Assembly: GCA_047967505.1 (NCBI GenBank)
Contig: CM106538.1
Reading direction: 5' to 3' (one strand)
From: Dipteris shenzhenensis
Taxonomy: Eukaryota
DNA length: 64,000 nucleotides
Shown: positions 1-64,000 of the stretch, piece after piece
Layout: every line of letters begins with the position of its first letter
Numbering within the stretch: position 1 is the first letter of the stretch
Made by a program: the position numbers and the translations under genes
Notes under the pieces: generated by a model
What the model was told of the DNA's origin: nothing
Databases searched by the model: none
Seen by the model: the letters and a program-made list of their open reading frames with translations, nothing else

Positions 1-120
1 ATATAGAAGAGTTCAATTGTTAGCAATGCAATATGTTTGCAGCATTGATGTCCTCTATGCATTAGTATCTTCAAGAATTGAACTCTTCTATTCCATGCAT
101 TAATGTCCTACGATAGCAAA

Positions 121-1030
121 TCCAAACTCGTATAACTACCAAGGGTCCAATTTGCAAACCGAGCCTTTTCCTCCATATAGCTAACAAAGATGTATGATCT
201 AGAGCAACATTAATGTCCATATCCAATCATCTTTACCCTTTTCATTCTTTTAGGACCATGGGATAAGGTTGCAAATATTTATTAATTAAATCTAGAAGCC
301 AATCACAAAGATGGTTGCAAGCTAAGAAAGAAGTTGTATGCAAGAACACCCAATGGAATTATATGATCACTTTCAGAGTGTGCATGGTTTAGACCAAGGT
401 TATATATACAGTTAAATCAACATCATGGCCTATGATAGTAGTATTTTAATGCTACACTCAAGGTTATCAGAGACATCAATGGCCTATGATTAGGTAGATT
501 CCCGAGGTTATAAGGGATGCCACAAATTATACATAATATACAATATCACCGCTTGTTCCTCTAATAAAAGGATTCCAAACTCGTATAACTACCAAGGGTC
601 CAATTTGCAAACCGAGCCTTTTCCTCCATATAGCTAACAAAGATGTATGATCTAGAGCAACATTAATGTCCATATCCAATCATCTTTACCCTTTTCATTC
701 TTTTAGGACCATGGGATAAGGTTGCAAATATTTATTAATTAAATCTAGAAGCCAATCACAAAGATGGTTGCAAGCTAAGAAAGAAGTTGTATGCAAGAAC
801 ACTCAATGGAATTATATGATCACTTTCAGAGTGTGCATGGTCTAGACCAAGGTTATATATACACTTAAATCAACATCATGGCCTATGATAGTAGTATTTT
901 AATGCTACACTCAAGGTTATCAGAGACATCAATGGCCTATGATTAGGTAGATTCCCGAGGTTATAAGGGATGCCACAAATTATACATAATATACAATATC
1001 ACCCCTTGTTCCTCTAATAAAAGGATTCCA
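121..1030. repeat. Near-perfect tandem duplication, 2 x 453 bp
   Basis: TCCAAACTCGTATAACTACC starts at 121 and again at 574. The copies differ at only a few bases, and TCCA recurs at 121, 574 and 1027 as junction microhomology. Confidence 0.95.
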
Positions 1031-2202
1031 TTGCTATGGTGAGAAACTTTGGACTAATTCTTAAGGATTCTATTAATGAAGTTGGAAGGATTTATTGCCA
1101 TTATTAAAAGTTTCCAAGGGGCTCATTGCTTGGGTGAGAACTCATTGTGTTTGAGTGGAACCTTACAAGTATCTATTTTGAGAAATGTGAATGGTTATAC
1201 TTGAAGATGCATTATGGGAGGAAAGGCATTTCGAAGTATAGCATTTGAACCTTACAATGAACAAGAATTGTTACTTCCAATGGCAAAAGATGTCTCCCCC
1301 CCTAAAATAGCCTAGAGCCCACAAAAATTTATGTAAGTACTCGAAAAGGGGGTACTTATGAAGGATGTCCTCAATCGATTTGTTGTGGTTCAAGTTATCA
1401 AATTATTGTGAACTTCTTCCGAGAGGTGTCAAATTATAGTCCCAAGGGATCAAATGGAAATGGTTGTCATGGTAAATAATAGTTAGAGAGCATGTGATGA
1501 TTAAATTTTCTTGAAGATACTATGAAACTTTCGAAGAAGTTAAAGGATAGTTTCAAATTGCCTCTATTTAAGGTTCATTGAATTTGTCTAAATGATACAT
1601 TTGGGAAAAAATACCAAATACATTCTGTATATGCTAGGCACTTATGAAAGAGTGCTAAATTTTCACTAAGATAATTTTCAATTGTGAGTGCATTAGACAT
1701 GCACATGTTAGCATCACAATGCACTAAGTTCCATCGAAGCAACGATAGAACATTCGCACTACATCTGAAAATTTGATAAAACTCAAGTGCTATTCCTCAT
1801 CATCTAGCTAAATGGGCCCCTTCTCCTAACCCCTCAATCTACTACTCTTAACACTACATGCCTGATGTGTCTCTTTCGTAAAATTTATAGCCCTTTTGCA
1901 TGTCAAGTTGGAGGATAAGGATATGGGTGAGGCACTCATAGCTCTGTATTAAGGGTAACAAGGATACCTAGGCAAACGTTCACAACAGGGCCTTTGATCC
2001 ATGTTGCACCATCATGAAGGGAATATCCTAGGTGCTACATCAACTAATAACTTCAAGAGTAGAATTGTATTTTTTATAATCATGGTCACACTATTCTGAT
2101 TATTCTTGCTTCCCTTTGGATGCAACCAAGACTTAGCAAACTTAACTATGGAATAGACCCCTATCCTATTACTATATAATGTGGCCTAAATATCATAAGG
2201 AG

Positions 2203-2203
<1 letters not shown>

Positions 2204-2257
<54 letters not shown>

Positions 2258-2267
2258 CGTGTGTGTG
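2204..2267. repeat. (TG)n microsatellite
   Basis: Direct reading of the sequence. Confidence 0.98.
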
Positions 2268-2399
2268 ACCTACTAAGACAGTGTAATCTACCTCTTCCCC
2301 TACTACATACTCTTGATTTATATGTAAAAAGCCCTTTACATCCAATGTATCCCCATTCCCATGCATTTACTGCTTTTCATTCTGCAATAGGTTCATGAG

Positions 2400-4050
2400 G
2401 GTGATGTAGCCTGCATCCAAGGATGGTGTACATATACAATTCTATTGCAAAGACATCATTATTATCACAAAATCAATTTAAACTCCTCATATCATTTATA
2501 TATACAAAGTGCAAAATTCAAACATTGTCAATCTGATATTTTCCTTAGTCTTAATTTCCATTCTGTCTAAGACATGGATTGATCAAGGACATCCATTGAA
2601 TTGATCTGGTTGGTATAATAGCCAGGATATATTGAACAGTTTACTATCCAAATAAATATTGGATTCATGGAACCTCTAAGGGAATATCAAAAAGTGTCAA
2701 AAACCCCCAGGGGGAAAACAAAAGGTGTTCTTCCTTGGCAAGTGTACTTGAGCCAAGGACCATTGTAGATTGGTCGGAGTAGTTTGTATGCATTCCTTCA
2801 GTTTCCTTCCCTTATATCAAAAAGTCAGGGTAAGTAGCCGGACTCACCTGCATCCATCCATAAGCATAGCATGTTAGAACATGAATACTACACATTATGG
2901 GACTGCAGGCTTCACGGCCTGGCTGTAGTTGTTATCCATGTCCACCTTATTAAATTCCTAATCAAGAAGGATACATTGATTATTTTAAATGTCAGAAAGT
3001 ATATTGACTTCACTTAGAAGGTCCCTCTAATGATGATAAATCTTAGAGGGCATAAAGTTAGTTTCTTCCCTGAAAGTTTCAAGGGTTGAAATATGTTTGA
3101 CAATGTACTATAGGTGAACCCTTAAAGAGTTCAAAAACTGGCATCAATGTTAGAATCTGTATTTATAGCAAAAAACTTATTAACTAATTCCTATCTCAAA
3201 AATTGTAGGAGCTTCCGCATAATTTTGATCTCTAGCATTTAAGTAGACTAGGAAAAGTCTTTATGTCGTGCATGAGCTCCATCTTACTCTCTTATGCTTA
3301 CCATGCCTTTTTCATTTAATGCAATTTTTCATAGCCTTAGGGAGGGACATCAGCTAGGATTAAGTATCCGAGTTGTAGACCATTTTTCTTTTCATACTAA
3401 CTGGATAATAACAGAAGGATTACATCACCTAGATTTCTATGTAGGTGTATCATGGTAATTGTTAACTAGTATGTGCCTTTAGATCATATAAATCTAGTGT
3501 CTAGTAAGTGGAAGTGCAGACCATGTGTCTTCCCCGTGCTATACCAGCACTCAGACGTCTTCTGTCGGGATATCCACGTCCAATAGCATTCCTAGTACCG
3601 TTCCTTACTTAGTAACGTCTATGTTCTAAACGGGGCCTCAATGGTGGGATATCCATTAGTTGCATGGAGGAAGGAGGCTCGACAAAGTGATGCAAAAATG
3701 ATGCAAAAATGAGGAGCATCTATGTCCCATTGCGGCTAAGTAGCTGAGGGGCTCTACAGATTGGAGGGTTGTCTGGAGTGGTGCCATAGGGCTTTGCCTT
3801 CCCCATTAGTTGGGGATGCAGGGCTTGGCTCCCTCGACTGCATCCTGCATGGTCCCCGCTCCATCCTATTCTTCTTTCTTAGCTCTCAGTGGGAGCTGAT
3901 CGTCTCAAGGGGAGAGGGCGTCGTGTGGCTTGTGGTAACTCATAGGGAGCGCTTCAGCATTGCATAGCAAGAGGCTCGAAATAAAATGCCCGAACTTACC
4001 TATGTAGCCTTCATATCTTCTAAGGGTGCTGGTGGATGGATCTTTGGCCT
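2400..4050 (-). pseudogene. Possible heavily decayed Ty3/gypsy gag-pol remnant
   Basis: The minus strand gives an LLDT-like protease motif near 3500 and weak RT-like fragments at 2400-2960. There are many stops and frameshifts. Confidence 0.3.
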
Positions 4051-5027
4051 CAGGGGGGTCGGTCATCATATGTAACCCTATCACGTGAGTTCAACAAAAG
4101 GATATTTTTATTTTCTAAAATTTACACAAATTAATATACAAAAGGGAGTTTTTAAAATAATTTTGAAAATTTTTAATAGATTTGTATAGAAAAAGGGTAC
4201 ATTTTATTAGTGAAAATTTTACAGATAAGGGAATTTACAAATAGTCCTTGAATGCACGTGATATAGAGGGTTTATACATAGTGAACCTCCTAAGTCTTTG
4301 GCATTGCTCTCGAGCTCCTATCGGGCTCAGTTGTTATCAGAGCTTCAAACTAACACCTCTAGGATACGTTGTTTGGCCGAGATCTTTGGTGTATTCCCGA
4401 TCCAATTGTTGGTGTTTTCTTGAGATTTGGGTTGGTGCTCTCTTCGCTGGCGCTCCACCCAAAGGACTTTTGATGTTGTATGGCTCAAAGGTCCTTTTGC
4501 TTTGGCCATCACGCTAGCATGTGGACTTCTACCAGGGGCTTGAATTACTGCTACTTCTCCTCGAGGCCATTAAGAGCTTGGACCCTACCCTCAGTGATTG
4601 TGCATCCCAATGGCTCCTCTCAGGGCTCGAGGCTCTGTGGTCCCGGGCTGCGCCATGCCTTGTTATTAATACCTGTAGTGTAGTGTGTGCGTGTGTGTAG
4701 TAGTATATGGGGAAGTGCTCCATATTGGAGGACGTGCCAATTACTGTGCCTAAGTGGCTAGGGTTCTCTGTAGTCTATCGTGTTCCTAGGGTGTATTGCT
4801 ATTATTATAAGGTTCGTATCCCCATTGGGGGCTCTCATTTTTCATGGCCATAGTCCCCTTAGGGGCAAATTTCATAATCCCCAAGTGGTATGATCCCTTA
4901 ACCATTAATCGTAGGCTAATCTATTAATTTGAGAGAATGCTATATTTTGCTTAATATAAGGGGCCACCCATATTTGGTCTAGTTGGGCTCATGATCTTTC
5001 ATCATGCTAAGTCCTTTTAGGAGGCAT

Positions 5028-5218
<191 letters not shown>

Positions 5219-5403
5219 GTGAGAGACACATATCTTTTACCCCAAAAAAGAGTGGGTTTGACACATGTACATTGTATGTGTTGTATGTGCATGAGCATGC
5301 ACGATGTGTAAGAGACCAGAATAGGCCGCGTGTCAAATTGGTATGTTATGTTTTCGAGGTTTTTTTAATTGCATGCTTTAAATTAAATATTCTCACCAGC
5401 ACA

Positions 5404-6642
5404 TGGTATCAAAGCAAGTTTGATGGATTGTGAACATGAAGGATAACTTGAGAAGTTTATCTGCCCTCACTGTCCCGCATGGTAGCTTAGGCTTTTAATT
5501 CATTTAATGGAGGCCTATGTTCAATTGTCACTAGATTGGAGAAAGAGCTGGGCAATAACCAAGGCTTAGAGAAGATCTCACATTAGAAATCAAAAAATGA
5601 TGGGTCTCGAAAATTCTTGGTACAACTCTTGGGAGTGAGTATAACCATCATCTTGACTTGTTGAGTACTTGTGAAAGCTTGCAAGTGAGAATAACTTCTA
5701 CACATGAAGGCTATAAGCAGGGGTATATTAATAAGATTTTCACACATATGAATAAAAACATCAAGAAAAAAACCCAGGAGCAATTCAAGTGCTGGTGTAC
5801 TAAAACAAGTAGGATCATAAGTAAGACTATTATTTCAAGGAGAGAAATGATACTAAGAAAATGAATGTTGGAGAAAATATGGTGACAAGCAACTATGCCG
5901 GACTTTGTGTCATAGAACCCAACACATATGATGATGAATAGACTTTCTACATAGTACTACATAGTAGTTTAGGTTTGGTGTTTTTTGTGTCAATCTTATC
6001 CACATTTAGCTCTTCATGTCTTGGCAGATCTGACTGTTGGTTATGGAGAATAATCAAATTTTTATACTTTGAGATAACCTCTCTTATTTTGTGAGGGTGG
6101 TGATTTCTTTAAGGCTTACTCATTACAGCATGCTATTTAACATATTTGTAAAGTGGGGCTCTTGGTTTTGAGTCTTCATTATTTTTCGACAAACGACTCT
6201 TCAACCAGTTTTCATGTTACCTTCTACCTTTAGTTTGGGGGGAGGGTGTTGAGAAGAGAAGAATGTAATAAAGGGCTAATAGAACCAACTTCGGTTAAAG
6301 GGTTAATAAAGTGCAGCCAAGGGGTCAATAGCGCATATGGCAATTACATGCATGCATGACAGATATTGTGAGGGAACGATTAATTTATTAGCTGGATCTG
6401 GTGGTTTGTGGTCTTTCATTTGAGGTGAAATCTTCTTGGTGGCCATCTCTTAGCTTTATGCTTCCTCAACCTATGGCTAGCTACCCCCATCCATTTCTAA
6501 TTGTTGGTTGTTATGGCTCATTATACTTGTGAGTATCAGATAGGTTGCTTATTATGTAGTCCTCCAAAAAGTCCCATAGGTCTAAGGAGGCTTGGTTATT
6601 TATGTTGCTTCTTTTATATCTCGATTCTAGTTCCATACATCA
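5404..6642 (+). mobile_element. LTR-retroelement remnant: iMet PBS, decayed internal region, PPT and candidate LTR (6247-6642)
   Basis: CA|TGGTATCAAAGC at 5404. The purine tract GGGGGGAGGG is followed by TGTTG at 6247, with a possible end at ACATCA 6642. No matching 5' LTR was seen. Confidence 0.45.
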
Positions 6643-6645
6643 TGG

Positions 6646-6648
<3 letters not shown>

Positions 6649-6695
<47 letters not shown>

Positions 6696-6770
6696 CGTGC
6701 ATGTGCACACATGTGTGTGTGTGGGGGGTGTGCATGCACGCACGCGTGTGTGCGTGTGTGTGTGTTGTGT
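6649..6770. repeat. Compound (CT)n / imperfect (GT)n microsatellite
   Basis: Direct reading of the sequence. Confidence 0.95.
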
Positions 6771-9700
6771 TGTGTTTCCCCCGAATGCACAAAGTATTCC
6801 ATGCATGGCATACTTGAAAGTGGTAGTGCACACATGAGAAATGCTTAGACGTGTATGCTCCTCAATATCTATAAAACATTATTAAGATATTCTACCAAGC
6901 ACTAATAAATAAGGAAGTGGGGGACTCAACCTTGCCAACTGAGATAGTAGAGGAGCTATATATATATTTTTAAGCATAGTCATCATAGGCAATCAAATTA
7001 GTGTCCTAGTTGATCCAAGTAAAACAAATCCACTTGAGGTGATGTATGAACGATTTTTTTCGTTATGAAAATCTTAATGAAAATGTGTCAGCTACACTTG
7101 CTTAGAGATGCATAGAGACTTGTTACATAGATCTAAGAAGGTGTAGAATGTAGAACAATCATTCATAGAGAGTCTACATGATAATGTACTCCCTTGTAAT
7201 CCACGTATTCAAAATCAAGTAGATGACCTGGTCCATGCATGTTTTTATTATGTAAGTTATGTTTATATCTTATAATTAATATGGAATTTCAAATTTTACA
7301 TAGTTAGTTTTCTAAGCTTCACAATTTCAATAAAATTATATGTGTTCCCTTTAAGATGTATAGTAGAAAAAGATGAAATTTTGTCAAAAATTATAGACTT
7401 AGAACACTAAATTTATAGAACTTTCAATTCTTAATGAAACTAACATGAAAAAGTGGGTACGTATCTTTTGCTAGCCTAAAGCCAAAGGAATCCATCCCAC
7501 AAAGCCTAGACAAGTTAGTCAAGGGAACATATGCATCCAAGCATAAAAGGATGATGTCTCCATTACACAAGAGACATGATGTATTCATGGCCAATGTTCA
7601 TGCTTGTGATGCAAATAATAGCCTTGTGGAAGGCAAATGCCTTCCTTGTAAATCTATGGGTACCAAGGGCTATGACCATGGTACTGTACTAATCAACTCA
7701 TTGCCATCCACTAGGTAACAAATACAAGGTCGATGTAGACACCCGTCATTTTGTGGTTAGAGTGGAAATTTTAATAACGACAATGTTGTCCTTGGGAAGG
7801 GATAGGGGCAATTCTCAACATGGCCTAATAACCACCATGTGCATTTGCATAACACAATGCTTTGAAGTAAAATTATTGCTTGATTAGAGGAGGCACCAAA
7901 ATGCAATTCATATTTTTGTGCATCATGTTTAGAATTAGGAGCCTTAGAGAAGTCTTCGTTTATGGTGCCTCTTGTCCTTGTAAGAGCCAAGCCTTCTTCA
8001 AGTAGCATTACAAGTTTGTAGGTGATCTAGGATCATGCATCGTAGAGGATGCGAGGTGTGATGGGCAAGTTTTACCAAAACGGACCCATTTTGGTGGACT
8101 CTTTCGGCTATTTGCAATTGTTTTTAGGGCATTTGAATGTTTTCTTGAAGAGGATACTAATTAGGGCCTGCGCTGTCTGATTCTGCTGTGCCGACTGCCC
8201 ACGTTGTTGATTCTCGCTCCGTGAGATTCATCGCCACTTCCATGCCAGTGCCAGTGCCAGTGCCCTTGCCCGCCTTCACCCTGTCCCCCCCTTCGTTACT
8301 TGTGAAAATCTGACTGGTAAGGAACTACAAGATTTGAATAAGATTAGGTCTTGGTAACAATCGGATTTTGCTGATTCTGTCACCCTGGCCCTCCGATCGA
8401 AAGCCGCCGGCGCAGCGACCACTTGCACGCTTGAGACCCATTTCCAGCTCAGCGGCATATCCTCATGTAGCATAGCTATTAACAAAGCGGGATATACTGC
8501 TCAGTTAACAAAGCAGCCTACGAAACAGCTGATCTCATTAACCTTGATCCGATTAATGTTGAAATATCCTGCTTTTCATATCTCACTTTGGCGAAGAAAT
8601 ATTACCCGCTGCCCAGGATTCAAATTTCAGTTCATAACTTCATACGTAATCGAGCCTCCGACAGAAATCCAGACAAATCGACGCCATTCATCTTGTGCAT
8701 TGAATGGTCGAAATTGTTTGTGTCACCCATTGAAAGTGTAGCTGCGTTTGTCGAGACTCCAATGGGTACTTATTCGCTCATGCGCTTTATCACAATAGCT
8801 TTCCCGCGTTAGCGAAAGATTATGGATTTACGGTTCAAACATTTGAACGTCGCAACGCTGTAGTCCATCGCAACCAGACCGGCGTCGTTGCCATGTGGCT
8901 GTGACAAATGGCATCCTGGCATATAAGAACATGACGTGTCATGTACGATGGCTTAAGCCCTTGTTCTCGTGTACAAACGCAAAAATGCAAGAGAAAAGAC
9001 AAATGTTTGGCTCTACATAAAGCTTGACCGTTTTGACTCTTTACAAAGTTCCCAAAGAGACAACCATTTCTTGAGTGAGCAAAGCCGACAGGGTGCTCCT
9101 CTCGGAGATCCTAAACTTACAGCCACCCCATCTATCACAACGTTCCAAAAACGTTTGCATTAACAAGGAAAAGAGGCATCATGATGCTTATGCAAGATGG
9201 CTTTATATTATGTAACCACACAAGCAAAAGGGACAAAGTTTTGGCTCAACATAGCTTTCTCATTAGTTAAAGAATCCAAACAATTTATGAAAGATCATGT
9301 TACATAGATGTTTGAATGATTGGAGCTAGTAAAATTAAACCTCATATTAATCACTTCCTCTACGGATATGAATGATGTAAAATATTATACCCCTAATGAA
9401 TTCCCACTTTCATGTTTCCATGTATAGTCAAGACATTGTCATGAACGAGTAAGGAATCTATGCCCTTGATTTTGCATTAGTAGCAATTAATTGAGTGGTC
9501 TTCGTTGAATGACGGTCAAGCTCTCAATAAGGGCCACCCGTGCATTCATTAAAATTTGAATTCTTCATATCATGTTTGACAGTCAAAGAGGCCAGAAGTG
9601 TTAAGCATAAACTATAAGAAAATGCTTGTAAGCTCTATGGATCCAATTCCTAATATTTTGGGTGCTAAAAGGTTTTTATTGTACGTCTTTATCCATCATC

Positions 9701-11225
9701 GGCATAATCCATTCATTCGAGGACATAATGTACGTTAATATTTTTATAGAGCGTTGAAAGACACTGCTTGAGCTTTGACTGTACTTTTCGTATTTTCCTA
9801 AAAATCTTCTCTTTGCAAAAAAATAATTTATAATAAGCATGCAAGAGCTCCCACAAGATAGGGTTAGTAGCCTTGGCCCCTGGCAATACCCAACATCATA
9901 TATGATCTATTACCATTCATATTGCAATATGTAAAAAAGCAAAACGATTTAGGATTTTATATTGTACACCTATGATTTCTTAAGGGTTCAATATAACAAG
10001 ACAATAATGAGAGCATGCATTTGTGACATAATGTAAAAACTATGTTTACATATGGGTTCAAGTATTCTCCCTTCATCAAAAGTTTAAACTTTCTTTTCGA
10101 GGAAATTAAATGCACCCATTGAGCTTACATATTTAGCTATAGTACATAAAGTTTCCAGCTTCCTTTATTGATTATTCAGCCTTAACGGGGAATCACTAAG
10201 TGAATGGAATTCACGAATCATGGGGTTTTAGTCAATCTTTGGGATAGGCATTGAAAATTTTATTGGAGGTAACTATACATTATTTTCATCCATAATTAAG
10301 GTGGAAGACTAGGGATAAAAGGTTACTTCCATAAACTTTGCTTTAGTGGCTCTTGTATTTGTGTAAACTTTACCTTGCGCCTCTCTGGTAGGGTATATTG
10401 TGTGTTTCCATCCTACTCCTTACAATGTAATTGTAGTTTGAAAGTCTAAAAGTATGTGATTCTTGGCATGTTTTTTTTTTTCTGTTTGCAAAATTTTCTC
10501 CTATGTCAAAGTGGGGACGTCACACAACCAGCAACATGTCTACATTTCAAACAAGAACATTACAACATTTTTCATTTTCTTTTTTTAAATGATTTCGTCT
10601 AAGAGCAACAAAAATAATATGGTACCCAAAAGTTCAAAATTTTCAAAAGGTACTCTTTTTTTAAAGGTTATCACTTATCATTGTTGCCAACAATTAAAAA
10701 CAAACTATTTAGGAGAACAAACTTATATGAGAAGAAACAGTTGAGGTATACCACTATTGATGCATATAACAAATAATGTGTATTTTGGATTAATAAATTT
10801 TCAATTTGGGGTAGAAGCCCAAAAGAGCATCCTCCTCCTCTTCAACTTTACTTTTAATGGATACCCACAAGGGATTCTTTTTTAGGTTCTCCCATGCTTC
10901 ATTTTGCTCTAAAGAGCACTCTTGTCTTGAATATTATTTTAAAATAGTAATCATGGACACTTGTATGCCCCCTTTAAATGTGATTTTTGAAGAGGCGTGT
11001 GAACTGCCACGGTTAATAGTTTATGCAAAGTTTCCATTTCCATCATCATTGCACTTGAACAACTGCTAAGGAGCTCTTCAAGGGGTTTAAGGTTACCTAA
11101 ACACAAAATTAAATGGCTATTGAGCGATTGGATATTTTGCAAGATAGCACGGAGAAGAGGGGGAGGATGAGACAAATACAATAGAAGTCCAACTTGGAGC
11201 CATATGGACCCAATTGCCTGGTAAA

Positions 11226-11227
<2 letters not shown>

Positions 11228-11278
<51 letters not shown>
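11228..11278. repeat. (GA)n microsatellite
   Basis: Direct reading of the sequence. Confidence 0.95.
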
Positions 11279-11662
11279 ATAGGGCTGGTCATCCCTTTAA
11301 AAGATGGAATGTATAAATAGCTAAAGGATCGACTTTGGTCTTCCTTATTGTAGCACACATTTGGAATACAAGCTCTCTTCCTCTGTTTCATGATGCACAC
11401 ATTTGGAATACAAGCTCTCTTCCTCTCTTTCATGAGTTGTCTTGTGTTCTTTCATAGTACCCTTGTGATTGCCACTCCCCCCTTCTTCCCTCTTTCATTC
11501 CTCTCTTGTCCTCCCCTCTCCCTTTCTTCTCCCTTCTCCTCTCCCTCTCTTCATCTTGTGGACTCACATTGCAACAATTTGGAAGATGCGTGGGCCAAGA
11601 CCTACCAATGCCATGTTTTGTACGGCCAACGGCTTTTTATAATCGCTTGATTTCCATCTAAC

Positions 11663-12300
11663 TATGGCACCATGCCTACCCCCCGCTGACAAACTGGGAG
11701 CAAATCCTCCTGCACGACAAATGGTTCCCACTAATGAGGCTATGAGGATCCTAGTGCAAGCACTAGCAAGGGGGGCCACACCACCAACCTTTGCTAGAAG
11801 GGATACCGACTCTTGAAGCAAAGAACCAACCACATTCTCCAAGCTTATTACTAAATTCCTAGGAGAAGGAGATCAGGTCTCGATTAATTATCCAACGTGG
11901 AGAGGTTCAAGCGATTTGCAAGACCTTTGGGGACACAAGTAACTTGGATAAGGTGAATACATTTGGACTGAGCCTTGATGAAAAGGCAGGCCAGTGGTAT
12001 AGAGCATTGAACCCTAAAGAGAAAATTAAATGGGATATGCTCTGAAAGTCATTAAGGGTGGGGTTTGCTCCTAGCAGTCCCAAATGGAGCCCTATCAACA
12101 AACTATAGGAGGTAAAGTAGAAAGACACCAAGTCTCTTTGGGATTATATTGCTAGAATCAAGCACAACTCCCACTACAAGGCTCACGAGAGGATTAGCAA
12201 TGTGTGGTTACCATTATGCTTCCTTGTTGGACTATGGGATTCAAAGCTTCATGACCATTTTTTTGCCCTGAATTCCACATCATTTGAGTTGTATAGCAAG
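11663..12300 (+). pseudogene. gag: Degenerate Ty3/gypsy gag (retrotransposon gag domain)
   Basis: Manual translation near 11948 gives DKVNTFGLSLDEKAGQWYRALNPKEKIKWDML*KS, matching the L..A..W(Y)..L...W..L gag pattern. A KFLGEGD motif lies upstream. Confidence 0.6.
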
Positions 12301-14029
12301 ACTGCTATGCTATGTGGTCTCCTGCGGCATTAGGAGAAAAGAGAGCTCAGTTTGGGGCCTTTTGGCCAAAATGAAAAATCCCTCTCCACCAATAACAAGA
12401 GGGCCAATGTAAAGTCGGGAAAATTAAGAAAGTACAAAATAATTCACATAATAAGAGAAAGAAACAAAAACTTTACGGATGTACAACTGTATAAACTGGA
12501 CAAGGAGTCATTTTTGAAAAAGATCACGGACTCCAATGTGATTTCTCTCCTAAACTAGTTTTCTTGCTTGTACAAATCAAAGGTTCAAATATTCTTTCTT
12601 GCCCAAACTCGATTTCTTGCTGGGTGGATGTTTGCTTGGGTGTAGCCATTTTTGGTGAGTTTCAAGGCATTTTTTGTAAATAGGTATTTTGCTTGACCCA
12701 TAACTTATGCATTGCTCAATGAAATTTGACAAAATCTATCTTCTAATTGTAGTACATTCTAATCCTGAACATGAGACCAAAAAAATATGGAATAAATATT
12801 TGGAGTAAGACAATTAAATTATTACAAGTGCTATGTTGCATGTGAAGCATGTATCTTGAAGAGCATAGGATATAACAATTAATTCAAAAGCATCAAATTT
12901 TTGTTCTACACATGCATGCAACTGAGTAATCATTCAAAAGTACACTACGTGAGCTTCTCCTCAACCCAACAACACACCTAATTGAGAGCTTTGCATGTGG
13001 TTTAAGGGGACTCCAATGTTCTGCTAAATTTTTCCACACCCATTCGAGTGCATGCTCCATAGCTTTTTCCTCATTTGTTGAAAACCAAAATAGATTGGAA
13101 ATTTGGAATCCAAACTGGTGGGACTACTACATGGTGGTCTTAAAACATTGATAGTTGGTGGAATTGGTATCTAGATTTACCCTAAAATGGAGGAATTTGA
13201 AAATGTGCAATTTGTGCAGGTGCAAAGATGTCTTAATAAATCCAATACTATTTACAATTTTGTATTGGTTCTTTTTCCATGAACTTGATTGCTATGTGGC
13301 TCATAAGCATGTGAATGGACATTGCATTTCATAATATACAACATCAAACCCGATTGTGTGCCCTTTACCCTATTTATATTTTCAAGCAATTTGGGCCACA
13401 TTGCACTTGGTTGAGGGCAACCGATATATCCAATTTCACTGACGTGTATCACTGGAGGGGGAAAATCACTACAGGTGCTATCCCTTCACACTTTTGAATT
13501 GTTTCACCTCTCGCTCGGCAAATCTGTGAATATTAAAGTGCATGCATCCTCAACCTGCCACCCTGCAAAGTGCGTTCTCCTCCCGTCCTGCAACTTGCCC
13601 TATGCAGAGTTAGCTCTACATGAGCTCATTCTTTTTCCGCCATGGCATCAATGGCAAGATGCAGATTGTCATGGCTTGTAAGTGAGCCAAATATAGGCTA
13701 TGAGGTAGGAAAGTTAAAAAGGTTGATCAAGGCACAAGAGACAAATTAGGGGGTAAGGAAAGAATGACCCATTATCAAAACGGCAAGGAAAGGCACTTTT
13801 GCAATGTCATCTCGACCCGAGAAGTCTTTCAAGCTTTAATAGAGCATAAGAAAAGGAGAAACAGCTTAAGTGCAGAAGTTATTGAATGAGTGACTCTCGA
13901 GTGACAACATTCTGGCATGAGATTACGAGAGTTTCTCCAAATAATAATGACATCTGCCAAAAATGGACGGAATGCGAGCAGTGGGACAAGCACATCATAC
14001 ACATGTTTAATACAACATAGGTCAGCGGT

Positions 14030-15810
14030 TGGTGCCTAAACTAGTCTAGTGGTTGTCTATGAATAAGTTTTGGAGTAGTTGAATTGTTCAACTTAATTTC
14101 TAAACCGGGATGCCTTGGACTTAATGTGACTATCCTAAACCATCTCGGTGGTTGGAACACCATGCAATATATCATTGTGTTGGTTTAAGTCAAACACGAG
14201 TTATGTGATGATTCTAAACAAATGTGGTTGAATAGTAATATATTTCACCAGCCCGATGGTTGTCTATGAATGATTTTTGGAATAGTTTAATTATTTAACT
14301 TTTAAACTGGTTTGGCTTGGACTTAATGTGATTGTCCTAAACCAGCCTAATGTAAGTCAAACACTAGTTATGTGCCTAGGGGGGGCACTATTTATCAACC
14401 CCATATAGCACGTGTGATCAAGGGGTATTAAGAAAACCCCCTAATTACGGATGTTTATAGCCTATATACAGCCCTTCTATAAATTTTGAGATAATAAAAG
14501 TATCCCTTATGTATGAAAATTTTCACTTTTTGAATTAAAAAACCCCTTATGTGTGTATATTTTTTGTAACTCCATAAAGATATAAAACCCATTCTATTGA
14601 TCTTGTGTGCTATCTTACGTATCTCTTAGTGGCCCCCTAGGGTTATGTGATTGTCCTAAACCACTTATGGTTGAACATCAATATATCACTAGTCTGGTGG
14701 TTGTCTCTGCTTGAGTTTTGGAATAGTTTAATTGTTTAATTTCCAAACTGTTGGCTTGGACGTAATGTGATTGTTCTAAACTAGCCGGGTGGTTGGAACA
14801 CCATATTTTGCAACAAAAAGAAACAATATATTGTTATTGTCTGACTGATGACTAGCACGATGGTTGAAAATGTTGTCTTTCCTAGTAGTTAAATATTAGT
14901 TAAGTTTAATTTTGGGTTGATTTGGGTCATATATCAGTTAATTTCTAAGCCAGTCTGGCTTGTACTTATTGTCCTAAACCAGTTGAGTGGTTTGGAACAT
15001 CGTGAAAATATCACCAAGTAGGCTCAAGTCAAACATGGGTTATGTGATTGTCCTAAATAGCGCGGTTGAAACATAAATATATTACAAAAATAGAAATAAT
15101 TAATGACCAACCCAATTGTTGGTTGAAATTGTTGTGTTTCAAAATAGTTAAATTATTTAAGTTTACTTTTGGGCTGGTTTGGATCACACACTAGTCATTT
15201 CCAAACCAAGTTGCCTTGGACTTATGTGATTATCCTAAGCCAGCCCACAGTTAGAACATTGTGCAATATATCACCGAGCTGGTTCAAGTTAAACAAAGTT
15301 GTTAACCCACATGGTTGAACAGAAAATAAATAGAAACATATTTTTCAGCCTAAATAATTGATGTGACCAGCCCGGTGGTTTGTGCTTTCTAGTAGTTAAA
15401 TTAGTTTATTTTACTAGTCATTAAATTAGTTTAGTTTACTTTCTGGTCTAGCTTGGATCATGCTTAGACTGTGATCATCAAAAACTAGCCTAGTGATTGG
15501 AACAACAATATATAATTTATCTAGCTAATGTGATTGTTATTTAGTTGTTTAATTGTTTTGTTTTCTACTAGCTTGATTACTTTAATTAGTAGTGTGATTA
15601 TCCCAAACCAACCCAGTGGTTGGAGCACCGAGCTGGTATAGGTTAGGCACTAGTTATGTGTTTGTCCTAAACCAACCCGCTGGTTGAAATTGTTTTATTT
15701 TGTAGTAGTGAAATTGTTTTGCCTTCCAGTAGCTTAATTAGTTTAACTAGCTTGATTAGTTTTGTAGTATAGTGAAATTATTTTGCTTTCTAGTAGCTTG
15801 ATTAGTTTAA
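14030..15810. repeat. Degenerate tandem/dispersed repeat array (core TGTGATTGTCCTAAACCA...GTGGTTG)
   Basis: About 10 imperfect copies of the core, e.g. near 14125, 14327, 14645, 14765, 15042, 15225 and 15657. The array lies directly upstream of the transposase exon at ~15875. Confidence 0.8.
14375..14641. mobile_element. MITE / non-autonomous TIR element, 267 bp, 8-bp TSD
   Basis: TIRs are CCTAGGGGGGGCACTA and TAGTGGCCCCCTAGG. The perfect TSD GTTATGTG lies at 14367-14374 and 14642-14649. Removing the element restores the host motif CACTAGTTATGTGATTGTCCTAAACC. Confidence 0.9.
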
Positions 15811-15874
15811 TTAGGTTGATTATACTATTTTTTTTCTTTCATCAAAATTTTATTTCTTGCATGTTGGGTGAGCA

Positions 15875-17290
15875 GACGCAGTTGTATCTAAAGTTTATGG
15901 CCCAAAACCCTGACCTTTTGATTGGTTAAAGGAGCTTTAAGCATTGTAAGTCTTGGTGAGCCCCTGGTACATTAGGAAACTCAAAGATAGGAATGTGTGT
16001 TATTGTAAAACACATAGACTTTGAATTGGCCCAAAAAGCTTTGAGTGACTTAAGAGCTTATCGTGTTGAAGCATTTCTCGATGGAGATATCTGTCCATGT
16101 CTCACAAATGAATGTGCAGTTTGTAGGCCACCCAAATCTTCACCATGTGTTGTGAGGGAGACCAAGCTTTATAGCCTAAGGTCTCTATTGGAGCCAATAG
16201 TTTGTCTAAAGGGAGACTCTGAGTGGCACTAGATTGAATGCATTTGTGGCACATGCACGGATTGTAATCTGGAGAAGAGGCAATATGATGTATGTCCTAA
16301 TGAAATGAGGGAAGACAACCCTGTTGCTCTAAAATGGATGAGATTTGAACATGATAATGTTGAAGGATCTAAGAAAAATGGATAGCTACTATTGTATGAG
16401 AGCCCTAGGGCACCAACTCCCTTTACTAAGAAAACCTATCAAAATCTTGAGTATGAGATGAATTTAACAATATGCCGTGTGTAGAAATTATTCAGAGTGT
16501 TCTACACTAAAAGAGCTTCAAATATGTCTTTACACCTTGAAATTTTGGTAACACATGAAAAAGTTGAATTCATTTGTTCATATTTTAGTGTAATTTTCAT
16601 CTTACCCCCCCTCATCCAAAAGACCCCCCCCCCCCTTAAGTCTCACATATTATGAAAAATATGTACAAATCTTAAAATCTTACCTATTTTTCAAGGTATA
16701 TACCTTATATTTTGTGGGAGGGGGGACATGAAATTTTCATATTTTTCCCTTGAATATTTGAATTTTAAAACGAAAATCTATGCATATTATTTTTGGTCCA
16801 TGTCCCCCCATACCTTGGATTTTGGACGAGGGTAGTAACATATTACATATTGAGTTGGCACCCCATGATAAGAGCACTCAGCCGAGGGAGCTTGTAGAGC
16901 ACTTGGCTCATCCATCCCAAAATACATGCTTCACAATTTCACAACTAGCTGCCAAGATAAGTAGTTCAGGAAGTGCCTTACCAAATTTCCCCATGACACT
17001 ATTATCTTGTCATATATTTTACAAAAACCACTCTTTTCAAGAACAAGATGACATGCTTGTTGTTGCTGACTCAGAGTCTAGGTTAGCAAAATGTGCATAC
17101 CATTTCTACATTTTAGAGGATAGGGAATACAACACCTTATTTGTGCAGCATGCTTTTCTATTGCATTGCGAATGGCTTAAAAATGATGATCCCCATGTAC
17201 AAGAAAATAACATTGGGTATGATCATATGGTGCTTCCTCTTAGTTTGAATCAACCCATGCATTTGACTTTGTCTCAAGGTTTAAATCCCT
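15875..17290 (+). pseudogene. Decayed DDD transposase, tentatively Sola2-like (copy A), interrupted by a MITE
   Basis: After a CAG acceptor the translation reads TQLYLKFMAQNPDLLIG, then a Cys/His-rich segment, KYMLHNFTTSCQDK*FRKCLTKFP, HFYILEDREYNTLFVQHAFLLH and a decayed W..SDG...QF motif (~17215-17250). It is homologous to 40261-40540. Confidence 0.7.
16404..16867. mobile_element. MITE / non-autonomous TIR element, 464 bp, 8-bp TSD
   Basis: The imperfect TIRs CCTAGGGCACCAACTC and GAGTTGGCACCCCATG match at 12/16. The TSD is ATGAGAGC (16396) / ATAAGAGC (16868). Excision rejoins the transposase frame LLLYES-TQPRELVEHL. Confidence 0.75.
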
Positions 17291-18099
17291 AACCGTCTAA
17301 ACATGACATGGAAAATGGGGTGTCTTGGAGTAGTGAACAACTAAGAAAATGCATTCTAAGGGAAATGTGTTCCACTTATTCTCGAGAAATGGATAAATCC
17401 CAAACCCATCGTGCTCGTTTTACAACCATTGCACTTGTTTTATGTGAATCCCATATAGTAAATCCCCACTATGCTTGTTCTCCAACCATTGTGCTTGCTT
17501 TTTATAGTAAATCTTAAACCCACCACACTTTTTTAGTAATCACAAATGATTGGATGTATTCTAGTCTTACAAACTTGGTAGCATAATAGGACATAAGAGT
17601 GTCCTTTTGAGGTTTTGGCCAAAAAATCACTTGTTGTAGATGTGTTTTTGGGTGATTTCCTCTCTTTAGCTTGTAACGGTAGACTCATAGGACTATTATC
17701 TAAAAATATAAGGGCACAAAAAACTATTACATGTGATTACAAAATTTTCACAAATTTATGGTAACACAGTCTTTCACCTAGACAACACTCTGATTTAAAA
17801 CTTTATCTAGCATGCCTAAAAATAAAATTGATTTCAAGGAGCTAGCATTTCTTACAAAACATTTATAAGTATATCAAACACCTAAGAGTGACAAAACTTT
17901 GTTTAAAAATCATTTTGGCAAGATTAATTTATCAATTAACAAGAGTGGTTAGCCTACCATGTTGCACTATAAGTCGCATTTCCTAAATAAGCATATCTAT
18001 ATACTACACATAATAGCCACAAAGCATAATATCTTAAGTATAACAATCTTATATCATAAGGGAAAGTCACCACGTCACAATAGGAGGGGGGTCTAAGCA

Positions 18100-19260
18100 T
18101 CATATATCCAGACTTGCAATGCAAGTCCTTGCTTTGCAAGTTTCTGGTGGGTTAGAGGACTTACGCCTAAGATGAGCCTTGGGAAATTTTCTTCATTCAT
18201 AATATTCAAGCTTGCAACCCCTCCACAGGGGGATATTGGATGGATAGCACCAGATGGATCTTCACCTCAGCCCATCTAAGGTGTTCTTCCTCTTCGCTTA
18301 TGGTTGCGATTTTGAAGGCTTAGGCCAGCTTTAGAAGTATCCTTCGGAGAGTTCCCCTACTCTGTCGAAGAGATTGATAGGTAGCCGATTATGTGGAATG
18401 ATAGTATACTTGACGAACATGGTAGGCAGCTTGGTATGTCTCACTATATGCAAAGATTCAGGTGGGAGAGAGGCCTCCAAGAGGCTTCTAGAAGTTTGTC
18501 AACAATAACAATTAGTCACCGCAGAAGGGGATACTTTAGATTGATGCAGCCCTTCCCCTTGATTGGGTGGATATAAATGATTGGCTTATTGTTTGTTCCA
18601 TGTGGATGGGGGTCTTCTTGAGGATAGGAATTTTTTTGGGAGCACAAAAGGATGCCTTGGTTTTTTATGTACAGGTAGATGGCAAGCTGGTTATTTCTTC
18701 AGAAGATATTCTTTTGGGCATATCTTTCTAGCCTGTCACAGGATCATAGGCTTTTTAGATCAAGGCAAGGACTCTGTATGTCATATTGATTCAAGCGCTC
18801 GTCTTTCTCTTTTAGGTTCTTGGAGGTTGTTGCTCTTTGGAGGAGTCCCCATAAAGTTTATTTAGTGGGACTCCAAAGCGTGGGAATGGATTGTTGAGGG
18901 AACCAAGAGAAGAGCCTTCCTTTTTTTGATCATGCGGTCAATAACTCTAGGAGGTTTTAGATTAGTTGTAGATGCTAGAGACCTTCCAAATCCCCTCATT
19001 GGGAGAGGTATCACGTTTTCATTGATTTGTAGAGGATCTTCTAGCGGAGGCTTTGGAGATCCCAAAGAAATACAAAGGTCGCTCTATTTTTTTGGCTTTC
19101 TATTCATGGAGGGATTGCAGTGAACAGGTGGAGGTCTAAATTTGGGGTAGACCCCACTTGTTGTCTTAGGTGCTCGTTTGCTGCAGAGTTGATTCATCAT
19201 TTCTATGGGACTATAGGCATGCAAGAACCATTTGGATGGGAATTTCCAGGGTCCTCAGTA
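18100..19260 (+). pseudogene. L1-type LINE ORF2 C-terminal fragment (zf-RVT region)
   Basis: LWRSQRNTKVALFFWLSIHGGIAVNRWRSKFGVDPTCCLRCSFAAELIHH fits the W..K..F.W...H...C..C....E..H zinc-binding motif of plant LINEs. Confidence 0.7.
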
Positions 19261-19499
19261 CTTTTCCTCTTGTACAACATGATGTATTTCCGTTATGAGC
19301 TTGCTCACGCGGGTAATTTTTCATACTTAATACAAGTCTTTTTCAAGGAAAAAAATGAAGAAGAAGTTTGTAGAGCTATTAGTTGGCTACAGATTTGTTG
19401 TTTATAGTTTTGGCATCCGAGTTATGCATGAAAAATTATAGGACCTGCAAAATTGCAAAAAGTTACAGTCTACACTGTAGTTTGCTTGCCTCACCAACA

Positions 19500-22400
19500 T
19501 TCTCTTGGAGATTTTTAGCATTAAAAATTTTGATGGGACAAACTTTTCTTTGTGGAAAGAATAGATAAGGAATGTGCTTATTCAAAAGAAGTAGATTAAA
19601 CCCCTGGATTAGGCTAAGCCTACAGGAGCTATGTATGAGGATGATTGGAATGAGTTGGATGCATTACCAAGGTCTAATGTTCATATTGCAATTTCACAAT
19701 AGTAAATGAGAAGACTACGAAAGATTTGTGGAAGAAATTATGTGCCACTTATGAGAAGGAAACTACCTCTAATAAAGTTTACCTCATGAAGACATTGTTT
19801 GAGCTGTAGATGAAGGAAGGGGTCTCCATTGCTTCTAACTTAAATGAATTCAATATTATTTTCAGCCAGCTTCAAAATTTTGATGTGGAGACTAAGGAAA
19901 TATTCCTCTTATGTTCATTGCCATGCTTATGGGATGCCTTCCATATAGCTACCTATCAGTAACTCTGCACCTAGTGGAGCACTAAAGTTTGATGATGTTG
20001 TGGCTAGCTTGTTGGCAAAGGAGATTAGATGAAAGTCTATGGAAGGCAACAAGCAGGATGGAGCCTTAAATGTGCAAAGGGGTAGATCACAATTCAGGGG
20101 GAAGTCTCAAGAAAGAGAGAAGTCTCATAACAAATCTAGGGCAGGAAAATTAAGTGTTACCATTGTGGCAAGAAGGGCCACATGAAATCCTTCTTCTAAA
20201 AGTTGAAAGGAGAGCAAAAGGATAAGAAAAAGAATGCAAATTTCGGGTGCAAATAAGAAGCAAGAGAGTCCAAGGGAGGACAAAGGAAAAGTGAAGATTG
20301 AGGAGATCAATGCAGCATCATGACTAATAATAGTAACTATGCCATTCTCTTCATGTCTAGTCTACCTCCATAGTTGCTCACCACTTTAGATTATGCATAT
20401 TCACAAGATTGGATTTTGGACTCTGGTGCTTCATTCCATGTTAATCCCCATAGGGAATGGTTCTCCATTTATGATAGGAGAAAGACATGTTGTGTGCATC
20501 TTGGAAATAACTATGCATGTGACAAAGTGGGAGTAGGTGACATAAAGTTTTCTTTTGCAAATGAGTCTACATTTGTTTTAAAAAATGTGAGACGTGTGCC
20601 TAAGCTAACCAAGAGTCTCATTTCAGTGGGTCAGCTAGATGATGCTGGTTTTTAGACCATCTTTGATTTTGGGATTTGGAAAATTCAAAAGGGATCTATG
20701 CTTTTGGCCAGGGGTGCCAAATGTGAGACTCTGTATTCCTTACATGTGTCAGGTGTGTCTGATCATGTTGTTGCAATAACTGAGCAGCCAAGTATTCCTT
20801 TGTGGCATTGCCAGTTGGGCCATATGAGTCAAAATGGAATGAAACTCTTATGCCATTTGGGTTACGTACTGCATTTCAATCTTTTTTACTTTGAATTTTG
20901 TGAGCACTATCTTTATGGGAAGTATATTGAATTAGCCCATAAAAGAAGGGGAAAGAAAGAGCTTGAAAAGCTTGATTTGGTGCATTTAGGCAATGTGATC
21001 CCATGCCTAGATGGTCATTATGTAGGGCTGAATACTATGTGACATGCATTAATGATGCAACTAGGAAAGTGTGGCCTTATGCTATGGCTCAGAAGAGTGA
21101 TGTGTTCTAGGTATTTCAAAAATGGATAGCTTTGGTTGAAAATCAGTCAGGTAGAATGCTTAAATGCCTACAAACTGATAATGGTGGAGAGTATCTCTCT
21201 CATGACTTTCAACATTTTGTAATACACGTGGGATCAAGAGGGAAATCACGTGCCCTTGTACTCTAGAGCAAAACTTTAGATGCAGAAAAGATGAACCATG
21301 CCATTTAGGAAAGGTTGCAATGTATGCTTTCCAATGCAAGTCTTTCTGGTGGTTTTTTGGCTAAGGCAATGAAGACTGCAGTACACGTGATCAATAGATC
21401 ACCTAGTAAGAGTTTGGATGGTGGTATTCTTGAAGAGGCATGAGTGGCAAGAAGCCCTCTTACTCTCATTTTTGTATATTTGGGTGTGAGGTGTATTCAT
21501 ATGTGCCAAAAGAGCTTCGAAAGAAGCTAGATCCCAAGTCTAGGAAATGCATCTTTCTAGGTTATGGTGAAAGTGGAGAGATGGGCTATCATCTCTAGGA
21601 TCCAGAAGAAAAAAAGATCATATGCATCCATGATATGTTCTTCAATGAGAAGAAGATGCATAATACACCCGTGAGGGATGTGGAAATGAGGAGAATCACT
21701 TTCTAGGATGTGAATCTGACTGCATATGTTGATAGACAACAAGTTGTTCATGCACCAAATGTGTAGGAAATGGTACCACTAGATATTCCCACAAGTGAGC
21801 CATAGGTACACAATCAAGGGCAAATGATGGGTCATCTATTGGTGGAAATGATGAGCCAAATGTTTCTAATATGCAAGCGGGAGAGCAAGCTGAAATGCCC
21901 TTGAGAAGATTAGCTGCATTGTCTAGACCACTTGATAGGTTTGTTCCAAGGGTAGACTATGTGATGCTTACTGATTGTGGGGAGCCTTCTTGCTATAGAG
22001 AGGCTATGATGTGCGAGGATTAGCACAAGTGGGAGTATGATATGCAATCAGAGATGGTTCACTCATGAAGAATAAGACTTGGGACTTGGTTTCTTTACCA
22101 CATGGAAAGAAAGCATTGCCATGATGTCCCTAAATATAAGGCTTGTTTGGTTGCTAAAGGATTCAAGCAAGAGAAGGGTGTATACTTTGATTAGATCTTC
22201 TCTATAGTTGTGAAGATGACCACACTTAGATGCGTACTTGGATTTGTGGTAGAAGAGGATGTGTAGCTAATGCAGATGGATGTCAAGACGGCTTTCTTGC
22301 ATGGGGATCTACATGAGGAAATTAACATGGTGTAGTCGAAAGGCTTTGAAGAAAAGGGAAAAGAGCATTTGGTTTGCAAGCTAAAAAAGATTCTCTATGG

Positions 22401-22771
22401 CCTTAAGCAAGCGCCTAGAGAATGGTATCAGAAATTTGATGCTTTCATTTGGTCCCAGGGTTTCAAAAGGAGTGAAATTGATCACTGCTTCTACACTAAA
22501 AGGGCTAAGGATAATATTTTGATACTCTTGGCACTTTATGTGGATGATATGCTATTGTCTAGCAAGAACACTTATGAGATGGATGCATTAAAGGCCAAGT
22601 TGCATGAGGCCTTTTTCATGAAGGATTTGGGACCTACAATTCATATTCTTGGTATGCACATCACATGTGACCAGATCAGTAGGAAACTCCTTTTGCTTTC
22701 ACAAAAGGAGTATGCTACAAAAGTATTGCAGCATTTCAATATGGAGGGGGGGAAGGTAGTGAGTACCATGG
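19500..22771 (+). mobile_element. gag-pol: Old Tnt1/Tork-like Ty1/copia copy 1 (gag-PR-IN-RT, decayed, 3'-truncated)
   Basis: Contains FDGTNFSLWK gag, WILDSGASFH protease (20409), LWHCQLGHMS, LKK.LYGLKQAPREWY and LYVDDML. It is collinear with 52081-54375. Confidence 0.92.
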
Positions 22772-24030
22772 TGTAATTACATAATACCTTAAGGTCATTT
22801 GTTGCAAGCCCTAACCATACCCAAAGGGGTTTTAATGTACATATTCATGTTTATGTTCAATACAGTGTACAGCTAGTCCATCTTGTGTGCAATCCTCTCT
22901 CTCCCTCTGTCACTTCTATTATCATGGTATCAAAGCTGATGGTGCTCCCAAGCTCTTGTATCTTGTCAAGTTACCAATCCCTCATTATGCAAGGCATTCA
23001 ATCTTTGTGAGTGAGTTTTAAATTAGAGAGAGTGCAATCCCTTGTTCTGTCAAGGCACAAAATCCTTTGTCTTGTCAAGGTGTAAGCACTCCATTTGAGG
23101 CATCTTCTTCATCCTCTCTAGCTCTTCATGTAGAGCTCATTCTCCTCTCCGTTTTGGTTCAAGAAGCCCAAGATTTGCCTTATGGAGCTTGAGACATGAT
23201 CATTTAGGTCTCTGTGTCTAGAGATGGAGAGGTTCATTGTGATGTATTCTCTGAGAGATTTTTGGACTCTTCAAGATATATGAAATGTATATTTCTATAA
23301 TTTTTATTTGTTGAGAATTCTGTACTCCTCTCAGAACCATGCTTGAGCTTCAACAGCAAGATAGCCTACTATGACTCAAAAACTACTATAGCAAGCTCAA
23401 ATACTCAAAGCAAAGACACATCTCACCCACCTACAAGGCTCTAAGGTAACCTGAAACTACAATAGGGCCCTAGCTGCAATGACAAGGCATAAAGGTAGCC
23501 TCCATCCAAAGCTTTAAAGGACTATGCCACTCAAAGAAGCTTGACTCTAGTGATGACTCCAATTTTGCCAAGAAAACAACGTCAACAGCTCCTCAATGGC
23601 TCAAAGAAAAGAGCTTTGACCATCCCACATAGCAAGCTCACAAGCCCTCTATGGCAACAACATGAGTGGGTATGGACAAGCAACCAATGAAGGACTGCAC
23701 ACGGTCATGCTACACCCACAAGCCAACCAGCTTGCATCAAATAACCTCCAACATATCGACTCCATCCAAACACAGATCTATCTCTCAATAGCACCATTAA
23801 TGGTGAAGATTAGCTCCACAGAGACTCTGTGTTCAACAAGTCTATTATGCCTACAATGATAGGCTCGACAGCACTGAAGCTCCTATGCAGCTAAACTCAC
23901 ATGTGATTACAATGTCCAAACAGAGGCTACAATGACTCAAGCTCCCACAGAAACCATAGCAAGCTCCCAGAAGACATCAATCAGCAAACGAGTAGCCCCC
24001 ACAACATCGGCCTTGACCTACAACAATAGA
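22772..24030 (+). mobile_element. 5' fragment of another LTR element: ~153-bp LTR (22772-22924), PBS and non-coding leader
   Basis: TGTAAT begins where copy 1 homology stops. The segment ends ...ATCA followed by TGGTATCAAAGC (22925-22936). Confidence 0.65.
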
Positions 24031-24049
24031 AAAACAAAGTTTGCTGCTA

Positions 24050-27000
24050 TTTTAGTAATTGGTGCACTGACTACCTCTTGTTCTTTGATGTCCTAAATTC
24101 TTCTTTTGTGAATTGGGACTCTCCCCCAACTCAGACATAGAGGGTGCTAATATTATATGTTTTGATTTCTCCTCTTTAATATAACTCTTTCTGCAAGACC
24201 TCCAACTGCTCCTATAGTATATTCACCCAGATTGACTCTGCAGTCTTGATATGCTATCCAAATGGTTGCTCAAGTGTAATTAAAAATTTCTATTTTATGT
24301 TCATCCACATTTTAGTCATGTAATGGTACAATCTTCTCTGCAACTCTTCTCTTCTACACCTTTACTACTCATGAACATGCCTTCTACTTCAAGAGTATCT
24401 TCATCATTCATGACCTTGATCTGAGCCTCTACATCTGTCAATGCATCCACTCTTTCTTGTAATATTGTATTCTCATTGGACAATTTTGAATTTCCCTCCA
24501 TCAAGATATTTAACTATTCAATTAGGGTGATTTCACCTCCAGTAGCCACTTCTGTATATTTTCAACCATACCAATCAACAAATTCTACAACTTCTTGGTC
24601 TTGTCCTAAATCTATGCATTTTGCTATTTTAGTTATCCCATCATCAACATATTAGTTGTTTCTCTCTCCTGGGCCTCCTTTTGTTGCTATGGCAATTGAT
24701 TTCTCTCTTGAGTTAACCTTGCCTTTTCATCTGTAAGCTGTTCAATCTAAATCTGCAATCTTGTCACCTTAATATGCACATGTTTAGAAAATTTCTCATG
24801 GCCTTCCTTGTAGCTCTTATGCATCTGTCCTTTTGTTTCTAATTCTTCTAGCAACATCTGTTCATGTTGAGATATTAGCCTTTACTATCGATGAAATGTG
24901 GTCAAAAATTTAACAAAAGATACAATTCGACTTACTACCCAATCTGCCTCTTGCTCAAAAATTTCTTCAAGCATACTCTGATCATTCACATTAGGAAGAT
25001 TCAAAATTGGAATTTGCTGATGCTGCAATTCTTCTCATCCTAGTCATGGGATTAAGATAAACTCTTTGCATTTTATTGGCTCCTCTTGTCCCATTATTCT
25101 ATTGGCTTCTCCTCCTTTGGATTGATATTTTCTTTATCGTTTCCTTGCTCTACCAATAATACATCCTTGTATTTGGTTAGTAACTCTAGGATTTCCAATC
25201 CCTTGTCCTCCTTTGTCTTTGATTTAGCATTCCCTTGTTTGAATCTCAACTTCATCAATATTCTTGTAGGATAACTACTCCATGGAGGAGATGGCAACAC
25301 ATCTTCAACAATTTTAAACCTCTTGTAGGACTCATCAAGATCCCTGTCTATGTATCCAATTTCTTTCAACTTGGCCCTTTCCTCTTCTATGAGTGGAATC
25401 TTGTTTAGGTTAGTTGTATCATCCCCTTCTTTTAAAGGTTGTTCTGGCCGTGTAACTATATTTGCATACTCAAGAAGTCCAACCAGCATATGTTTGACCT
25501 TTGACTATGTAACACTTCTACATTTTTCCTTACCCAAAACTTATCCCATTATTCTAGATGCACTATCCCTGTTGAGTTATACTTACATCCACTTTCTACT
25601 AAAAGAATTAGTGAGTAATTGGATTCTGACATATAGTCATATTTCATAAGAAACATTATGCACTCTAGAAACCATAAAAATTGCTCCTGTCTCACTATGT
25701 TTATGCAATTTCTAATCATATAGTAATTTTTGGTGGTCTGAGGCATCCCGTATTTTGCAACCATCTGTTATGAAGTGCATTTTATTTCTTCCTTTTTATG
25801 TGCCTCTGGATACCATGGTAAGTTAAATACTTGTAACACCACCTACTAAGTCATTCATAGTCTTGGTGCTACATAACCCCTTGATTCTTGAAAGCAAACA
25901 AACTACTTATCGGCCTACATATTAATCTACCACCTGCACCAATGGCAGTTGTGGTAACCTTCCAGCTCCATCTTCTTTAACCATACTAAATTTTTGGATA
26001 AATCATCATCCAATTGAAATTTAAAATCCACAAATGTAGACAGCTCAGCTATAGCATATTGACTTACTTGCTTTGCCCACTTTAGGTCGACTCTACGACT
26101 TGCTCCTCAAGCTCTTCCAACTTTTGGGCTTTAGAATGTAGTGTTTTGGATGTTCCAAAAGACACCTTTCTTTTTCCCATACTTTTCTACTGCATCTAAG
26201 AGTCTGAGTCTACTTAGGCTTGCAAAGTGGTGCTTGCAGTGTCTACTGTGGGCAATGGTCTATTTGTGCATAAGAGACCTCGCATGTTGAGTTTTGAATC
26301 AGTGAAGCTGATTGTACACATGTTCCCACCAACATAGGAGGCCTTGCATGTTGAGTTTTAAAGTTGATTGTACACATGTTCCCAACAATTTGCAATACTA
26401 AGATGATGTTGAACTGGTATAGGAATCAACCATGTGATATTTAAGCCATCCCTTTGATTTTGACCCACATGCAAATTGTCACTCCACTAAATACGGGCCA
26501 TCACCTCTTCTGTATTATACCTAGATATTGTCCTAACCAAGATTTTTGCTTCCAGATCCTCTAACTGAGCCATCGTTTCCCGTACCCATACAAATGTCTT
26601 CATGCAGAATCTATTAACTGGAGTTGGGAACCCGTTGCCATGTAGATCTACAATCTAGAAATTCCCCTGTTTGAGGTCCTCCACAATCTGGTATGGGCCT
26701 TAATACCTCAATTTGAGCTTGCTCGGAAATATTCTTGATCTAGAAATACCATATATCCCACTCCAAACAACTTGAACTTAATGTTTAGGTTCACCCATGC
26801 CTTACACAGTTCTTGAATGACTTGAACCGTATATTGACTATGAATCGTCTTCCTCTGGGTGGAGTAACTGTTCTTGCCAAAACTACATGGATTCCTCTAG
26901 GGTCATTTTTTCCTCCGAAATCTATAAACTCGATGCGATGAACTCCATTGGGACAACTGCCTCTAGACCGTATACCAAACGGAATAGTGTCATGCTTGTA

Positions 27001-30000
27001 GTTACTTTAAATGTTGTTCTATATGCCCATAGTATTGAATCAAGCTATGTATCCCAATCCTTCCCATTCTCTGATACGGTCATCTTCAATATCCATTTCA
27101 TGGACTTGTTGCTACTCTCTCTGCCTCTACTTTTCCCTATGGGTGATACGTCATGGCCATTTTATGCACTACCTTGTGTACCTCCATCAGTTGCTTTACT
27201 ATGGTGTTCAAAAAATGAGTTCCTTGATCCAATACTATTTCAATTGGGCACCCAAATCTTGTGATGATATTCTTGTATAAAAACTTTGTTTTGTTGGCTA
27301 CCATATTGTCCTTGAATGCATGTGCTTCCACCCATTTAGTTGAGTAATTTGTAGCCCTCACTACGTATTTATTTTTTATATACTGGGCTACTAGTTTAAA
27401 TGGTCCCATAAAATCTAGGCCCCACTTTTAAAAAGGTTCCAATGGAAGAATTGGGTTCAAAGGCATCCTATCTATATTTACTGGATGATCATCCCTCTAA
27501 TAGTACCAAAACTATTTTGTGAATTCATGTGCATCTTTGATAACTGTTGGCCACCACCAGCCTACATGGAAGATGTTTTTTGCTGTAATCTCTCTTGCAA
27601 AATTACCACCAGATACCCTTGATATGCACTTCTATTAGCACTGCATTCTATTCATGCTTTAGAACACATCGTCATAACACCTGATTTACTCCTCGGTGAT
27701 ATAACATACCTGTGGCAATTACCACAAACGCTTAGCTCTTCAGTGCCATCCTCGTCCTCTGATCCCGGGACATTTCTTTCGAGAAAACCCCATCTATAAA
27801 AATAGTATCATGTTGTCATACCAATACATATTCTGAATAGGCTCTACTGTAAACAACTTTGCATCTGGTAAATCATCCACGAAGCCTTCTAGAGGTACCT
27901 CACTTGATTCCAACCTATTCATGTAATCTAATACCAAGTGCTAGCTTCCTGGTGTATGCACTACCATGTAGTCAAATTCTTGCAAAAGGAGTATCCACAT
28001 CGTGCCAATCTCCCAGTTGGTTGCAACTTGTTTACCAAGTACAATAGTGCCTGATGATGTACATGGAATACAATCTTGTTTCTTAGTAGGCAATGATGGA
28101 ATTTTCCCAGAGAAGAAATCTTTCCAAGACCTTCTCTCTCCGTGATTGAATAGTTCCTTTTCACACTAGTGAGTTTCCAACTTGTGTAGTACACTGGTTG
28201 ACATCATCCCTTGCATCATTTATGCATCAAGGCTATGCTGATGGCAATGTCCCATGCATCCACAAACACATGGAAGTCCAGCAGACTCCAATCCGGTGAC
28301 TGTAGTATCGAAGCAACTACTAGGATCTTCTTCAACAATTGGAATGCTTTCTCCTGTTCTAGCCCCCACATAAATGGAGCATCCTTCGTCAGCTTGGTGA
28401 GAGGCTAGAAAACATATGACAGATACCGCAAAAATCGATTGTGCCACTTCACCTGACCCACAAATCTATGTAACTCCTTAACATTCCACAAGACCTTGGC
28501 CTTTTGAATGGCTTCCACTTTCATGGGATCTATTTCCATTCCCTCTTCTGAAATAATGTTACCTATAGTAACATTCTTGTCTTTACTGCAACCGCACACT
28601 TTGCTGGGTGTAAGCTTAACCTAGTGCTTCTACACTTCTCAAAGCACAATCGCAAACTGATCTAGGTGCTCATCTTTCTTTCTGAACACGCTAAAGTCAC
28701 CCAAAAACACCTGCATGAATGTGGTTAGATACATTTCAATGGCCTTCTGGATCCATGATTGGAATGTTGGTGGTGCATTCTCTTTAATCCAAATGTCATG
28801 ATGTTGCTAGCATATAGTCCCCATTCTGTGGCAAATGATGTTTGTCTTTATCTTCCTTGATTGTCTATATCTAATTGTACTAGCAGCTAAAGACGAATAG
28901 AAAACTATATATTTCATACCCTGCCATCGCATCTAGCAGCATATCATAAAAAGGTAAATAAAATGGATCTATGATCATCACTCACTGCATTTAGCTTCCT
29001 GTAATCCATGTAGATTCAGAGCTTCCAATTTTCTTCGACACAATTACAATTGGTGATAGCCATGTGACTTTATATGTCAGGTAAATGACTCCTACTCTCT
29101 ATAGCTTATCTATCTCCTTCTTTAACTACTTTAGGTAATTTGGGTTCATTCGATACCATCGTTGAATTATGAGCTTGATGCCTTTTTTTAGGTTAATATG
29201 GTGAACACAAAGAGCCGGATCTACTCCCATCATATATGTATACTCCCATGCAAATACATCCTTATATTCTTGCAACAACTTCACCAATTCCTATCTAAAT
29301 GCTCTAGTTAGCCTCTATTCCCAGGTTGAACTCTTCCAAGTCATCTTCTTTCACCCTTGATGTTCTCCACATCTGATCTTCATACGCCGTTTCAGCCTTC
29401 AAGATTAACTCCGGTCCATATTTTTGGTATAGTGTGATCCCCCCCCCATCTGGTTCGGCATTTGGTATGGTTGGCTTGTCCTCTTCTGATTCAAATCCCT
29501 CATCAGGTGTCGAATCTTCTGATGTAACAATGCGCACTTCTATGATGGGCTTTCTCATCCTCTTTACTTCCACCTTCTTAAGGTCCATCAACAATACTTC
29601 CAAAAAATTCTCCAATCCAAGAGTTTTGTCCTTATTCTAAACTATAGGGTTTACTTATGTCTCCTTCTCTAGCTTTACACTAGTTGTGGGAGAAGAGCAT
29701 CTGGGATCCCATTCTAATGTGATTTATTGTTGTTCCACTTCTGGTTTCCCATCCACTTGCATTTTCTTAATTTGCTTTAATGTCACCACCATTCGAATCT
29801 CCTCTTGGTCTTCCACTTCTAACATTTCTTCTTCTTTGGCTCCACTTCCTCTATAGGTTTGCAAAATGGACCCTTGGATCATGTTGTACCATACATGTTG
29901 ATATTTTTTAATTCATTCTATGGAAATCCTACCTACTTTGTACACGTTGAGCACTTGCATTGCTGCCATTTGTAAGCCTGTGCTGTGCATTTCATCCAAC

Positions 30001-31950
30001 ACATGGAGGTGTCCTCCCATTCTTCAATCAATACTGCATTTGTTTGTAGTGGTTGGTCATGTGGAGGCATTCCTTGCCTTGGTAGCTAGTGCGTGGTCTC
30101 CAAACCTCACTCCATTCTATGTTTGCACCACAGTGGGTAGTTTGAGCATTCTCTATGTCCATTCTGCAAATAGTACCTACAATCTTTATCTATGCTAGAA
30201 TTTTGTTGGCCCTTGACCACTTGCGGGTTCCACTTTCCCCTTTAGTTTTAGTTGCCTCTCTAATCCCAAGTATTCCTTTGCTGAATCTGGGTCACATTCT
30301 ATGCCACTACTGGGTCGATGGCCACTTGATTAGCACCGATTACCAGTGGTCAAGTACCTATCGTGCCAGATTCATTTGAGCATTGGGGTTAGACCAACAG
30401 ACCCCAGTTGGGTGGTTCTCTATGCATATCTCGCACTTCACTCCTAAACCCTTCAGTTTTCCTCTAACAGTTTCATTTTATCACTTGTTTTCTTTTTTGA
30501 TTTCTTATTCTCCTTATTCAACTTCTTTGTCTCTTTCAAGCTGGACTTCTTTTTTCTTATGTTTTCACTTCTTTTTGGACTTTTTGTCCTGATCCTCTGA
30601 ATCAATTTTTGAATCCTCACTTTTGGATTCTGTAACCTCATCCTCTGTATCACTTTCGGATTCATCTATGTCAAAATTTGACTCACTATCTAAATCATCA
30701 CCCTTGGATCAACTTTAAAACAATCCACATCTCTATCCTCTCTTTTAGCTATCTCTATCAAATCATTGAAGCCCTTAATGCCTTGGATTTCCAATCCAAT
30801 TACTATGCTACGTATGTCTTGCCTCAATCCTTTGCAAAAATATTCCACAAATGTCCCGGTTGTGGGTCTTTCCACCACCTCCAACCTAGCATTGAGGTTC
30901 TATAATTTATGTGCGCAACCTTCCACCATCAATTTCTTATGTTGAAGTTCTCATAATTTTTTACTGATGTCATTTGGAGTTTTCTATTTATGGAAACTAT
31001 GCAAGAAAGTTCTCAGTTTTGGATAATCCACAAAATGTGCGAGGCCATACGAGATGAACCAGCTCATCACCTTGCCACTCAAGGTAACTACAAACTGTTG
31101 TAATTTTTTCGGATCCCCCAAACATTGTGTTGAAAATGCTCGCCTACCATGGGGTCTCAAATTGTGCTACATGGCTATCCAGGTCATTCTTTTTTGACCC
31201 CTGAACTCGACAAGACTGTACTTCAATACTGGCACTACTGGCACTTGTGGGTGGATGGTTGGATTAACTGGTATCATTTGGTATATGTAACCTTCCATAT
31301 TCCATGGAGCAATTGAGTTTTCTCAGCTCACTTGGATTACTGGTACCAGATTAAAAAATGTTGGTGGGATGAACTGACTTACCGGATCTTTATGCTTATC
31401 TAGACTGAATAAAGTTGCAACATTTGAAGTGAACTCCTTAAATGGGTTCAATGGGAATCGGGGTCCTACTAAGTCTTATGGTACTACGTATATTGTCTTT
31501 TGTACTAGCATCTCCTTTCTCCTTTGTTTGGTCTGATCTAGTACCTCTCAGAGGGTGATGGTTCTGATGCCTCCTTTGGTTGATACTAGATTTGGATACC
31601 GTGGATTGCTGTGAGTGCTACTAAACTATTGATCATTGTTAGATTCTTCGGTTGCTTTCTCGACTATGAGTTCCAACCCCTCTACTATTGGCGCACGAAT
31701 TTCCTCATCTTCAAATTTTGTGGCTGGCTTACTTTGTCCAATCCCTATGACTTGAAGGGGTCATACCATGAGTGATGATTAGTTTACAATTAAGACAATG
31801 CCATAGTTTTGACTACCAAAACCAAAGAGAACAATAATTGTTCGTCTATTGGAGCCATACCAACATCATCTTAAGACGTTGATTGGGATGGTACCGTCCA
31901 CCTTGGAGGGTTCTTCTCTTACAATTGTTTCAACAATAAATGGTTCTGCA
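24050..31950 (-). mobile_element. gag-pol: Decayed Ty3/gypsy element (gag ~30400-31250, RT ~28400-29300, RNase H ~27950-28400, integrase ~26700-27800, extra 3' coding region)
   Basis: Minus-strand fragments include YFCKGLRQDI (gag), IDPMKVEAI...FVGQVKWH (RT), RNYSITEREGL...HQAL (RNase H) and TKWVEA...FGCPIEIVLDQGTHF (integrase), in RT-RH-IN order. Confidence 0.88.
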
Positions 31951-32085
31951 TCCAGTTCTTACAACTTCTACTATCGCAACCGTGTATGGGATGCAATGGG
32001 TCCTGACTAATCCATGAAATCTGACATGTAGACCATTGCCCGTTACTTTCCATTCCACCTGTATTTTGAACTTCCTTTTGCGAGC

Positions 32086-34820
32086 TCTATGGTTTTGACA
32101 AGAGGTGCCAAGTGTGAGACATTGTATCCCTTACATGTATCAGGGGTGTCTAATCATGTTGTTGCAATAACCGAGTAGCCAACTACTTCTTTGTGGCATT
32201 CCAGGTTGGGGCACATGAGCCAAAATGGAATGAAACCTTATGCTATTTGGGTTATGTACCACATTTGAGTTTCTCTGACTTTGAATTTTGTGAGCATTGT
32301 CTCTATGAGAAGCAGACTAAATCATACCATAAAAGAAGGGGAAAGAAAGAGCTTGAAAGGCTTGATTTGGTGCATTCAGATGTATGTGGTCGCATGCGAC
32401 ATTCATTGATGATGCAACTAGGAAAGTATGGGCTTATACTATAGCTTGAAAGAGTCATGTGTTCCAGGTATTTAAAAAATGGTTGACTTTGGCTGAAAAT
32501 CAGTCAGGTAGAACACTTAAATGCCTACAGACGGATCCCTCTTACTCTCATTTGTGTATATTTGGGTGTGAGGCATATGCACATGTGCCAAAAGAGCTTC
32601 AAAAGAAGCTAGATCCTAAGTCTAGGAAATGCTCAGGAAATGCGTCTTTCTAGGATATGGTGGTGAAAGTGGAGAGATGGGCTATCGTCTCTGGGATCCA
32701 GAAGCAAAGAAGATCATATGAAGCTATGATGTGGTCTTCAATGAGAAGAAGATGCATAAGACACCCATGAGGGATGTGGAAATGAGGAGAATCACTTTCC
32801 ATGATGTGAATCCATCTGCATATGTTGATAGACAGCAAGATGTTCATGCACCGAATGGTGCCCCAAGTACTTCCATAGGTACAAAATGAAGGGTACATGA
32901 TGGATCATCTATTGGTGAAAATGATGTCCCAAATGTGGCTAATATATACAGGTGGGACAGTAAGCTAAAATGCCCTTGAGAAGATCAACTAGAGGGTCTA
33001 GACCCTGCCTGAGAGATTTGTTCTAGGCAAACCTGATCCAGAGATTTGCTACTACAAAGAGGCTATGGTGCATGAGCATTAGCGCAAGTGGTAGTATGCT
33101 ATGCAATCATAGGTGAATTCACTCATGAAAAATAAGACTTGAGACTTGGTTTCTTTGCCACATGGAAAGAAATCATTGCCATGTAAATGGGTCTACAAGA
33201 TGAAGGTCATAGGTGATGATGTGCCTAAGTACAAGGCCCGTTTGGTTGCTAAGGGGCTCAAGCAAGAGAAGGGTTTGGACTTTGATGAGATCTTCTCTCT
33301 GGTTGTGAAGATGACCATGCTTAGATGTATACTTGGACTTGTGGCAACAGAGGATATGGAGCTGATGCAAATGGATGTCAAGACAGTTTTCTTGCATGGG
33401 GATTTGCATGAGGAAATTTACATGGTATAGCTAGAAGGCTTTGAAGAAAAGGGCAAAGAGAATTTGGTTTGCAAGCTAAAAAAGAGTCTCTATGTCCTTA
33501 AGCAAGCGCATAGATAATGGTATCAGAAGTTTGATGCCTTCATTTGGTCCCATGGTTTTAGAAGAATTGAGATTGATCACTGCCTCTACTCTAAAAGGGC
33601 TAAGGATAAGAGCCTGGTACTCCTAGCACTTAATGTGGATGATATGCTATTGGTTAGCAAGAACACTAACGAGCTGGATACATTGAAGGCCAAGTTGCAT
33701 GAGGCCTTTAACATGAAGGATTTGGGACCTGCAAGTCATACTCTTGGTATGCGCATCATGCATGACCGGAGTAGGAATCTCCTTTGGCTTTCACAGAAGG
33801 AGTATGTTACAAAAGTGTTGCGGTGTTTCAATATGGAGGGGGGGAAGGCAATAAGTACTCCATTTCCTCCATATGTGAAATATAGTCAGGCAGATAGTCC
33901 CAAATCAGATGAAGAGAGGGCATGATGGCCAAGATCCCTTATGCATCAATGATTGGGAGGCTTCTGTATGCTATGATAGCTACTAGATTGGACATTACAT
34001 TTGCAGTGGGAGTTGTTAGCTGGTATATTTCTAATCCAAGAAAGAGGCATTGAGAGGCAGTTAAGTGCATCATGAGGTACATGAAGGGTACCAAGGAGAT
34101 GTGTATCTTCTTTGGCAAAGGAGAGATGTGTGCACTTGGGTACACATATTTAGACTATGCAAGACATGTGGATAGCAGGAGATCCACTTCTAGTTATGTG
34201 TTCACCTTTGCAGGTGGTGTAGTGTCGTGGATGTCTTGTGCACAAAAGTGTGTTGCTTTGTCTACCATAGAGGACAAGTATGTTGCAGCCACAAAGGGTT
34301 GCAAGGAGGCTATATGGCTTGATCAACTAGTGGGAGATTTAGGGATTCATACAGGTGTACCGACATTGCATAGTGATTCCATGAGTGCTATTTTGCTAGC
34401 ACAGAATCCGGTATTTCATGCAAAGATGAAATGCATTGAGGTCAGGTACCATTTCATCAGGGAGGTACTTGAGGACAAGCACATAGAGCTTGTCAAGGTC
34501 ATAAAGATGATAATCCTGTAGATATGCTGACGAAGAGTCTACCTAGTTAGCGATTTTAGTATTCCCGTGTATTGATGGGCATTGGATAGTATGTCCATTG
34601 GTTGTTCTCCCTTAAAGGCACATTGGCCTTTCAGTGGGAGGTTATGGGGGTGAAAGGCCACTGTACCTTAACCCCAATTATGTACAATACTCAAACACAT
34701 ATATATATGGATGACATAGAAGATTAGGGTGTTTTGCACCCACCAAAACTTGTGTGGATCTCTCTTCTGGCTCTTCCTTTTCTCTCACCCTCTTCGGTTC
34801 CACTTCTATTGTCAACAACA
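32086..34820 (+). mobile_element. pol: Old Tnt1/Tork-like copia copy 2 (5'-truncated; IN-RT-RH, PPT, 3' LTR 34643-34820)
   Basis: Contains LDLVHSDVCG, CKWVYKMK...YKARLVAKG, DSRRSTS and NPVFHAK. Its LTR is homologous to 55161-55331. Several internal deletions are present. Confidence 0.92.
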
Positions 34821-36199
34821 TCATTTGAATTGCTCAAAATATATCAATATATATAGAAGGAGTAATATCCATTTCAAAATGCAAATTTCTTACAACAGTC
34901 GATCCAAAAAATCTCTTCATACTCTCTTATCTTAGAACATCACATTCTGGCTCTCATACATTTCCAAGCATGGATTGAAGAGGTACACCCAATAGGTGGT
35001 GACCCTTCATATATATAAGCATTAAACTATGCTAGAATATATTTAAAATACTATCCAGATAATATCCACTTATCATAGATTACCATGTCAGCATCTAATC
35101 CTCCCACTCCCACACCCGCAAGGCACCATATCTATTACATCATCTGACATATTTCATCAATGGCTAGCTCAACTTTCACGTCATCATGTTTGCCATGTGA
35201 GCTTGGTGCCCAATCATCAGTGGTGTGCCATGTCAGCTCACAATGCCCAATCACAGCATGTCCATCTCAGTTGCCCACCTCATCATTGCCATGTGGCACA
35301 ACCCCTTACTAGGCAATATTATCTCTTCATAGGCACACGGTGCATTTGGCATGTGACCTCACACTACCACATCATCACATGTGCCACCTTTGCACTCCCT
35401 TGGACAAAGTTTGGCACAAATTTCAAATGCCCATAACTTTTGATCCAGATGGAATTTTGCAGTGATCCAAAAACAAAAAATGATCAGTAAATTGTGCTCT
35501 ATATGGTGAGAACCTTAGATGTACCTTCTAACTTTTCCACAGGTCATAATCATCCAATCATCATCATCAAAATCACCTCTTGATCCATTACATCCATTCA
35601 ACACATAAAATAAATTAACTAACATTCGTTTTGTTGCATTTTGCGCTTTTACACTAGCATAGCCATAGAGGAGATTAAACTAGCATAGCCATAGATTTAG
35701 ACTACCTCTAGTCTAGATTTAGACTAGCATAGCCATAGATGAGATTAAACTCCACAAAGCTAAGTAAGCCATTGCCATGTCACCCACTTAGTTCTTACCA
35801 GCATCACTCCCATCTAATCTATCTTCAATATACACATTCACACATCTGACACCAACTCAATCTCTTGGCATTTGGCAATTCAACATGTCAATTTGACATT
35901 TGGCAGTCATCATCCTCGTGGATCAAAATTGTTACATTCTTTTTGCACACACATATGCCACCCATGTACAGTCATATTTATCAACTATTTTTTGGCATTG
36001 GTTCGTGCACTAAAGTCAACCAATCTAGGTGAATTTGGCATTAGAGCATAGAGATGATCCAAGCATGCAAAACCTTTTTCAATAGTAATATCAATCTCAC
36101 AATGACTAATTTAATGAATCTTGCCCCGGCTAAGGCTAAAATTTCCATCTTAGCCCTGCTGTGGACTCCAAGAAAAATGGGAGCCCCTCCATTCTCTAA

Positions 36200-36700
36200 G
36201 GAATAAAACCCTCCTAAAAGAAGCTTCTCATGAGGTCCCTTGCATGCTCATCCAAATAGCCATTAGTTCATGAATAGAATCTATTTAAATAATGGCCAAA
36301 TTGTGAGAAGGGTGGAACTGTGATCCATCAAAGGCCTTCATGCATCTAACTCTCTAGATGTGCCACACTAAAATAATCACCAGTATCTCCCAATAAGAGT
36401 CAAAAGCTTGCATAGGCCATGTGAAAAGAAATTTTGTCATCCAAATCTCAACTAAATTTTGTTGAAGACCTAAAATATCCCAAAAGAGAGAGCTAGGTAT
36501 GAGCCCTAGGTCATAAATAAGGGGATAGAGTAAATATATTAAAAATTCTAGCAATCCCCTTCCATATGATCCTTGCATGTCTGTAACTCCATAGGCAATG
36601 TTGAATAGTCTTCACAATCGTATACTACCAAGGACAAGTGGAGTCTGCCTCAAACCTAAACCTCCCTAAGCTCACTCCAATCCCTCAATGTATGGAGCCA
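36200..36700 (-). pseudogene. Possible decayed LINE endonuclease fragment
   Basis: The minus strand shows FTW...DHS...FMN*WL in the order expected for the L1 APE C-terminus. It is very degenerate. Confidence 0.35.
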
Positions 36701-36913
36701 AAAGAAAAGAGTACTTTTTCTATTCCTTGGGGATTTTTTGAGTCTCCTCCAAAAAAACTTTATGTAAATCAGTAAAAATTATAAAAATTCTCCCAATGAG
36801 GAGCTCTAGAGGGCCCTAAGTTATGCACTATTTAGAAGCACCATGTATCATGTGTGTTTTAGGATAGCATCCATAAGAGGAGAGGAGGGAGATCTAAGAT
36901 AGGCTAAACTAAA

Positions 36914-37048
36914 GATCCATCTAGTACTATCCATCCAATCTCCACCCAAAGGAGTATAGGACTATTGTGCAGTGAAGTAAGGATCCATCTAGTACTATTC
37001 ATCCAGTCTCCACCCCAAGGAGTATCTTACATTGTGCAGTGAATAAAG
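36914..37048. repeat. Tandem duplication, ~68-bp unit x2
   Basis: GATCCATCTAGTACTAT...ATTGTGCAGTGAA at 36914 and 36982. Confidence 0.85.
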
Positions 37049-38249
37049 AAATATTTTCATGACTCTTTCTAGGCATAATTCCTTTTATCACAATCAATGA
37101 TATTGACTCCTCATTCCCATGTGGGAAGTATCAAGGTCTCCCAAGCCATCATTGCTGAAGCATTTATTGTACTATGTAGTCCACTCCAAAGAAAGTTCTT
37201 TATAGGCCTCTTAATCCAAATGTTGTAGTCCCTAGAGTGTCACCAAAAAGACCAAAAAGTCATGTTGTGGCTAGCAGAACTTGGTTAACAACAACCAATC
37301 TTGAAGAAAGTTCAAGTTTTGATGAACTCCATAAAAAGAGCTTTCTCTTGAATGAAAGGCATACTATTTGAATCTCATGCATGAAAGGCATACTCCGGTC
37401 TGTGATCTAACAATATTTATTGGTAATCCCTTGATGTAGCAAGGTGCTTTTGAATCCATGTATTAGTAGGCCATTTCTACTCCTCCCTCTATAGGGTCAA
37501 CAACTTTTGGTGAATACCAACCTCCTTTTTGAGAATCTCACATCTCTTATTACTAGACATTGAAGATATAAATCACTAATATCAAAAAGGGATGTTGCCG
37601 TAAATGAGGGAGAGGGAACTCCCCCTTTTCATATGAGAAACCTAGATCTACAAAGCTACCTCTATGAGATTCAGGTGATAGTAAGGTAAGGTGTCCAAAA
37701 TAGTTGTGTCCCGGACACGAGTTATGAAATCACAAAAACCACAAAAGCAAAGGATATTTTTTAAATAAGTTTTGTTACATGCAACCAAAACATGGGCATC
37801 TACTATAATTGCAAACTGTGTCAATGGGATTCACCCAATATTTTCTATGTTCTCCCATTGTGTTTCTATTTGTCTCACAATTTGAATCTGTTGCAATCTT
37901 ACATCCTGTATCTCTTGTTGTCTCTTTGAAACTCGACATCAATCTTCTATGCTCTTCTTGTCTACACATCCTCCTCTTTGCCCAAGCACAATATGGAACC
38001 ACCTGTCAATCTTCCCTGCAACCATGGCCCCGTTGACAAGGTATGCATAGTTTCTAACATGTAATGTGGATGATCTTATGGTATCTTCCCCTCTCTCCCA
38101 GTCTTCTACATCTATTCTTGCCTATGCGTTTGTAACTCACACGATTTATGGAACTTGTCAACATTCTAACGTATACTATTCATTGCAATCAGAGCCTTTT
38201 CAAAGATATATCACCATAATTATAGATTATACAAAAATATGAAGCTAAT

Positions 38250-41200
38250 AGGAGATGGGAGTGAAGTAAAATAAAACTAGTAACACAAACCAATGACCTT
38301 TCAATGGACATTGAAGCAAAGAAGAAAGAGACTGCAAGCAAAATAATCAATAGTATTTTGTAGTTCTCCCTTGCTTTTGGTAGGAGAGATAGGTTAGAAA
38401 TCATTCAATCAATGATGAAGAACGAACACATTTTGAAAGGTCTTGGCAACCAACACATTGATAATTTCATAGTTCTATATGCATTAAAGAGGTCCTTACA
38501 AGAACCAAAGAATCCCAAATTAGACACATAACTCTTTGTGAAGCCAAGCATACAAACCATGGTACTAGCATCATTAAATGAGGATGAAATTTCTATTCCA
38601 AGAGATTCAAGAGTGCTGAACATGCACCCTAGGAATTTATACTCACCACTTAATAGGTTTTCAAATGATGAGGATGGAAGAAAGTTGTCTTTTGAGCTTT
38701 GTAAACAAAAATCCCATGATGATGTGTTGAGCTCTGAAGTAAGGGAACTCATCGTCAAATTTTGGATAGAACAAACAAGGGTGACACCAAACAAGAAGGA
38801 CATTTGCCATCATCAAATTGCAAAAAATGAATATGAGAAGCACCCAATACATTTTCTTGATGATTCACAAAGGTAAGATCAGTTGCTATATGTATTGTTT
38901 ACTATGAGTTGTGGCTGTGTGCTCTATAGTAGTTTTTAATAGGCTACATGAGAAGAAATGATGCATTAATGTGTTATATGGATAGCATGTATATAAGTCT
39001 ATTACATATGCATACAATGTTGTTTAGCATACTAGGGAACTCATAGCATGCATGGTTCCAACCCCATCTTTGTCTCCTAAGTTTTCCCTATTGTCTAGAG
39101 TTCCAATCCTCGTGGGACATGAAAAGAAACCCCCAATCTAGCCACAATGGCAAATTTCTTGTGTTGTGTGCTAGCCTTTAATGAAATCATAGTTCTTCCC
39201 ATTAAACTTCGACAGCCAGTGGAACAAGATCAAGAGGAAGAGAGGATTATAAAGAATAATACTATTTCCTAAGTGTACAGGAGATCTATAATTTCATGGA
39301 ACCCTGTATTTTGTGCTAGCCTTTGATGAAATTATAGATCTTTCCAAGTACACTTCGGTAGCCAGTGGAATAAGATCAAAAGGAAGAGAATATTACAAAG
39401 AGTATTACTATCTCCTAAGTGTATGGGAGATCTATAATTTCATGGAAGCTTGTGTTGTGTGCCAGCCTATGTTGTGTGCTAACCTTTGATGAAATTATAG
39501 ATCTTTCCAAGTACTCTTTGGCAGCCAGTGGAACAAGATCAAGAGGAAGAGAGAATTACAAAGAATGTTACTATCTCCTAAGTGTACAAGAGATCTATAA
39601 TTTCATGAAAGCATGTGTTGTGTGCTAGCCTTTGATGAAATTATAGATCTTTCCAAGTACACTTTGGCAGCCAGTGGAACAAGATCAAGAGGAAGAGAGG
39701 ATTACAAAGAATATTACTATCTCCTAAGTGTATGGGAGATATCTATAATTTCATGGAAGGGTATATAGTGGGTTTCTTTTCATGTGCTAAAGATGTGGAC
39801 TATCATATGCTAGTTAATGCTAGTTAGGACTAAGGTATGATGCTAGGGACTTGCTTTTGAAGTCCTTGAAAACAATCGTCTTATCAAAAGCTTTTGCCCA
39901 AGTCCTACCCTCTCTAAGTTAATTATCTCTACATCATTCAAAGTCACAACTAGGAAAGGTTGTCCTGTTAGCTTGACGAAGCAATTATACATGGTGTGCC
40001 ATGTCTATGTACATTGAAATTTTCTGCTATATAGGTCTGAGTAGCACAAATAGTGAGCTATATAGTATACATAGCTCCACATCTATGTGTGCACTCAAAC
40101 TGTGTTATGTAGTAGATTTTGTGGGGTGTATAGCCTTGTATAGCACAGATAATGTTGTATAGTGCATACATGTTCTGCCCCATCTCTATGTATTGAAATT
40201 GTCTACTATGTAGCTGTAGTCTACCACATAACATATGCAGTTTTCTCTTTTCTTGTCTATTTCATCAGACACAACTTCATCTACAAATGATAGGCGGAAC
40301 AGTTTAGGGAGTGTTTGAAGAATTTCCCTTCAGATGTCATTGTGTTTGTTATGGACTTTGTAGACAATTACTCATTCAAAGTCCAAAATGAAATTCAATC
40401 CATGCATTGGCATTCAGATCAGTGTACAATCCTTGTTCATATTACTTATTGCCGCAACTTTCTGGATGACCAAATTATCAAGGAGTTTCATTTCTACATT
40501 TCTGATGATAGAACACACGACACTCTTTTTGTATAGCATTGCCACAGCAAGACCCATTTACTTTGTTACCAAATTATTTGCATTGGCCAATGTTGAGATG
40601 ACTTGGAACTTCTTTGGATCATGCCATGGCGAAGGAGAACACGATGGTGCAAGTGTAGTGATTAAAAGAGCCCTTACACATGAGCAACTCAAGACTGGTG
40701 GTGTGGTATTGAAGCAAGCAACTGATGTAGTGCAATTTTTAACAAATTCATCGAGTACTACTGCATCTACTAGCTCCAAGCACAGGGAAGGTCCATCCAA
40801 AAGAGTGTTTTGGGAGATCAAGTTGGGTGAAGTGGATAGAACCAAGACATGGGGTTGTGCAAGTGTGGAGGGGTCTCGAGGATTGCATAGCATTTGAGGA
40901 TTTTGTAGACATGATGCAACGCAATTCAAGAAAATGGAATTGTCCTGCTATTGCCATGCATGCATGCACAAAAGGTGGAGATCGTGTGAGAACAAGTCCC
41001 ATGTTCAAGCTTGGGCATCAGGCATTATTTCTCCAACTGATGAGGTATCAAGTGAAGAAAACATAGTTGAAGAACCTATCAATGAGGGCTATGAGGACTT
41101 GTTGAGTGATCTGCTTGTAGAGGGAGACAATTTTGCTGTGAATGCCGAGAAGGGAAATGATGAGGGTGTGGATTTCTTCATTTTGAAAAGTAGCCATGCA

Positions 41201-41435
41201 AAGCAAACAACCAAGAAAAAGCTTAGAGAGAAGTGGGGCACTAAGTGTGGTAGGGTATCAAACTATGTTACTAGATGGTACTGTGAACAATGCAATGACC
41301 ATTGCCATTATCTTTTCTCATCTTGTTAGAGCCATGAAATTTGACATGGAATTGGTGGATCGCAAAACTAACATATACTACCTATCCTCGCAAGTGCATT
41401 AATTGATCTACAATGCATTACCCTATGAGGCCTGA
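38250..41435 (+). pseudogene. Decayed intron-containing DDD transposase, tentatively Sola2-like (copy B)
   Basis: One exon ends FWIEQTRVTPNKKD...HPIHFLDDSQ at an AG|GTAAG donor (38873). A later exon from ~40261 reads FIRHNFIYK**AEQF...MDFVDNYSFKVQNEIQSMHW...ISDDRTHDTLFV, then WNFFGSCHGEGEHDGAS..IKR and a CYCHAC...C...H tail. The SDG-containing segment is deleted at ~40545. Confidence 0.75.
39161..39760. repeat. Tandem array of four ~145-bp units, each with an internal inverted repeat
   Basis: CTA(G/A)CCTTT recurs at 39171, 39316, 39479 and 39625. Each unit carries ATGAAATTATAGATCT and its reverse complement AGATCTATAATTTCAT (perfect in units 2 and 3, imperfect in units 1 and 4). Confidence 0.92.
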
Positions 41436-41990
41436 ATGTGAGGCAAATGTGACCTGTGAACTCTGAACATTTCATCAACCTTTCTAGTAGTAACCAATCC
41501 AAACCTTTTCTTATGCATGGCTCACAGGGTTGTGCAAAATACTGTTAAAAGATTATCTTTTGTGTTTTATTTTAGACCTCTTTTGTTCTACTACTATGTT
41601 CCATCTCTTCTACTCAATGCACAAACAGCCAGAAAAAATAACGGAGTCAATGTTAAAAAAACCAACAATATTGTCATCCTCCAATTTCACTATTCTTTTT
41701 TGAAAACAACCATCCACACAATAGCCTTGAACTTATCTTAGTCTACGTGATCATAAGGTCAATCAACATGAACAAGAGAATTACTCCCAAAGTCTCACAT
41801 GAACAACCAGTAAAATAGCAAAGTCTACAACTCAGCATATGGATATCCTTAGAGAAAAAATACCAACCAATACCAAAATTTTTGGGCTTCTTATGTTTGA
41901 TTATTGGTTCAATATGTTTGGGCACAAAGGAAGAAAGTGTTTTAATCATGGTGCAACATAGTCATGAAATCAAATAGTCAAATAGGGAGC

Positions 41991-42380
41991 AACCAATTCG
42001 GTGCCATATAGCAAATACTAACTGATTTATTGCTATATAGTTGATCTATTGACAAATAGTAACCAATTTTGTGCTATATGGCATAGAAAATAACCAATTT
42101 AGTGCTAACTAGAATATATACTAATGGTTTTGGTGCCATATAGATAATCTATTAATAGACAATAAACCGATTTAGTGCTATATAGCACATACAATAGCTG
42201 GTGTGGTGCTATGTATCTACTTTATTGACAGAGACTAAGTGATTTAGTGCTACATAGCTAATTGATATAGCCGATGTGGTGCTAGTGCTATGTATCTACT
42301 TTATTGATAGAGACTAAGTGATTTAGAGCTACATAGCTAATTGATATAGCTGATGTGGTGCTATATAGCACATAAAATAA
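41991..42380. repeat. Short degenerate repeat array (~11 copies of AACCGATTTAGTGCTATATAG-like motif)
   Basis: The motif recurs every ~30-45 bp with variable AT-rich spacers. Confidence 0.8.
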
Positions 42381-42719
42381 CTTTTATCCATGTGAAAGAG
42401 AACTCATACAACTGCATAACATAAAGAGAGAACTTGTGAATGTGCAATGTGCTTTCCAGCATAGACAAACAACATTAGAAGATAATAATTAAATATAGTT
42501 TTAATTACAAAAAATTATTTGGTAGGTACATTGGTCTTACAAAATCTCTAGCTCCTTCACAATATAGTTTTTTACATAATGTGAACCATAATATATGTAC
42601 AAGACTAATGACGAGAGCTTCCCTCATGTTGTGTACTCTCACAAAAAGGCAGTCATATTGCTCTTTGGGCATGGATACCTTATCGTTTGGATTGCTTAAC
42701 TTGTTCATTTTATAAAAGT

Positions 42720-43919
42720 TTCAGCAATCATGTGCAATGTTCCACATAGCCAGCTAGTATATCAACATTTTTGTGAGCTAAAAGGGATCCTGCTAATTGT
42801 CCTTGAGATCAAACCTCTCATGACAAATGCATAACTTTAGGGTCATTCAGGATGGACTTGTACAGCATGTCATCAACAAGCAGTGTGTTGTCAAGGTTAA
42901 ATTCGATATAGAACCTCTAGATGCATTCAATATTCTTGAAGAAAATGAATTTCTACCACCGATAACTTGTAGGAACCCTAGGCACATCCCCAAACTAAAA
43001 TGGTGCCTCTGTGCATTCATCTTATACTAGCTCTACCAAAAAAAATCATTCTCCTACACAAGTTAGGAAATGCTTGTTGCATTGTATTTTCCATATTGCG
43101 GTAGGTACAATTGCTCCAAATAATTAAGCCTCTCCCCCTATAAATCCTATGTCTTTCTATAGCAAACTCCATTCATGTTCCATCCTGTTCATCTTTGTGC
43201 GCTTGCACTCTGCAAAATACAAGTCTCGACTAGCGACCTAAAGATCCTAGTGTTCCTCATCAAGCGCCAACTTCAAACATCCCAAGGTAATCTCAGCTAC
43301 ACTTGTCATTCCTGCAATGCCATCTTCCTATTTTTTCTAGAATTCTAGGCTCATATAAAACATGTTTTTCACTAGCATTGTGGAAATGACAGGTTTTACA
43401 TTGGAGGGTGAAGGGAACACACCATGCAAAGATCTTATATTCTCTTCCCATCTCTTGTGCTTTGCACCTAGATGCCCTCAAACCTCAGCATGTTCCATTG
43501 CACTCTATGCAAATGGAGCCCATGCAATGGTGAAAGGCTGCATGTCCTCGGCTCTCTGCGATGACTTGCAATTCTCCGAAAGACTTTGCAAAAAATTGCC
43601 CAACTTTGTAACTGGGTGGCCCTTCTTGATAGACTTCATAATCATGACTCTGCACAAGCTTCTTGGCAAACTCATCACATACATGATACGACTTTATTTT
43701 CTTATGCCTAGTATGCGGTTTGGGACATGCAAATACATACTCCCAGTCTACAAGGTTGATGTCTTTTGAACCTGTACATATCTCCCTTGGATCTATTCCA
43801 ACCATACTAAGCCCATACTCCTTATTAAACTCCCGTGCATACTGGCAAATTTTATTTTATACTGGCACATGCACTTGTGATATCTTCTTATATGCCTTGC
43901 GAGTTGCATTAGCTTCCAT
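42720..43919 (-). pseudogene. Decayed gene with C-terminal FCP1/NIF-like HAD phosphatase domain
   Basis: An acceptor (CTTTGCACAG) precedes ACCATGG at 43919 (MEANATRK...). Downstream fragments read GLIIWSNCTYRNMENT (43130), *DECT, FIFFKNIECI*RF..FNLDNTLLVDDMLYKSILNDP (~42950-42838) and DPFL. These match the IWSS / QxxC / NTLLxDDxPYK motifs of plant NIF proteins. The N-terminal catalytic motif was not found. Confidence 0.7.
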
Positions 43920-44134
43920 GGTCTGTGCAAAGACAGAAAGACTAAAAGTCAATGTATGTTGCGTAACTCTGAATTCAGTAGTCATTAAAAAAGGGCAGCT
44001 TTTGAAAGTCTATCCTCAACAGTGCTTAAATTTTTTGTGTAGATTGAGCTTCCCAGTTCATGTCACTGCATCCCCAAAAATCCAAAATGTCACTAGAATT
44101 AAAGTGACCTCATGAACAAAGCTTCATTGGCACA

Positions 44135-44137
<3 letters not shown>

Positions 44138-44193
<56 letters not shown>
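44138..44193. repeat. (AG)n microsatellite, (CT)n in the putative 5' leader of the minus-strand NIF-like gene
   Basis: Direct reading of the sequence. Confidence 0.95.
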
Positions 44194-44197
<4 letters not shown>

Positions 44198-44990
44198 TGA
44201 GGGAGAGAGGAGCAGCATAGAGAGGGAACTTGAGCCTTCCTAAGAGCTTCTGACACAGAGAGGGAACCTGAGCTATCTAGAGAGGAAAAGTGGGTGTTTT
44301 GAAGAATTAAAATTTTTTGGGAACTTCACAAAAAGTTTTATGAAGCTTGAAAGTGTGTGGCAAATTTAAGCATGGATTCTCAGCTTCACCACTCACACTT
44401 TCAAAAAAAGTTCATCACACTTCACCTGTTTGAATCCTCAGTGTGGGGACATTGAAGTTGAGCTGAACGATAGCACAGTACCATAGACGACGAATATAGA
44501 AAACTAAAGGTCTTCAACTTGCAGGATAGGGGAACAAATGATTGACAACATGATGGTTGTGGTGGAGGGTTTGCATTAAGTGTAGGGGTGAAATTCACAA
44601 TGGGTATGCCTCTTTCATTTTTGTGTTTACTCCAAAGTTCACACTGATGGCCTTGACGATGTCCATCGTCAAGCCCAGAATATAAGCGCATGCTTGATTG
44701 TTTTGTCTTTGTTGTGTATTCCAGTTCTGGTTCTGTTGTCTTCTAGGTGTTGCATTGTTATATCTTGGGTTCGCTTGTGCTCGCACCTATTTGGGTAGCT
44801 TGTGCTACTGGTTGCATATGAGGAGGTAACCTCCTCCTATAACTTGGATTATACCAACACTTTTCTTTATGATGATTATCTTTTCCATAGTACTCACATG
44901 GTACCTTTTCTTTCTTTGATTCTACTCCCATACTCTTCAACTCTTCCTTAATTATCTTCTCAAGTTTAGAGTCTCCTTTGGGACTCATTT

Positions 44991-45161
44991 TGTGGGGGTT
45001 AAAGGTCACTGTGCCTTAACCCCGGTTATGTACAATACTCAAACACATATATAAATGAACGAAAAAGAAGATTAGGGTGGTTCTGCACCCACCAAAACTT
45101 GTGTGGCTCTCTGTCTCTCTCTCTCCTTCTTCCGTTCTTGCTTCCATTGAGAGCACTCTCA
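44991..45161 (+). repeat. 5' LTR of outer copia
   Basis: TGTGGGGG...CTCTCA with a TATATAAA box. It is identical to the 3' LTR at 168/171 positions. Confidence 0.97.
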
Positions 45162-45163
45162 AC

Positions 45164-45175
45164 TGGTATCAGAGC
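45164..45175 (+). promoter_or_regulatory. Primer-binding site (tRNA-iMet) of outer copia
   Basis: TGGTATCAGAGC, 2 nt after the LTR end. Confidence 0.95.
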
Positions 45176-46667
45176 CCGAGTGATCTAGCTGAGCGTGCGT
45201 GAATGCTGGAAGCTCAGCAGCTCTGTGGGAGGAAGGAGAAGCTCTGTGGGAAGCTTTGTGGGTGACTTTACTTGCGTCCGAGTGTGCAGAGACCTTGGAG
45301 GAACCTTTGGAAAAGTCACTTTGGCTTTGCGAAGTGGTTTTGAGAGCCTGTTAAGTGGTTTCAAAGAAAAAGTCGTTTTTGGAGCTTTTCCCTATTCCGT
45401 TCGATGACAAAGACTCCGTATTGACTTGTAGAGGCAACTATTGCTTGCTTTTGGTGTCCACTTCACTTCAGGAGCTTGGAAACACCTTCATTCTTGAATC
45501 TGGGATCATTTCATTGGAATTCTGACTCATTGTGTCAGTTCCTGCGTTTTTCGCCCGGGTGTTGGAACTCAAGTTTGGAGCAACCATTTGCAGATCTATC
45601 AGTTCCGGTGGACTCAGGAGGTCCTAAAACTTCTATGTTGCTCATCATTCGCACTCCGGTGGAGTTTACAAACAGCTCTGTTTCAAAAAACGTTTTTCAG
45701 TCCGTGTGTTGGACCCAGTGATTGAGACCACGGTTTCCAAAACCGTCTATCTCATTGCGTTCCGGACGCCCAAAAACCCCTACCTATCAGTGTTGAGATA
45801 TCAAGCTCTACCCCCGATATATCTCCTGGATGACTATCATTTATGTCACCGCCTATGTTAGTTGTACTCGTGGTGTAGTTAGACTACCACGTATGTTTTT
45901 GGTTTGGGTTCACATATGAACCACGTATTCTAGGTTTTGACATATAGGGTATTTCCCTCTTCTATTGTATCGTTGTTGTGTGCAAAAGTGAAGAAAGGCT
46001 TCACCCTCCAACCTTGTGTCTTCTCTCTTTTGAGTGTTGTGAAGAAAGTTGAACTTGAGTCTCCTATCTCTCTCCCTTATTCTTTTCATGGTATCAGAGC
46101 CTTGTTCGTGGTAAGGAGCTCAAGAAAGCAAGCCAAGTTTGTGGTGTCCTGGTAAGAGGACCAGTGTAGCTTTCCTATTTCGAGTTTGGGAGCAAATCTC
46201 TGCAAGTAGCACAGCCAGAAGTGCAGGAGTGCACTGCTTCAGATTGAGAGGCCCTTCGCGGTGCGGCGAGAGCGCAGTATATGCTGCGGGAAAGGGCGAA
46301 GTCCTTGGTGACTTTATTTTTCTGATTTGAGGCCGTTTCGGGGCCCGTTTTGAAGGCAGAAGTTCTTCGCAGGCACTCAGAAAAAGGCCCTGTTTTTACT
46401 GTGCGACCACTGCGCGCGGCCAGTCGGTGGAAAGGTGCCACAGAAATTGCATCGTATGCCTGTGTGCAGAGATATTGGGAGTTGCAGATTCATGCCTGTT
46501 GCTTGTTGATGCAAAATCGTCACTAGGAAGTGACTGTGTGGTGAAATACCACTTTCGTCAGTGTTGCAGATCTGCCCCTGTGAGGCTTTTTGCAGAAGGT
46601 TTGCTATTTGCCCTTGTGAGGCATTTGCTGTGTTTACAGGTTGCTGTTGCAATTCATGATTTGTAAA

Positions 46668-49600
46668 ATGTCTGAGAATCTGTCTACCATTGTCAGTGAG
46701 AAGCTTGACAAGAACAACTTCCAAGCATGGAAGTTCAGGATGACAAACTTCCTTATGGGAAAGGGAGTTTGGGATTACATCAGTGGTGAAACTGTAGAAC
46801 CAGTTTTGGGTACTGCTCCCACTCCTGCTGAATTGAAGGCCTTTAAAGAATGGCATGAAAAAGCCAGAAAATGCTTGTATTGGCTGTCTGTTAGCATTTC
46901 AGATTCTATGATTGTGCATATACAGGATGTAGAGACGCCTAAGGAGGCATGGGATACATTGGTGAAGCTGTATAGCACAAATACCAAAGCACGAAAGATG
47001 CAGCTAAAGCAGGAGTCGCACAATGTGCAAAGGAAAAATCTGAATATAAATGAGTATTCCTTGAACTTGCAGATTCTCTTGCCTCCAATGGAGCACCTGT
47101 TGATGATGACTTAGTGTCCGTGACCTTGAATGGTCTTGGGAAAGATTATGCACAGTTTCGGACATCCATTGGAGTCCGTGAAACATTTCCTGATTTTCAG
47201 GAACTTATTGCTCTCTTGCTGAGTGAAGAGCAAAGGAATGGTGGTTCAGCCACCTCAACTTCTCAAGAGACTGCTTTCTACTCGAATACAGGTAGAGGCA
47301 GGGGTAGAGGAAGAGGCCGTTTTGGTGGCCGTGCAGGAAATCAGAACCAGCAGCAACAACAAGAAAACCAGTCCTATGGAGGAGGACGTGGTAGTTCTAG
47401 AGGCAGGGGGAGCCAAAGAGGCCGTGGTTCATGGCAAAGGAACCAGCAAGTAAATAGCAGCACAGAATGCTATTATTGTGGAAAGCCTGGACACAAGGAG
47501 AATACATGCTATAAAAAATAGAATGACATCAAAAGTGGGAAGTTGCAGCAAAGCAACTATGCATCATCAAGTGGGCATGGTGACGACAGAAATGAGCACC
47601 TTTTTGTGATGCAGCATATGGTTAACTCCATGTCAGGAGATGTTGCAGCTTGCAATGATGTTTGGTATGATGATTCAGGTGCCTCTAACCACATGACCAG
47701 TCATGGTGAGTGGTTTCATGATGTTAGAAATTTGGATAAGCCAGGTTATGTTGAAACAGGTGATGATACTGCGCACCCAATTACGCAGGTTGGTAAAGTG
47801 CCATTGGCTATGCAGGATGGCAAAACGAAGTACTTGGCAGATGTACTTCATGTTCCAAAAATCACTAAGAACCTGGTTTCAGTTGGCCAGATGGTTGAGC
47901 AAGGTCTGCAGGTTAGATTTAATCCTGATGGATGCTTCGTTGAGGACTTGAAAAATAAGTGCTGCTTAGTTGCGAAAGGCAACAAAAATGGCAGAATGTT
48001 CACCTTGGATGTTGATATGCCTGAGGTGAAAGCTGCTATGTTTGCGCATGGGAGAGGTGTCATTGTAGATATTGAGATATGGCACAAGCGCATTGGGCAT
48101 GTGAATATACAAAGGCTGAAATCTATGCAAACGAAAAACATTGTTGCAGGTTTGCCTAAATTCAGAGTTGAGGGAATGCAAAAGGTATGTGAAGCATGCC
48201 AAATGGGTAAGCAGGCCAGACATGCATTTCCCAAAAATGCTAAGGTGAGCAGAAGACCTTTGGAAGTGATCCATTCAGATGTTTGGACAACCAAAGCTGC
48301 TTCTATTGGTGGATGCCATTATTATGTGACGTTTATTGATGACTACACTAGGAAGGTGTGGATTTATTTTATGAAGCACAAAAGTGAAGTGTTCAGCCAT
48401 TTCAAGGCTTTTAAGGCCATGGTTGAAAAAGAGAAAGGTGTGCATATTAAAGTGCTAAGATCTGATGGAGGGGGAGAGTACTTTTCAGAAGAATTTTGTG
48501 AATATCTGAAAGAACAGGGAATTCAAAGGAAGTACTCATGCAGGTCTACCCCTCAGCAGAATGGGGTTGCAGAAAGGAAGAACAGGCATATTGCAGAAGT
48601 AGGACGGGCGATCCTAAATGAGAAAAACATGCCTGATTATTTTTGGGCTGAAGCAGTAGCAACTGCTGTTTATATTATGAACAGAACTCCCACTGCAGCT
48701 GTCCATGGCATGACGCCTGAAGAAATGTATACAGGCCAAAAACCAGATATTTCTCACTTGAAGGTATTTGGTTGCATAGCGTATGTTCATGTTCCTGATG
48801 AGAAGAGAACCAAGCTGGATCCAAAGGCAGAAAAATGCATCTTTATTGGATATGCTCAGCACTAGAAAGGGTATCGCTGTTATAACCCTTCCACCCGCAA
48901 AATGCAAGTGAGCAGAGATGTTGTTTTTGATGAAATGAGCAGCTGGTATGCACCAACTGTTATGGTAGGAGATGCAGATGCAGGAAATGGGAATGCTGCA
49001 ATAAATGCAGAGCAGCAATCTCAAGCCTTGAGTGGACCCAGAGAGTCCTCTACTAGTGGATCTAATGCATGGACAGGGAGATTGAGATCTAGTGAATCGT
49101 CACATGGCAGCCCTGATAGTGTTGTGTAGGTATCACATAAGGGAAAAGAAAAAGTGGACCATGCACCAGTGTTTGATGTGTCTGCTGGTAGCTCTCATGT
49201 TGATGGAGAGTCAAGTGGCTCTGAAATGAGCCTTGATGAGGAACTTGGGATTCCTTCTGTTGTTACACCTGGTGCAAGGAAAAGCAGGCATGATTTAAAG
49301 ACTCCTGCAACTGATCCAGTTGTACGGAGGTCCACTCGTATTAAGTATCCAGTTGACAGGCTGAGATATGATGGGTATACAGCACATCACTATGCTTATA
49401 TGGTTAAGGTTCTAGAGGAGCCAGAGCCCACATGTTTTGAGGATGCAGCAGGGCATAAAAATTGGGAAGCAGCTATGGATGAAGAGATGGCTGCCTTGGA
49501 TGCAAACCACACTTGGGATTTGATGCCTTTGCCTCATGATAAGAAGGCTATTGGCTGCAAGTGGGTTTACAAAGTAAAGCACAATGCTGATGGGTCTGTT

Positions 49601-51010
49601 AGCAGGTACAAGGCAAGATTGGTTGCCAAAGGTTTTGCGCAAACATATGGAATTGACTATGAGGAAACTTTCAGCCCAGTTGCAAGGATGGCAACCGTGA
49701 GAGCAGTAATTGCTATGGCTGCTGCAAAGGGATGGTCTTTGCATCAGATGGATGTGAAAAATGCCTTCTTGCATGGTGATTTGCAGGAAGAGGTTTATAT
49801 GATGCAGCCAGAAGGTTATGAGGATAATGCACACCCCGATTTTGTATGCAGGTTGTGCAAAGCCTTGTATGGCTTAAAACAGGCGCCGAGGGCATGGTCA
49901 GACAAGATAGGGCAATATCTTGTCACTATTGGATTTCAGATTTCCAATTCAGATTTTTCACTTTATGTGAAAAGGACAAACAGAGGGATTGTGCTTGTAG
50001 TCATCTATGTTGATGACTTGATTATTACAGGTGATAGTGATGCAGACATTAATGAAGTGAAGCTGCTGTTGAAGCAGAAATTTGAGATGAAGGATTTGGG
50101 AGAGCTGCGTTACTTCTTGGGCATTGAGGTTATTAGATCCCCGAGTGGGATATGGCTGTTGCAAAGGCAATACGGTTTGGACATGCTGTCCAAATATGGG
50201 ATGACAGGCTGTAAGCCTATTTCTGTTCCATTGGAGTAGAATGTGAAGCTCAATGCAGAGACAGGTGAGCTTCTTGAAGATATTACTATGTACAGGCGCA
50301 TAGTAGGAAGCTTGATTTACATGACTATAACCAGACCAGATTTGAGCTATGCTGTGGGGCTGGTAAGTCAGTTTATGCAGGCACCGAGGAAGCCACATTT
50401 GGATGCGGCTAGGCGCATACTGCGGTATGTGAAGTCCACATTGCATTATGGACTATTTTATGAAGCTGGGTGTGCATTACAGGTACATGGATACACAGAT
50501 GCTGACTGGGCTGGTAGTGTCTCAGACAGGAGATCTACTAGTGGTTTTATGTTTTCCCTTGGGAGTGGTGCCATCAGTTGGAGCAGCAAGAAGCAGCCAA
50601 CAGTTGCCTTGTCGAGCACAGAGGCTGAGTACAGTGGTTCAGCAATGGCTGCATGTGAGGTAGCTTGGTTACGGAAGCTACTTGCAGATATGGGACAATC
50701 AGTTCATGCAACAGTTGTCATTCATTGTGACAACATTAGCAGCATCATGCTTGCTAATAACCCAGTTTATCATGCTAGAACGAAGCACATTGAGGTGCAT
50801 TATCACTTTGTGAGAGAGAAGGTTCTAGCTGGTGAGATTGATCTTGTCTATGTCAGCACTGAGGAGGAGGTGGCTGATATTTTTACGAAGGCATTGGGTA
50901 CCGAGAAGCTTCGCAGATTTAGGAGCTTGCTTGGTGTACGTGAGATGGATTTGAGCTTGAGGGGGAGTGTTGAGATATCAAGCTCTACCCCTAATATATC
51001 TCCTGGATGA
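46668..51010 (+). pseudogene. gag-pol: Inner copia gag-pol (GAG, CCHC, PR, IN, RT, RNase H) with one frameshift and four in-frame TAG stops
   Basis: Contains KLDKNNFQAWKFRM, CYYCGKPGH....C, DSGASNHM, WHKRIGH, RSDGGGEY, QQNGVAER, YVDDLII and RTKHIEVHYHF. The frameshift is at ~47065; TAG codons are at 47519, 48863, 49127 and 50237. Confidence 0.95.
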
Positions 51011-51265
51011 CTATCATTTATGTCACCGCCTATGTTAGTTGTACTCGTGGTGTAGTTAGACTACCACGTATGTTTTTGGTTTGGGTTCACATATGAACCA
51101 CGTATTCTAGGTTTTGACATATAGGGTATTTCCCTCTTCTATTGTATCGTTGTTGTGTGCAAAAGTGAAGAAAGGCTTCACCCTCCAACCTTGTGTCTTC
51201 TCTCTTTTGAGTGTTGTGAAGAAAGTTGAACTTGAGTCTCCTATCTCTCTCCCTTATTCTTTACA
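50968..51265 (+). repeat. 3' LTR of inner copia
   Basis: TGTTG...TTACA, matching 45791-46088. Confidence 0.97.
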
Positions 51266-52080
51266 ATCAGTTCTTGCGTGATTCGGTGGAGGATTTTCAG
51301 AGTTATAAATCTTTGTGTATTCGATTTCGTCTCTCTGTTATGCATTTTTCATACTAAGGTTTTGAAACCTTAGATTTATGCCACATGGCAGTGGATAAGT
51401 GTTGACTCCCATTTCTCACTCATCGGTTGGGATTTCGGAGTTCTGGGAGAAGAGAGATATTTGCAGATTTTCTTGCTGATTCCGATTATGCAATGGCGCC
51501 CATGTTTTGAGGCATCTCAGGTTCTATTTTCAGTAGCGCTCATTACCGTGGGACTATGATTTCTTGAGCATACCTTATGCAGATCACTCTGGTTGCAGTT
51601 TGAGCAATGTGCGCTCATTCGTGGTATGCATTGGGTTGCAGTGGATGATTTATAGGCCATTTGGATGCATTACGGTCCTTATTGGATGCGCTGATAGGCC
51701 CAAATTGCCTTGTGGGATGCTATTTTTATGGACGCTTTGCACATGGATGCTATTTTATGCTGAGGGACAGCTTTGACACATTGTTGGTGATGCACTGATA
51801 GTGCTATGCTCTCTTGGATGAGATATAATTGATGCATATGCCAGTGGACGGTGTTTATGCTTGAGTCATTTGGCACTTATTGGCATTTTCTTTTGGGCCA
51901 GATTTGCTCATATGGATGCATAGTATATGCACATGAGTCAGATGCATCTTTTGATGCTTTGAGCTTTGAGTCTTTTGTGATATTTCAGTCTATTGTGGCA
52001 TACACATTTGGGTGCACCTGGTATTTGGTGTGATTCTCTCTTGCAGGGACTAGCATTTGGGATTTTGTTTCATTTGCATC

Positions 52081-52286
52081 ATGGCATCCTCTTCCATGCC
52101 TGAAAAGGAGTTTTTCAGCATTAAAAAGTTTGATGGGACAAACTTTTCTTTGTGGAAAGAACAAATAAGGGATGTGCTTATTCAAAAGAAGCAGATTAAA
52201 CCCTTGGCAGGGATTGAAGCTAAGCCTGCAAATATGTCTGAGGATGATTGGAATGAGTTGGATGCATTAGCAAAGTCTACTATTAG
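52081..52286 (+). pseudogene. gag: Outer copia gag N-terminus, truncated by an internal deletion
   Basis: MASSSMPEKEFFSIKKFDGTNFSLWKEQIRDVLIQK...AKSTIR, then an abrupt jump to pre-integrase sequence. Confidence 0.9.
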
Positions 52287-55107
52287 ATGGCCAGGGGTGC
52301 CAAGTGTGGGACTTTGTATCCCTTACATGTATCAGGGGTATTTGATCATGTTGTTGCAATAACCGAGCAGCCAAGCACTTCTTTGTGGCATTGCAGGTTG
52401 GGGCACATGAGCCAGAATGGAATGAAACTCTTATGCCGTTTGGGTTATGTACCGCATTTGAGTTTCTCTGATTTTGAATTTTGTGAGCATTGTCTCTATG
52501 GGAAGCAGACTAAATCAGCCCATAAAAGAAGGGGAAAGAAAGAGTTTGAAAAGCTTGATTTGGTGCATTCAGACGTATGTGGTCCCATGCCTACACGGTC
52601 ATTAGGCGGGGCTGAATACTATGTGACATTCATTGATGATGCAACTAGGAAAGTGTGGGCTTATGCTATAGCTCGGAAGAGTGATGTGTTCCAGGTATTT
52701 CAGAAATGGCTGGCCTTGGTTGAGAATCAGTCAGGTAGAACGCTTAAATGCCTACGGACTGACAATGGTGGAGAGTATCTCTCTCATGACTTTCAGCATT
52801 TCTGTGATACTCGTGGGATTAAGAGGGAGCTTACATCCCCTCGTACTCCAGAGCAAAATCCAGTTGCAGAAAAAATGAACCGTACCATTCAAGAAAGGTT
52901 GCAATGCATGCTTTCTAATGCAAGTCTTTCTGGTGGTTTTTGGGCTGAGGCAATGAAGACTGCAGTGCATGTGATCAATAGATCACCTAGTAAGAGTTTG
53001 GATGGTGGTATTCCTGAAGAGGCATGGAGTGGAAAGAAGCCCTCTTACTCTCATTTGCGTATATTTGGGTGTGAGGCATATGCACATGTGCCAAAAGAGC
53101 TTCGAAAGAAGCTAGATCCTAAGTCTAGGAAATGCATCTTTCTAGGTTATGGTGAAAGTGGAGAGATGGGCTATCGTCTCTGGGATCCAGAAGCAAAGAA
53201 GATCATACGCAGCCATGATGTGGTCTTCAATGAGAAGAAGATGCATAAGGCACCCATGAGGGATGTGGAAATGAGGAGAATCACTTTCCAGGATGTGAAT
53301 CCACCTGCATATGTTGATAGACAGCAAGCTGTCCATGCACCAAATGTGCAAGAAATGGTACCACCAAGTACTCCCATAGGTATACAATCAAGGGTAGATG
53401 ATGGATCATCTATTGGTGGAAATGATGAGCCAAATGTGGCTGATATGCAAGTGGGACAGCAAGCTGAAATGCCCTTGAGAAGATCATCTAGAGTGGCTAG
53501 ACCGCCTGATAGGTTTGTTCCAGGGGTAGACTATGTGATGCTTACTGATTGCAGGGAGCCTTCTTGCTATAGAGAGGCTATGATGCATGAGGATCAACAC
53601 AAGTGGGAGTATGCTATGCAATCAGAGATGAGTTCACTTATGAAGAATAAGACTTGGGACTTGGTTTCTTTGCCACATGGAAAGAAAGCATTGCCATGTA
53701 AATGGGTCTACAAAATGAAGGTCACAGGTGATGATGTGCCTAGGTACAAGGCCCGTTTGGTTGCTAAAGGGTTCAAGCAAGAGAAGGGTGTGGACTTTGA
53801 TGAGATATTCTCTCCGGTTGTGAAGATGACCACACTTAGATGCATGCTTGGACTAGTGGCATCAGAGGATATGGAGCTTATGCAGATGGATGTCAAGACA
53901 GCTTTCTTGCATGGGGATTTGCATGAGGAAATTTACATGGTGCAGCCGGAAGGCTTTGAAGAAAAGGGCAAAGAGCATTTAGTTTGCAAGCTAAAGAAGA
54001 GTCTCTATGGTCTTAAGCAAGCACCTAGAGAATGGTATCAAAAGTTTGATGCTTTCATTCGGTCCCAGGGTTTTAGAAGGAGTGAAATTGATCACTGCCT
54101 CTACACTAAAAGGGCTAAGGATAATAGCATGATAATCTTGGCACTATATGTGGATGATATGCTATTGGCTAGCAAGAATACTTATGAGCTAGATGCATTA
54201 AAGGCCAAGTTGCATGAGGCCTTTGATATGAAGGATTTGGGACTTGCAGGTCATATTCTTGGTATGCGCATCACGCGTGATCGGAGTAGCAAACTCCTTT
54301 GGCTTTCACAAAAAGAGTATGTTACAAAAGTATTGCAGCGTTTCAATATGGAGGGGGGGAAGGCAGTGAGTACTCCATTGCCTCCATATGTGAAACTGAG
54401 TCATACAGATAGTCCCAAATCAAATGAGGAGAGGGCCATGATGGCCAAGGTTCCTTATGCATCAGCAGTTGGGAGTCTTATGTATGCTATGATAGCTACT
54501 AGACCAGACATTGCATTTGCAGTGGGAGTTGTTAGCCGGTATATGGCTAATCCAGGAAAGAGGCATTGGGAGGCAGTTAAGTGCATCATGAGGTACATGA
54601 AGGGTACCAAGGAGATGTGCATCTGCTTTGGTAAAGGAGACATGCGTGTACTTGGGTACACAGATTCAGACTATGCAGGGCATGTGGATAGTAGGAGATC
54701 CACTTCTGGTTATGTGTTCACCTTTGCAGGTGGTGCAGTGTCGTGGATGTCTCGTGCACAAAAGTGCGTGGCTTTGTCTACCACAGAGGCTGAGTATGTT
54801 TGCAGCCACAGAGGGTTGCAAGGAGGCTACATGGCTTGATCGGCTAGTGGGAGATTTGGGGATTCATACAGGTGTACCGACATTGCATAGTGATTCCATG
54901 AGTGCTATTCAGCTAGCACGGAATCCGGTCTTTCATGCAAAGACCAAACACGTTGAGGTCAGGTACCATTTCATCAGGGAGGTACTTGAGGACAAGCGCA
55001 TAGAGCTTGTCAAGGTTCATACAGATGATAACCCTGCAGATATGCTGACGAAGAGTCTACCTATTCAGCGGTTTGAGTATTGTCGTGTATTGATGGGCAT
55101 TGGATAG
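52287..55107 (+). CDS. pol: Outer copia pol (integrase-RT-RNase H); open for ~840 codons, then a +1 frameshift at ~54800
   Basis: Contains LWHCRLGHMS, CEHC, HSDVCGP, TDNGGEY, YVDDML, DSDYAG, KHVEVRYHF and NPADMLTK. There is an extra T in GAGTATGTTTGCAG relative to copy 2. Confidence 0.92.
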
Positions 55108-55160
55108 TATGCTCACTGGTTGTTCTCCCTTAAAGGCACATTGTCCTTTAAGTGGGAGGT

Positions 55161-55331
55161 TGTGGGGGTTAAAGGTCACTGTGCCTTAACCCCGGTTATG
55201 TACAATACTCAAACACATATATAAATGAATGAAAAAGAAGATTAGGGTGGTTTTGCACCCACCAAAACTTGTGTGGCTCTCTGTCTCTCTCTCTCCTTCT
55301 TCCGTTCTTGCTTCCGTTGAGAGCACTCTCA
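55161..55331 (+). repeat. 3' LTR of outer copia
   Basis: Matches 44991-45161. Confidence 0.97.
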
Positions 55332-55406
55332 CATTTCCTCTTTTTTCTTGGTTTTGGTTCAAGCCTTTGTTTTAGACTTCTTGTCTTTTCCGTTTTTCCA
55401 CTCTCG

Positions 55407-56482
55407 TGTAACTATGTGGGAACCAGCTAACTCTACTTGTAAGCCCCCCATATGAGGAGAAGGCATTTGAGTAGCTCGGTTATCCGGTAGGTCCTGCTTT
55501 GGACACCAGATGGGGGCCATGTGTGGCCTGATGGTTGGACGGCTTTAGATAAAGTTGGCACACTACTAACTAGGCTACATGCAAGTGCAGGAAGGCATCC
55601 CATGACTGACCGCACTGAGGGTAGATGGAGCATTTCTCGGGGCAGCCCACACTCTCAGGTTGTGGGGCCCGTTTGCAGCCCCAGATGATCCCGAATGGCT
55701 GTGGGCCGAACAGTAACCATAGGTCAATTGCTCTATTCTGCACCACGGTTCTATCGTGTGGTCGGTGGCCTATTCCGATCCCCAATCGGCCGTTTTGGGT
55801 GAACTGGGTCGGTCACCCAATTGGGTCTAACCGACTATGACTGGTGGCTATATAAGAGCAAGCTCGTGAAACCCATATCATCACTAGCTATAGCAACCGT
55901 GATTCCTTAGCATCCAGCCTCCATCCTCTACTATTTCTAGCATGCCATCGAAGCTTCTCACATAGGAGCACACGCCTAGGAGGCAGCACCATCTATTCTA
56001 TCAGTTCTACAGTAATCAAATTTTTTATTCTCCATACTATCTGCTTTTCTCTCTTGCATACGAGATCCTATTATCTGTTGAGCACAGATGTTGTATTGTT
56101 TTCTTACATGGTATCAGAGCTTGGACTCTAGCAAGAAGATTTGGTAGTGTGTTTTTGTTTGTGAGTAGATTGTGAGAGATGCCCCAGCCCACAAGACTAC
56201 GAATTCCACCGTTCGACGAAAGCGAAAAGTTGGATGGCACTAACTATCCACTCTAGAAGTTCAAGATGAAGACCATCCTAAGTGCATATGAGCTTTGGGA
56301 TACTACTACTGGGGTGGATGTGAAGCCGGTTGCGAGACTGGATCCACCAGCCAATGCAAGACAACAGATAGTACCAACTACGGATGAGATTCTCGCATGG
56401 ACAAGAAGAAATGCAAATGCACTGTGTTCTATTGTCTGCAGTGTAAGTGACTCTATCATGGCATTAATTCAACATGTCACCA
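55407..56482 (+). mobile_element. 5' fragment of a third copia family: ~700-bp LTR (55407-56108), PBS 56109-56120, gag N-terminus from 56179
   Basis: TGTAAC...TTACA|TGGTATCAGAGC, with TATATAAG at ~55849. The gag reads EKLDGTNYPL*KFKMKTILSAYELWD...NANALCSI. No 3' portion is present. Confidence 0.8.
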
Positions 56483-58569
56483 TTCATCTTCTGAACTATC
56501 ACTCTCCTCACTATCTGGGTTAGAGTCTTCCCCTTCTTTTGATTCAAAAATCAGAGTCATTATGCTTTTTCTTCTTTACCTTCTTTTCTTTGTTCTTTGA
56601 TGCTCCAGATCTTCTTTCTGCCATTTGAGCGACTTCCACCAGATTATTGAAATCGTTTGCTCCAGTAAGTTGGTCATGGCCTGCTACTGCGGTCTGCAAC
56701 TCCCTAGTGAGCCCTTTGCAAAAATAGTCTCCCAACTGTTCTTCAGAAGGCCTCTGCAATACTACCAGCCTTCGATACAATTTTCTAAATTTTTGTGCAT
56801 AATCCTCCACTAACAAATCTTTTTGCTTCATGTTGCAAAGCCTTTTAAGCACTACCACCGGTGTTTTTTCCTTACAAAATCTTCCCAAGAAAGATCCCTT
56901 CAGCTCCTCATACATAGCAAAGTGTGGTAGCCCATACTACATGAACCAGCTCATTGCTCTCCCTTCCATTATGGTTGTAAATTATGGTTGTAAACTGCTC
57001 CTTTACTGCATCTGCTAACCCTTGGAAACCACTTGCAATCCATCAAGTTTCGAACTACCCTACATGACTGTCAGGGTCTTGTCCCTTTTTCCCTTCAAAC
57101 TTTGTAGCTTTTACCAGTGGATTTGGATTCATCATGATGACAAGTGGTTGACTACAGTTTGTCTCCTTCTTGGTTGAGGTGGCAATGGATTAAAAAATTT
57201 TCTTTGGGCTGCAACACAAACTCTTGCTGCCATATATGATCCATAGGTTGTTCTAATGAAGACTTATGATGGTGACTCTGGGATTATGCTTGGATTTTCT
57301 TCCTCCACTTCTAAATACTCTAAACTCTGAGTAGAGTCCGTAGAGGATCCTTCCCCACTCGGCACATAGTCGACATCCTCACTACTTTCTCCATCTTGTT
57401 GTTGTTGTTGGATATTGGTTTTACTCAAGGCTTCGAACCTGACTCTCGCCCTAGTAAAATAAGTGTGACCTCTTCAGGTAGGAGTCTCCTATTCTCCCAG
57501 GTGTTCGACATTCACTACCCAATGCTCCATGAAGGTAATGATCACCATCGGTCAGTCAGAACTTTTGATCTTGTTTACGTACTATCTTTTGCATTACTTG
57601 CTTTAGATGATTCTGTACTTTACGACCATAGTCTTCTTGTATTCAATCATCTTTTTCTAAGATGGAAACGACTTCTTCCTCCTTCAGTCACACATAGTCG
57701 TCTTTCTTACATCATCGTTCTCCTTTGAAAATTGCATCAACATCTTCACCAACACTTGATTCACACTTTCCTCTTGCCCATTTCCTTGTGGGATGCAAGC
57801 CTATATCCACTTCGTCTTGCTCTCTGGCTTCATGAGATTGCCGCCGCTTTCCTCCATGTCGCTAACACCTTCCAATGTGGCTCAAGCTTCCTTGATTCCT
57901 TCCATTTGATAAGATCTTCTGAATTCAAACCAACTATAGGATTGCCAAATGTGGTCAAGGTGGTTTTACCCAAAACACTTCTACATCAGACCTTAAGCAA
58001 ATACTTCCATCAAGAGCTTTAACACAGAATTGGAACACAATCAGATACAAGTCGAAACTAATCACAATTTAGAAATGTATTGCAAATAGTAGATACATAG
58101 TAGAAAGTGATCCCAATTCATTTATTATTGTCAGATTATAGTAAAAGGTTATAGTGAAACTGATAGACACAACATCATTGTAGTCCGATTCATCTTTGAG
58201 TTTTGTTTGATTCACAAGACTTACAACCTGTAGTTACATGCATATATAACTAAATAACTATTTTAGGATGCTAACCATGACAATCAACCCCTCTAGGTAT
58301 TATTTAGGACTAGAGCTACCTATAGGTGCCTAGTTAACCCCTAACAGAAGGGAACATAATTTTGGAGTTGGAATCTAAGGACTACCCAAAATGTCTCTTT
58401 AGTCTTTCAGTTACTTGGTAGTGGTGCACATAATTATGCAATGAACTCTCTATATTTTATTGAAAAATATAACAACCATTTTTTTATTTTTCTTCCAATC
58501 TAAGTACTATGTATTTTGCTATATTTTTCATGCTATATAGAGGAAAAAGCATTCCACATTACCTTGCTT

Positions 58570-58900
58570 TCACCCATTCTCCTTTGCATAAAAGGCATCT
58601 AAAATCTTGATATTGGTAGAGCTTCCTCTAAAGTGGGGTTTAGAAATCATCAAAACCATAGGAAAATGATCTAAGGTGGGAACCCCTGGTGCAATGCATA
58701 TTGAGCCACCTCTATCCAAAGCCCAATCATCAACATAACATCTATCAATGCATGCATGAATAGGTATCTTACATTCTCTTGTTCAACCACAAATACAAAA
58801 TTGACTATGATTGAGTGTGCAAGGCATCATCAAACAAAACACCATCTACCACTAAATTGAACAAGGAAGGCATCCTGCTCTCTCCAGATAGGGAATGCAA
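58570..58900 (-). pseudogene. L1-type LINE endonuclease (APE) C-terminal fragment
   Basis: Minus-strand IHACIDRCYVDDWALDRGGSICIAPGVPTLDHFPMVL corresponds to RIDR.Y...SDH.P. Confidence 0.65.
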
Positions 58901-59049
58901 CCCTCTCTACTTACAATTCGACTCACATCCACTTTGAAAGTCAGTACTTTAAATCTAAGCACTACTATTCTTCATTGTCATCCATTTGAAAACCATGTTG
59001 ACACCTTGTCTGATTAGGGGTTGTATGACCTTTTGCAAGACAACCTTTG

Positions 59050-59640
59050 GTATCATTTCCTACTTCAATTTCTTTCCTCTCTTTGAATAGTGATTTTAGA
59101 TCCCCCCAATCTTTTTTGACGCGAGTTGGCATGAACCATGGTTATCGAAGAATCATGGGGTACAGCACATCTCCCTTCTTCCATCTTTAGAACAATAGAG
59201 TTGACACAGAAGACAAGGCTCTATACAATAATTTCCTAATTCCATATTCTTCCAAGCAATTGGACCCTTTTTTGATCCACAATCTTTATGTGAAATGGTA
59301 TTGGATATAATTCTAACAAGCCCATAATTTCATATATGAATTGTGGAAGAATATTAATGCATAACCATCCATCCAATAATGCTCTAGGGAGACCTTGCCC
59401 ATGTAGCTTTAGCTTTAATGTTGGAACCTTATAGTCGATATCCTTAAGTTCTGCATTTAACAATTAAGGGTTACTAGAGTTCTCTGATCATCTTCCGACC
59501 AAAGCTTCTTAATTAGCTTCTTTTTAAATCCCAACAGCAACTCTCGGCATGCTCAATAGCTAGTCCAGTGTAATCTAGATGTATGCCTACTTCAAAGCCT
59601 TAATTATTCGAATACTTTTTCAGTTTAGTGGGATTACCTC
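59050..59640 (-). pseudogene. Ty3/gypsy aspartic protease fragment
   Basis: RALLDGWLCINIL...PFHIKIVDQKRVQLLG resembles the LDGGS.VNI...I..ADQ..V.PLG protease of gypsy elements. Confidence 0.65.
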
Positions 59641-61039
59641 GAGGCTTCATAATGGACCTCCTCTAGCTAAATTTTAGACATTTGATTAATCAATTTTACT
59701 GCACTCAGGGATGTTTTTATCGAAGCTATGCTTATATATTAATATAAAACCTTGGCAAAAGTTTTCAAGCTCATTTTTTTAAGTTTCACAATATTGGTAG
59801 AATGTAGTACTTTTTAGGAAAAAATGTAAATCCTTGTGAAACTTTAACTTTTCTTTGCATAAAAGTTTCAAATCCTTGCAAATGTTTTAAACATTTATTT
59901 TTATAATTAGGCATACAAACTTTCAACCCCAATATAAAATTTTAGCTTCTCAATGAAACTAACTTGGAAAAAATCATCCATGACTACACTGTTCCTAACT
60001 ATTTTTGGGCTCCATTTTGGATTGCTAGATCATGGGCCTCTTTTGCTCCTTGTGAATCTTTGTAAGTACTCCAGTCTGTATTTTTCTATCAATCTTTCCA
60101 TCGGATTCTCTTCCCTTTTGGAATCTGATCTGCCCAAATTGGCTCTCAAACTAGTCCCTTAGATCAAGTTACTACTAAGATGTGCAATTTATTTAGATTT
60201 TCCATCACCTCATCTTTCATAAGAGGGAGCACTTACCTTGGATTTCTATGTTGAGAACGGAACAAGTATGTGGAATGATGCTAAGGGAGGCTCAAAATGA
60301 GATGGGAGCAACTAGTAATGGGATTGATGAAAGCAAGGAGGAGGGAAAAGGGAGGACAAGGTTTTGCAAGTGGAAGAGATGGATCTAATAGTGAGTAGGT
60401 ATCCTCCTCATGTGGGAGCCATTTTTGAGGGATGAGTAGCATGTATCTACTATGGTGGACACTTCTCTTATCTCCTCACTCTCATACAAAAATATAATGC
60501 CTAGATGGGTACTTCTAAATGCCTACATTTTCTGATGTAATGTCTTTAGCTACTTCTAAATGTCGCTTTGGGCCCTTATATACACCACCACTAATTTGCC
60601 CTCAAAACTTTTCTCAAGAAACTAAAGCATTGATATAAGGGTTGAGATCTAATCATAACGGCATAAGTATAAACATCCATGTAGCTCTATTTCATTACTT
60701 CTAAATGTTTATTTTGATGCTAACCTTGAAAATATACATAAGCCAGTTTATGTTGAAAAAAGGATGAGTTCTTGAAAGATAGTGTGGAGGCCACCAATAG
60801 TCTATCTTTTTTCCGTCCCAATTATATTTTGTTACATTACCTATAAGTTTGGTAATTTTTCTATTTAAGACTTGAGGGTGGTAGCATAGTTAAGAAGGTG
60901 GGTCCATTTGGCATAGTTAGAACTTTGTAACCGAAACTTGTAATATTCTTTTCATTGTGCAATAAGCTCGTCGAGCTTACTAACAACATGGCAAAACCAC
61001 TATGGCCCTACTTTAAAGTAGTTATGGTAGTACTAAGAA

Positions 61040-61410
61040 AGATGAACTTTAATGCCCATTAACAACTACGGCTAGACTTTAATGTAATTGAGGTAATACT
61101 AACAAAGGCGACCTTTAATGCCCTTTAACAACTACTTTTTACAATGCTTAATGACTAACAACTTATAATAAGTTAGTTTTAGGGTGAACAAGCTTTAACA
61201 CAATATGGCAAGGTAAACTCAATCTCCATTGCTTGATTAAAGGTCTTTCCAATTAAAAACAAGCGTGAAAAATCTATCGAAAAAGGTAAAAGTGAGAAAT
61301 CAAGGCATTAAACTCACATTTGAAGATCTCAAAAAAGACTACTAGAAAAGGTAAAACCTAAAATCAAGGCATTAAAACTCGCATTTGAAGACCTGAAAAA
61401 AGACTCTGGA
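61040..61410. repeat. Two short direct duplications
   Basis: CTTTAATGCCC.TTAACAACTAC x2 (~61047, ~61113) and AAATCAAGGCATTAAA(A)CTC.CATTTGAAGA x2 (~61297, ~61362). Confidence 0.75.
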
Positions 61411-64000
61411 GTTGATTATCAACAATAGACAAATGGCAATGTCAAATTTCATAGTTGTCATGCCTTGCTATGTCAATTCTATCCAACCGTGCAACCATGC
61501 TCATAAACTATTGGAAATGCAATAGAGTAGTGCAGATCAGTTGTGCACTGAAGTATGAACCACATAGAGTAGTGCAAACCGAAGCAAGAATGAGGGTCGT
61601 CGATGAGGGGCACATGCCAAATTCAAGGCTGCGATGGAGATCGCGACATCGACAACAACGGTAGTGGACAAGGCACATGACGTGACAATTGAGATGCATG
61701 GCAGCATTTTGGGCACATTACATATAAGCAAGGGGACCATGATGATTTGCTATGGTAAATTTTTAGATGTAGCCCTCCCCTCAGTCCTCGATGGTCAAAA
61801 AAAGTACTTGTCTTGGTCATACGGGGAAAGCCGACTCGCGACCTTTCGGTTGCTTGCCACATTCCCATGGCTTGCCTTCTGGGAAAGTGCTCCTGAGTCC
61901 GAACCTAACAATTTGAGAAAAGTCATGTTGGCCAATACATGTGACCGCCTAAACCCTTATATGCTAATTTTAAAAGAGAGAGGGTACGATGCACAAACGA
62001 TTGAATGCTGTATCGTGTGCATGCTCATCCAACCATCATGGCCGAGTCGAATCCAAGTTCGGCACGTCTGCTGCTCTTTTGCCTGGTTTCACCAAGCACG
62101 AGAGACTCTGGTTGTCGGCCTGTCTCCCCAAGACGATCACCTTTCAATCTTTGTGTAGCCGTGGCGGCCTGGCACCGCGCCCCATGCCTCGTGAACATCA
62201 ACTTTCCTTTCCCGGTCCAGCCGCCCAGCTCCAGACTCCAGAGCGGCTCAATTAATCTAGACTCTAGAGTCTAGACCCTCACTCTATCGCATTCTCCAAG
62301 ACGTGGGGTGACTTCCAGCTTCCAGGGGCCAGGGCGGCTCTGCAAGACGTGGGGTGGCCGACTCTGGCGAGTCGAATCTTCTCTGTGTAAGAATCGACAC
62401 TGCCAGCAGCCAATCAGCGAGCATTTCTCGTGACTTTGATGGCTTCGCTCCCGCGTAAACAGCTGACAATATCCCTGACTCCCAAGTCCATGGTGCACTG
62501 AGCGCTCATGACACGTGTACATTCTTCTATCAAGCTTGCCTGTCGGAAAGGTCATGGGAATTTGGAAACAAGCGCTGCCTGTACAAAACAAAAAGCAAAC
62601 TTAAAACAAGATCGTGAACTTTAAAGACATGGTATCTTGACGTGGGTGATGAGCTCGAATCAACAATTGACGTGGTAAGCAACGTGTATCCCTTGCTTGG
62701 ATTCTTAGTCGTGCTAATTTCATCTCATCGAGTTGTGCCTTTGGTGATACGGACTCCCACGATCATGCAACATGATGAAAATGGGCATATGCACCCAATT
62801 TTCTACGCTAGCTAACTCTTCCATAAATTTAAGCTCTTGTTGTTATTGAGGAAATAACTCGTACTTTCAATGGCACACATTTCTATATTCCAAGAGTCCA
62901 TGTTGCTCTTAGCTCTAATAGAAGAGAATAGATGTTCATGGAAGATTGACTTGCTAAGTACTTCTTTACAAGAGTAGGACTTCATCACCAATTACTCACC
63001 TAAAATGTTATAAATGCCTTGTCGTGCATTTGTTATCAATCAGTCCCCTATTTCAAAGCCCCTAATAGAAACTACAAGTCTTTTGCCTCTACATTTTCCT
63101 AGTCCTTTTTTTCCCTCGACAATCTCAAAGTTATACAAGCTCATGATTCTAGCAATTCCTTACATCATTTTTTTTATACTCAATGTAACAAGATGAATGA
63201 CTGCAAAATCTTTGTCATCCATTCAAGCATGAGATGCTAGTATTTTGGTATTGAAAATCTCATTCCAATTCATATATAAATTATCCAATCAATACAATAA
63301 TTTCAAATTCAAAGTAATGAAAGTTGTTCCTAATATGCTAAATGCAAAGTAGCAATTCGTGAACAAGTCCACTTCAATAACAACAAAGAAATGTAACGGA
63401 CTAACATTCAATGACTCATGACACAAAACAGTAGCAGACAACCCATATAATGCATGCGATTCCAATAGAGCAATGGCCATAGCAATCCCAAACAAAGCAA
63501 TAGCAAGCAACCACAATGGTGATACAAACAAGAGCCTTACCTCATCTTCCAATTAGCAAGGAGTGTCAAGCTATATGATGTGAGATTTCCTTCTAGGTCT
63601 ATGAACTTTAAAACTTGGAAAGGTCCATACTACTTCACCACAAGCTTCATGAACTTAGTATTTCCTCAAACTATCTTTAACCTTTTGTCAATCTTCAAAA
63701 GAACCTAATCTCCTTTTTTATATTGTACATCTTTCCAATTCTTGTTCACAACCTTCTTGTAGACTTCTCGATCCGACTGTATATGTGATTTAACTTGTGT
63801 GATTCGTTTTATTCATATCTTCAACAAACTGATCAATTATGAAAATCTTATCTCCTAAATATGTGGGTGTAGGAAGGACTTGGACATATATGATCTCAAA
63901 TGGTGCCTTGTGGGTAGTTGATTGGGTTGATTTGTTACAAGAAAGCTCTAATTAGAGGTAAATAATGTGCCCTAATGTTTTGTCAATCTTCAAAAGAACC

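Follow-up and report, generated by a model that had tools for sequence, protein, structure and literature searches.

The 64 kb stretch of DNA analyzed here (the window) is a mosaic of nested repeats. Within it, flanked by two copia elements, lies a dead copy of a plant cut-and-paste transposon in which a transposase gene stands tail-to-tail with a phosphatase-like gene. The plus-strand gene (38364-41435) and the minus-strand gene (43919-42731) both lie where a first-pass annotation had put them, and all the motifs quoted there were recovered in the sequence. Apart from simple repeats and LTRs, no further copies of 37000-45500 were detected in the window by blastn. The features of the locus are listed in Table 1.

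Table 1. Features of the transposase/phosphatase-like locus in the window.
Feature	Position	Strand	Basis or remarks
Transposase N-terminal remnant	38364..38912	+	ORF list; one in-frame stop, 38529-38531
MITE-like insert with internal tandem repeats	39117..39785	.	Lies in the gap of ~150 missing transposase residues
Transposase catalytic core and C-terminal domain, decayed	40210..41435	+	tblastn with P0019/P0017, 50-60% identity, E 1e-117
Palindromic GTGCTATATAGCAC-like motif array between the genes	41991..42382	.	Tandem repeats, period 73-79 bp
NIF/FCP1-like HAD domain remnant	42731..43327	-	Two frames, several stops; IIWSN, DECT, NTLLVDDMLYKS
N-terminal domain, family unnamed	43433..43919	-	ATG 43919-43917; HMM of 14 relatives; alignment A3
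(CT)36 repeat 5' of the minus-strand gene	44138..44209	-	Tandem Repeats Finder, period 2, 36 copies

The plus-strand gene is, as had been proposed, a pseudogene of a DDD transposase, and its reading frame does end at the TGA at 41433-41435. Three tblastn matches to the relative P0019, spanning 40210-41429 with a joint E of 1e-117, pair residues 152-267 with 40210-40542 (60% identity), residues 299-561 with 40547-41317 (50%) and residues 567-609 with 41301-41429 (56%). The core keeps the first motif (DFVDNY) and the third (HGEGEHDG), and P0019 residues 268-298, which include the W-S-D-G motif with the second catalytic Asp, are deleted from the window copy. In-frame stops interrupt the core twice at 40288-40293 and again at 40534, 40895 and 41400, and the frame changes near 40540. 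No counterpart of P0019 residues 1-151 was found in the window copy by tblastn; the N-terminal remnant matched residues 42-180 of P0104 from Calypogeia fissa weakly (24% identity, E 1e-6). The MITE-like insert has inverted arms of 27 nt (39117-39143 and 39759-39785, 85% complementary) and tandem units of 146-163 bp. An intron at 38877-40293 was considered and rejected because coding similarity reaches 40210 across two stops; this interval is thus a deletion plus an insertion.

The window transposase belongs, in broken form, to a large family of plant DDD transposases, about 600 aa long, for which there is no Pfam family. With an 80-aa piece (40294-40536), 115 of 117 candidates were matched at E <= 0.01, the best of them sharing 75% identity; a relative is encoded in 238 of the 269 matched metagenome stretches, and protein clusters of the family hold up to 136 member sequences. 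None of 13 full-length relatives matched the Pfam transposase families, and Pfam holds no Sola profile. Since the family is without any Pfam model, its members are probably annotated as 'hypothetical protein' in plant genomes. D221 and D348 do not vary in alignment A1 of the relatives, and D306 is kept in at least 90% of it, so the family carries a DDD triad on an RNase H-like core that, in the window copy, lacks the second motif. The AF2 model of the transposase (mean pLDDT 82.9) places the three Asp on strand 1, where strand 4 ends and where the helix after it begins. Residues 182-386 of this model resemble integrase and DDE transposase cores (Z 9.4-8.2; for integrase, Mos1 and IstA, Z 9.4-8.7), and structure comparison also pointed to a BAH-like C-terminal domain. 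A PDB sequence search with the transposase profile gave no match. The protein atlas yielded no more than look-alikes, from Cnidaria, Mollusca and Chordata, and DUF7869 clusters at a score of 0.92; no mention of DUF7869 was found in the searched literature.

The minus-strand gene combines a relic of the NIF family with an N-terminal domain that the first-pass annotation had left unrecognized. This description was borne out by 14 relatives of the N-terminal domain and by a match of the remnant to the NIF protein P0133. The gene begins within ACCATGG at 43925-43917, and its N-terminal domain contains one stop (43857-43859) and a frameshift near 43577. A word-index search with the read-through gene gave 133 candidates, none of which scored, and a full HMMER scan yielded the 14 relatives (phmmer, E <= 0.001, best 1.1e-21). 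The HMM built from them matched the window at 43907-43578 (iE 1.6e-36) and, in a different frame, at 43576-43433 (iE 1.3e-6). This is the sole credible match in the 64 kb, two others having iE values of 1.5 and 6 with negative scores, and the same HMM found the domain in none of 80 metagenomic loci examined. The N-terminal domain of the fern form has no relative in Pfam and none among solved structures (PDB sequence search with the domain profile). Foldseek with the N-domain protein gave no match at E <= 0.001, and the wide VIA search was dominated by the coiled-coil tail, residues 183-291.

Residues 225-271 of P0133 matched the NIF-like part of the window copy at 43015-42842 (E 1e-4, and E 0.002 in another search), and the remnant matched the NIF ORF of metagenomic locus L021 in two collinear pieces (E 0.02) and a three-sequence HMM (iE 0.033). 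The Pfam NIF HMM, which the first-pass annotation had named for recognizing the domain, gave no match to the window copy at E <= 10 in either frame tested, and no meaningful match to the remnant was found among solved structures. The Pfam NIF (PF03031) cut-off of 21.8 bits is passed by the ORFs of metagenomic loci L007 (55.3 bits) and L021 (27.1 bits); P0005 from the fern Adiantum nelumboides, which has both the N-terminal domain and a NIF-like end, falls just below it (21.4 bits). By profile, the closest solved structure is UBLCP1 (3shq_A, E 2.6e-5), and P0132, the L007 gene product, gave no match when searched alone against PDB sequences.

Motifs in these proteins were called by the general definitions used for HAD and NIF proteins. 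Motif I, DxDx(T/V), with both Asp was seen in none of the relatives: it reads D-L-N-G in P0132, L021 and P0134, D-M-N-G in P0005 and N-L-N-G in P0133, and is unreadable in the window copy (L-D-E-E-H). Judging from the start of the Pfam match at residue 106, N111 would occupy the position expected for the second Asp. The NIF-type relatives still have IWST/IWSS as their Ser/Thr motif, the Lys within F-x-K, and IDN/IDD as their acidic motif. With D-x-N in motif I, ordinary phosphatase chemistry is doubtful.

Altogether, the window copy is non-functional and both of its genes are dead, as stops and frameshifts interrupt each of them and the transposase is missing some 150 N-terminal residues as well as the second catalytic Asp. 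The C-to-T decay claimed for both genes is roughly right: by our reading of the tblastn alignments, ten stops could be set against the residue of a relative, and seven of these are consistent with one C-to-T or G-to-A change. Decay of this kind is usual in any old methylated plant repeat.

The first-pass annotation had proposed a two-gene element. Recurrence of the convergent pair, one part of this proposal, was observed in two intact metagenomic loci, where a transposase gene faces an intronless Pfam NIF gene (L007, E 8e-15; L021, E 3.7e-6). L007 encodes a 658-aa transposase at 541-2517 on the plus strand and a 402-aa NIF protein at 3972-2764 on the minus strand; in L021 the transposase ends at 4882 and the NIF ORF occupies 6104-5319 on the minus strand. 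The two loci are divergent (44% identity in the transposase and 33% in the NIF protein), and all NIF ORFs seen are intronless, like the transposase. The window, L007 and L021 fall in one transposase clade (20 rows, SH-aLRT 99), of which they together span the deepest split. The fixed spacing that the first-pass annotation had proposed to test for was not seen, the gene ends being 247, 437 and about 1300 bp apart in the three pairs.

Other parts of the proposal found less support. No TIR or TSD was found in the window, in L015 and L004 (the L015 family) or in L007, and comparing 34814-38600 with 43900-44989 and with 55332-60000 gave no significant inverted match (lowest E 0.79). Among the 80 loci are many near-identical duplicates, and in 39 the 3' flank extends for 1.5 kb or more. 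The NIF gene occurs in two of the 80 overall and in two of the seven locus rows of the clade. It is absent from clade locus L018, despite 2.4 kb of 3' flank, and from the 1.1-1.2 kb of 3' flank of L011 and L013; the 3' flanks of L012 and L016 are too short to judge. A common acidic/basic ORF 3' of the transposase in L007, L011 and L018, together with the end of P0014, was also considered, and was dropped with a best E of 0.12 and no phmmer cross-matches.

Corresponding repeat arrays, which resemble transposon ends, stand between the genes in both L007 and the window, so the minimal mobile unit may not include the NIF gene. In L007, the motif TGCTAGTTAGCA occurs 16 times at 49-535, upstream of the transposase, and three times at 2617-2669, between the transposase stop (2517) and the NIF stop (2764), and is absent from 2700-4828, the 2.1 kb beyond on the NIF side; inverted arms lie at 458-505 and 2606-2653 (83% complementary). 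L013 has arrays on each side of its transposase, and the window array lies only between the genes, where ten of the 12 motif matches in the window fall at 42001-42360 (0.14 expected per shuffled window). These arrangements, and the low count of NIF genes among the loci, would fit a mobile unit made of array, transposase and array, with the NIF/N-domain gene not a cargo but a neighbor just outside the right end, reached through an insertion preference or belonging to another repeated unit. We regard this as rather unlikely, given that L021 has an array upstream of the transposase only and none between the genes, and that the same convergent neighbor occurs in three lineages with differing motifs and 33-44% protein identity. 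Additionally, the NIF genes are intronless, and the L007 contig breaks off within the left array, so that the true termini of this copy are not visible. We know of no precedent for an element that inserts preferentially at the 3' ends of a single family of protein genes.

Two further readings do without a mobile pair. That two unrelated pseudogene fragments became adjacent by chance in transposon-rich DNA would agree with the nested repeats of the window and with a second transposase relic at 15834-17282, which has no NIF partner beside it, but the same pairing and orientation is found with intact ORFs in L007 and L021. NIF genes account for very little of any genome, which makes three such adjacencies within 1.3 kb very unlikely to have arisen by chance, and we give this reading very little credence. 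A domesticated transposase and a NIF gene could also form a conserved host gene pair, of which the window would be a dead duplicate; both L007 ORFs are indeed intact, and BAH-like domains such as that of the transposase are frequent in host chromatin proteins. This too is highly improbable in view of the many divergent copies per assembly (L007, L012, L013 and L021 stand under one record prefix), the clusters of up to 136 sequences and the arrays flanking the gene, which resemble those at transposon ends. The window copy itself is decayed, and its NIF-like gene, as decayed as the transposase, is a poor fit to a host gene under selection.

The explanation that we favor, and consider somewhat probable, is a cut-and-paste lineage of land plants that combines a DDD transposase with a tail-to-tail, intronless gene for a NIF/FCP1-type HAD protein, which in the fern branch has the additional N-terminal domain, with the window holding a dead copy. 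In a live copy, the transposase would most likely work through a Cys-rich N-terminal region and a three-Asp RNase H-like core and bind the lineage-specific arrays of palindromic motifs beside its own gene, while its BAH-like C-terminal domain could anchor it to chromatin. The partner protein retains the nucleophilic Asp of HAD enzymes, the Ser/Thr, the Lys and acidic motif IV. Because Asn replaces its general acid/base Asp, the partner may be read as a slow or inactive phosphatase, which would hold a host phosphoprotein rather than act as an ordinary CTD phosphatase. The role in host transcription or silencing suggested by the first-pass annotation is purely conjectural. A bolder version, which we consider doubtful, is that the DDD transposon lineage, from the organism of L007 and L021 to ferns, has long carried its own FCP1/UBLCP1-like HAD protein with Asn for the general-acid Asp. 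This protein might trap, or slowly dephosphorylate, a phosphorylated host target (e.g., the proteasome or the CTD of RNA polymerase II, IV or V) and so aid transcription of the element or its escape from silencing, and the BAH-like domain might guide the choice of insertion sites by recognizing histone marks.

How mobile elements handle their hosts can be seen from the second genes that DNA transposons carry, as with the Myb-like protein of Harbinger and the Fanzor of Sola2. In full-text literature searches, no report of a NIF/FCP1-type protein as a transposon partner was found. The window copy itself is only a fossil; the intact pair in L007 makes bench questions feasible, namely whether the partner has phosphatase activity, which molecules it binds and whether transposition depends on it.

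PIF/Harbinger elements encode a transposase and a Myb-like protein, and CACTA elements are two-gene plant DNA transposons. The lineage described here is like both in having a transposase and a candidate second gene perhaps needed for, or aiding, transposition, but its second protein has an enzyme-like HAD fold and not a DNA-binding fold. As in UBLCP1 and the FCP1/SCP HAD phosphatases (PF03031), the L007 and L021 ORFs score above the NIF cut-off and keep the Ser/Thr, Lys and acidic motifs. Unlike in those proteins, motif I lacks the general acid/base Asp, reading D-L-N-G (N-L-N-G in P0133), the genes have no introns and lie beside a transposase, and the fern form has an extra N-terminal domain. 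In the passages cited here, Sola2 is described with a DDD-type transposase without a Pfam family (PMC5751038), the moss Physcomitrella is reported to have the Sola superfamily (PMC10741241), which a fern repeat table also lists (PMC6890710), and Sola2 elements can carry a second, unrelated gene in their variable 3' part (PMC3627910). The 4-bp AT-rich TSD and short TIRs that these passages give for Sola2 were not found here. Compared by described features only, the present lineage is like Sola2, including the Sola2-Fanzor1 chimeras of dictyostelids, in combining a DDD transposase without a Pfam family with a second gene; unlike in Sola2-Fanzor1, this second gene encodes a NIF/HAD-fold protein and not a Fanzor/TnpB protein.

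The convergent arrangement found in the window recurs in metagenomic loci that bear relatives of its transposase. Searching metagenomes with the transposase alignment gave 269 matching stretches, 238 of which encode a relative; the best 80 were kept, many of them near-identical duplicates. Amongst these best 80 of 238, two loci carry sequence resembling NIF (Pfam PF03031, the FCP1/SCP-type HAD phosphatase family). In L007, a transposase ORF at 541-2517 (+) faces an ORF at 3972-2764 (-) with a Pfam NIF match (E 8e-15), and in L021 the transposase ends at 4882 and the NIF ORF lies at 6104-5319 (-; E 3.7e-6), both NIF ORFs being intronless. The recurrent pairing proposed in the first-pass annotation is borne out in L007 and L021 and was not seen in the rest of the best 80 loci; its spacing is not fixed, the gene ends being 247, 437 and about 1300 bp apart.

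A quick maximum-likelihood tree was built from 46 rows: the 21 loci that are not identical to one another and have an ORF of 450 aa or more, L021 with its 305-aa ORF, the window, and 23 long proteins hand-picked from the relatives found with an 80-aa ORF of the window. The remaining loci and proteins did not enter the tree. The window, L007 and L021 fell into one 20-row clade (SH-aLRT 99), whose deepest split they span; the exact place of the window is unsure because its branch is long (0.56). L007 and L021 share 44% identity in the transposase and 33% in NIF, and because they differ so deeply in both genes, the sequences suggest a long joint descent and not a recent capture. The 3' flank reaches 1.5 kb or more in 39 of the best 80 loci (of 238), with L007 as the sole NIF bearer of these 39. 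Within the same clade, NIF was absent from the 2.4 kb flank of L018 and was not seen in the 1.1-1.2 kb flanks of L011 and L013; the flanks of L012 and L016 are too short to judge. In another branch of the family, L004 15-3304 and L015 5435-8714 have in common only a 3.3-kb unit (85% identity) with a sharp right border and a left border outside the captured sequence. The transposase is the only gene in this common unit, which shows that elements with a single gene exist.

The transposase motifs quoted in the first-pass annotation were confirmed on the plus strand, and its end near 41435 corresponds to a stop codon at 41433-41435. With the 80-aa ORF (40294-40536) as query, 115 of 117 candidates had E <= 0.01, and the most similar was 75% identical. 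Full-length relatives measure 567-654 aa, and a named liverwort protein (Calypogeia fissa) 747 aa. The window copy has in-frame stops (two at 40288-40293, then 40534, 40895 and 41400), shifts frame near 40540 and is missing residues 268-298 of the relative P0019, with the W-S-D-G motif. The Cys-rich residues 1-151 of P0019 were not found for this gene; at 38487-38912, similarity is confined to the extreme N-terminal part of another relative, P0104 (24%, E 1e-6), and the DNA separating this match from the catalytic part is unrelated and contains a MITE-like unit. An intron was rejected as the reading of this gap: coding similarity extends 5' of 40294 across the two stops at 40288-40293, so the gap reflects a deletion combined with an insertion. 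A second 5' fragment of the family at 15834-17282 (+), covering P0019 residues 1-145 and 191-305 at 27-29% identity, is older and more diverged; it has a single palindromic-motif copy beside it at 15261, and no NIF or N-domain partner was found nearby.

Coordinates of features in the window and in related metagenomic loci
Sequence	Feature	Coordinates (strand)	Evidence or description
Window	LTR ending first copia element	34642-34813	
Window	MITE-like unit	39117-39785	27-nt inverted arms, 85% complementary; internal tandem repeats 146-163 bp; in transposase-gene gap
Window	P0019 residues 152-267	40210-40542 (+)	tblastn, joint E 1e-117
Window	P0019 residues 299-561	40547-41317 (+)	tblastn, joint E 1e-117
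Window	P0019 residues 567-609	41301-41429 (+)	tblastn, joint E 1e-117
Window	Array, GTGCTATATAGCAC-like motifs	42001-42360	between genes
Window	N-domain, second part	43576-43433 (-), next frame	HMM of 14 relatives, iE 1.3e-6
Window	N-domain, first part	43907-43578 (-)	HMM of 14 relatives, iE 1.6e-36
Window	LTR pair, second copia element	44990-45161, 55160-55331	98% identical
L007	Array, TGCTAGTTAGCA x16	49-535	5' of transposase, runs off contig
L007	Array, TGCTAGTTAGCA x3	2617-2669	between two stop codons
L011	Array	1572-2106	
L013	Arrays	217-264, 2370-3049	either side of transposase
L021	Array	1409-2376	only 5' of transposase

No transposase family was found in Pfam for any of the 13 full-length relatives scanned. 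In an alignment of 14 such relatives, D221 and D348 never vary and D306 is at least 90% conserved (numbering of the relative P0046), within the motifs DFAENY, WSDG and HGKGEHDG. An AlphaFold2 model of P0019 (45 sequences, mean pLDDT 82.9) gave weak Foldseek matches, mostly RNase H-like proteins (best E 3.5e-3), and a wide VIA search aligned residues 182-386 with retroviral integrase cores and the IstA, Mos1 and TnsB transposases (Z 9.4-8.7; rmsd 3.0-5.1 across 144-194 residues). The conserved aspartates and these model matches together identify a DDD transposase of predicted integrase fold. Residues 485-600 of the model (window 41100-41430, +) resemble BAH domains, which make up 9 of 50 rows among the matches listed (AIPP3, Rsc2, EBS, DNMT1, MTA1, DIM2, ORC1, ZMET2 and ORC1b; 77-95 residues, rmsd 2.9-3.6) at Z 6.3-7.3, where values below 8 can be chance. 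This BAH-like C-terminal domain may be a lead towards chromatin-guided insertion.

On the minus strand, the reading frame from ACCATGG (ATG 43919-43917) leads into a 123-aa ORF after passing a stop at 43857. When the read-through product served as query in a full HMMER scan, 14 proteins had E <= 0.001 (four at <= 1e-10, best 1.1e-21), all matching within query residues 3 to 131, and an HMM of these 14 gave no further credible N-domain match in the 64 kb. W and V-Y-Q-x-x-P are invariant. The unrecognised N-terminal domain of the first-pass annotation is real, with no informative Pfam family in the 14 relatives scanned and no solved relative found by sequence search. It was found in none of the best 80 loci (of 238) and is apparently restricted to the branch that holds the window and Adiantum. 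In a model of the relative P0003 its residues reach pLDDT of about 85-97, and the fold-search lists for this model were filled by a coiled-coil tail. Two other N-domain proteins, P0006 and P0136, contain an extended coiled coil together with a RING-like stretch rich in Cys and His; the start of a third, P0014, looks like the end of a Ty3/gypsy integrase, and P0014 is probably a merged gene model.

Across two frames 3' of the N-domain lie IIWSN..., DECT... and NTLLVDDMLYKS. Since Pfam NIF gave no match at E <= 10 in the window copy, the first-pass annotation's own refuting condition, absence of a NIF HMM hit, formally applies to this copy. The remnant does match the NIF protein P0133 (E 1e-4) and, in two collinear pieces, the L021 NIF ORF. 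In P0005, a 673-aa protein that its source lists as hypothetical and assigns to the fern Adiantum nelumboides, the N-domain is fused to a NIF-like end whose 21.4 bits fall just short of the 21.8 cut-off. By sequence comparison, we accept the remnant as a NIF relic.

Relatives carry lineage-specific palindromic arrays beside the transposase, which are likely binding sites co-evolving with the protein. Each transposase lineage has its own 12-16-bp motif (L007, L021, L013, L011 and the window: TGCTAGTTAGCA, AGGTGAAAATTTCACCT, GTACCAATATTGGTAC, TACCATTAATGGAC and GTGCTATATAGCAC). In the window, 10 of 12 GTGCTATATAGCAC-like matches fall between the genes, versus 0.14 expected per shuffle, and no TIR was found; in L007, TGCTAGTTAGCA never occurs in 2700-4828. 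Should the arrays mark ends, the NIF gene of L007 and of the window would fall beyond the minimal unit; should the middle array instead be internal, it would not. We lean, at little better than even confidence, towards the window holding a dead copy of a transposon lineage that pairs a DDD transposase with a convergent intronless NIF-type gene, our confidence being limited because the arrays between the genes may or may not mark element ends.

The surrounding DNA is transposon-rich and eukaryotic (G+C 34-47%), and the gene pair sits in a 10.2-kb stretch flanked by two related copia elements, 33041-34813 and 53556-55331 being 89-93% identical. A 300-bp direct repeat (45789-46088 and 50966-51265, 99% identical) may represent the LTRs of a nested element, and a gag-like ORF begins near 46620.

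The window copy is a fossil, and interest rests with the intact pairs of L007 and L021. By profile, the closest solved protein to the NIF partner is UBLCP1 (3shq_A, E 2.6e-5). The HAD Ser/Thr motif, Lys and acidic I-D-(N/D) motif are kept. At motif I, three sequences of the NIF alignment have D-L-N-G, P0133 has N-L-N-G and P0005 has D-M-N-G. Unlike in FCP1/SCP, the general acid/base Asp appears to be lost, which argues against normal FCP1/SCP turnover; the partner might instead bind, or hydrolyse very slowly. An effect on host transcription or silencing, as suggested in the first-pass annotation, is hypothetical.

In full-text literature, with supplements and subscription papers outside the scope of the search, no transposon was found described as carrying a NIF or FCP1-homology gene. 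On published descriptions, Sola2 is a reasonable provisional label for the transposase. Taken together, passages of PMC10741241, PMC5751038 and PMC6890710 describe Sola transposases as DDD enzymes with 4-bp duplications and no Pfam model; PMC10741241 places Sola in the moss Physcomitrella, and a fern repeat table in PMC6890710 includes it. In PMC3627910, the second gene already published for Sola2 elements is Fanzor1, whereas that of the window, L007 and L021 is NIF.

What the first reader, a model, noticed from the sequence alone, without database searches (positions are those of the whole stretch)
55131..55189. Covarying stem-loop that displays the PPT/U3 junction of the Tnt1-like copia in its loop
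Seen in the young copy: a 21-nt arm 5' of the PPT (TAAAGGCACATTGTCCTTTAA, 55131-55151) is complementary at 18/21 to an arm inside U3 (TTAAAGGTCACTGTGCCTTAA, 55169-55189). The loop is GTGGGAGGT|TGTGGGGG, i.e. most of the PPT plus the LTR start. The diverged copy has the same geometry (34613-34633 / 34651-34671, also 18/21). Two positions have changed in both arms: an A-U pair becomes C-G (2nd from the loop) and a U.U mismatch becomes G-C (8th from the loop). Each arm can alternatively fold on itself (e.g. GGGGTTAAAGG...CCTTAACCCC), and the 5' LTR has only that option. Inference: this is a selected RNA or ssDNA structure, possibly a switch, controlling plus-strand priming or distinguishing the 3' from the 5' LTR. 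I do not recall this being described, but it rests on only two copies.
Basis: partly seen in the sequence, partly recalled or inferred. Interest (0 to 1): 0.75.

Follow-up and report, generated by a model that had tools for sequence, protein, structure and literature searches.

The report
Inverted repeat around copia plus-strand primer
A plant copia retrotransposon carries a 21-base inverted repeat bracketing the spot where second-strand DNA synthesis is primed; the repeat is real, but this kind of repeat was already described for copia elements in 2010.

Summary
Arms 55131-55151 and 55169-55189 pair at 18/21, as do 34613-34633 and 34651-34671. The loop is the PPT octamer, a 2-nt spacer and the first 8 nt of the 3' LTR. 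Such a repeat is rare in the window (0.16% of background positions).

The same geometry, with unrelated arm sequences, occurs in the copia nested in this element and in two copia elements from another genome.

It is not new. Bousios et al. 2010 (PMC2829016) describe this inverted repeat around the PPT/3'LTR junction in Sireviruses and about half of classic copia. They propose a stem-loop that exposes the PPT. Benachenhou et al. 2013 repeat this.

Covariation is thin. There is one strict compensatory pair (A-U to C-G), one U.U/G-C difference and one broken pair, from two copies. This is nominally unlikely by chance (P about 0.005).

The free RNA prefers two local hairpins by 7-9 kcal/mol. The long stem wins in minus-strand DNA once the PPT is occupied.

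More copies of this family could not be fetched. Verdict: a new member of a known kind, low interest.

The parts
44991..55331 (+). Young Ty1/copia element, 4.87 kb of its own sequence plus a nested 5.47-kb copia; flanked by target-site duplication CATTT (44986-44990, 55332-55336)
   Evidence: LTR pair 98.3% identical; boundaries and duplication read; RVT_2, rve and gag_pre-integrase domains
44991..45161 (+). 5' LTR (171 bp, TG...CA); holds a copy of the right arm at 44999-45019 but no left arm upstream
45164..45175 (+). Primer binding site TGGTATCAGAGC
   Evidence: exact match
45791..51265 (+). Nested, unrelated copia element (298-bp LTRs 99.3% identical, PBS 46089-46100, target-site duplication ATCAG) with its own PPT-flanking inverted repeat
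52287..55107 (+). pol of the young element (integrase, RT, RNase H), in two overlapping frames (52287-54839 and 54628-55107), so frameshifted
55108..55130 (+). Linker between the pol stop and the left arm; CTCCC at 55125-55129 pairs with the PPT in the local hairpin
55131..55151 (+). Left arm of the inverted repeat; its last base is the first base of the PPT octamer
55151..55160 (+). PPT octamer AGTGGGAG (55151-55158) plus 2-nt spacer GT
   Evidence: read. Octamer plus 2 nt plus TG is the geometry given by Bousios 2010, who name G-to-T at position 3 as the commonest variant in classic copia
55152..55168 (+). 17-nt loop of the long-range stem: PPT, spacer and first 8 nt of the LTR
55161..55331 (+). 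3' LTR
55169..55189 (+). Right arm of the inverted repeat, LTR positions 9-29, upstream of a TATA-like box at about 55217-55224
55125..55158 (+). Alternative local hairpin 1: the left arm folds on itself and CUCCC pairs with GGGAG of the PPT
   Evidence: MFE and centroid; 25 of 26 cells paired over the two copies
55165..55193 (+). Alternative local hairpin 2: the right arm folds on itself and GGGG of the LTR start pairs with CCCC
   Evidence: 20 of 22 cells paired
34613..34671 (+). Same inverted repeat in the older, truncated copy: left arm 34613-34633, loop 34634-34650, right arm 34651-34671. Its LTR starts at 34643 with TA, and no 5' LTR of this copy lies in the window
50953..50985 (+). Inverted repeat of the nested copia: left arm GAGCTTGA 50953-50960, PPT AGGGGGAG 50960-50967, LTR start 50968, right arm TCAAGCTC 50978-50985
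   Evidence: 9/12; 8/8; background 16%

Best explanation
This is an instance of the inverted repeat that brackets the polypurine tract/3'LTR junction in Ty1/copia (Pseudoviridae) elements. The left arm ends exactly where the PPT octamer begins. The right arm lies at positions 9-29 of U3.

My best reading of how it works has two states.
- In the free genomic RNA the region sits mainly as two local hairpins. These bury the PPT and the first bases of the LTR.
- After minus-strand synthesis and RNase H digestion, the PPT RNA stays annealed to the minus-strand DNA. The local pairing of the PPT complement is then impossible, so the two arm complements of the minus-strand DNA zip into the long stem.
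- That stem abuts the 5' end of the PPT hybrid. It leaves the template for the first LTR bases single-stranded in the loop. This would delimit and favour the correct plus-strand primer.

What is shown: the repeat, its position, its recurrence in other families, and the computed preference of each state. What is inferred: that the stem forms in the replication intermediate, and that it acts on priming.

Odds: member of the described repeat class, about 0.85. Role in plus-strand primer definition, about 0.4. Acts specifically at the minus-strand DNA stage, about 0.2.
For: - The repeat is 18/21 in both copies and rare in the background: 0.16% of 6954 positions, and 1.2% and 0.18% in the anchored test.
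- The same geometry with unrelated arm sequences occurs in other families:
  - the nested copia (8/8; left arm ends on the first base of AGGGGGAG);
  - L012 (11/12, abutting AGGAGGAG);
  - L018, more weakly and with a gap.
- Fisher P over the 4 families is 4.7e-4.
- Of 14 PPT-like octamer-plus-TG sites in the window, only the 2 true junctions reach 9/12 or more. The other 12 reach 8/12 or less.
- Substitutions between the two copies keep 18 pairs despite 5 changes in 42 arm positions. P is 0.004-0.006 under random substitution. The arms diverge as fast as the flanks: 5/42 against 9/91, 3/23 and 7/64. So pairing is kept, not sequence.
- With the PPT complement blocked, the minus-strand DNA MFE contains the repeat stem in 5 of 5 elements, covering 4 of 4 families. 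In the older copy and in L012 it is the MFE even when unblocked.
- The left arm, PPT and LTR start (about 55128-55172) are 40 to about 2000 times deeper than their flanks in Logan contigs of three coded organisms. Different flanking sequences are attached, so this module is shared by other, more abundant families.
- Literature: Bousios 2010 and Benachenhou 2013.
Against: - Free-RNA folds prefer the two local hairpins: -31.5 and -29.4 kcal/mol against -22.3 and -22.8 for the forced long stem. The z-scores are only -1.44 and -0.65.
- With the PPT blocked, the RNA fold depends on the flanks chosen. The long stem wins in one 99-nt frame but not in a 100-nt frame.
- In free RNA the repeat stem is in the MFE of only 2 of 5 elements.
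- Two of the four families are individually not significant (background 16% each). The RNAduplex statistic is weak for all.
- Covariation rests on two copies. There is one strict compensatory pair, and neither of its two changes is listed at the 5% threshold in any of the four runs laid. It may therefore be private to a dead copy and have arisen after insertion, when selection for transposition had ceased.
- The other pair may be a decay of G-C to U.U. G at 55144 is the majority in all three deep runs.
- RNase H works on RNA:DNA hybrids, so an RNA stem cannot act at the moment of cleavage.
- No experiment exists for this element.
Confidence: 0.5

Rival explanations
1. The functional structure is the pair of local hairpins in the genomic RNA. 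Hairpin 1 buries the PPT and hairpin 2 buries the LTR start. The complementarity between the arms is a by-product of two similar quasi-palindromes lying side by side.
For: The local hairpins are the MFE and centroid in both copies. They are 7-9 kcal/mol better than the long stem, and 45 of 48 cells are paired.
Against: All three stem-position changes in the older copy break local pairs, and none is compensated. Two of them restore a pair in the long-range stem. The arms match better as an inverted repeat (18/21, no gaps) than as direct copies (my reading). The other families have the repeat but no equivalent pair of self-folding arms.
Confidence: 0.15
2. There is no structural function. Each arm is kept for a linear-sequence reason: a U-rich tract just 5' of the PPT, and integrase or promoter contacts at the U3 end. 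Alternatively, the repeat is created and kept complementary by a mutational process, such as template switching in a quasi-palindrome during DNA replication or reverse transcription. That process copies a change from one arm to the other without selection.
For: The compensatory pair is seen only in a dead, truncated copy. Neither of its two changes is listed at the 5% threshold in the four runs laid. Two pairs hit on both sides is itself unlikely (P 0.009), as expected of a correlated mutational process. A conserved rU:dA tract 5' of retroviral PPTs is described (PMC1802577; only the start of the abstract seen, in the listing), and the left arm ends in CCTTTAA. The left arm, PPT and LTR start are conserved as sequence across abundant families. 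The template-switch mechanism itself is recalled from the literature, not checked here.
Against: The same geometry recurs with unrelated arm sequences in 3 further families, individually significant only in L012. The literature reports it across Sireviruses and about half of classic copia. A purely linear motif would not need a complementary partner placed symmetrically about the junction.
Confidence: 0.2
3. The two quasi-palindromic arms are double-stranded-DNA binding sites for a dimeric protein (a host transcription factor or an element protein), one just outside and one just inside the 3' LTR.
For: Each arm is itself an imperfect palindrome of the form TTAAAGG...CCTTTAA. The right arm lies in U3, upstream of a TATA-like box.
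Against: The left arm is absent upstream of the 5' LTR, which is the promoter that matters. The nested copia, L012 and L018 have non-palindromic arms. The paired changes are mirror-symmetric about the junction and not at equivalent positions of two direct sites.
Confidence: 0.07

Closest known systems
[quoted passage not shown]
   Same: The left arm ends where the PPT octamer begins. The loop runs 5' to 3' as PPT, short spacer, TG and LTR start. The right arm lies in the first tens of bases of the 3' LTR. Classic elements average 19 bp and 88.6% identity; here it is 21 nt and 86%. The PPT AGTGGGAG is the Sirevirus octamer AGGGGGAG with the G3-to-T change that the paper calls the commonest in classic elements. 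The proposed role, PPT primer formation, is the same.
   Different: The right arm starts at LTR position 9, against a mean of 18 in classic elements and 28 in Sireviruses. Each arm here can also fold on itself together with the PPT or the LTR start. The paper does not use the word compensatory (0 occurrences). Its arm alignments are in PDF supplements that I could not read, so I cannot say whether this family or a close one is among them.
Sirevirus genus signature (same paper)
   Same: An octamer-type PPT followed by 2 nt and then TG; an inverted repeat around the junction.
   Different: This element has a 171-bp LTR, 4.87 kb of its own sequence and a 43-nt linker. It has no cluster of extra PPTs in the linker, and its spacer plus LTR start is GT/TG, not AT/TG. 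It is not a Sirevirus.
PPT-containing hairpin reported for HIV-1 genomic RNA (Watts et al. 2009, known to me only as cited in Benachenhou et al. 2013, PMC3601003), and the U5-IR stem at the retroviral 5' end named there as an analogue
   Same: A stem formed between an LTR sequence and an LTR-adjacent sequence, with a replication primer site displayed in or next to the loop.
   Different: It belongs to a retrovirus and rests on chemical probing. I did not read the HIV paper, so I cannot compare details.
Conserved rU:dA tract immediately 5' of retroviral PPTs (PMC1802577; only the start of the abstract seen, in the listing)
   Same: A conserved, U-rich sequence directly upstream of the PPT; here the left arm ends in CCUUUAA.
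   Different: That motif is described as part of the RNA:DNA hybrid and needs no complementary partner in U3.

Membership tests
Pseudoviridae PPT/3'LTR-junction inverted repeat (Bousios 2010) | Host element is a Ty1/copia LTR retrotransposon | tested here: met
   RVT_2 (E 7e-77) lies downstream of rve and gag_pre-integrase. LTR pair, iMet-type PBS and 5-bp target-site duplication are present.
Pseudoviridae PPT/3'LTR-junction inverted repeat (Bousios 2010) | Left arm extends to the start of the PPT octamer | tested here: met
   The left arm ends at 55151, the first base of AGTGGGAG. The same holds in the older copy.
Pseudoviridae PPT/3'LTR-junction inverted repeat (Bousios 2010) | [quoted passage not shown] | tested here: met
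   Loop 55152-55168; LTR start 55161, fixed by the LTR pair and the target-site duplication.
Pseudoviridae PPT/3'LTR-junction inverted repeat (Bousios 2010) | Right arm lies a short way inside the 3' LTR; arms about 19 bp and about 88% complementary in classic elements | tested here: met
   LTR positions 9-29; 18/21 = 86%.
Pseudoviridae PPT/3'LTR-junction inverted repeat (Bousios 2010) | More complementarity than chance gives | tested here: met
   Background fraction 0.0016; anchored test 0.012 and 0.0018. An RNAduplex energy statistic gives only 0.047 and 0.038.
Pseudoviridae PPT/3'LTR-junction inverted repeat (Bousios 2010) | Acts in plus-strand primer formation | not testable with these tools
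   This is a proposal in the paper, not shown there either.
Sirevirus | Several identical PPT octamers clustered in a long linker; AGGGGGAG followed by AT/TG; large element with LTRs of about 0.5-1.7 kb | tested here: not met
   The linker is 43 nt and holds a single PPT. One further AGTGGGAG lies inside pol at 54521. LTR 171 bp; own length 4.87 kb.
Structured RNA supported by covariation | Statistically supported compensatory changes across many independent sequences | tested here: inconclusive
   Only two sequences. There is 1 pair with changes on both sides, and 249 of 500 shuffles do as well. A simulation of 5 random substitutions gives P 0.004-0.006 for keeping 18 pairs.
   No reference set of lineages was at hand. 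The nearest proteins are unnamed, at 77% identity or less. Named ones at about 60% carry the generic label 'transposon TNT 1-94'.
Rfam families | Match to a curated covariance model | tested here: not met
   0 matches at E up to 1 in 54800-55500, both strands.

The most novel reading that the evidence does not exclude
The repeat is a two-state device keyed to PPT occupancy. In free genomic RNA two local hairpins hide the PPT and the LTR start. Once the PPT RNA is held on the minus-strand DNA, the DNA arms snap into the long stem. The stem stacks on the 5' end of the primer hybrid, sets the primer's 5' boundary, and presents the first LTR bases as single-stranded template. It would then be a DNA-level structure, not the RNA stem-loop proposed in 2010, and it would be general to copia elements.
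Probability: 0.15. Interest if true: 0.6.

Novelty: new member of a known kind. Interest (0 to 1): 0.25.

Why it matters
How reverse transcriptase picks one short purine run as the plus-strand primer is still unclear for retroviruses and retrotransposons. A conserved structure abutting the PPT would give a concrete, testable determinant. [quoted passage not shown] For this window the value is modest. It adds one more family, plus the nested element, to a feature in print since 2010. It also adds a hint, from two copies only, that pairing rather than sequence is what is kept.

Tried and rejected
- Getting more copies of the family failed.
  - No whole genome is held for the window.
  - A 17-mer loop pattern in viral contigs gave 7 chance matches, none a copia junction.
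  - A 19-mer in metagenome contigs gave 4 chance matches.
  - Protein-guided scans gave nothing in viral contigs and one useless fragment, L019.
  - Genome contigs gave one usable locus, L012, and two 0.5-kb pieces.
  - The genome behind L012 held only two copia elements.
- Reads laid from four coded runs give pooled letters, not haplotypes. The two sides of a pair could not be linked, so I rejected them as a covariation test.
- The shuffle control of the count of structure pairs is uninformative with two rows.
- RNAduplex energy was too permissive to be a useful chance statistic.
- PBS-like matches at 4332, 5404, 22925 and 56109 have no LTR partner in the window, so they gave no further junctions.
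- The older copy has no 5' LTR in the window, so its right-arm changes could not be dated as before or after insertion.
- Rfam gave nothing.
- The search of earlier findings gave nothing.
- I considered and rejected that the element is a Sirevirus (see Membership tests), and that the arms are LTR terminal inverted repeats. The LTR ends share only TG/CA.

Full report
**What is there.** The window holds a young Ty1/copia element at 44991-55331.
- Its 171-bp LTRs (44991-45161 and 55161-55331) are 98.3% identical.
- They start with TG and end with CA.
- They are flanked by a perfect 5-bp target-site duplication, CATTT.
- An initiator-tRNA-type PBS follows the 5' LTR at 45164-45175.
- pol carries gag_pre-integrase, rve and RVT_2 domains and is frameshifted.
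- A second, unrelated copia (45791-51265, target-site duplication ATCAG) is nested in it.
- An older copy of the same family ends at 34.6-34.8 kb, and a third, truncated copy lies at 19.5-22.8 kb.

**The observation.**
- 55131-55151 pairs with 55169-55189 at 18 of 21 positions. The older copy (34613-34633 with 34651-34671) also has 18 of 21.
- The 17-nt loop is the PPT (octamer AGTGGGAG, 55151-55158), a 2-nt spacer and the first 8 nt of the LTR.
- The two copies differ at five arm positions. Two of the changes turn A-U into C-G (55150/55170). Two separate U.U from G-C (55144/55176). One (55183) breaks a C-G pair in the older copy.

**Chance.** I compared the 45 nt before and the 60 nt after each of 6954 other window positions. 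An ungapped inverted repeat as good as this one (score 15, 17/19) occurs at 0.16% of them.
- An anchored test takes the 12 nt ending just before the PPT and looks for its reverse complement in the first 60 nt of the LTR. It gives 10/12 (background 1.2%) and 11/12 (0.18%).
- An energy-based statistic (RNAduplex) was far less discriminating: 4.7% and 3.8% of background, and 36 and 20 of 500 shuffles.
- The folding z-scores of the 99-nt region are -1.44 and -0.65.
- So the repeat is significant as a repeat. The region is not an unusually stable fold.

**Other families.**
- The nested copia has GAGCTTGA ending on the first base of its PPT AGGGGGAG, and TCAAGCTC at LTR positions 11-18. It scores 8/8 (background 16%) and 9/12 in the anchored test (9%).
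- A copia element in a contig of another genome (L012) has a 12-nt left arm directly before AGGAGGAG and its complement at 11/12 from LTR position 15 (background 0.18-2.2%).
- A second element there (L018) has a weaker, gapped repeat (background 16-39%).
- Fisher's combination over the four families gives P = 4.7e-4.
- As a control, 14 sites in the window look like a PPT octamer followed by TG. Only the two real junctions reach 9/12 or more.

**It is already in print.** Bousios et al. [quoted passage not shown] They report that:
[quoted passage not shown] - the repeat occurs in almost half of classic copia, where it averages 19 bp at 88.6% identity with the right arm about 18 bp inside the LTR;
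- the commonest PPT variant in classic elements has T at position 3, which is the octamer seen here.

They propose that the stem-loop exposes the terminal PPT for precise RNase H cleavage. Benachenhou et al. 2013 (PMC3601003) restate this, say such a hairpin was also found in HIV-1, and call for a systematic search. The word 'compensatory' does not occur in the 2010 paper. Its arm alignments are in PDF supplements that I could not open.

**Which fold?** For the free RNA the predicted structure in both copies is not the long stem but two local hairpins.
- Each arm folds on itself.
- CUCCC upstream pairs with GGGAG of the PPT.
- GGGG of the LTR start pairs with CCCC downstream.
- Forcing the long stem costs 7-9 kcal/mol.

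The substitutions point the other way. On the local hairpins the older copy has three broken pairs and no compensation. On the long stem it has one compensated pair, one gained pair and one lost pair.
- Five random substitutions in the 42 arm positions leave 18 or more pairs in only 0.4-0.6% of simulations. They hit two pairs on both sides in 0.9%.
- The arms diverge as fast as their flanks: 5/42 against 9/91, 3/23 and 7/64. What is kept is pairing, not sequence.

**Caveats on the covariation.**
- It rests on two sequences that were noticed because of this pattern.
- Neither change of the A-U to C-G pair is listed at the 5% threshold in any of the four runs laid. It may be private to a dead copy.
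- That copy has no 5' LTR in the window, so the change cannot be dated.
- G at 55144 is the majority letter in the three deep runs, and C at 55176 is common in one of them. The young copy's U.U may therefore be a decayed G-C rather than the starting point of a gain.
- Templated mutation within a quasi-palindrome would give the same picture without selection. That mechanism is recalled, not checked here.

**A way to reconcile the two folds.**
- If the PPT (octamer plus spacer) is made unavailable, as when it is held in the RNA:DNA hybrid, the minus-strand DNA folds into the repeat stem in 5 of 5 elements examined, covering 4 of 4 families.
- In the older copy and in L012 it does so even without the block.
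- For RNA the outcome with the PPT blocked depends on the flanks included. The long stem wins and the local hairpins win.
- This suggests that the stem belongs to the replication intermediate. It would abut the 5' end of the primer hybrid and leave the template for the first LTR bases in the loop. This part is inference.
- It also removes a difficulty of the 2010 proposal: RNase H cuts hybrids, not RNA stems.
- The two self-folding arms are particular to this family, so a 'switch' is not general.

- The right arm lies about 28 nt upstream of a TATA-like box. It is therefore U3 and should not be in the 5' end of the transcript, so no structure is needed to tell the LTRs apart at the RNA level (inference).
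- 'Tnt1-like' is only the generic label of named relatives at about 60% identity. With a 171-bp LTR and 4.87 kb of its own sequence, the lineage is open.

**Limits.** More copies of the family could not be obtained. The laid contigs give pooled letters only. The decisive covariation test on many copies remains to be done.

**Verdict.** The feature is a new member of a known kind. Interest is 0.25.

Noticed in passing
window 55128-55172: In Logan contigs of three coded organisms this 45-nt stretch (left arm, PPT, LTR start) is far deeper than its flanks. The depths are about 39,700 against 800-930 in X4, about 19,000 against 450 in X6, and about 195,000 against 80-160 in X12. Many different sequences are attached on either side. 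G at 55144 is the majority letter. So the module is shared by other, much more abundant elements. Their continuations beyond 55167-55169 again read like a right arm. The very high figure in X12 is unexplained; the library type is not on record.
   Followed up: partly
window 45791-51265: A second, unrelated copia element is nested in the young one. It has 298-bp LTRs that are 99.3% identical, PBS at 46089, target-site duplication ATCAG, an in-frame stop between 50239 and 50240, and PPT AGGGGGAG directly followed by TG.
   Followed up: yes
window 19507-22766: A third, truncated copy of the same family (87-92% identical to the young copy). It ends before the PPT region, so it gives no third junction.
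   Followed up: partly
window 54521-54532 and 34005-34016: An internal copy of the PPT octamer AGTGGGAG followed by TTGT lies inside pol, about 630 nt upstream of the terminal PPT. It is conserved in both copies. It has no flanking inverted repeat (7/12). It might be an internal plus-strand priming site like those of Ty1 and HIV, or simply coding sequence.
   Followed up: no
L012 / L018 (G001 contig C18, 2.77 Mb): A contig filed under a Nitrospirales MAG carries two complete-looking copia elements with LTRs and an open pol frame of 1287 aa. This suggests eukaryotic DNA in a prokaryote-labelled assembly.
   Followed up: no
window 39196-39745 and 121-873: Tandem or closely spaced direct repeats: units spaced about 146-163 bp apart at 39.2-39.7 kb, and two 300-nt copies 453 bp apart at the window start (99% identical).
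   Followed up: no
window 56109-56120; also 5404-5415 and 6237-6249: An exact iMet-type PBS match at 56109 has no LTR partner in the window. A one-mismatch PBS at 5404 lies 830 bp before a G-rich PPT-like site followed by TGTTGAG at 6237. These may be remnants of further LTR elements.
   Followed up: partly
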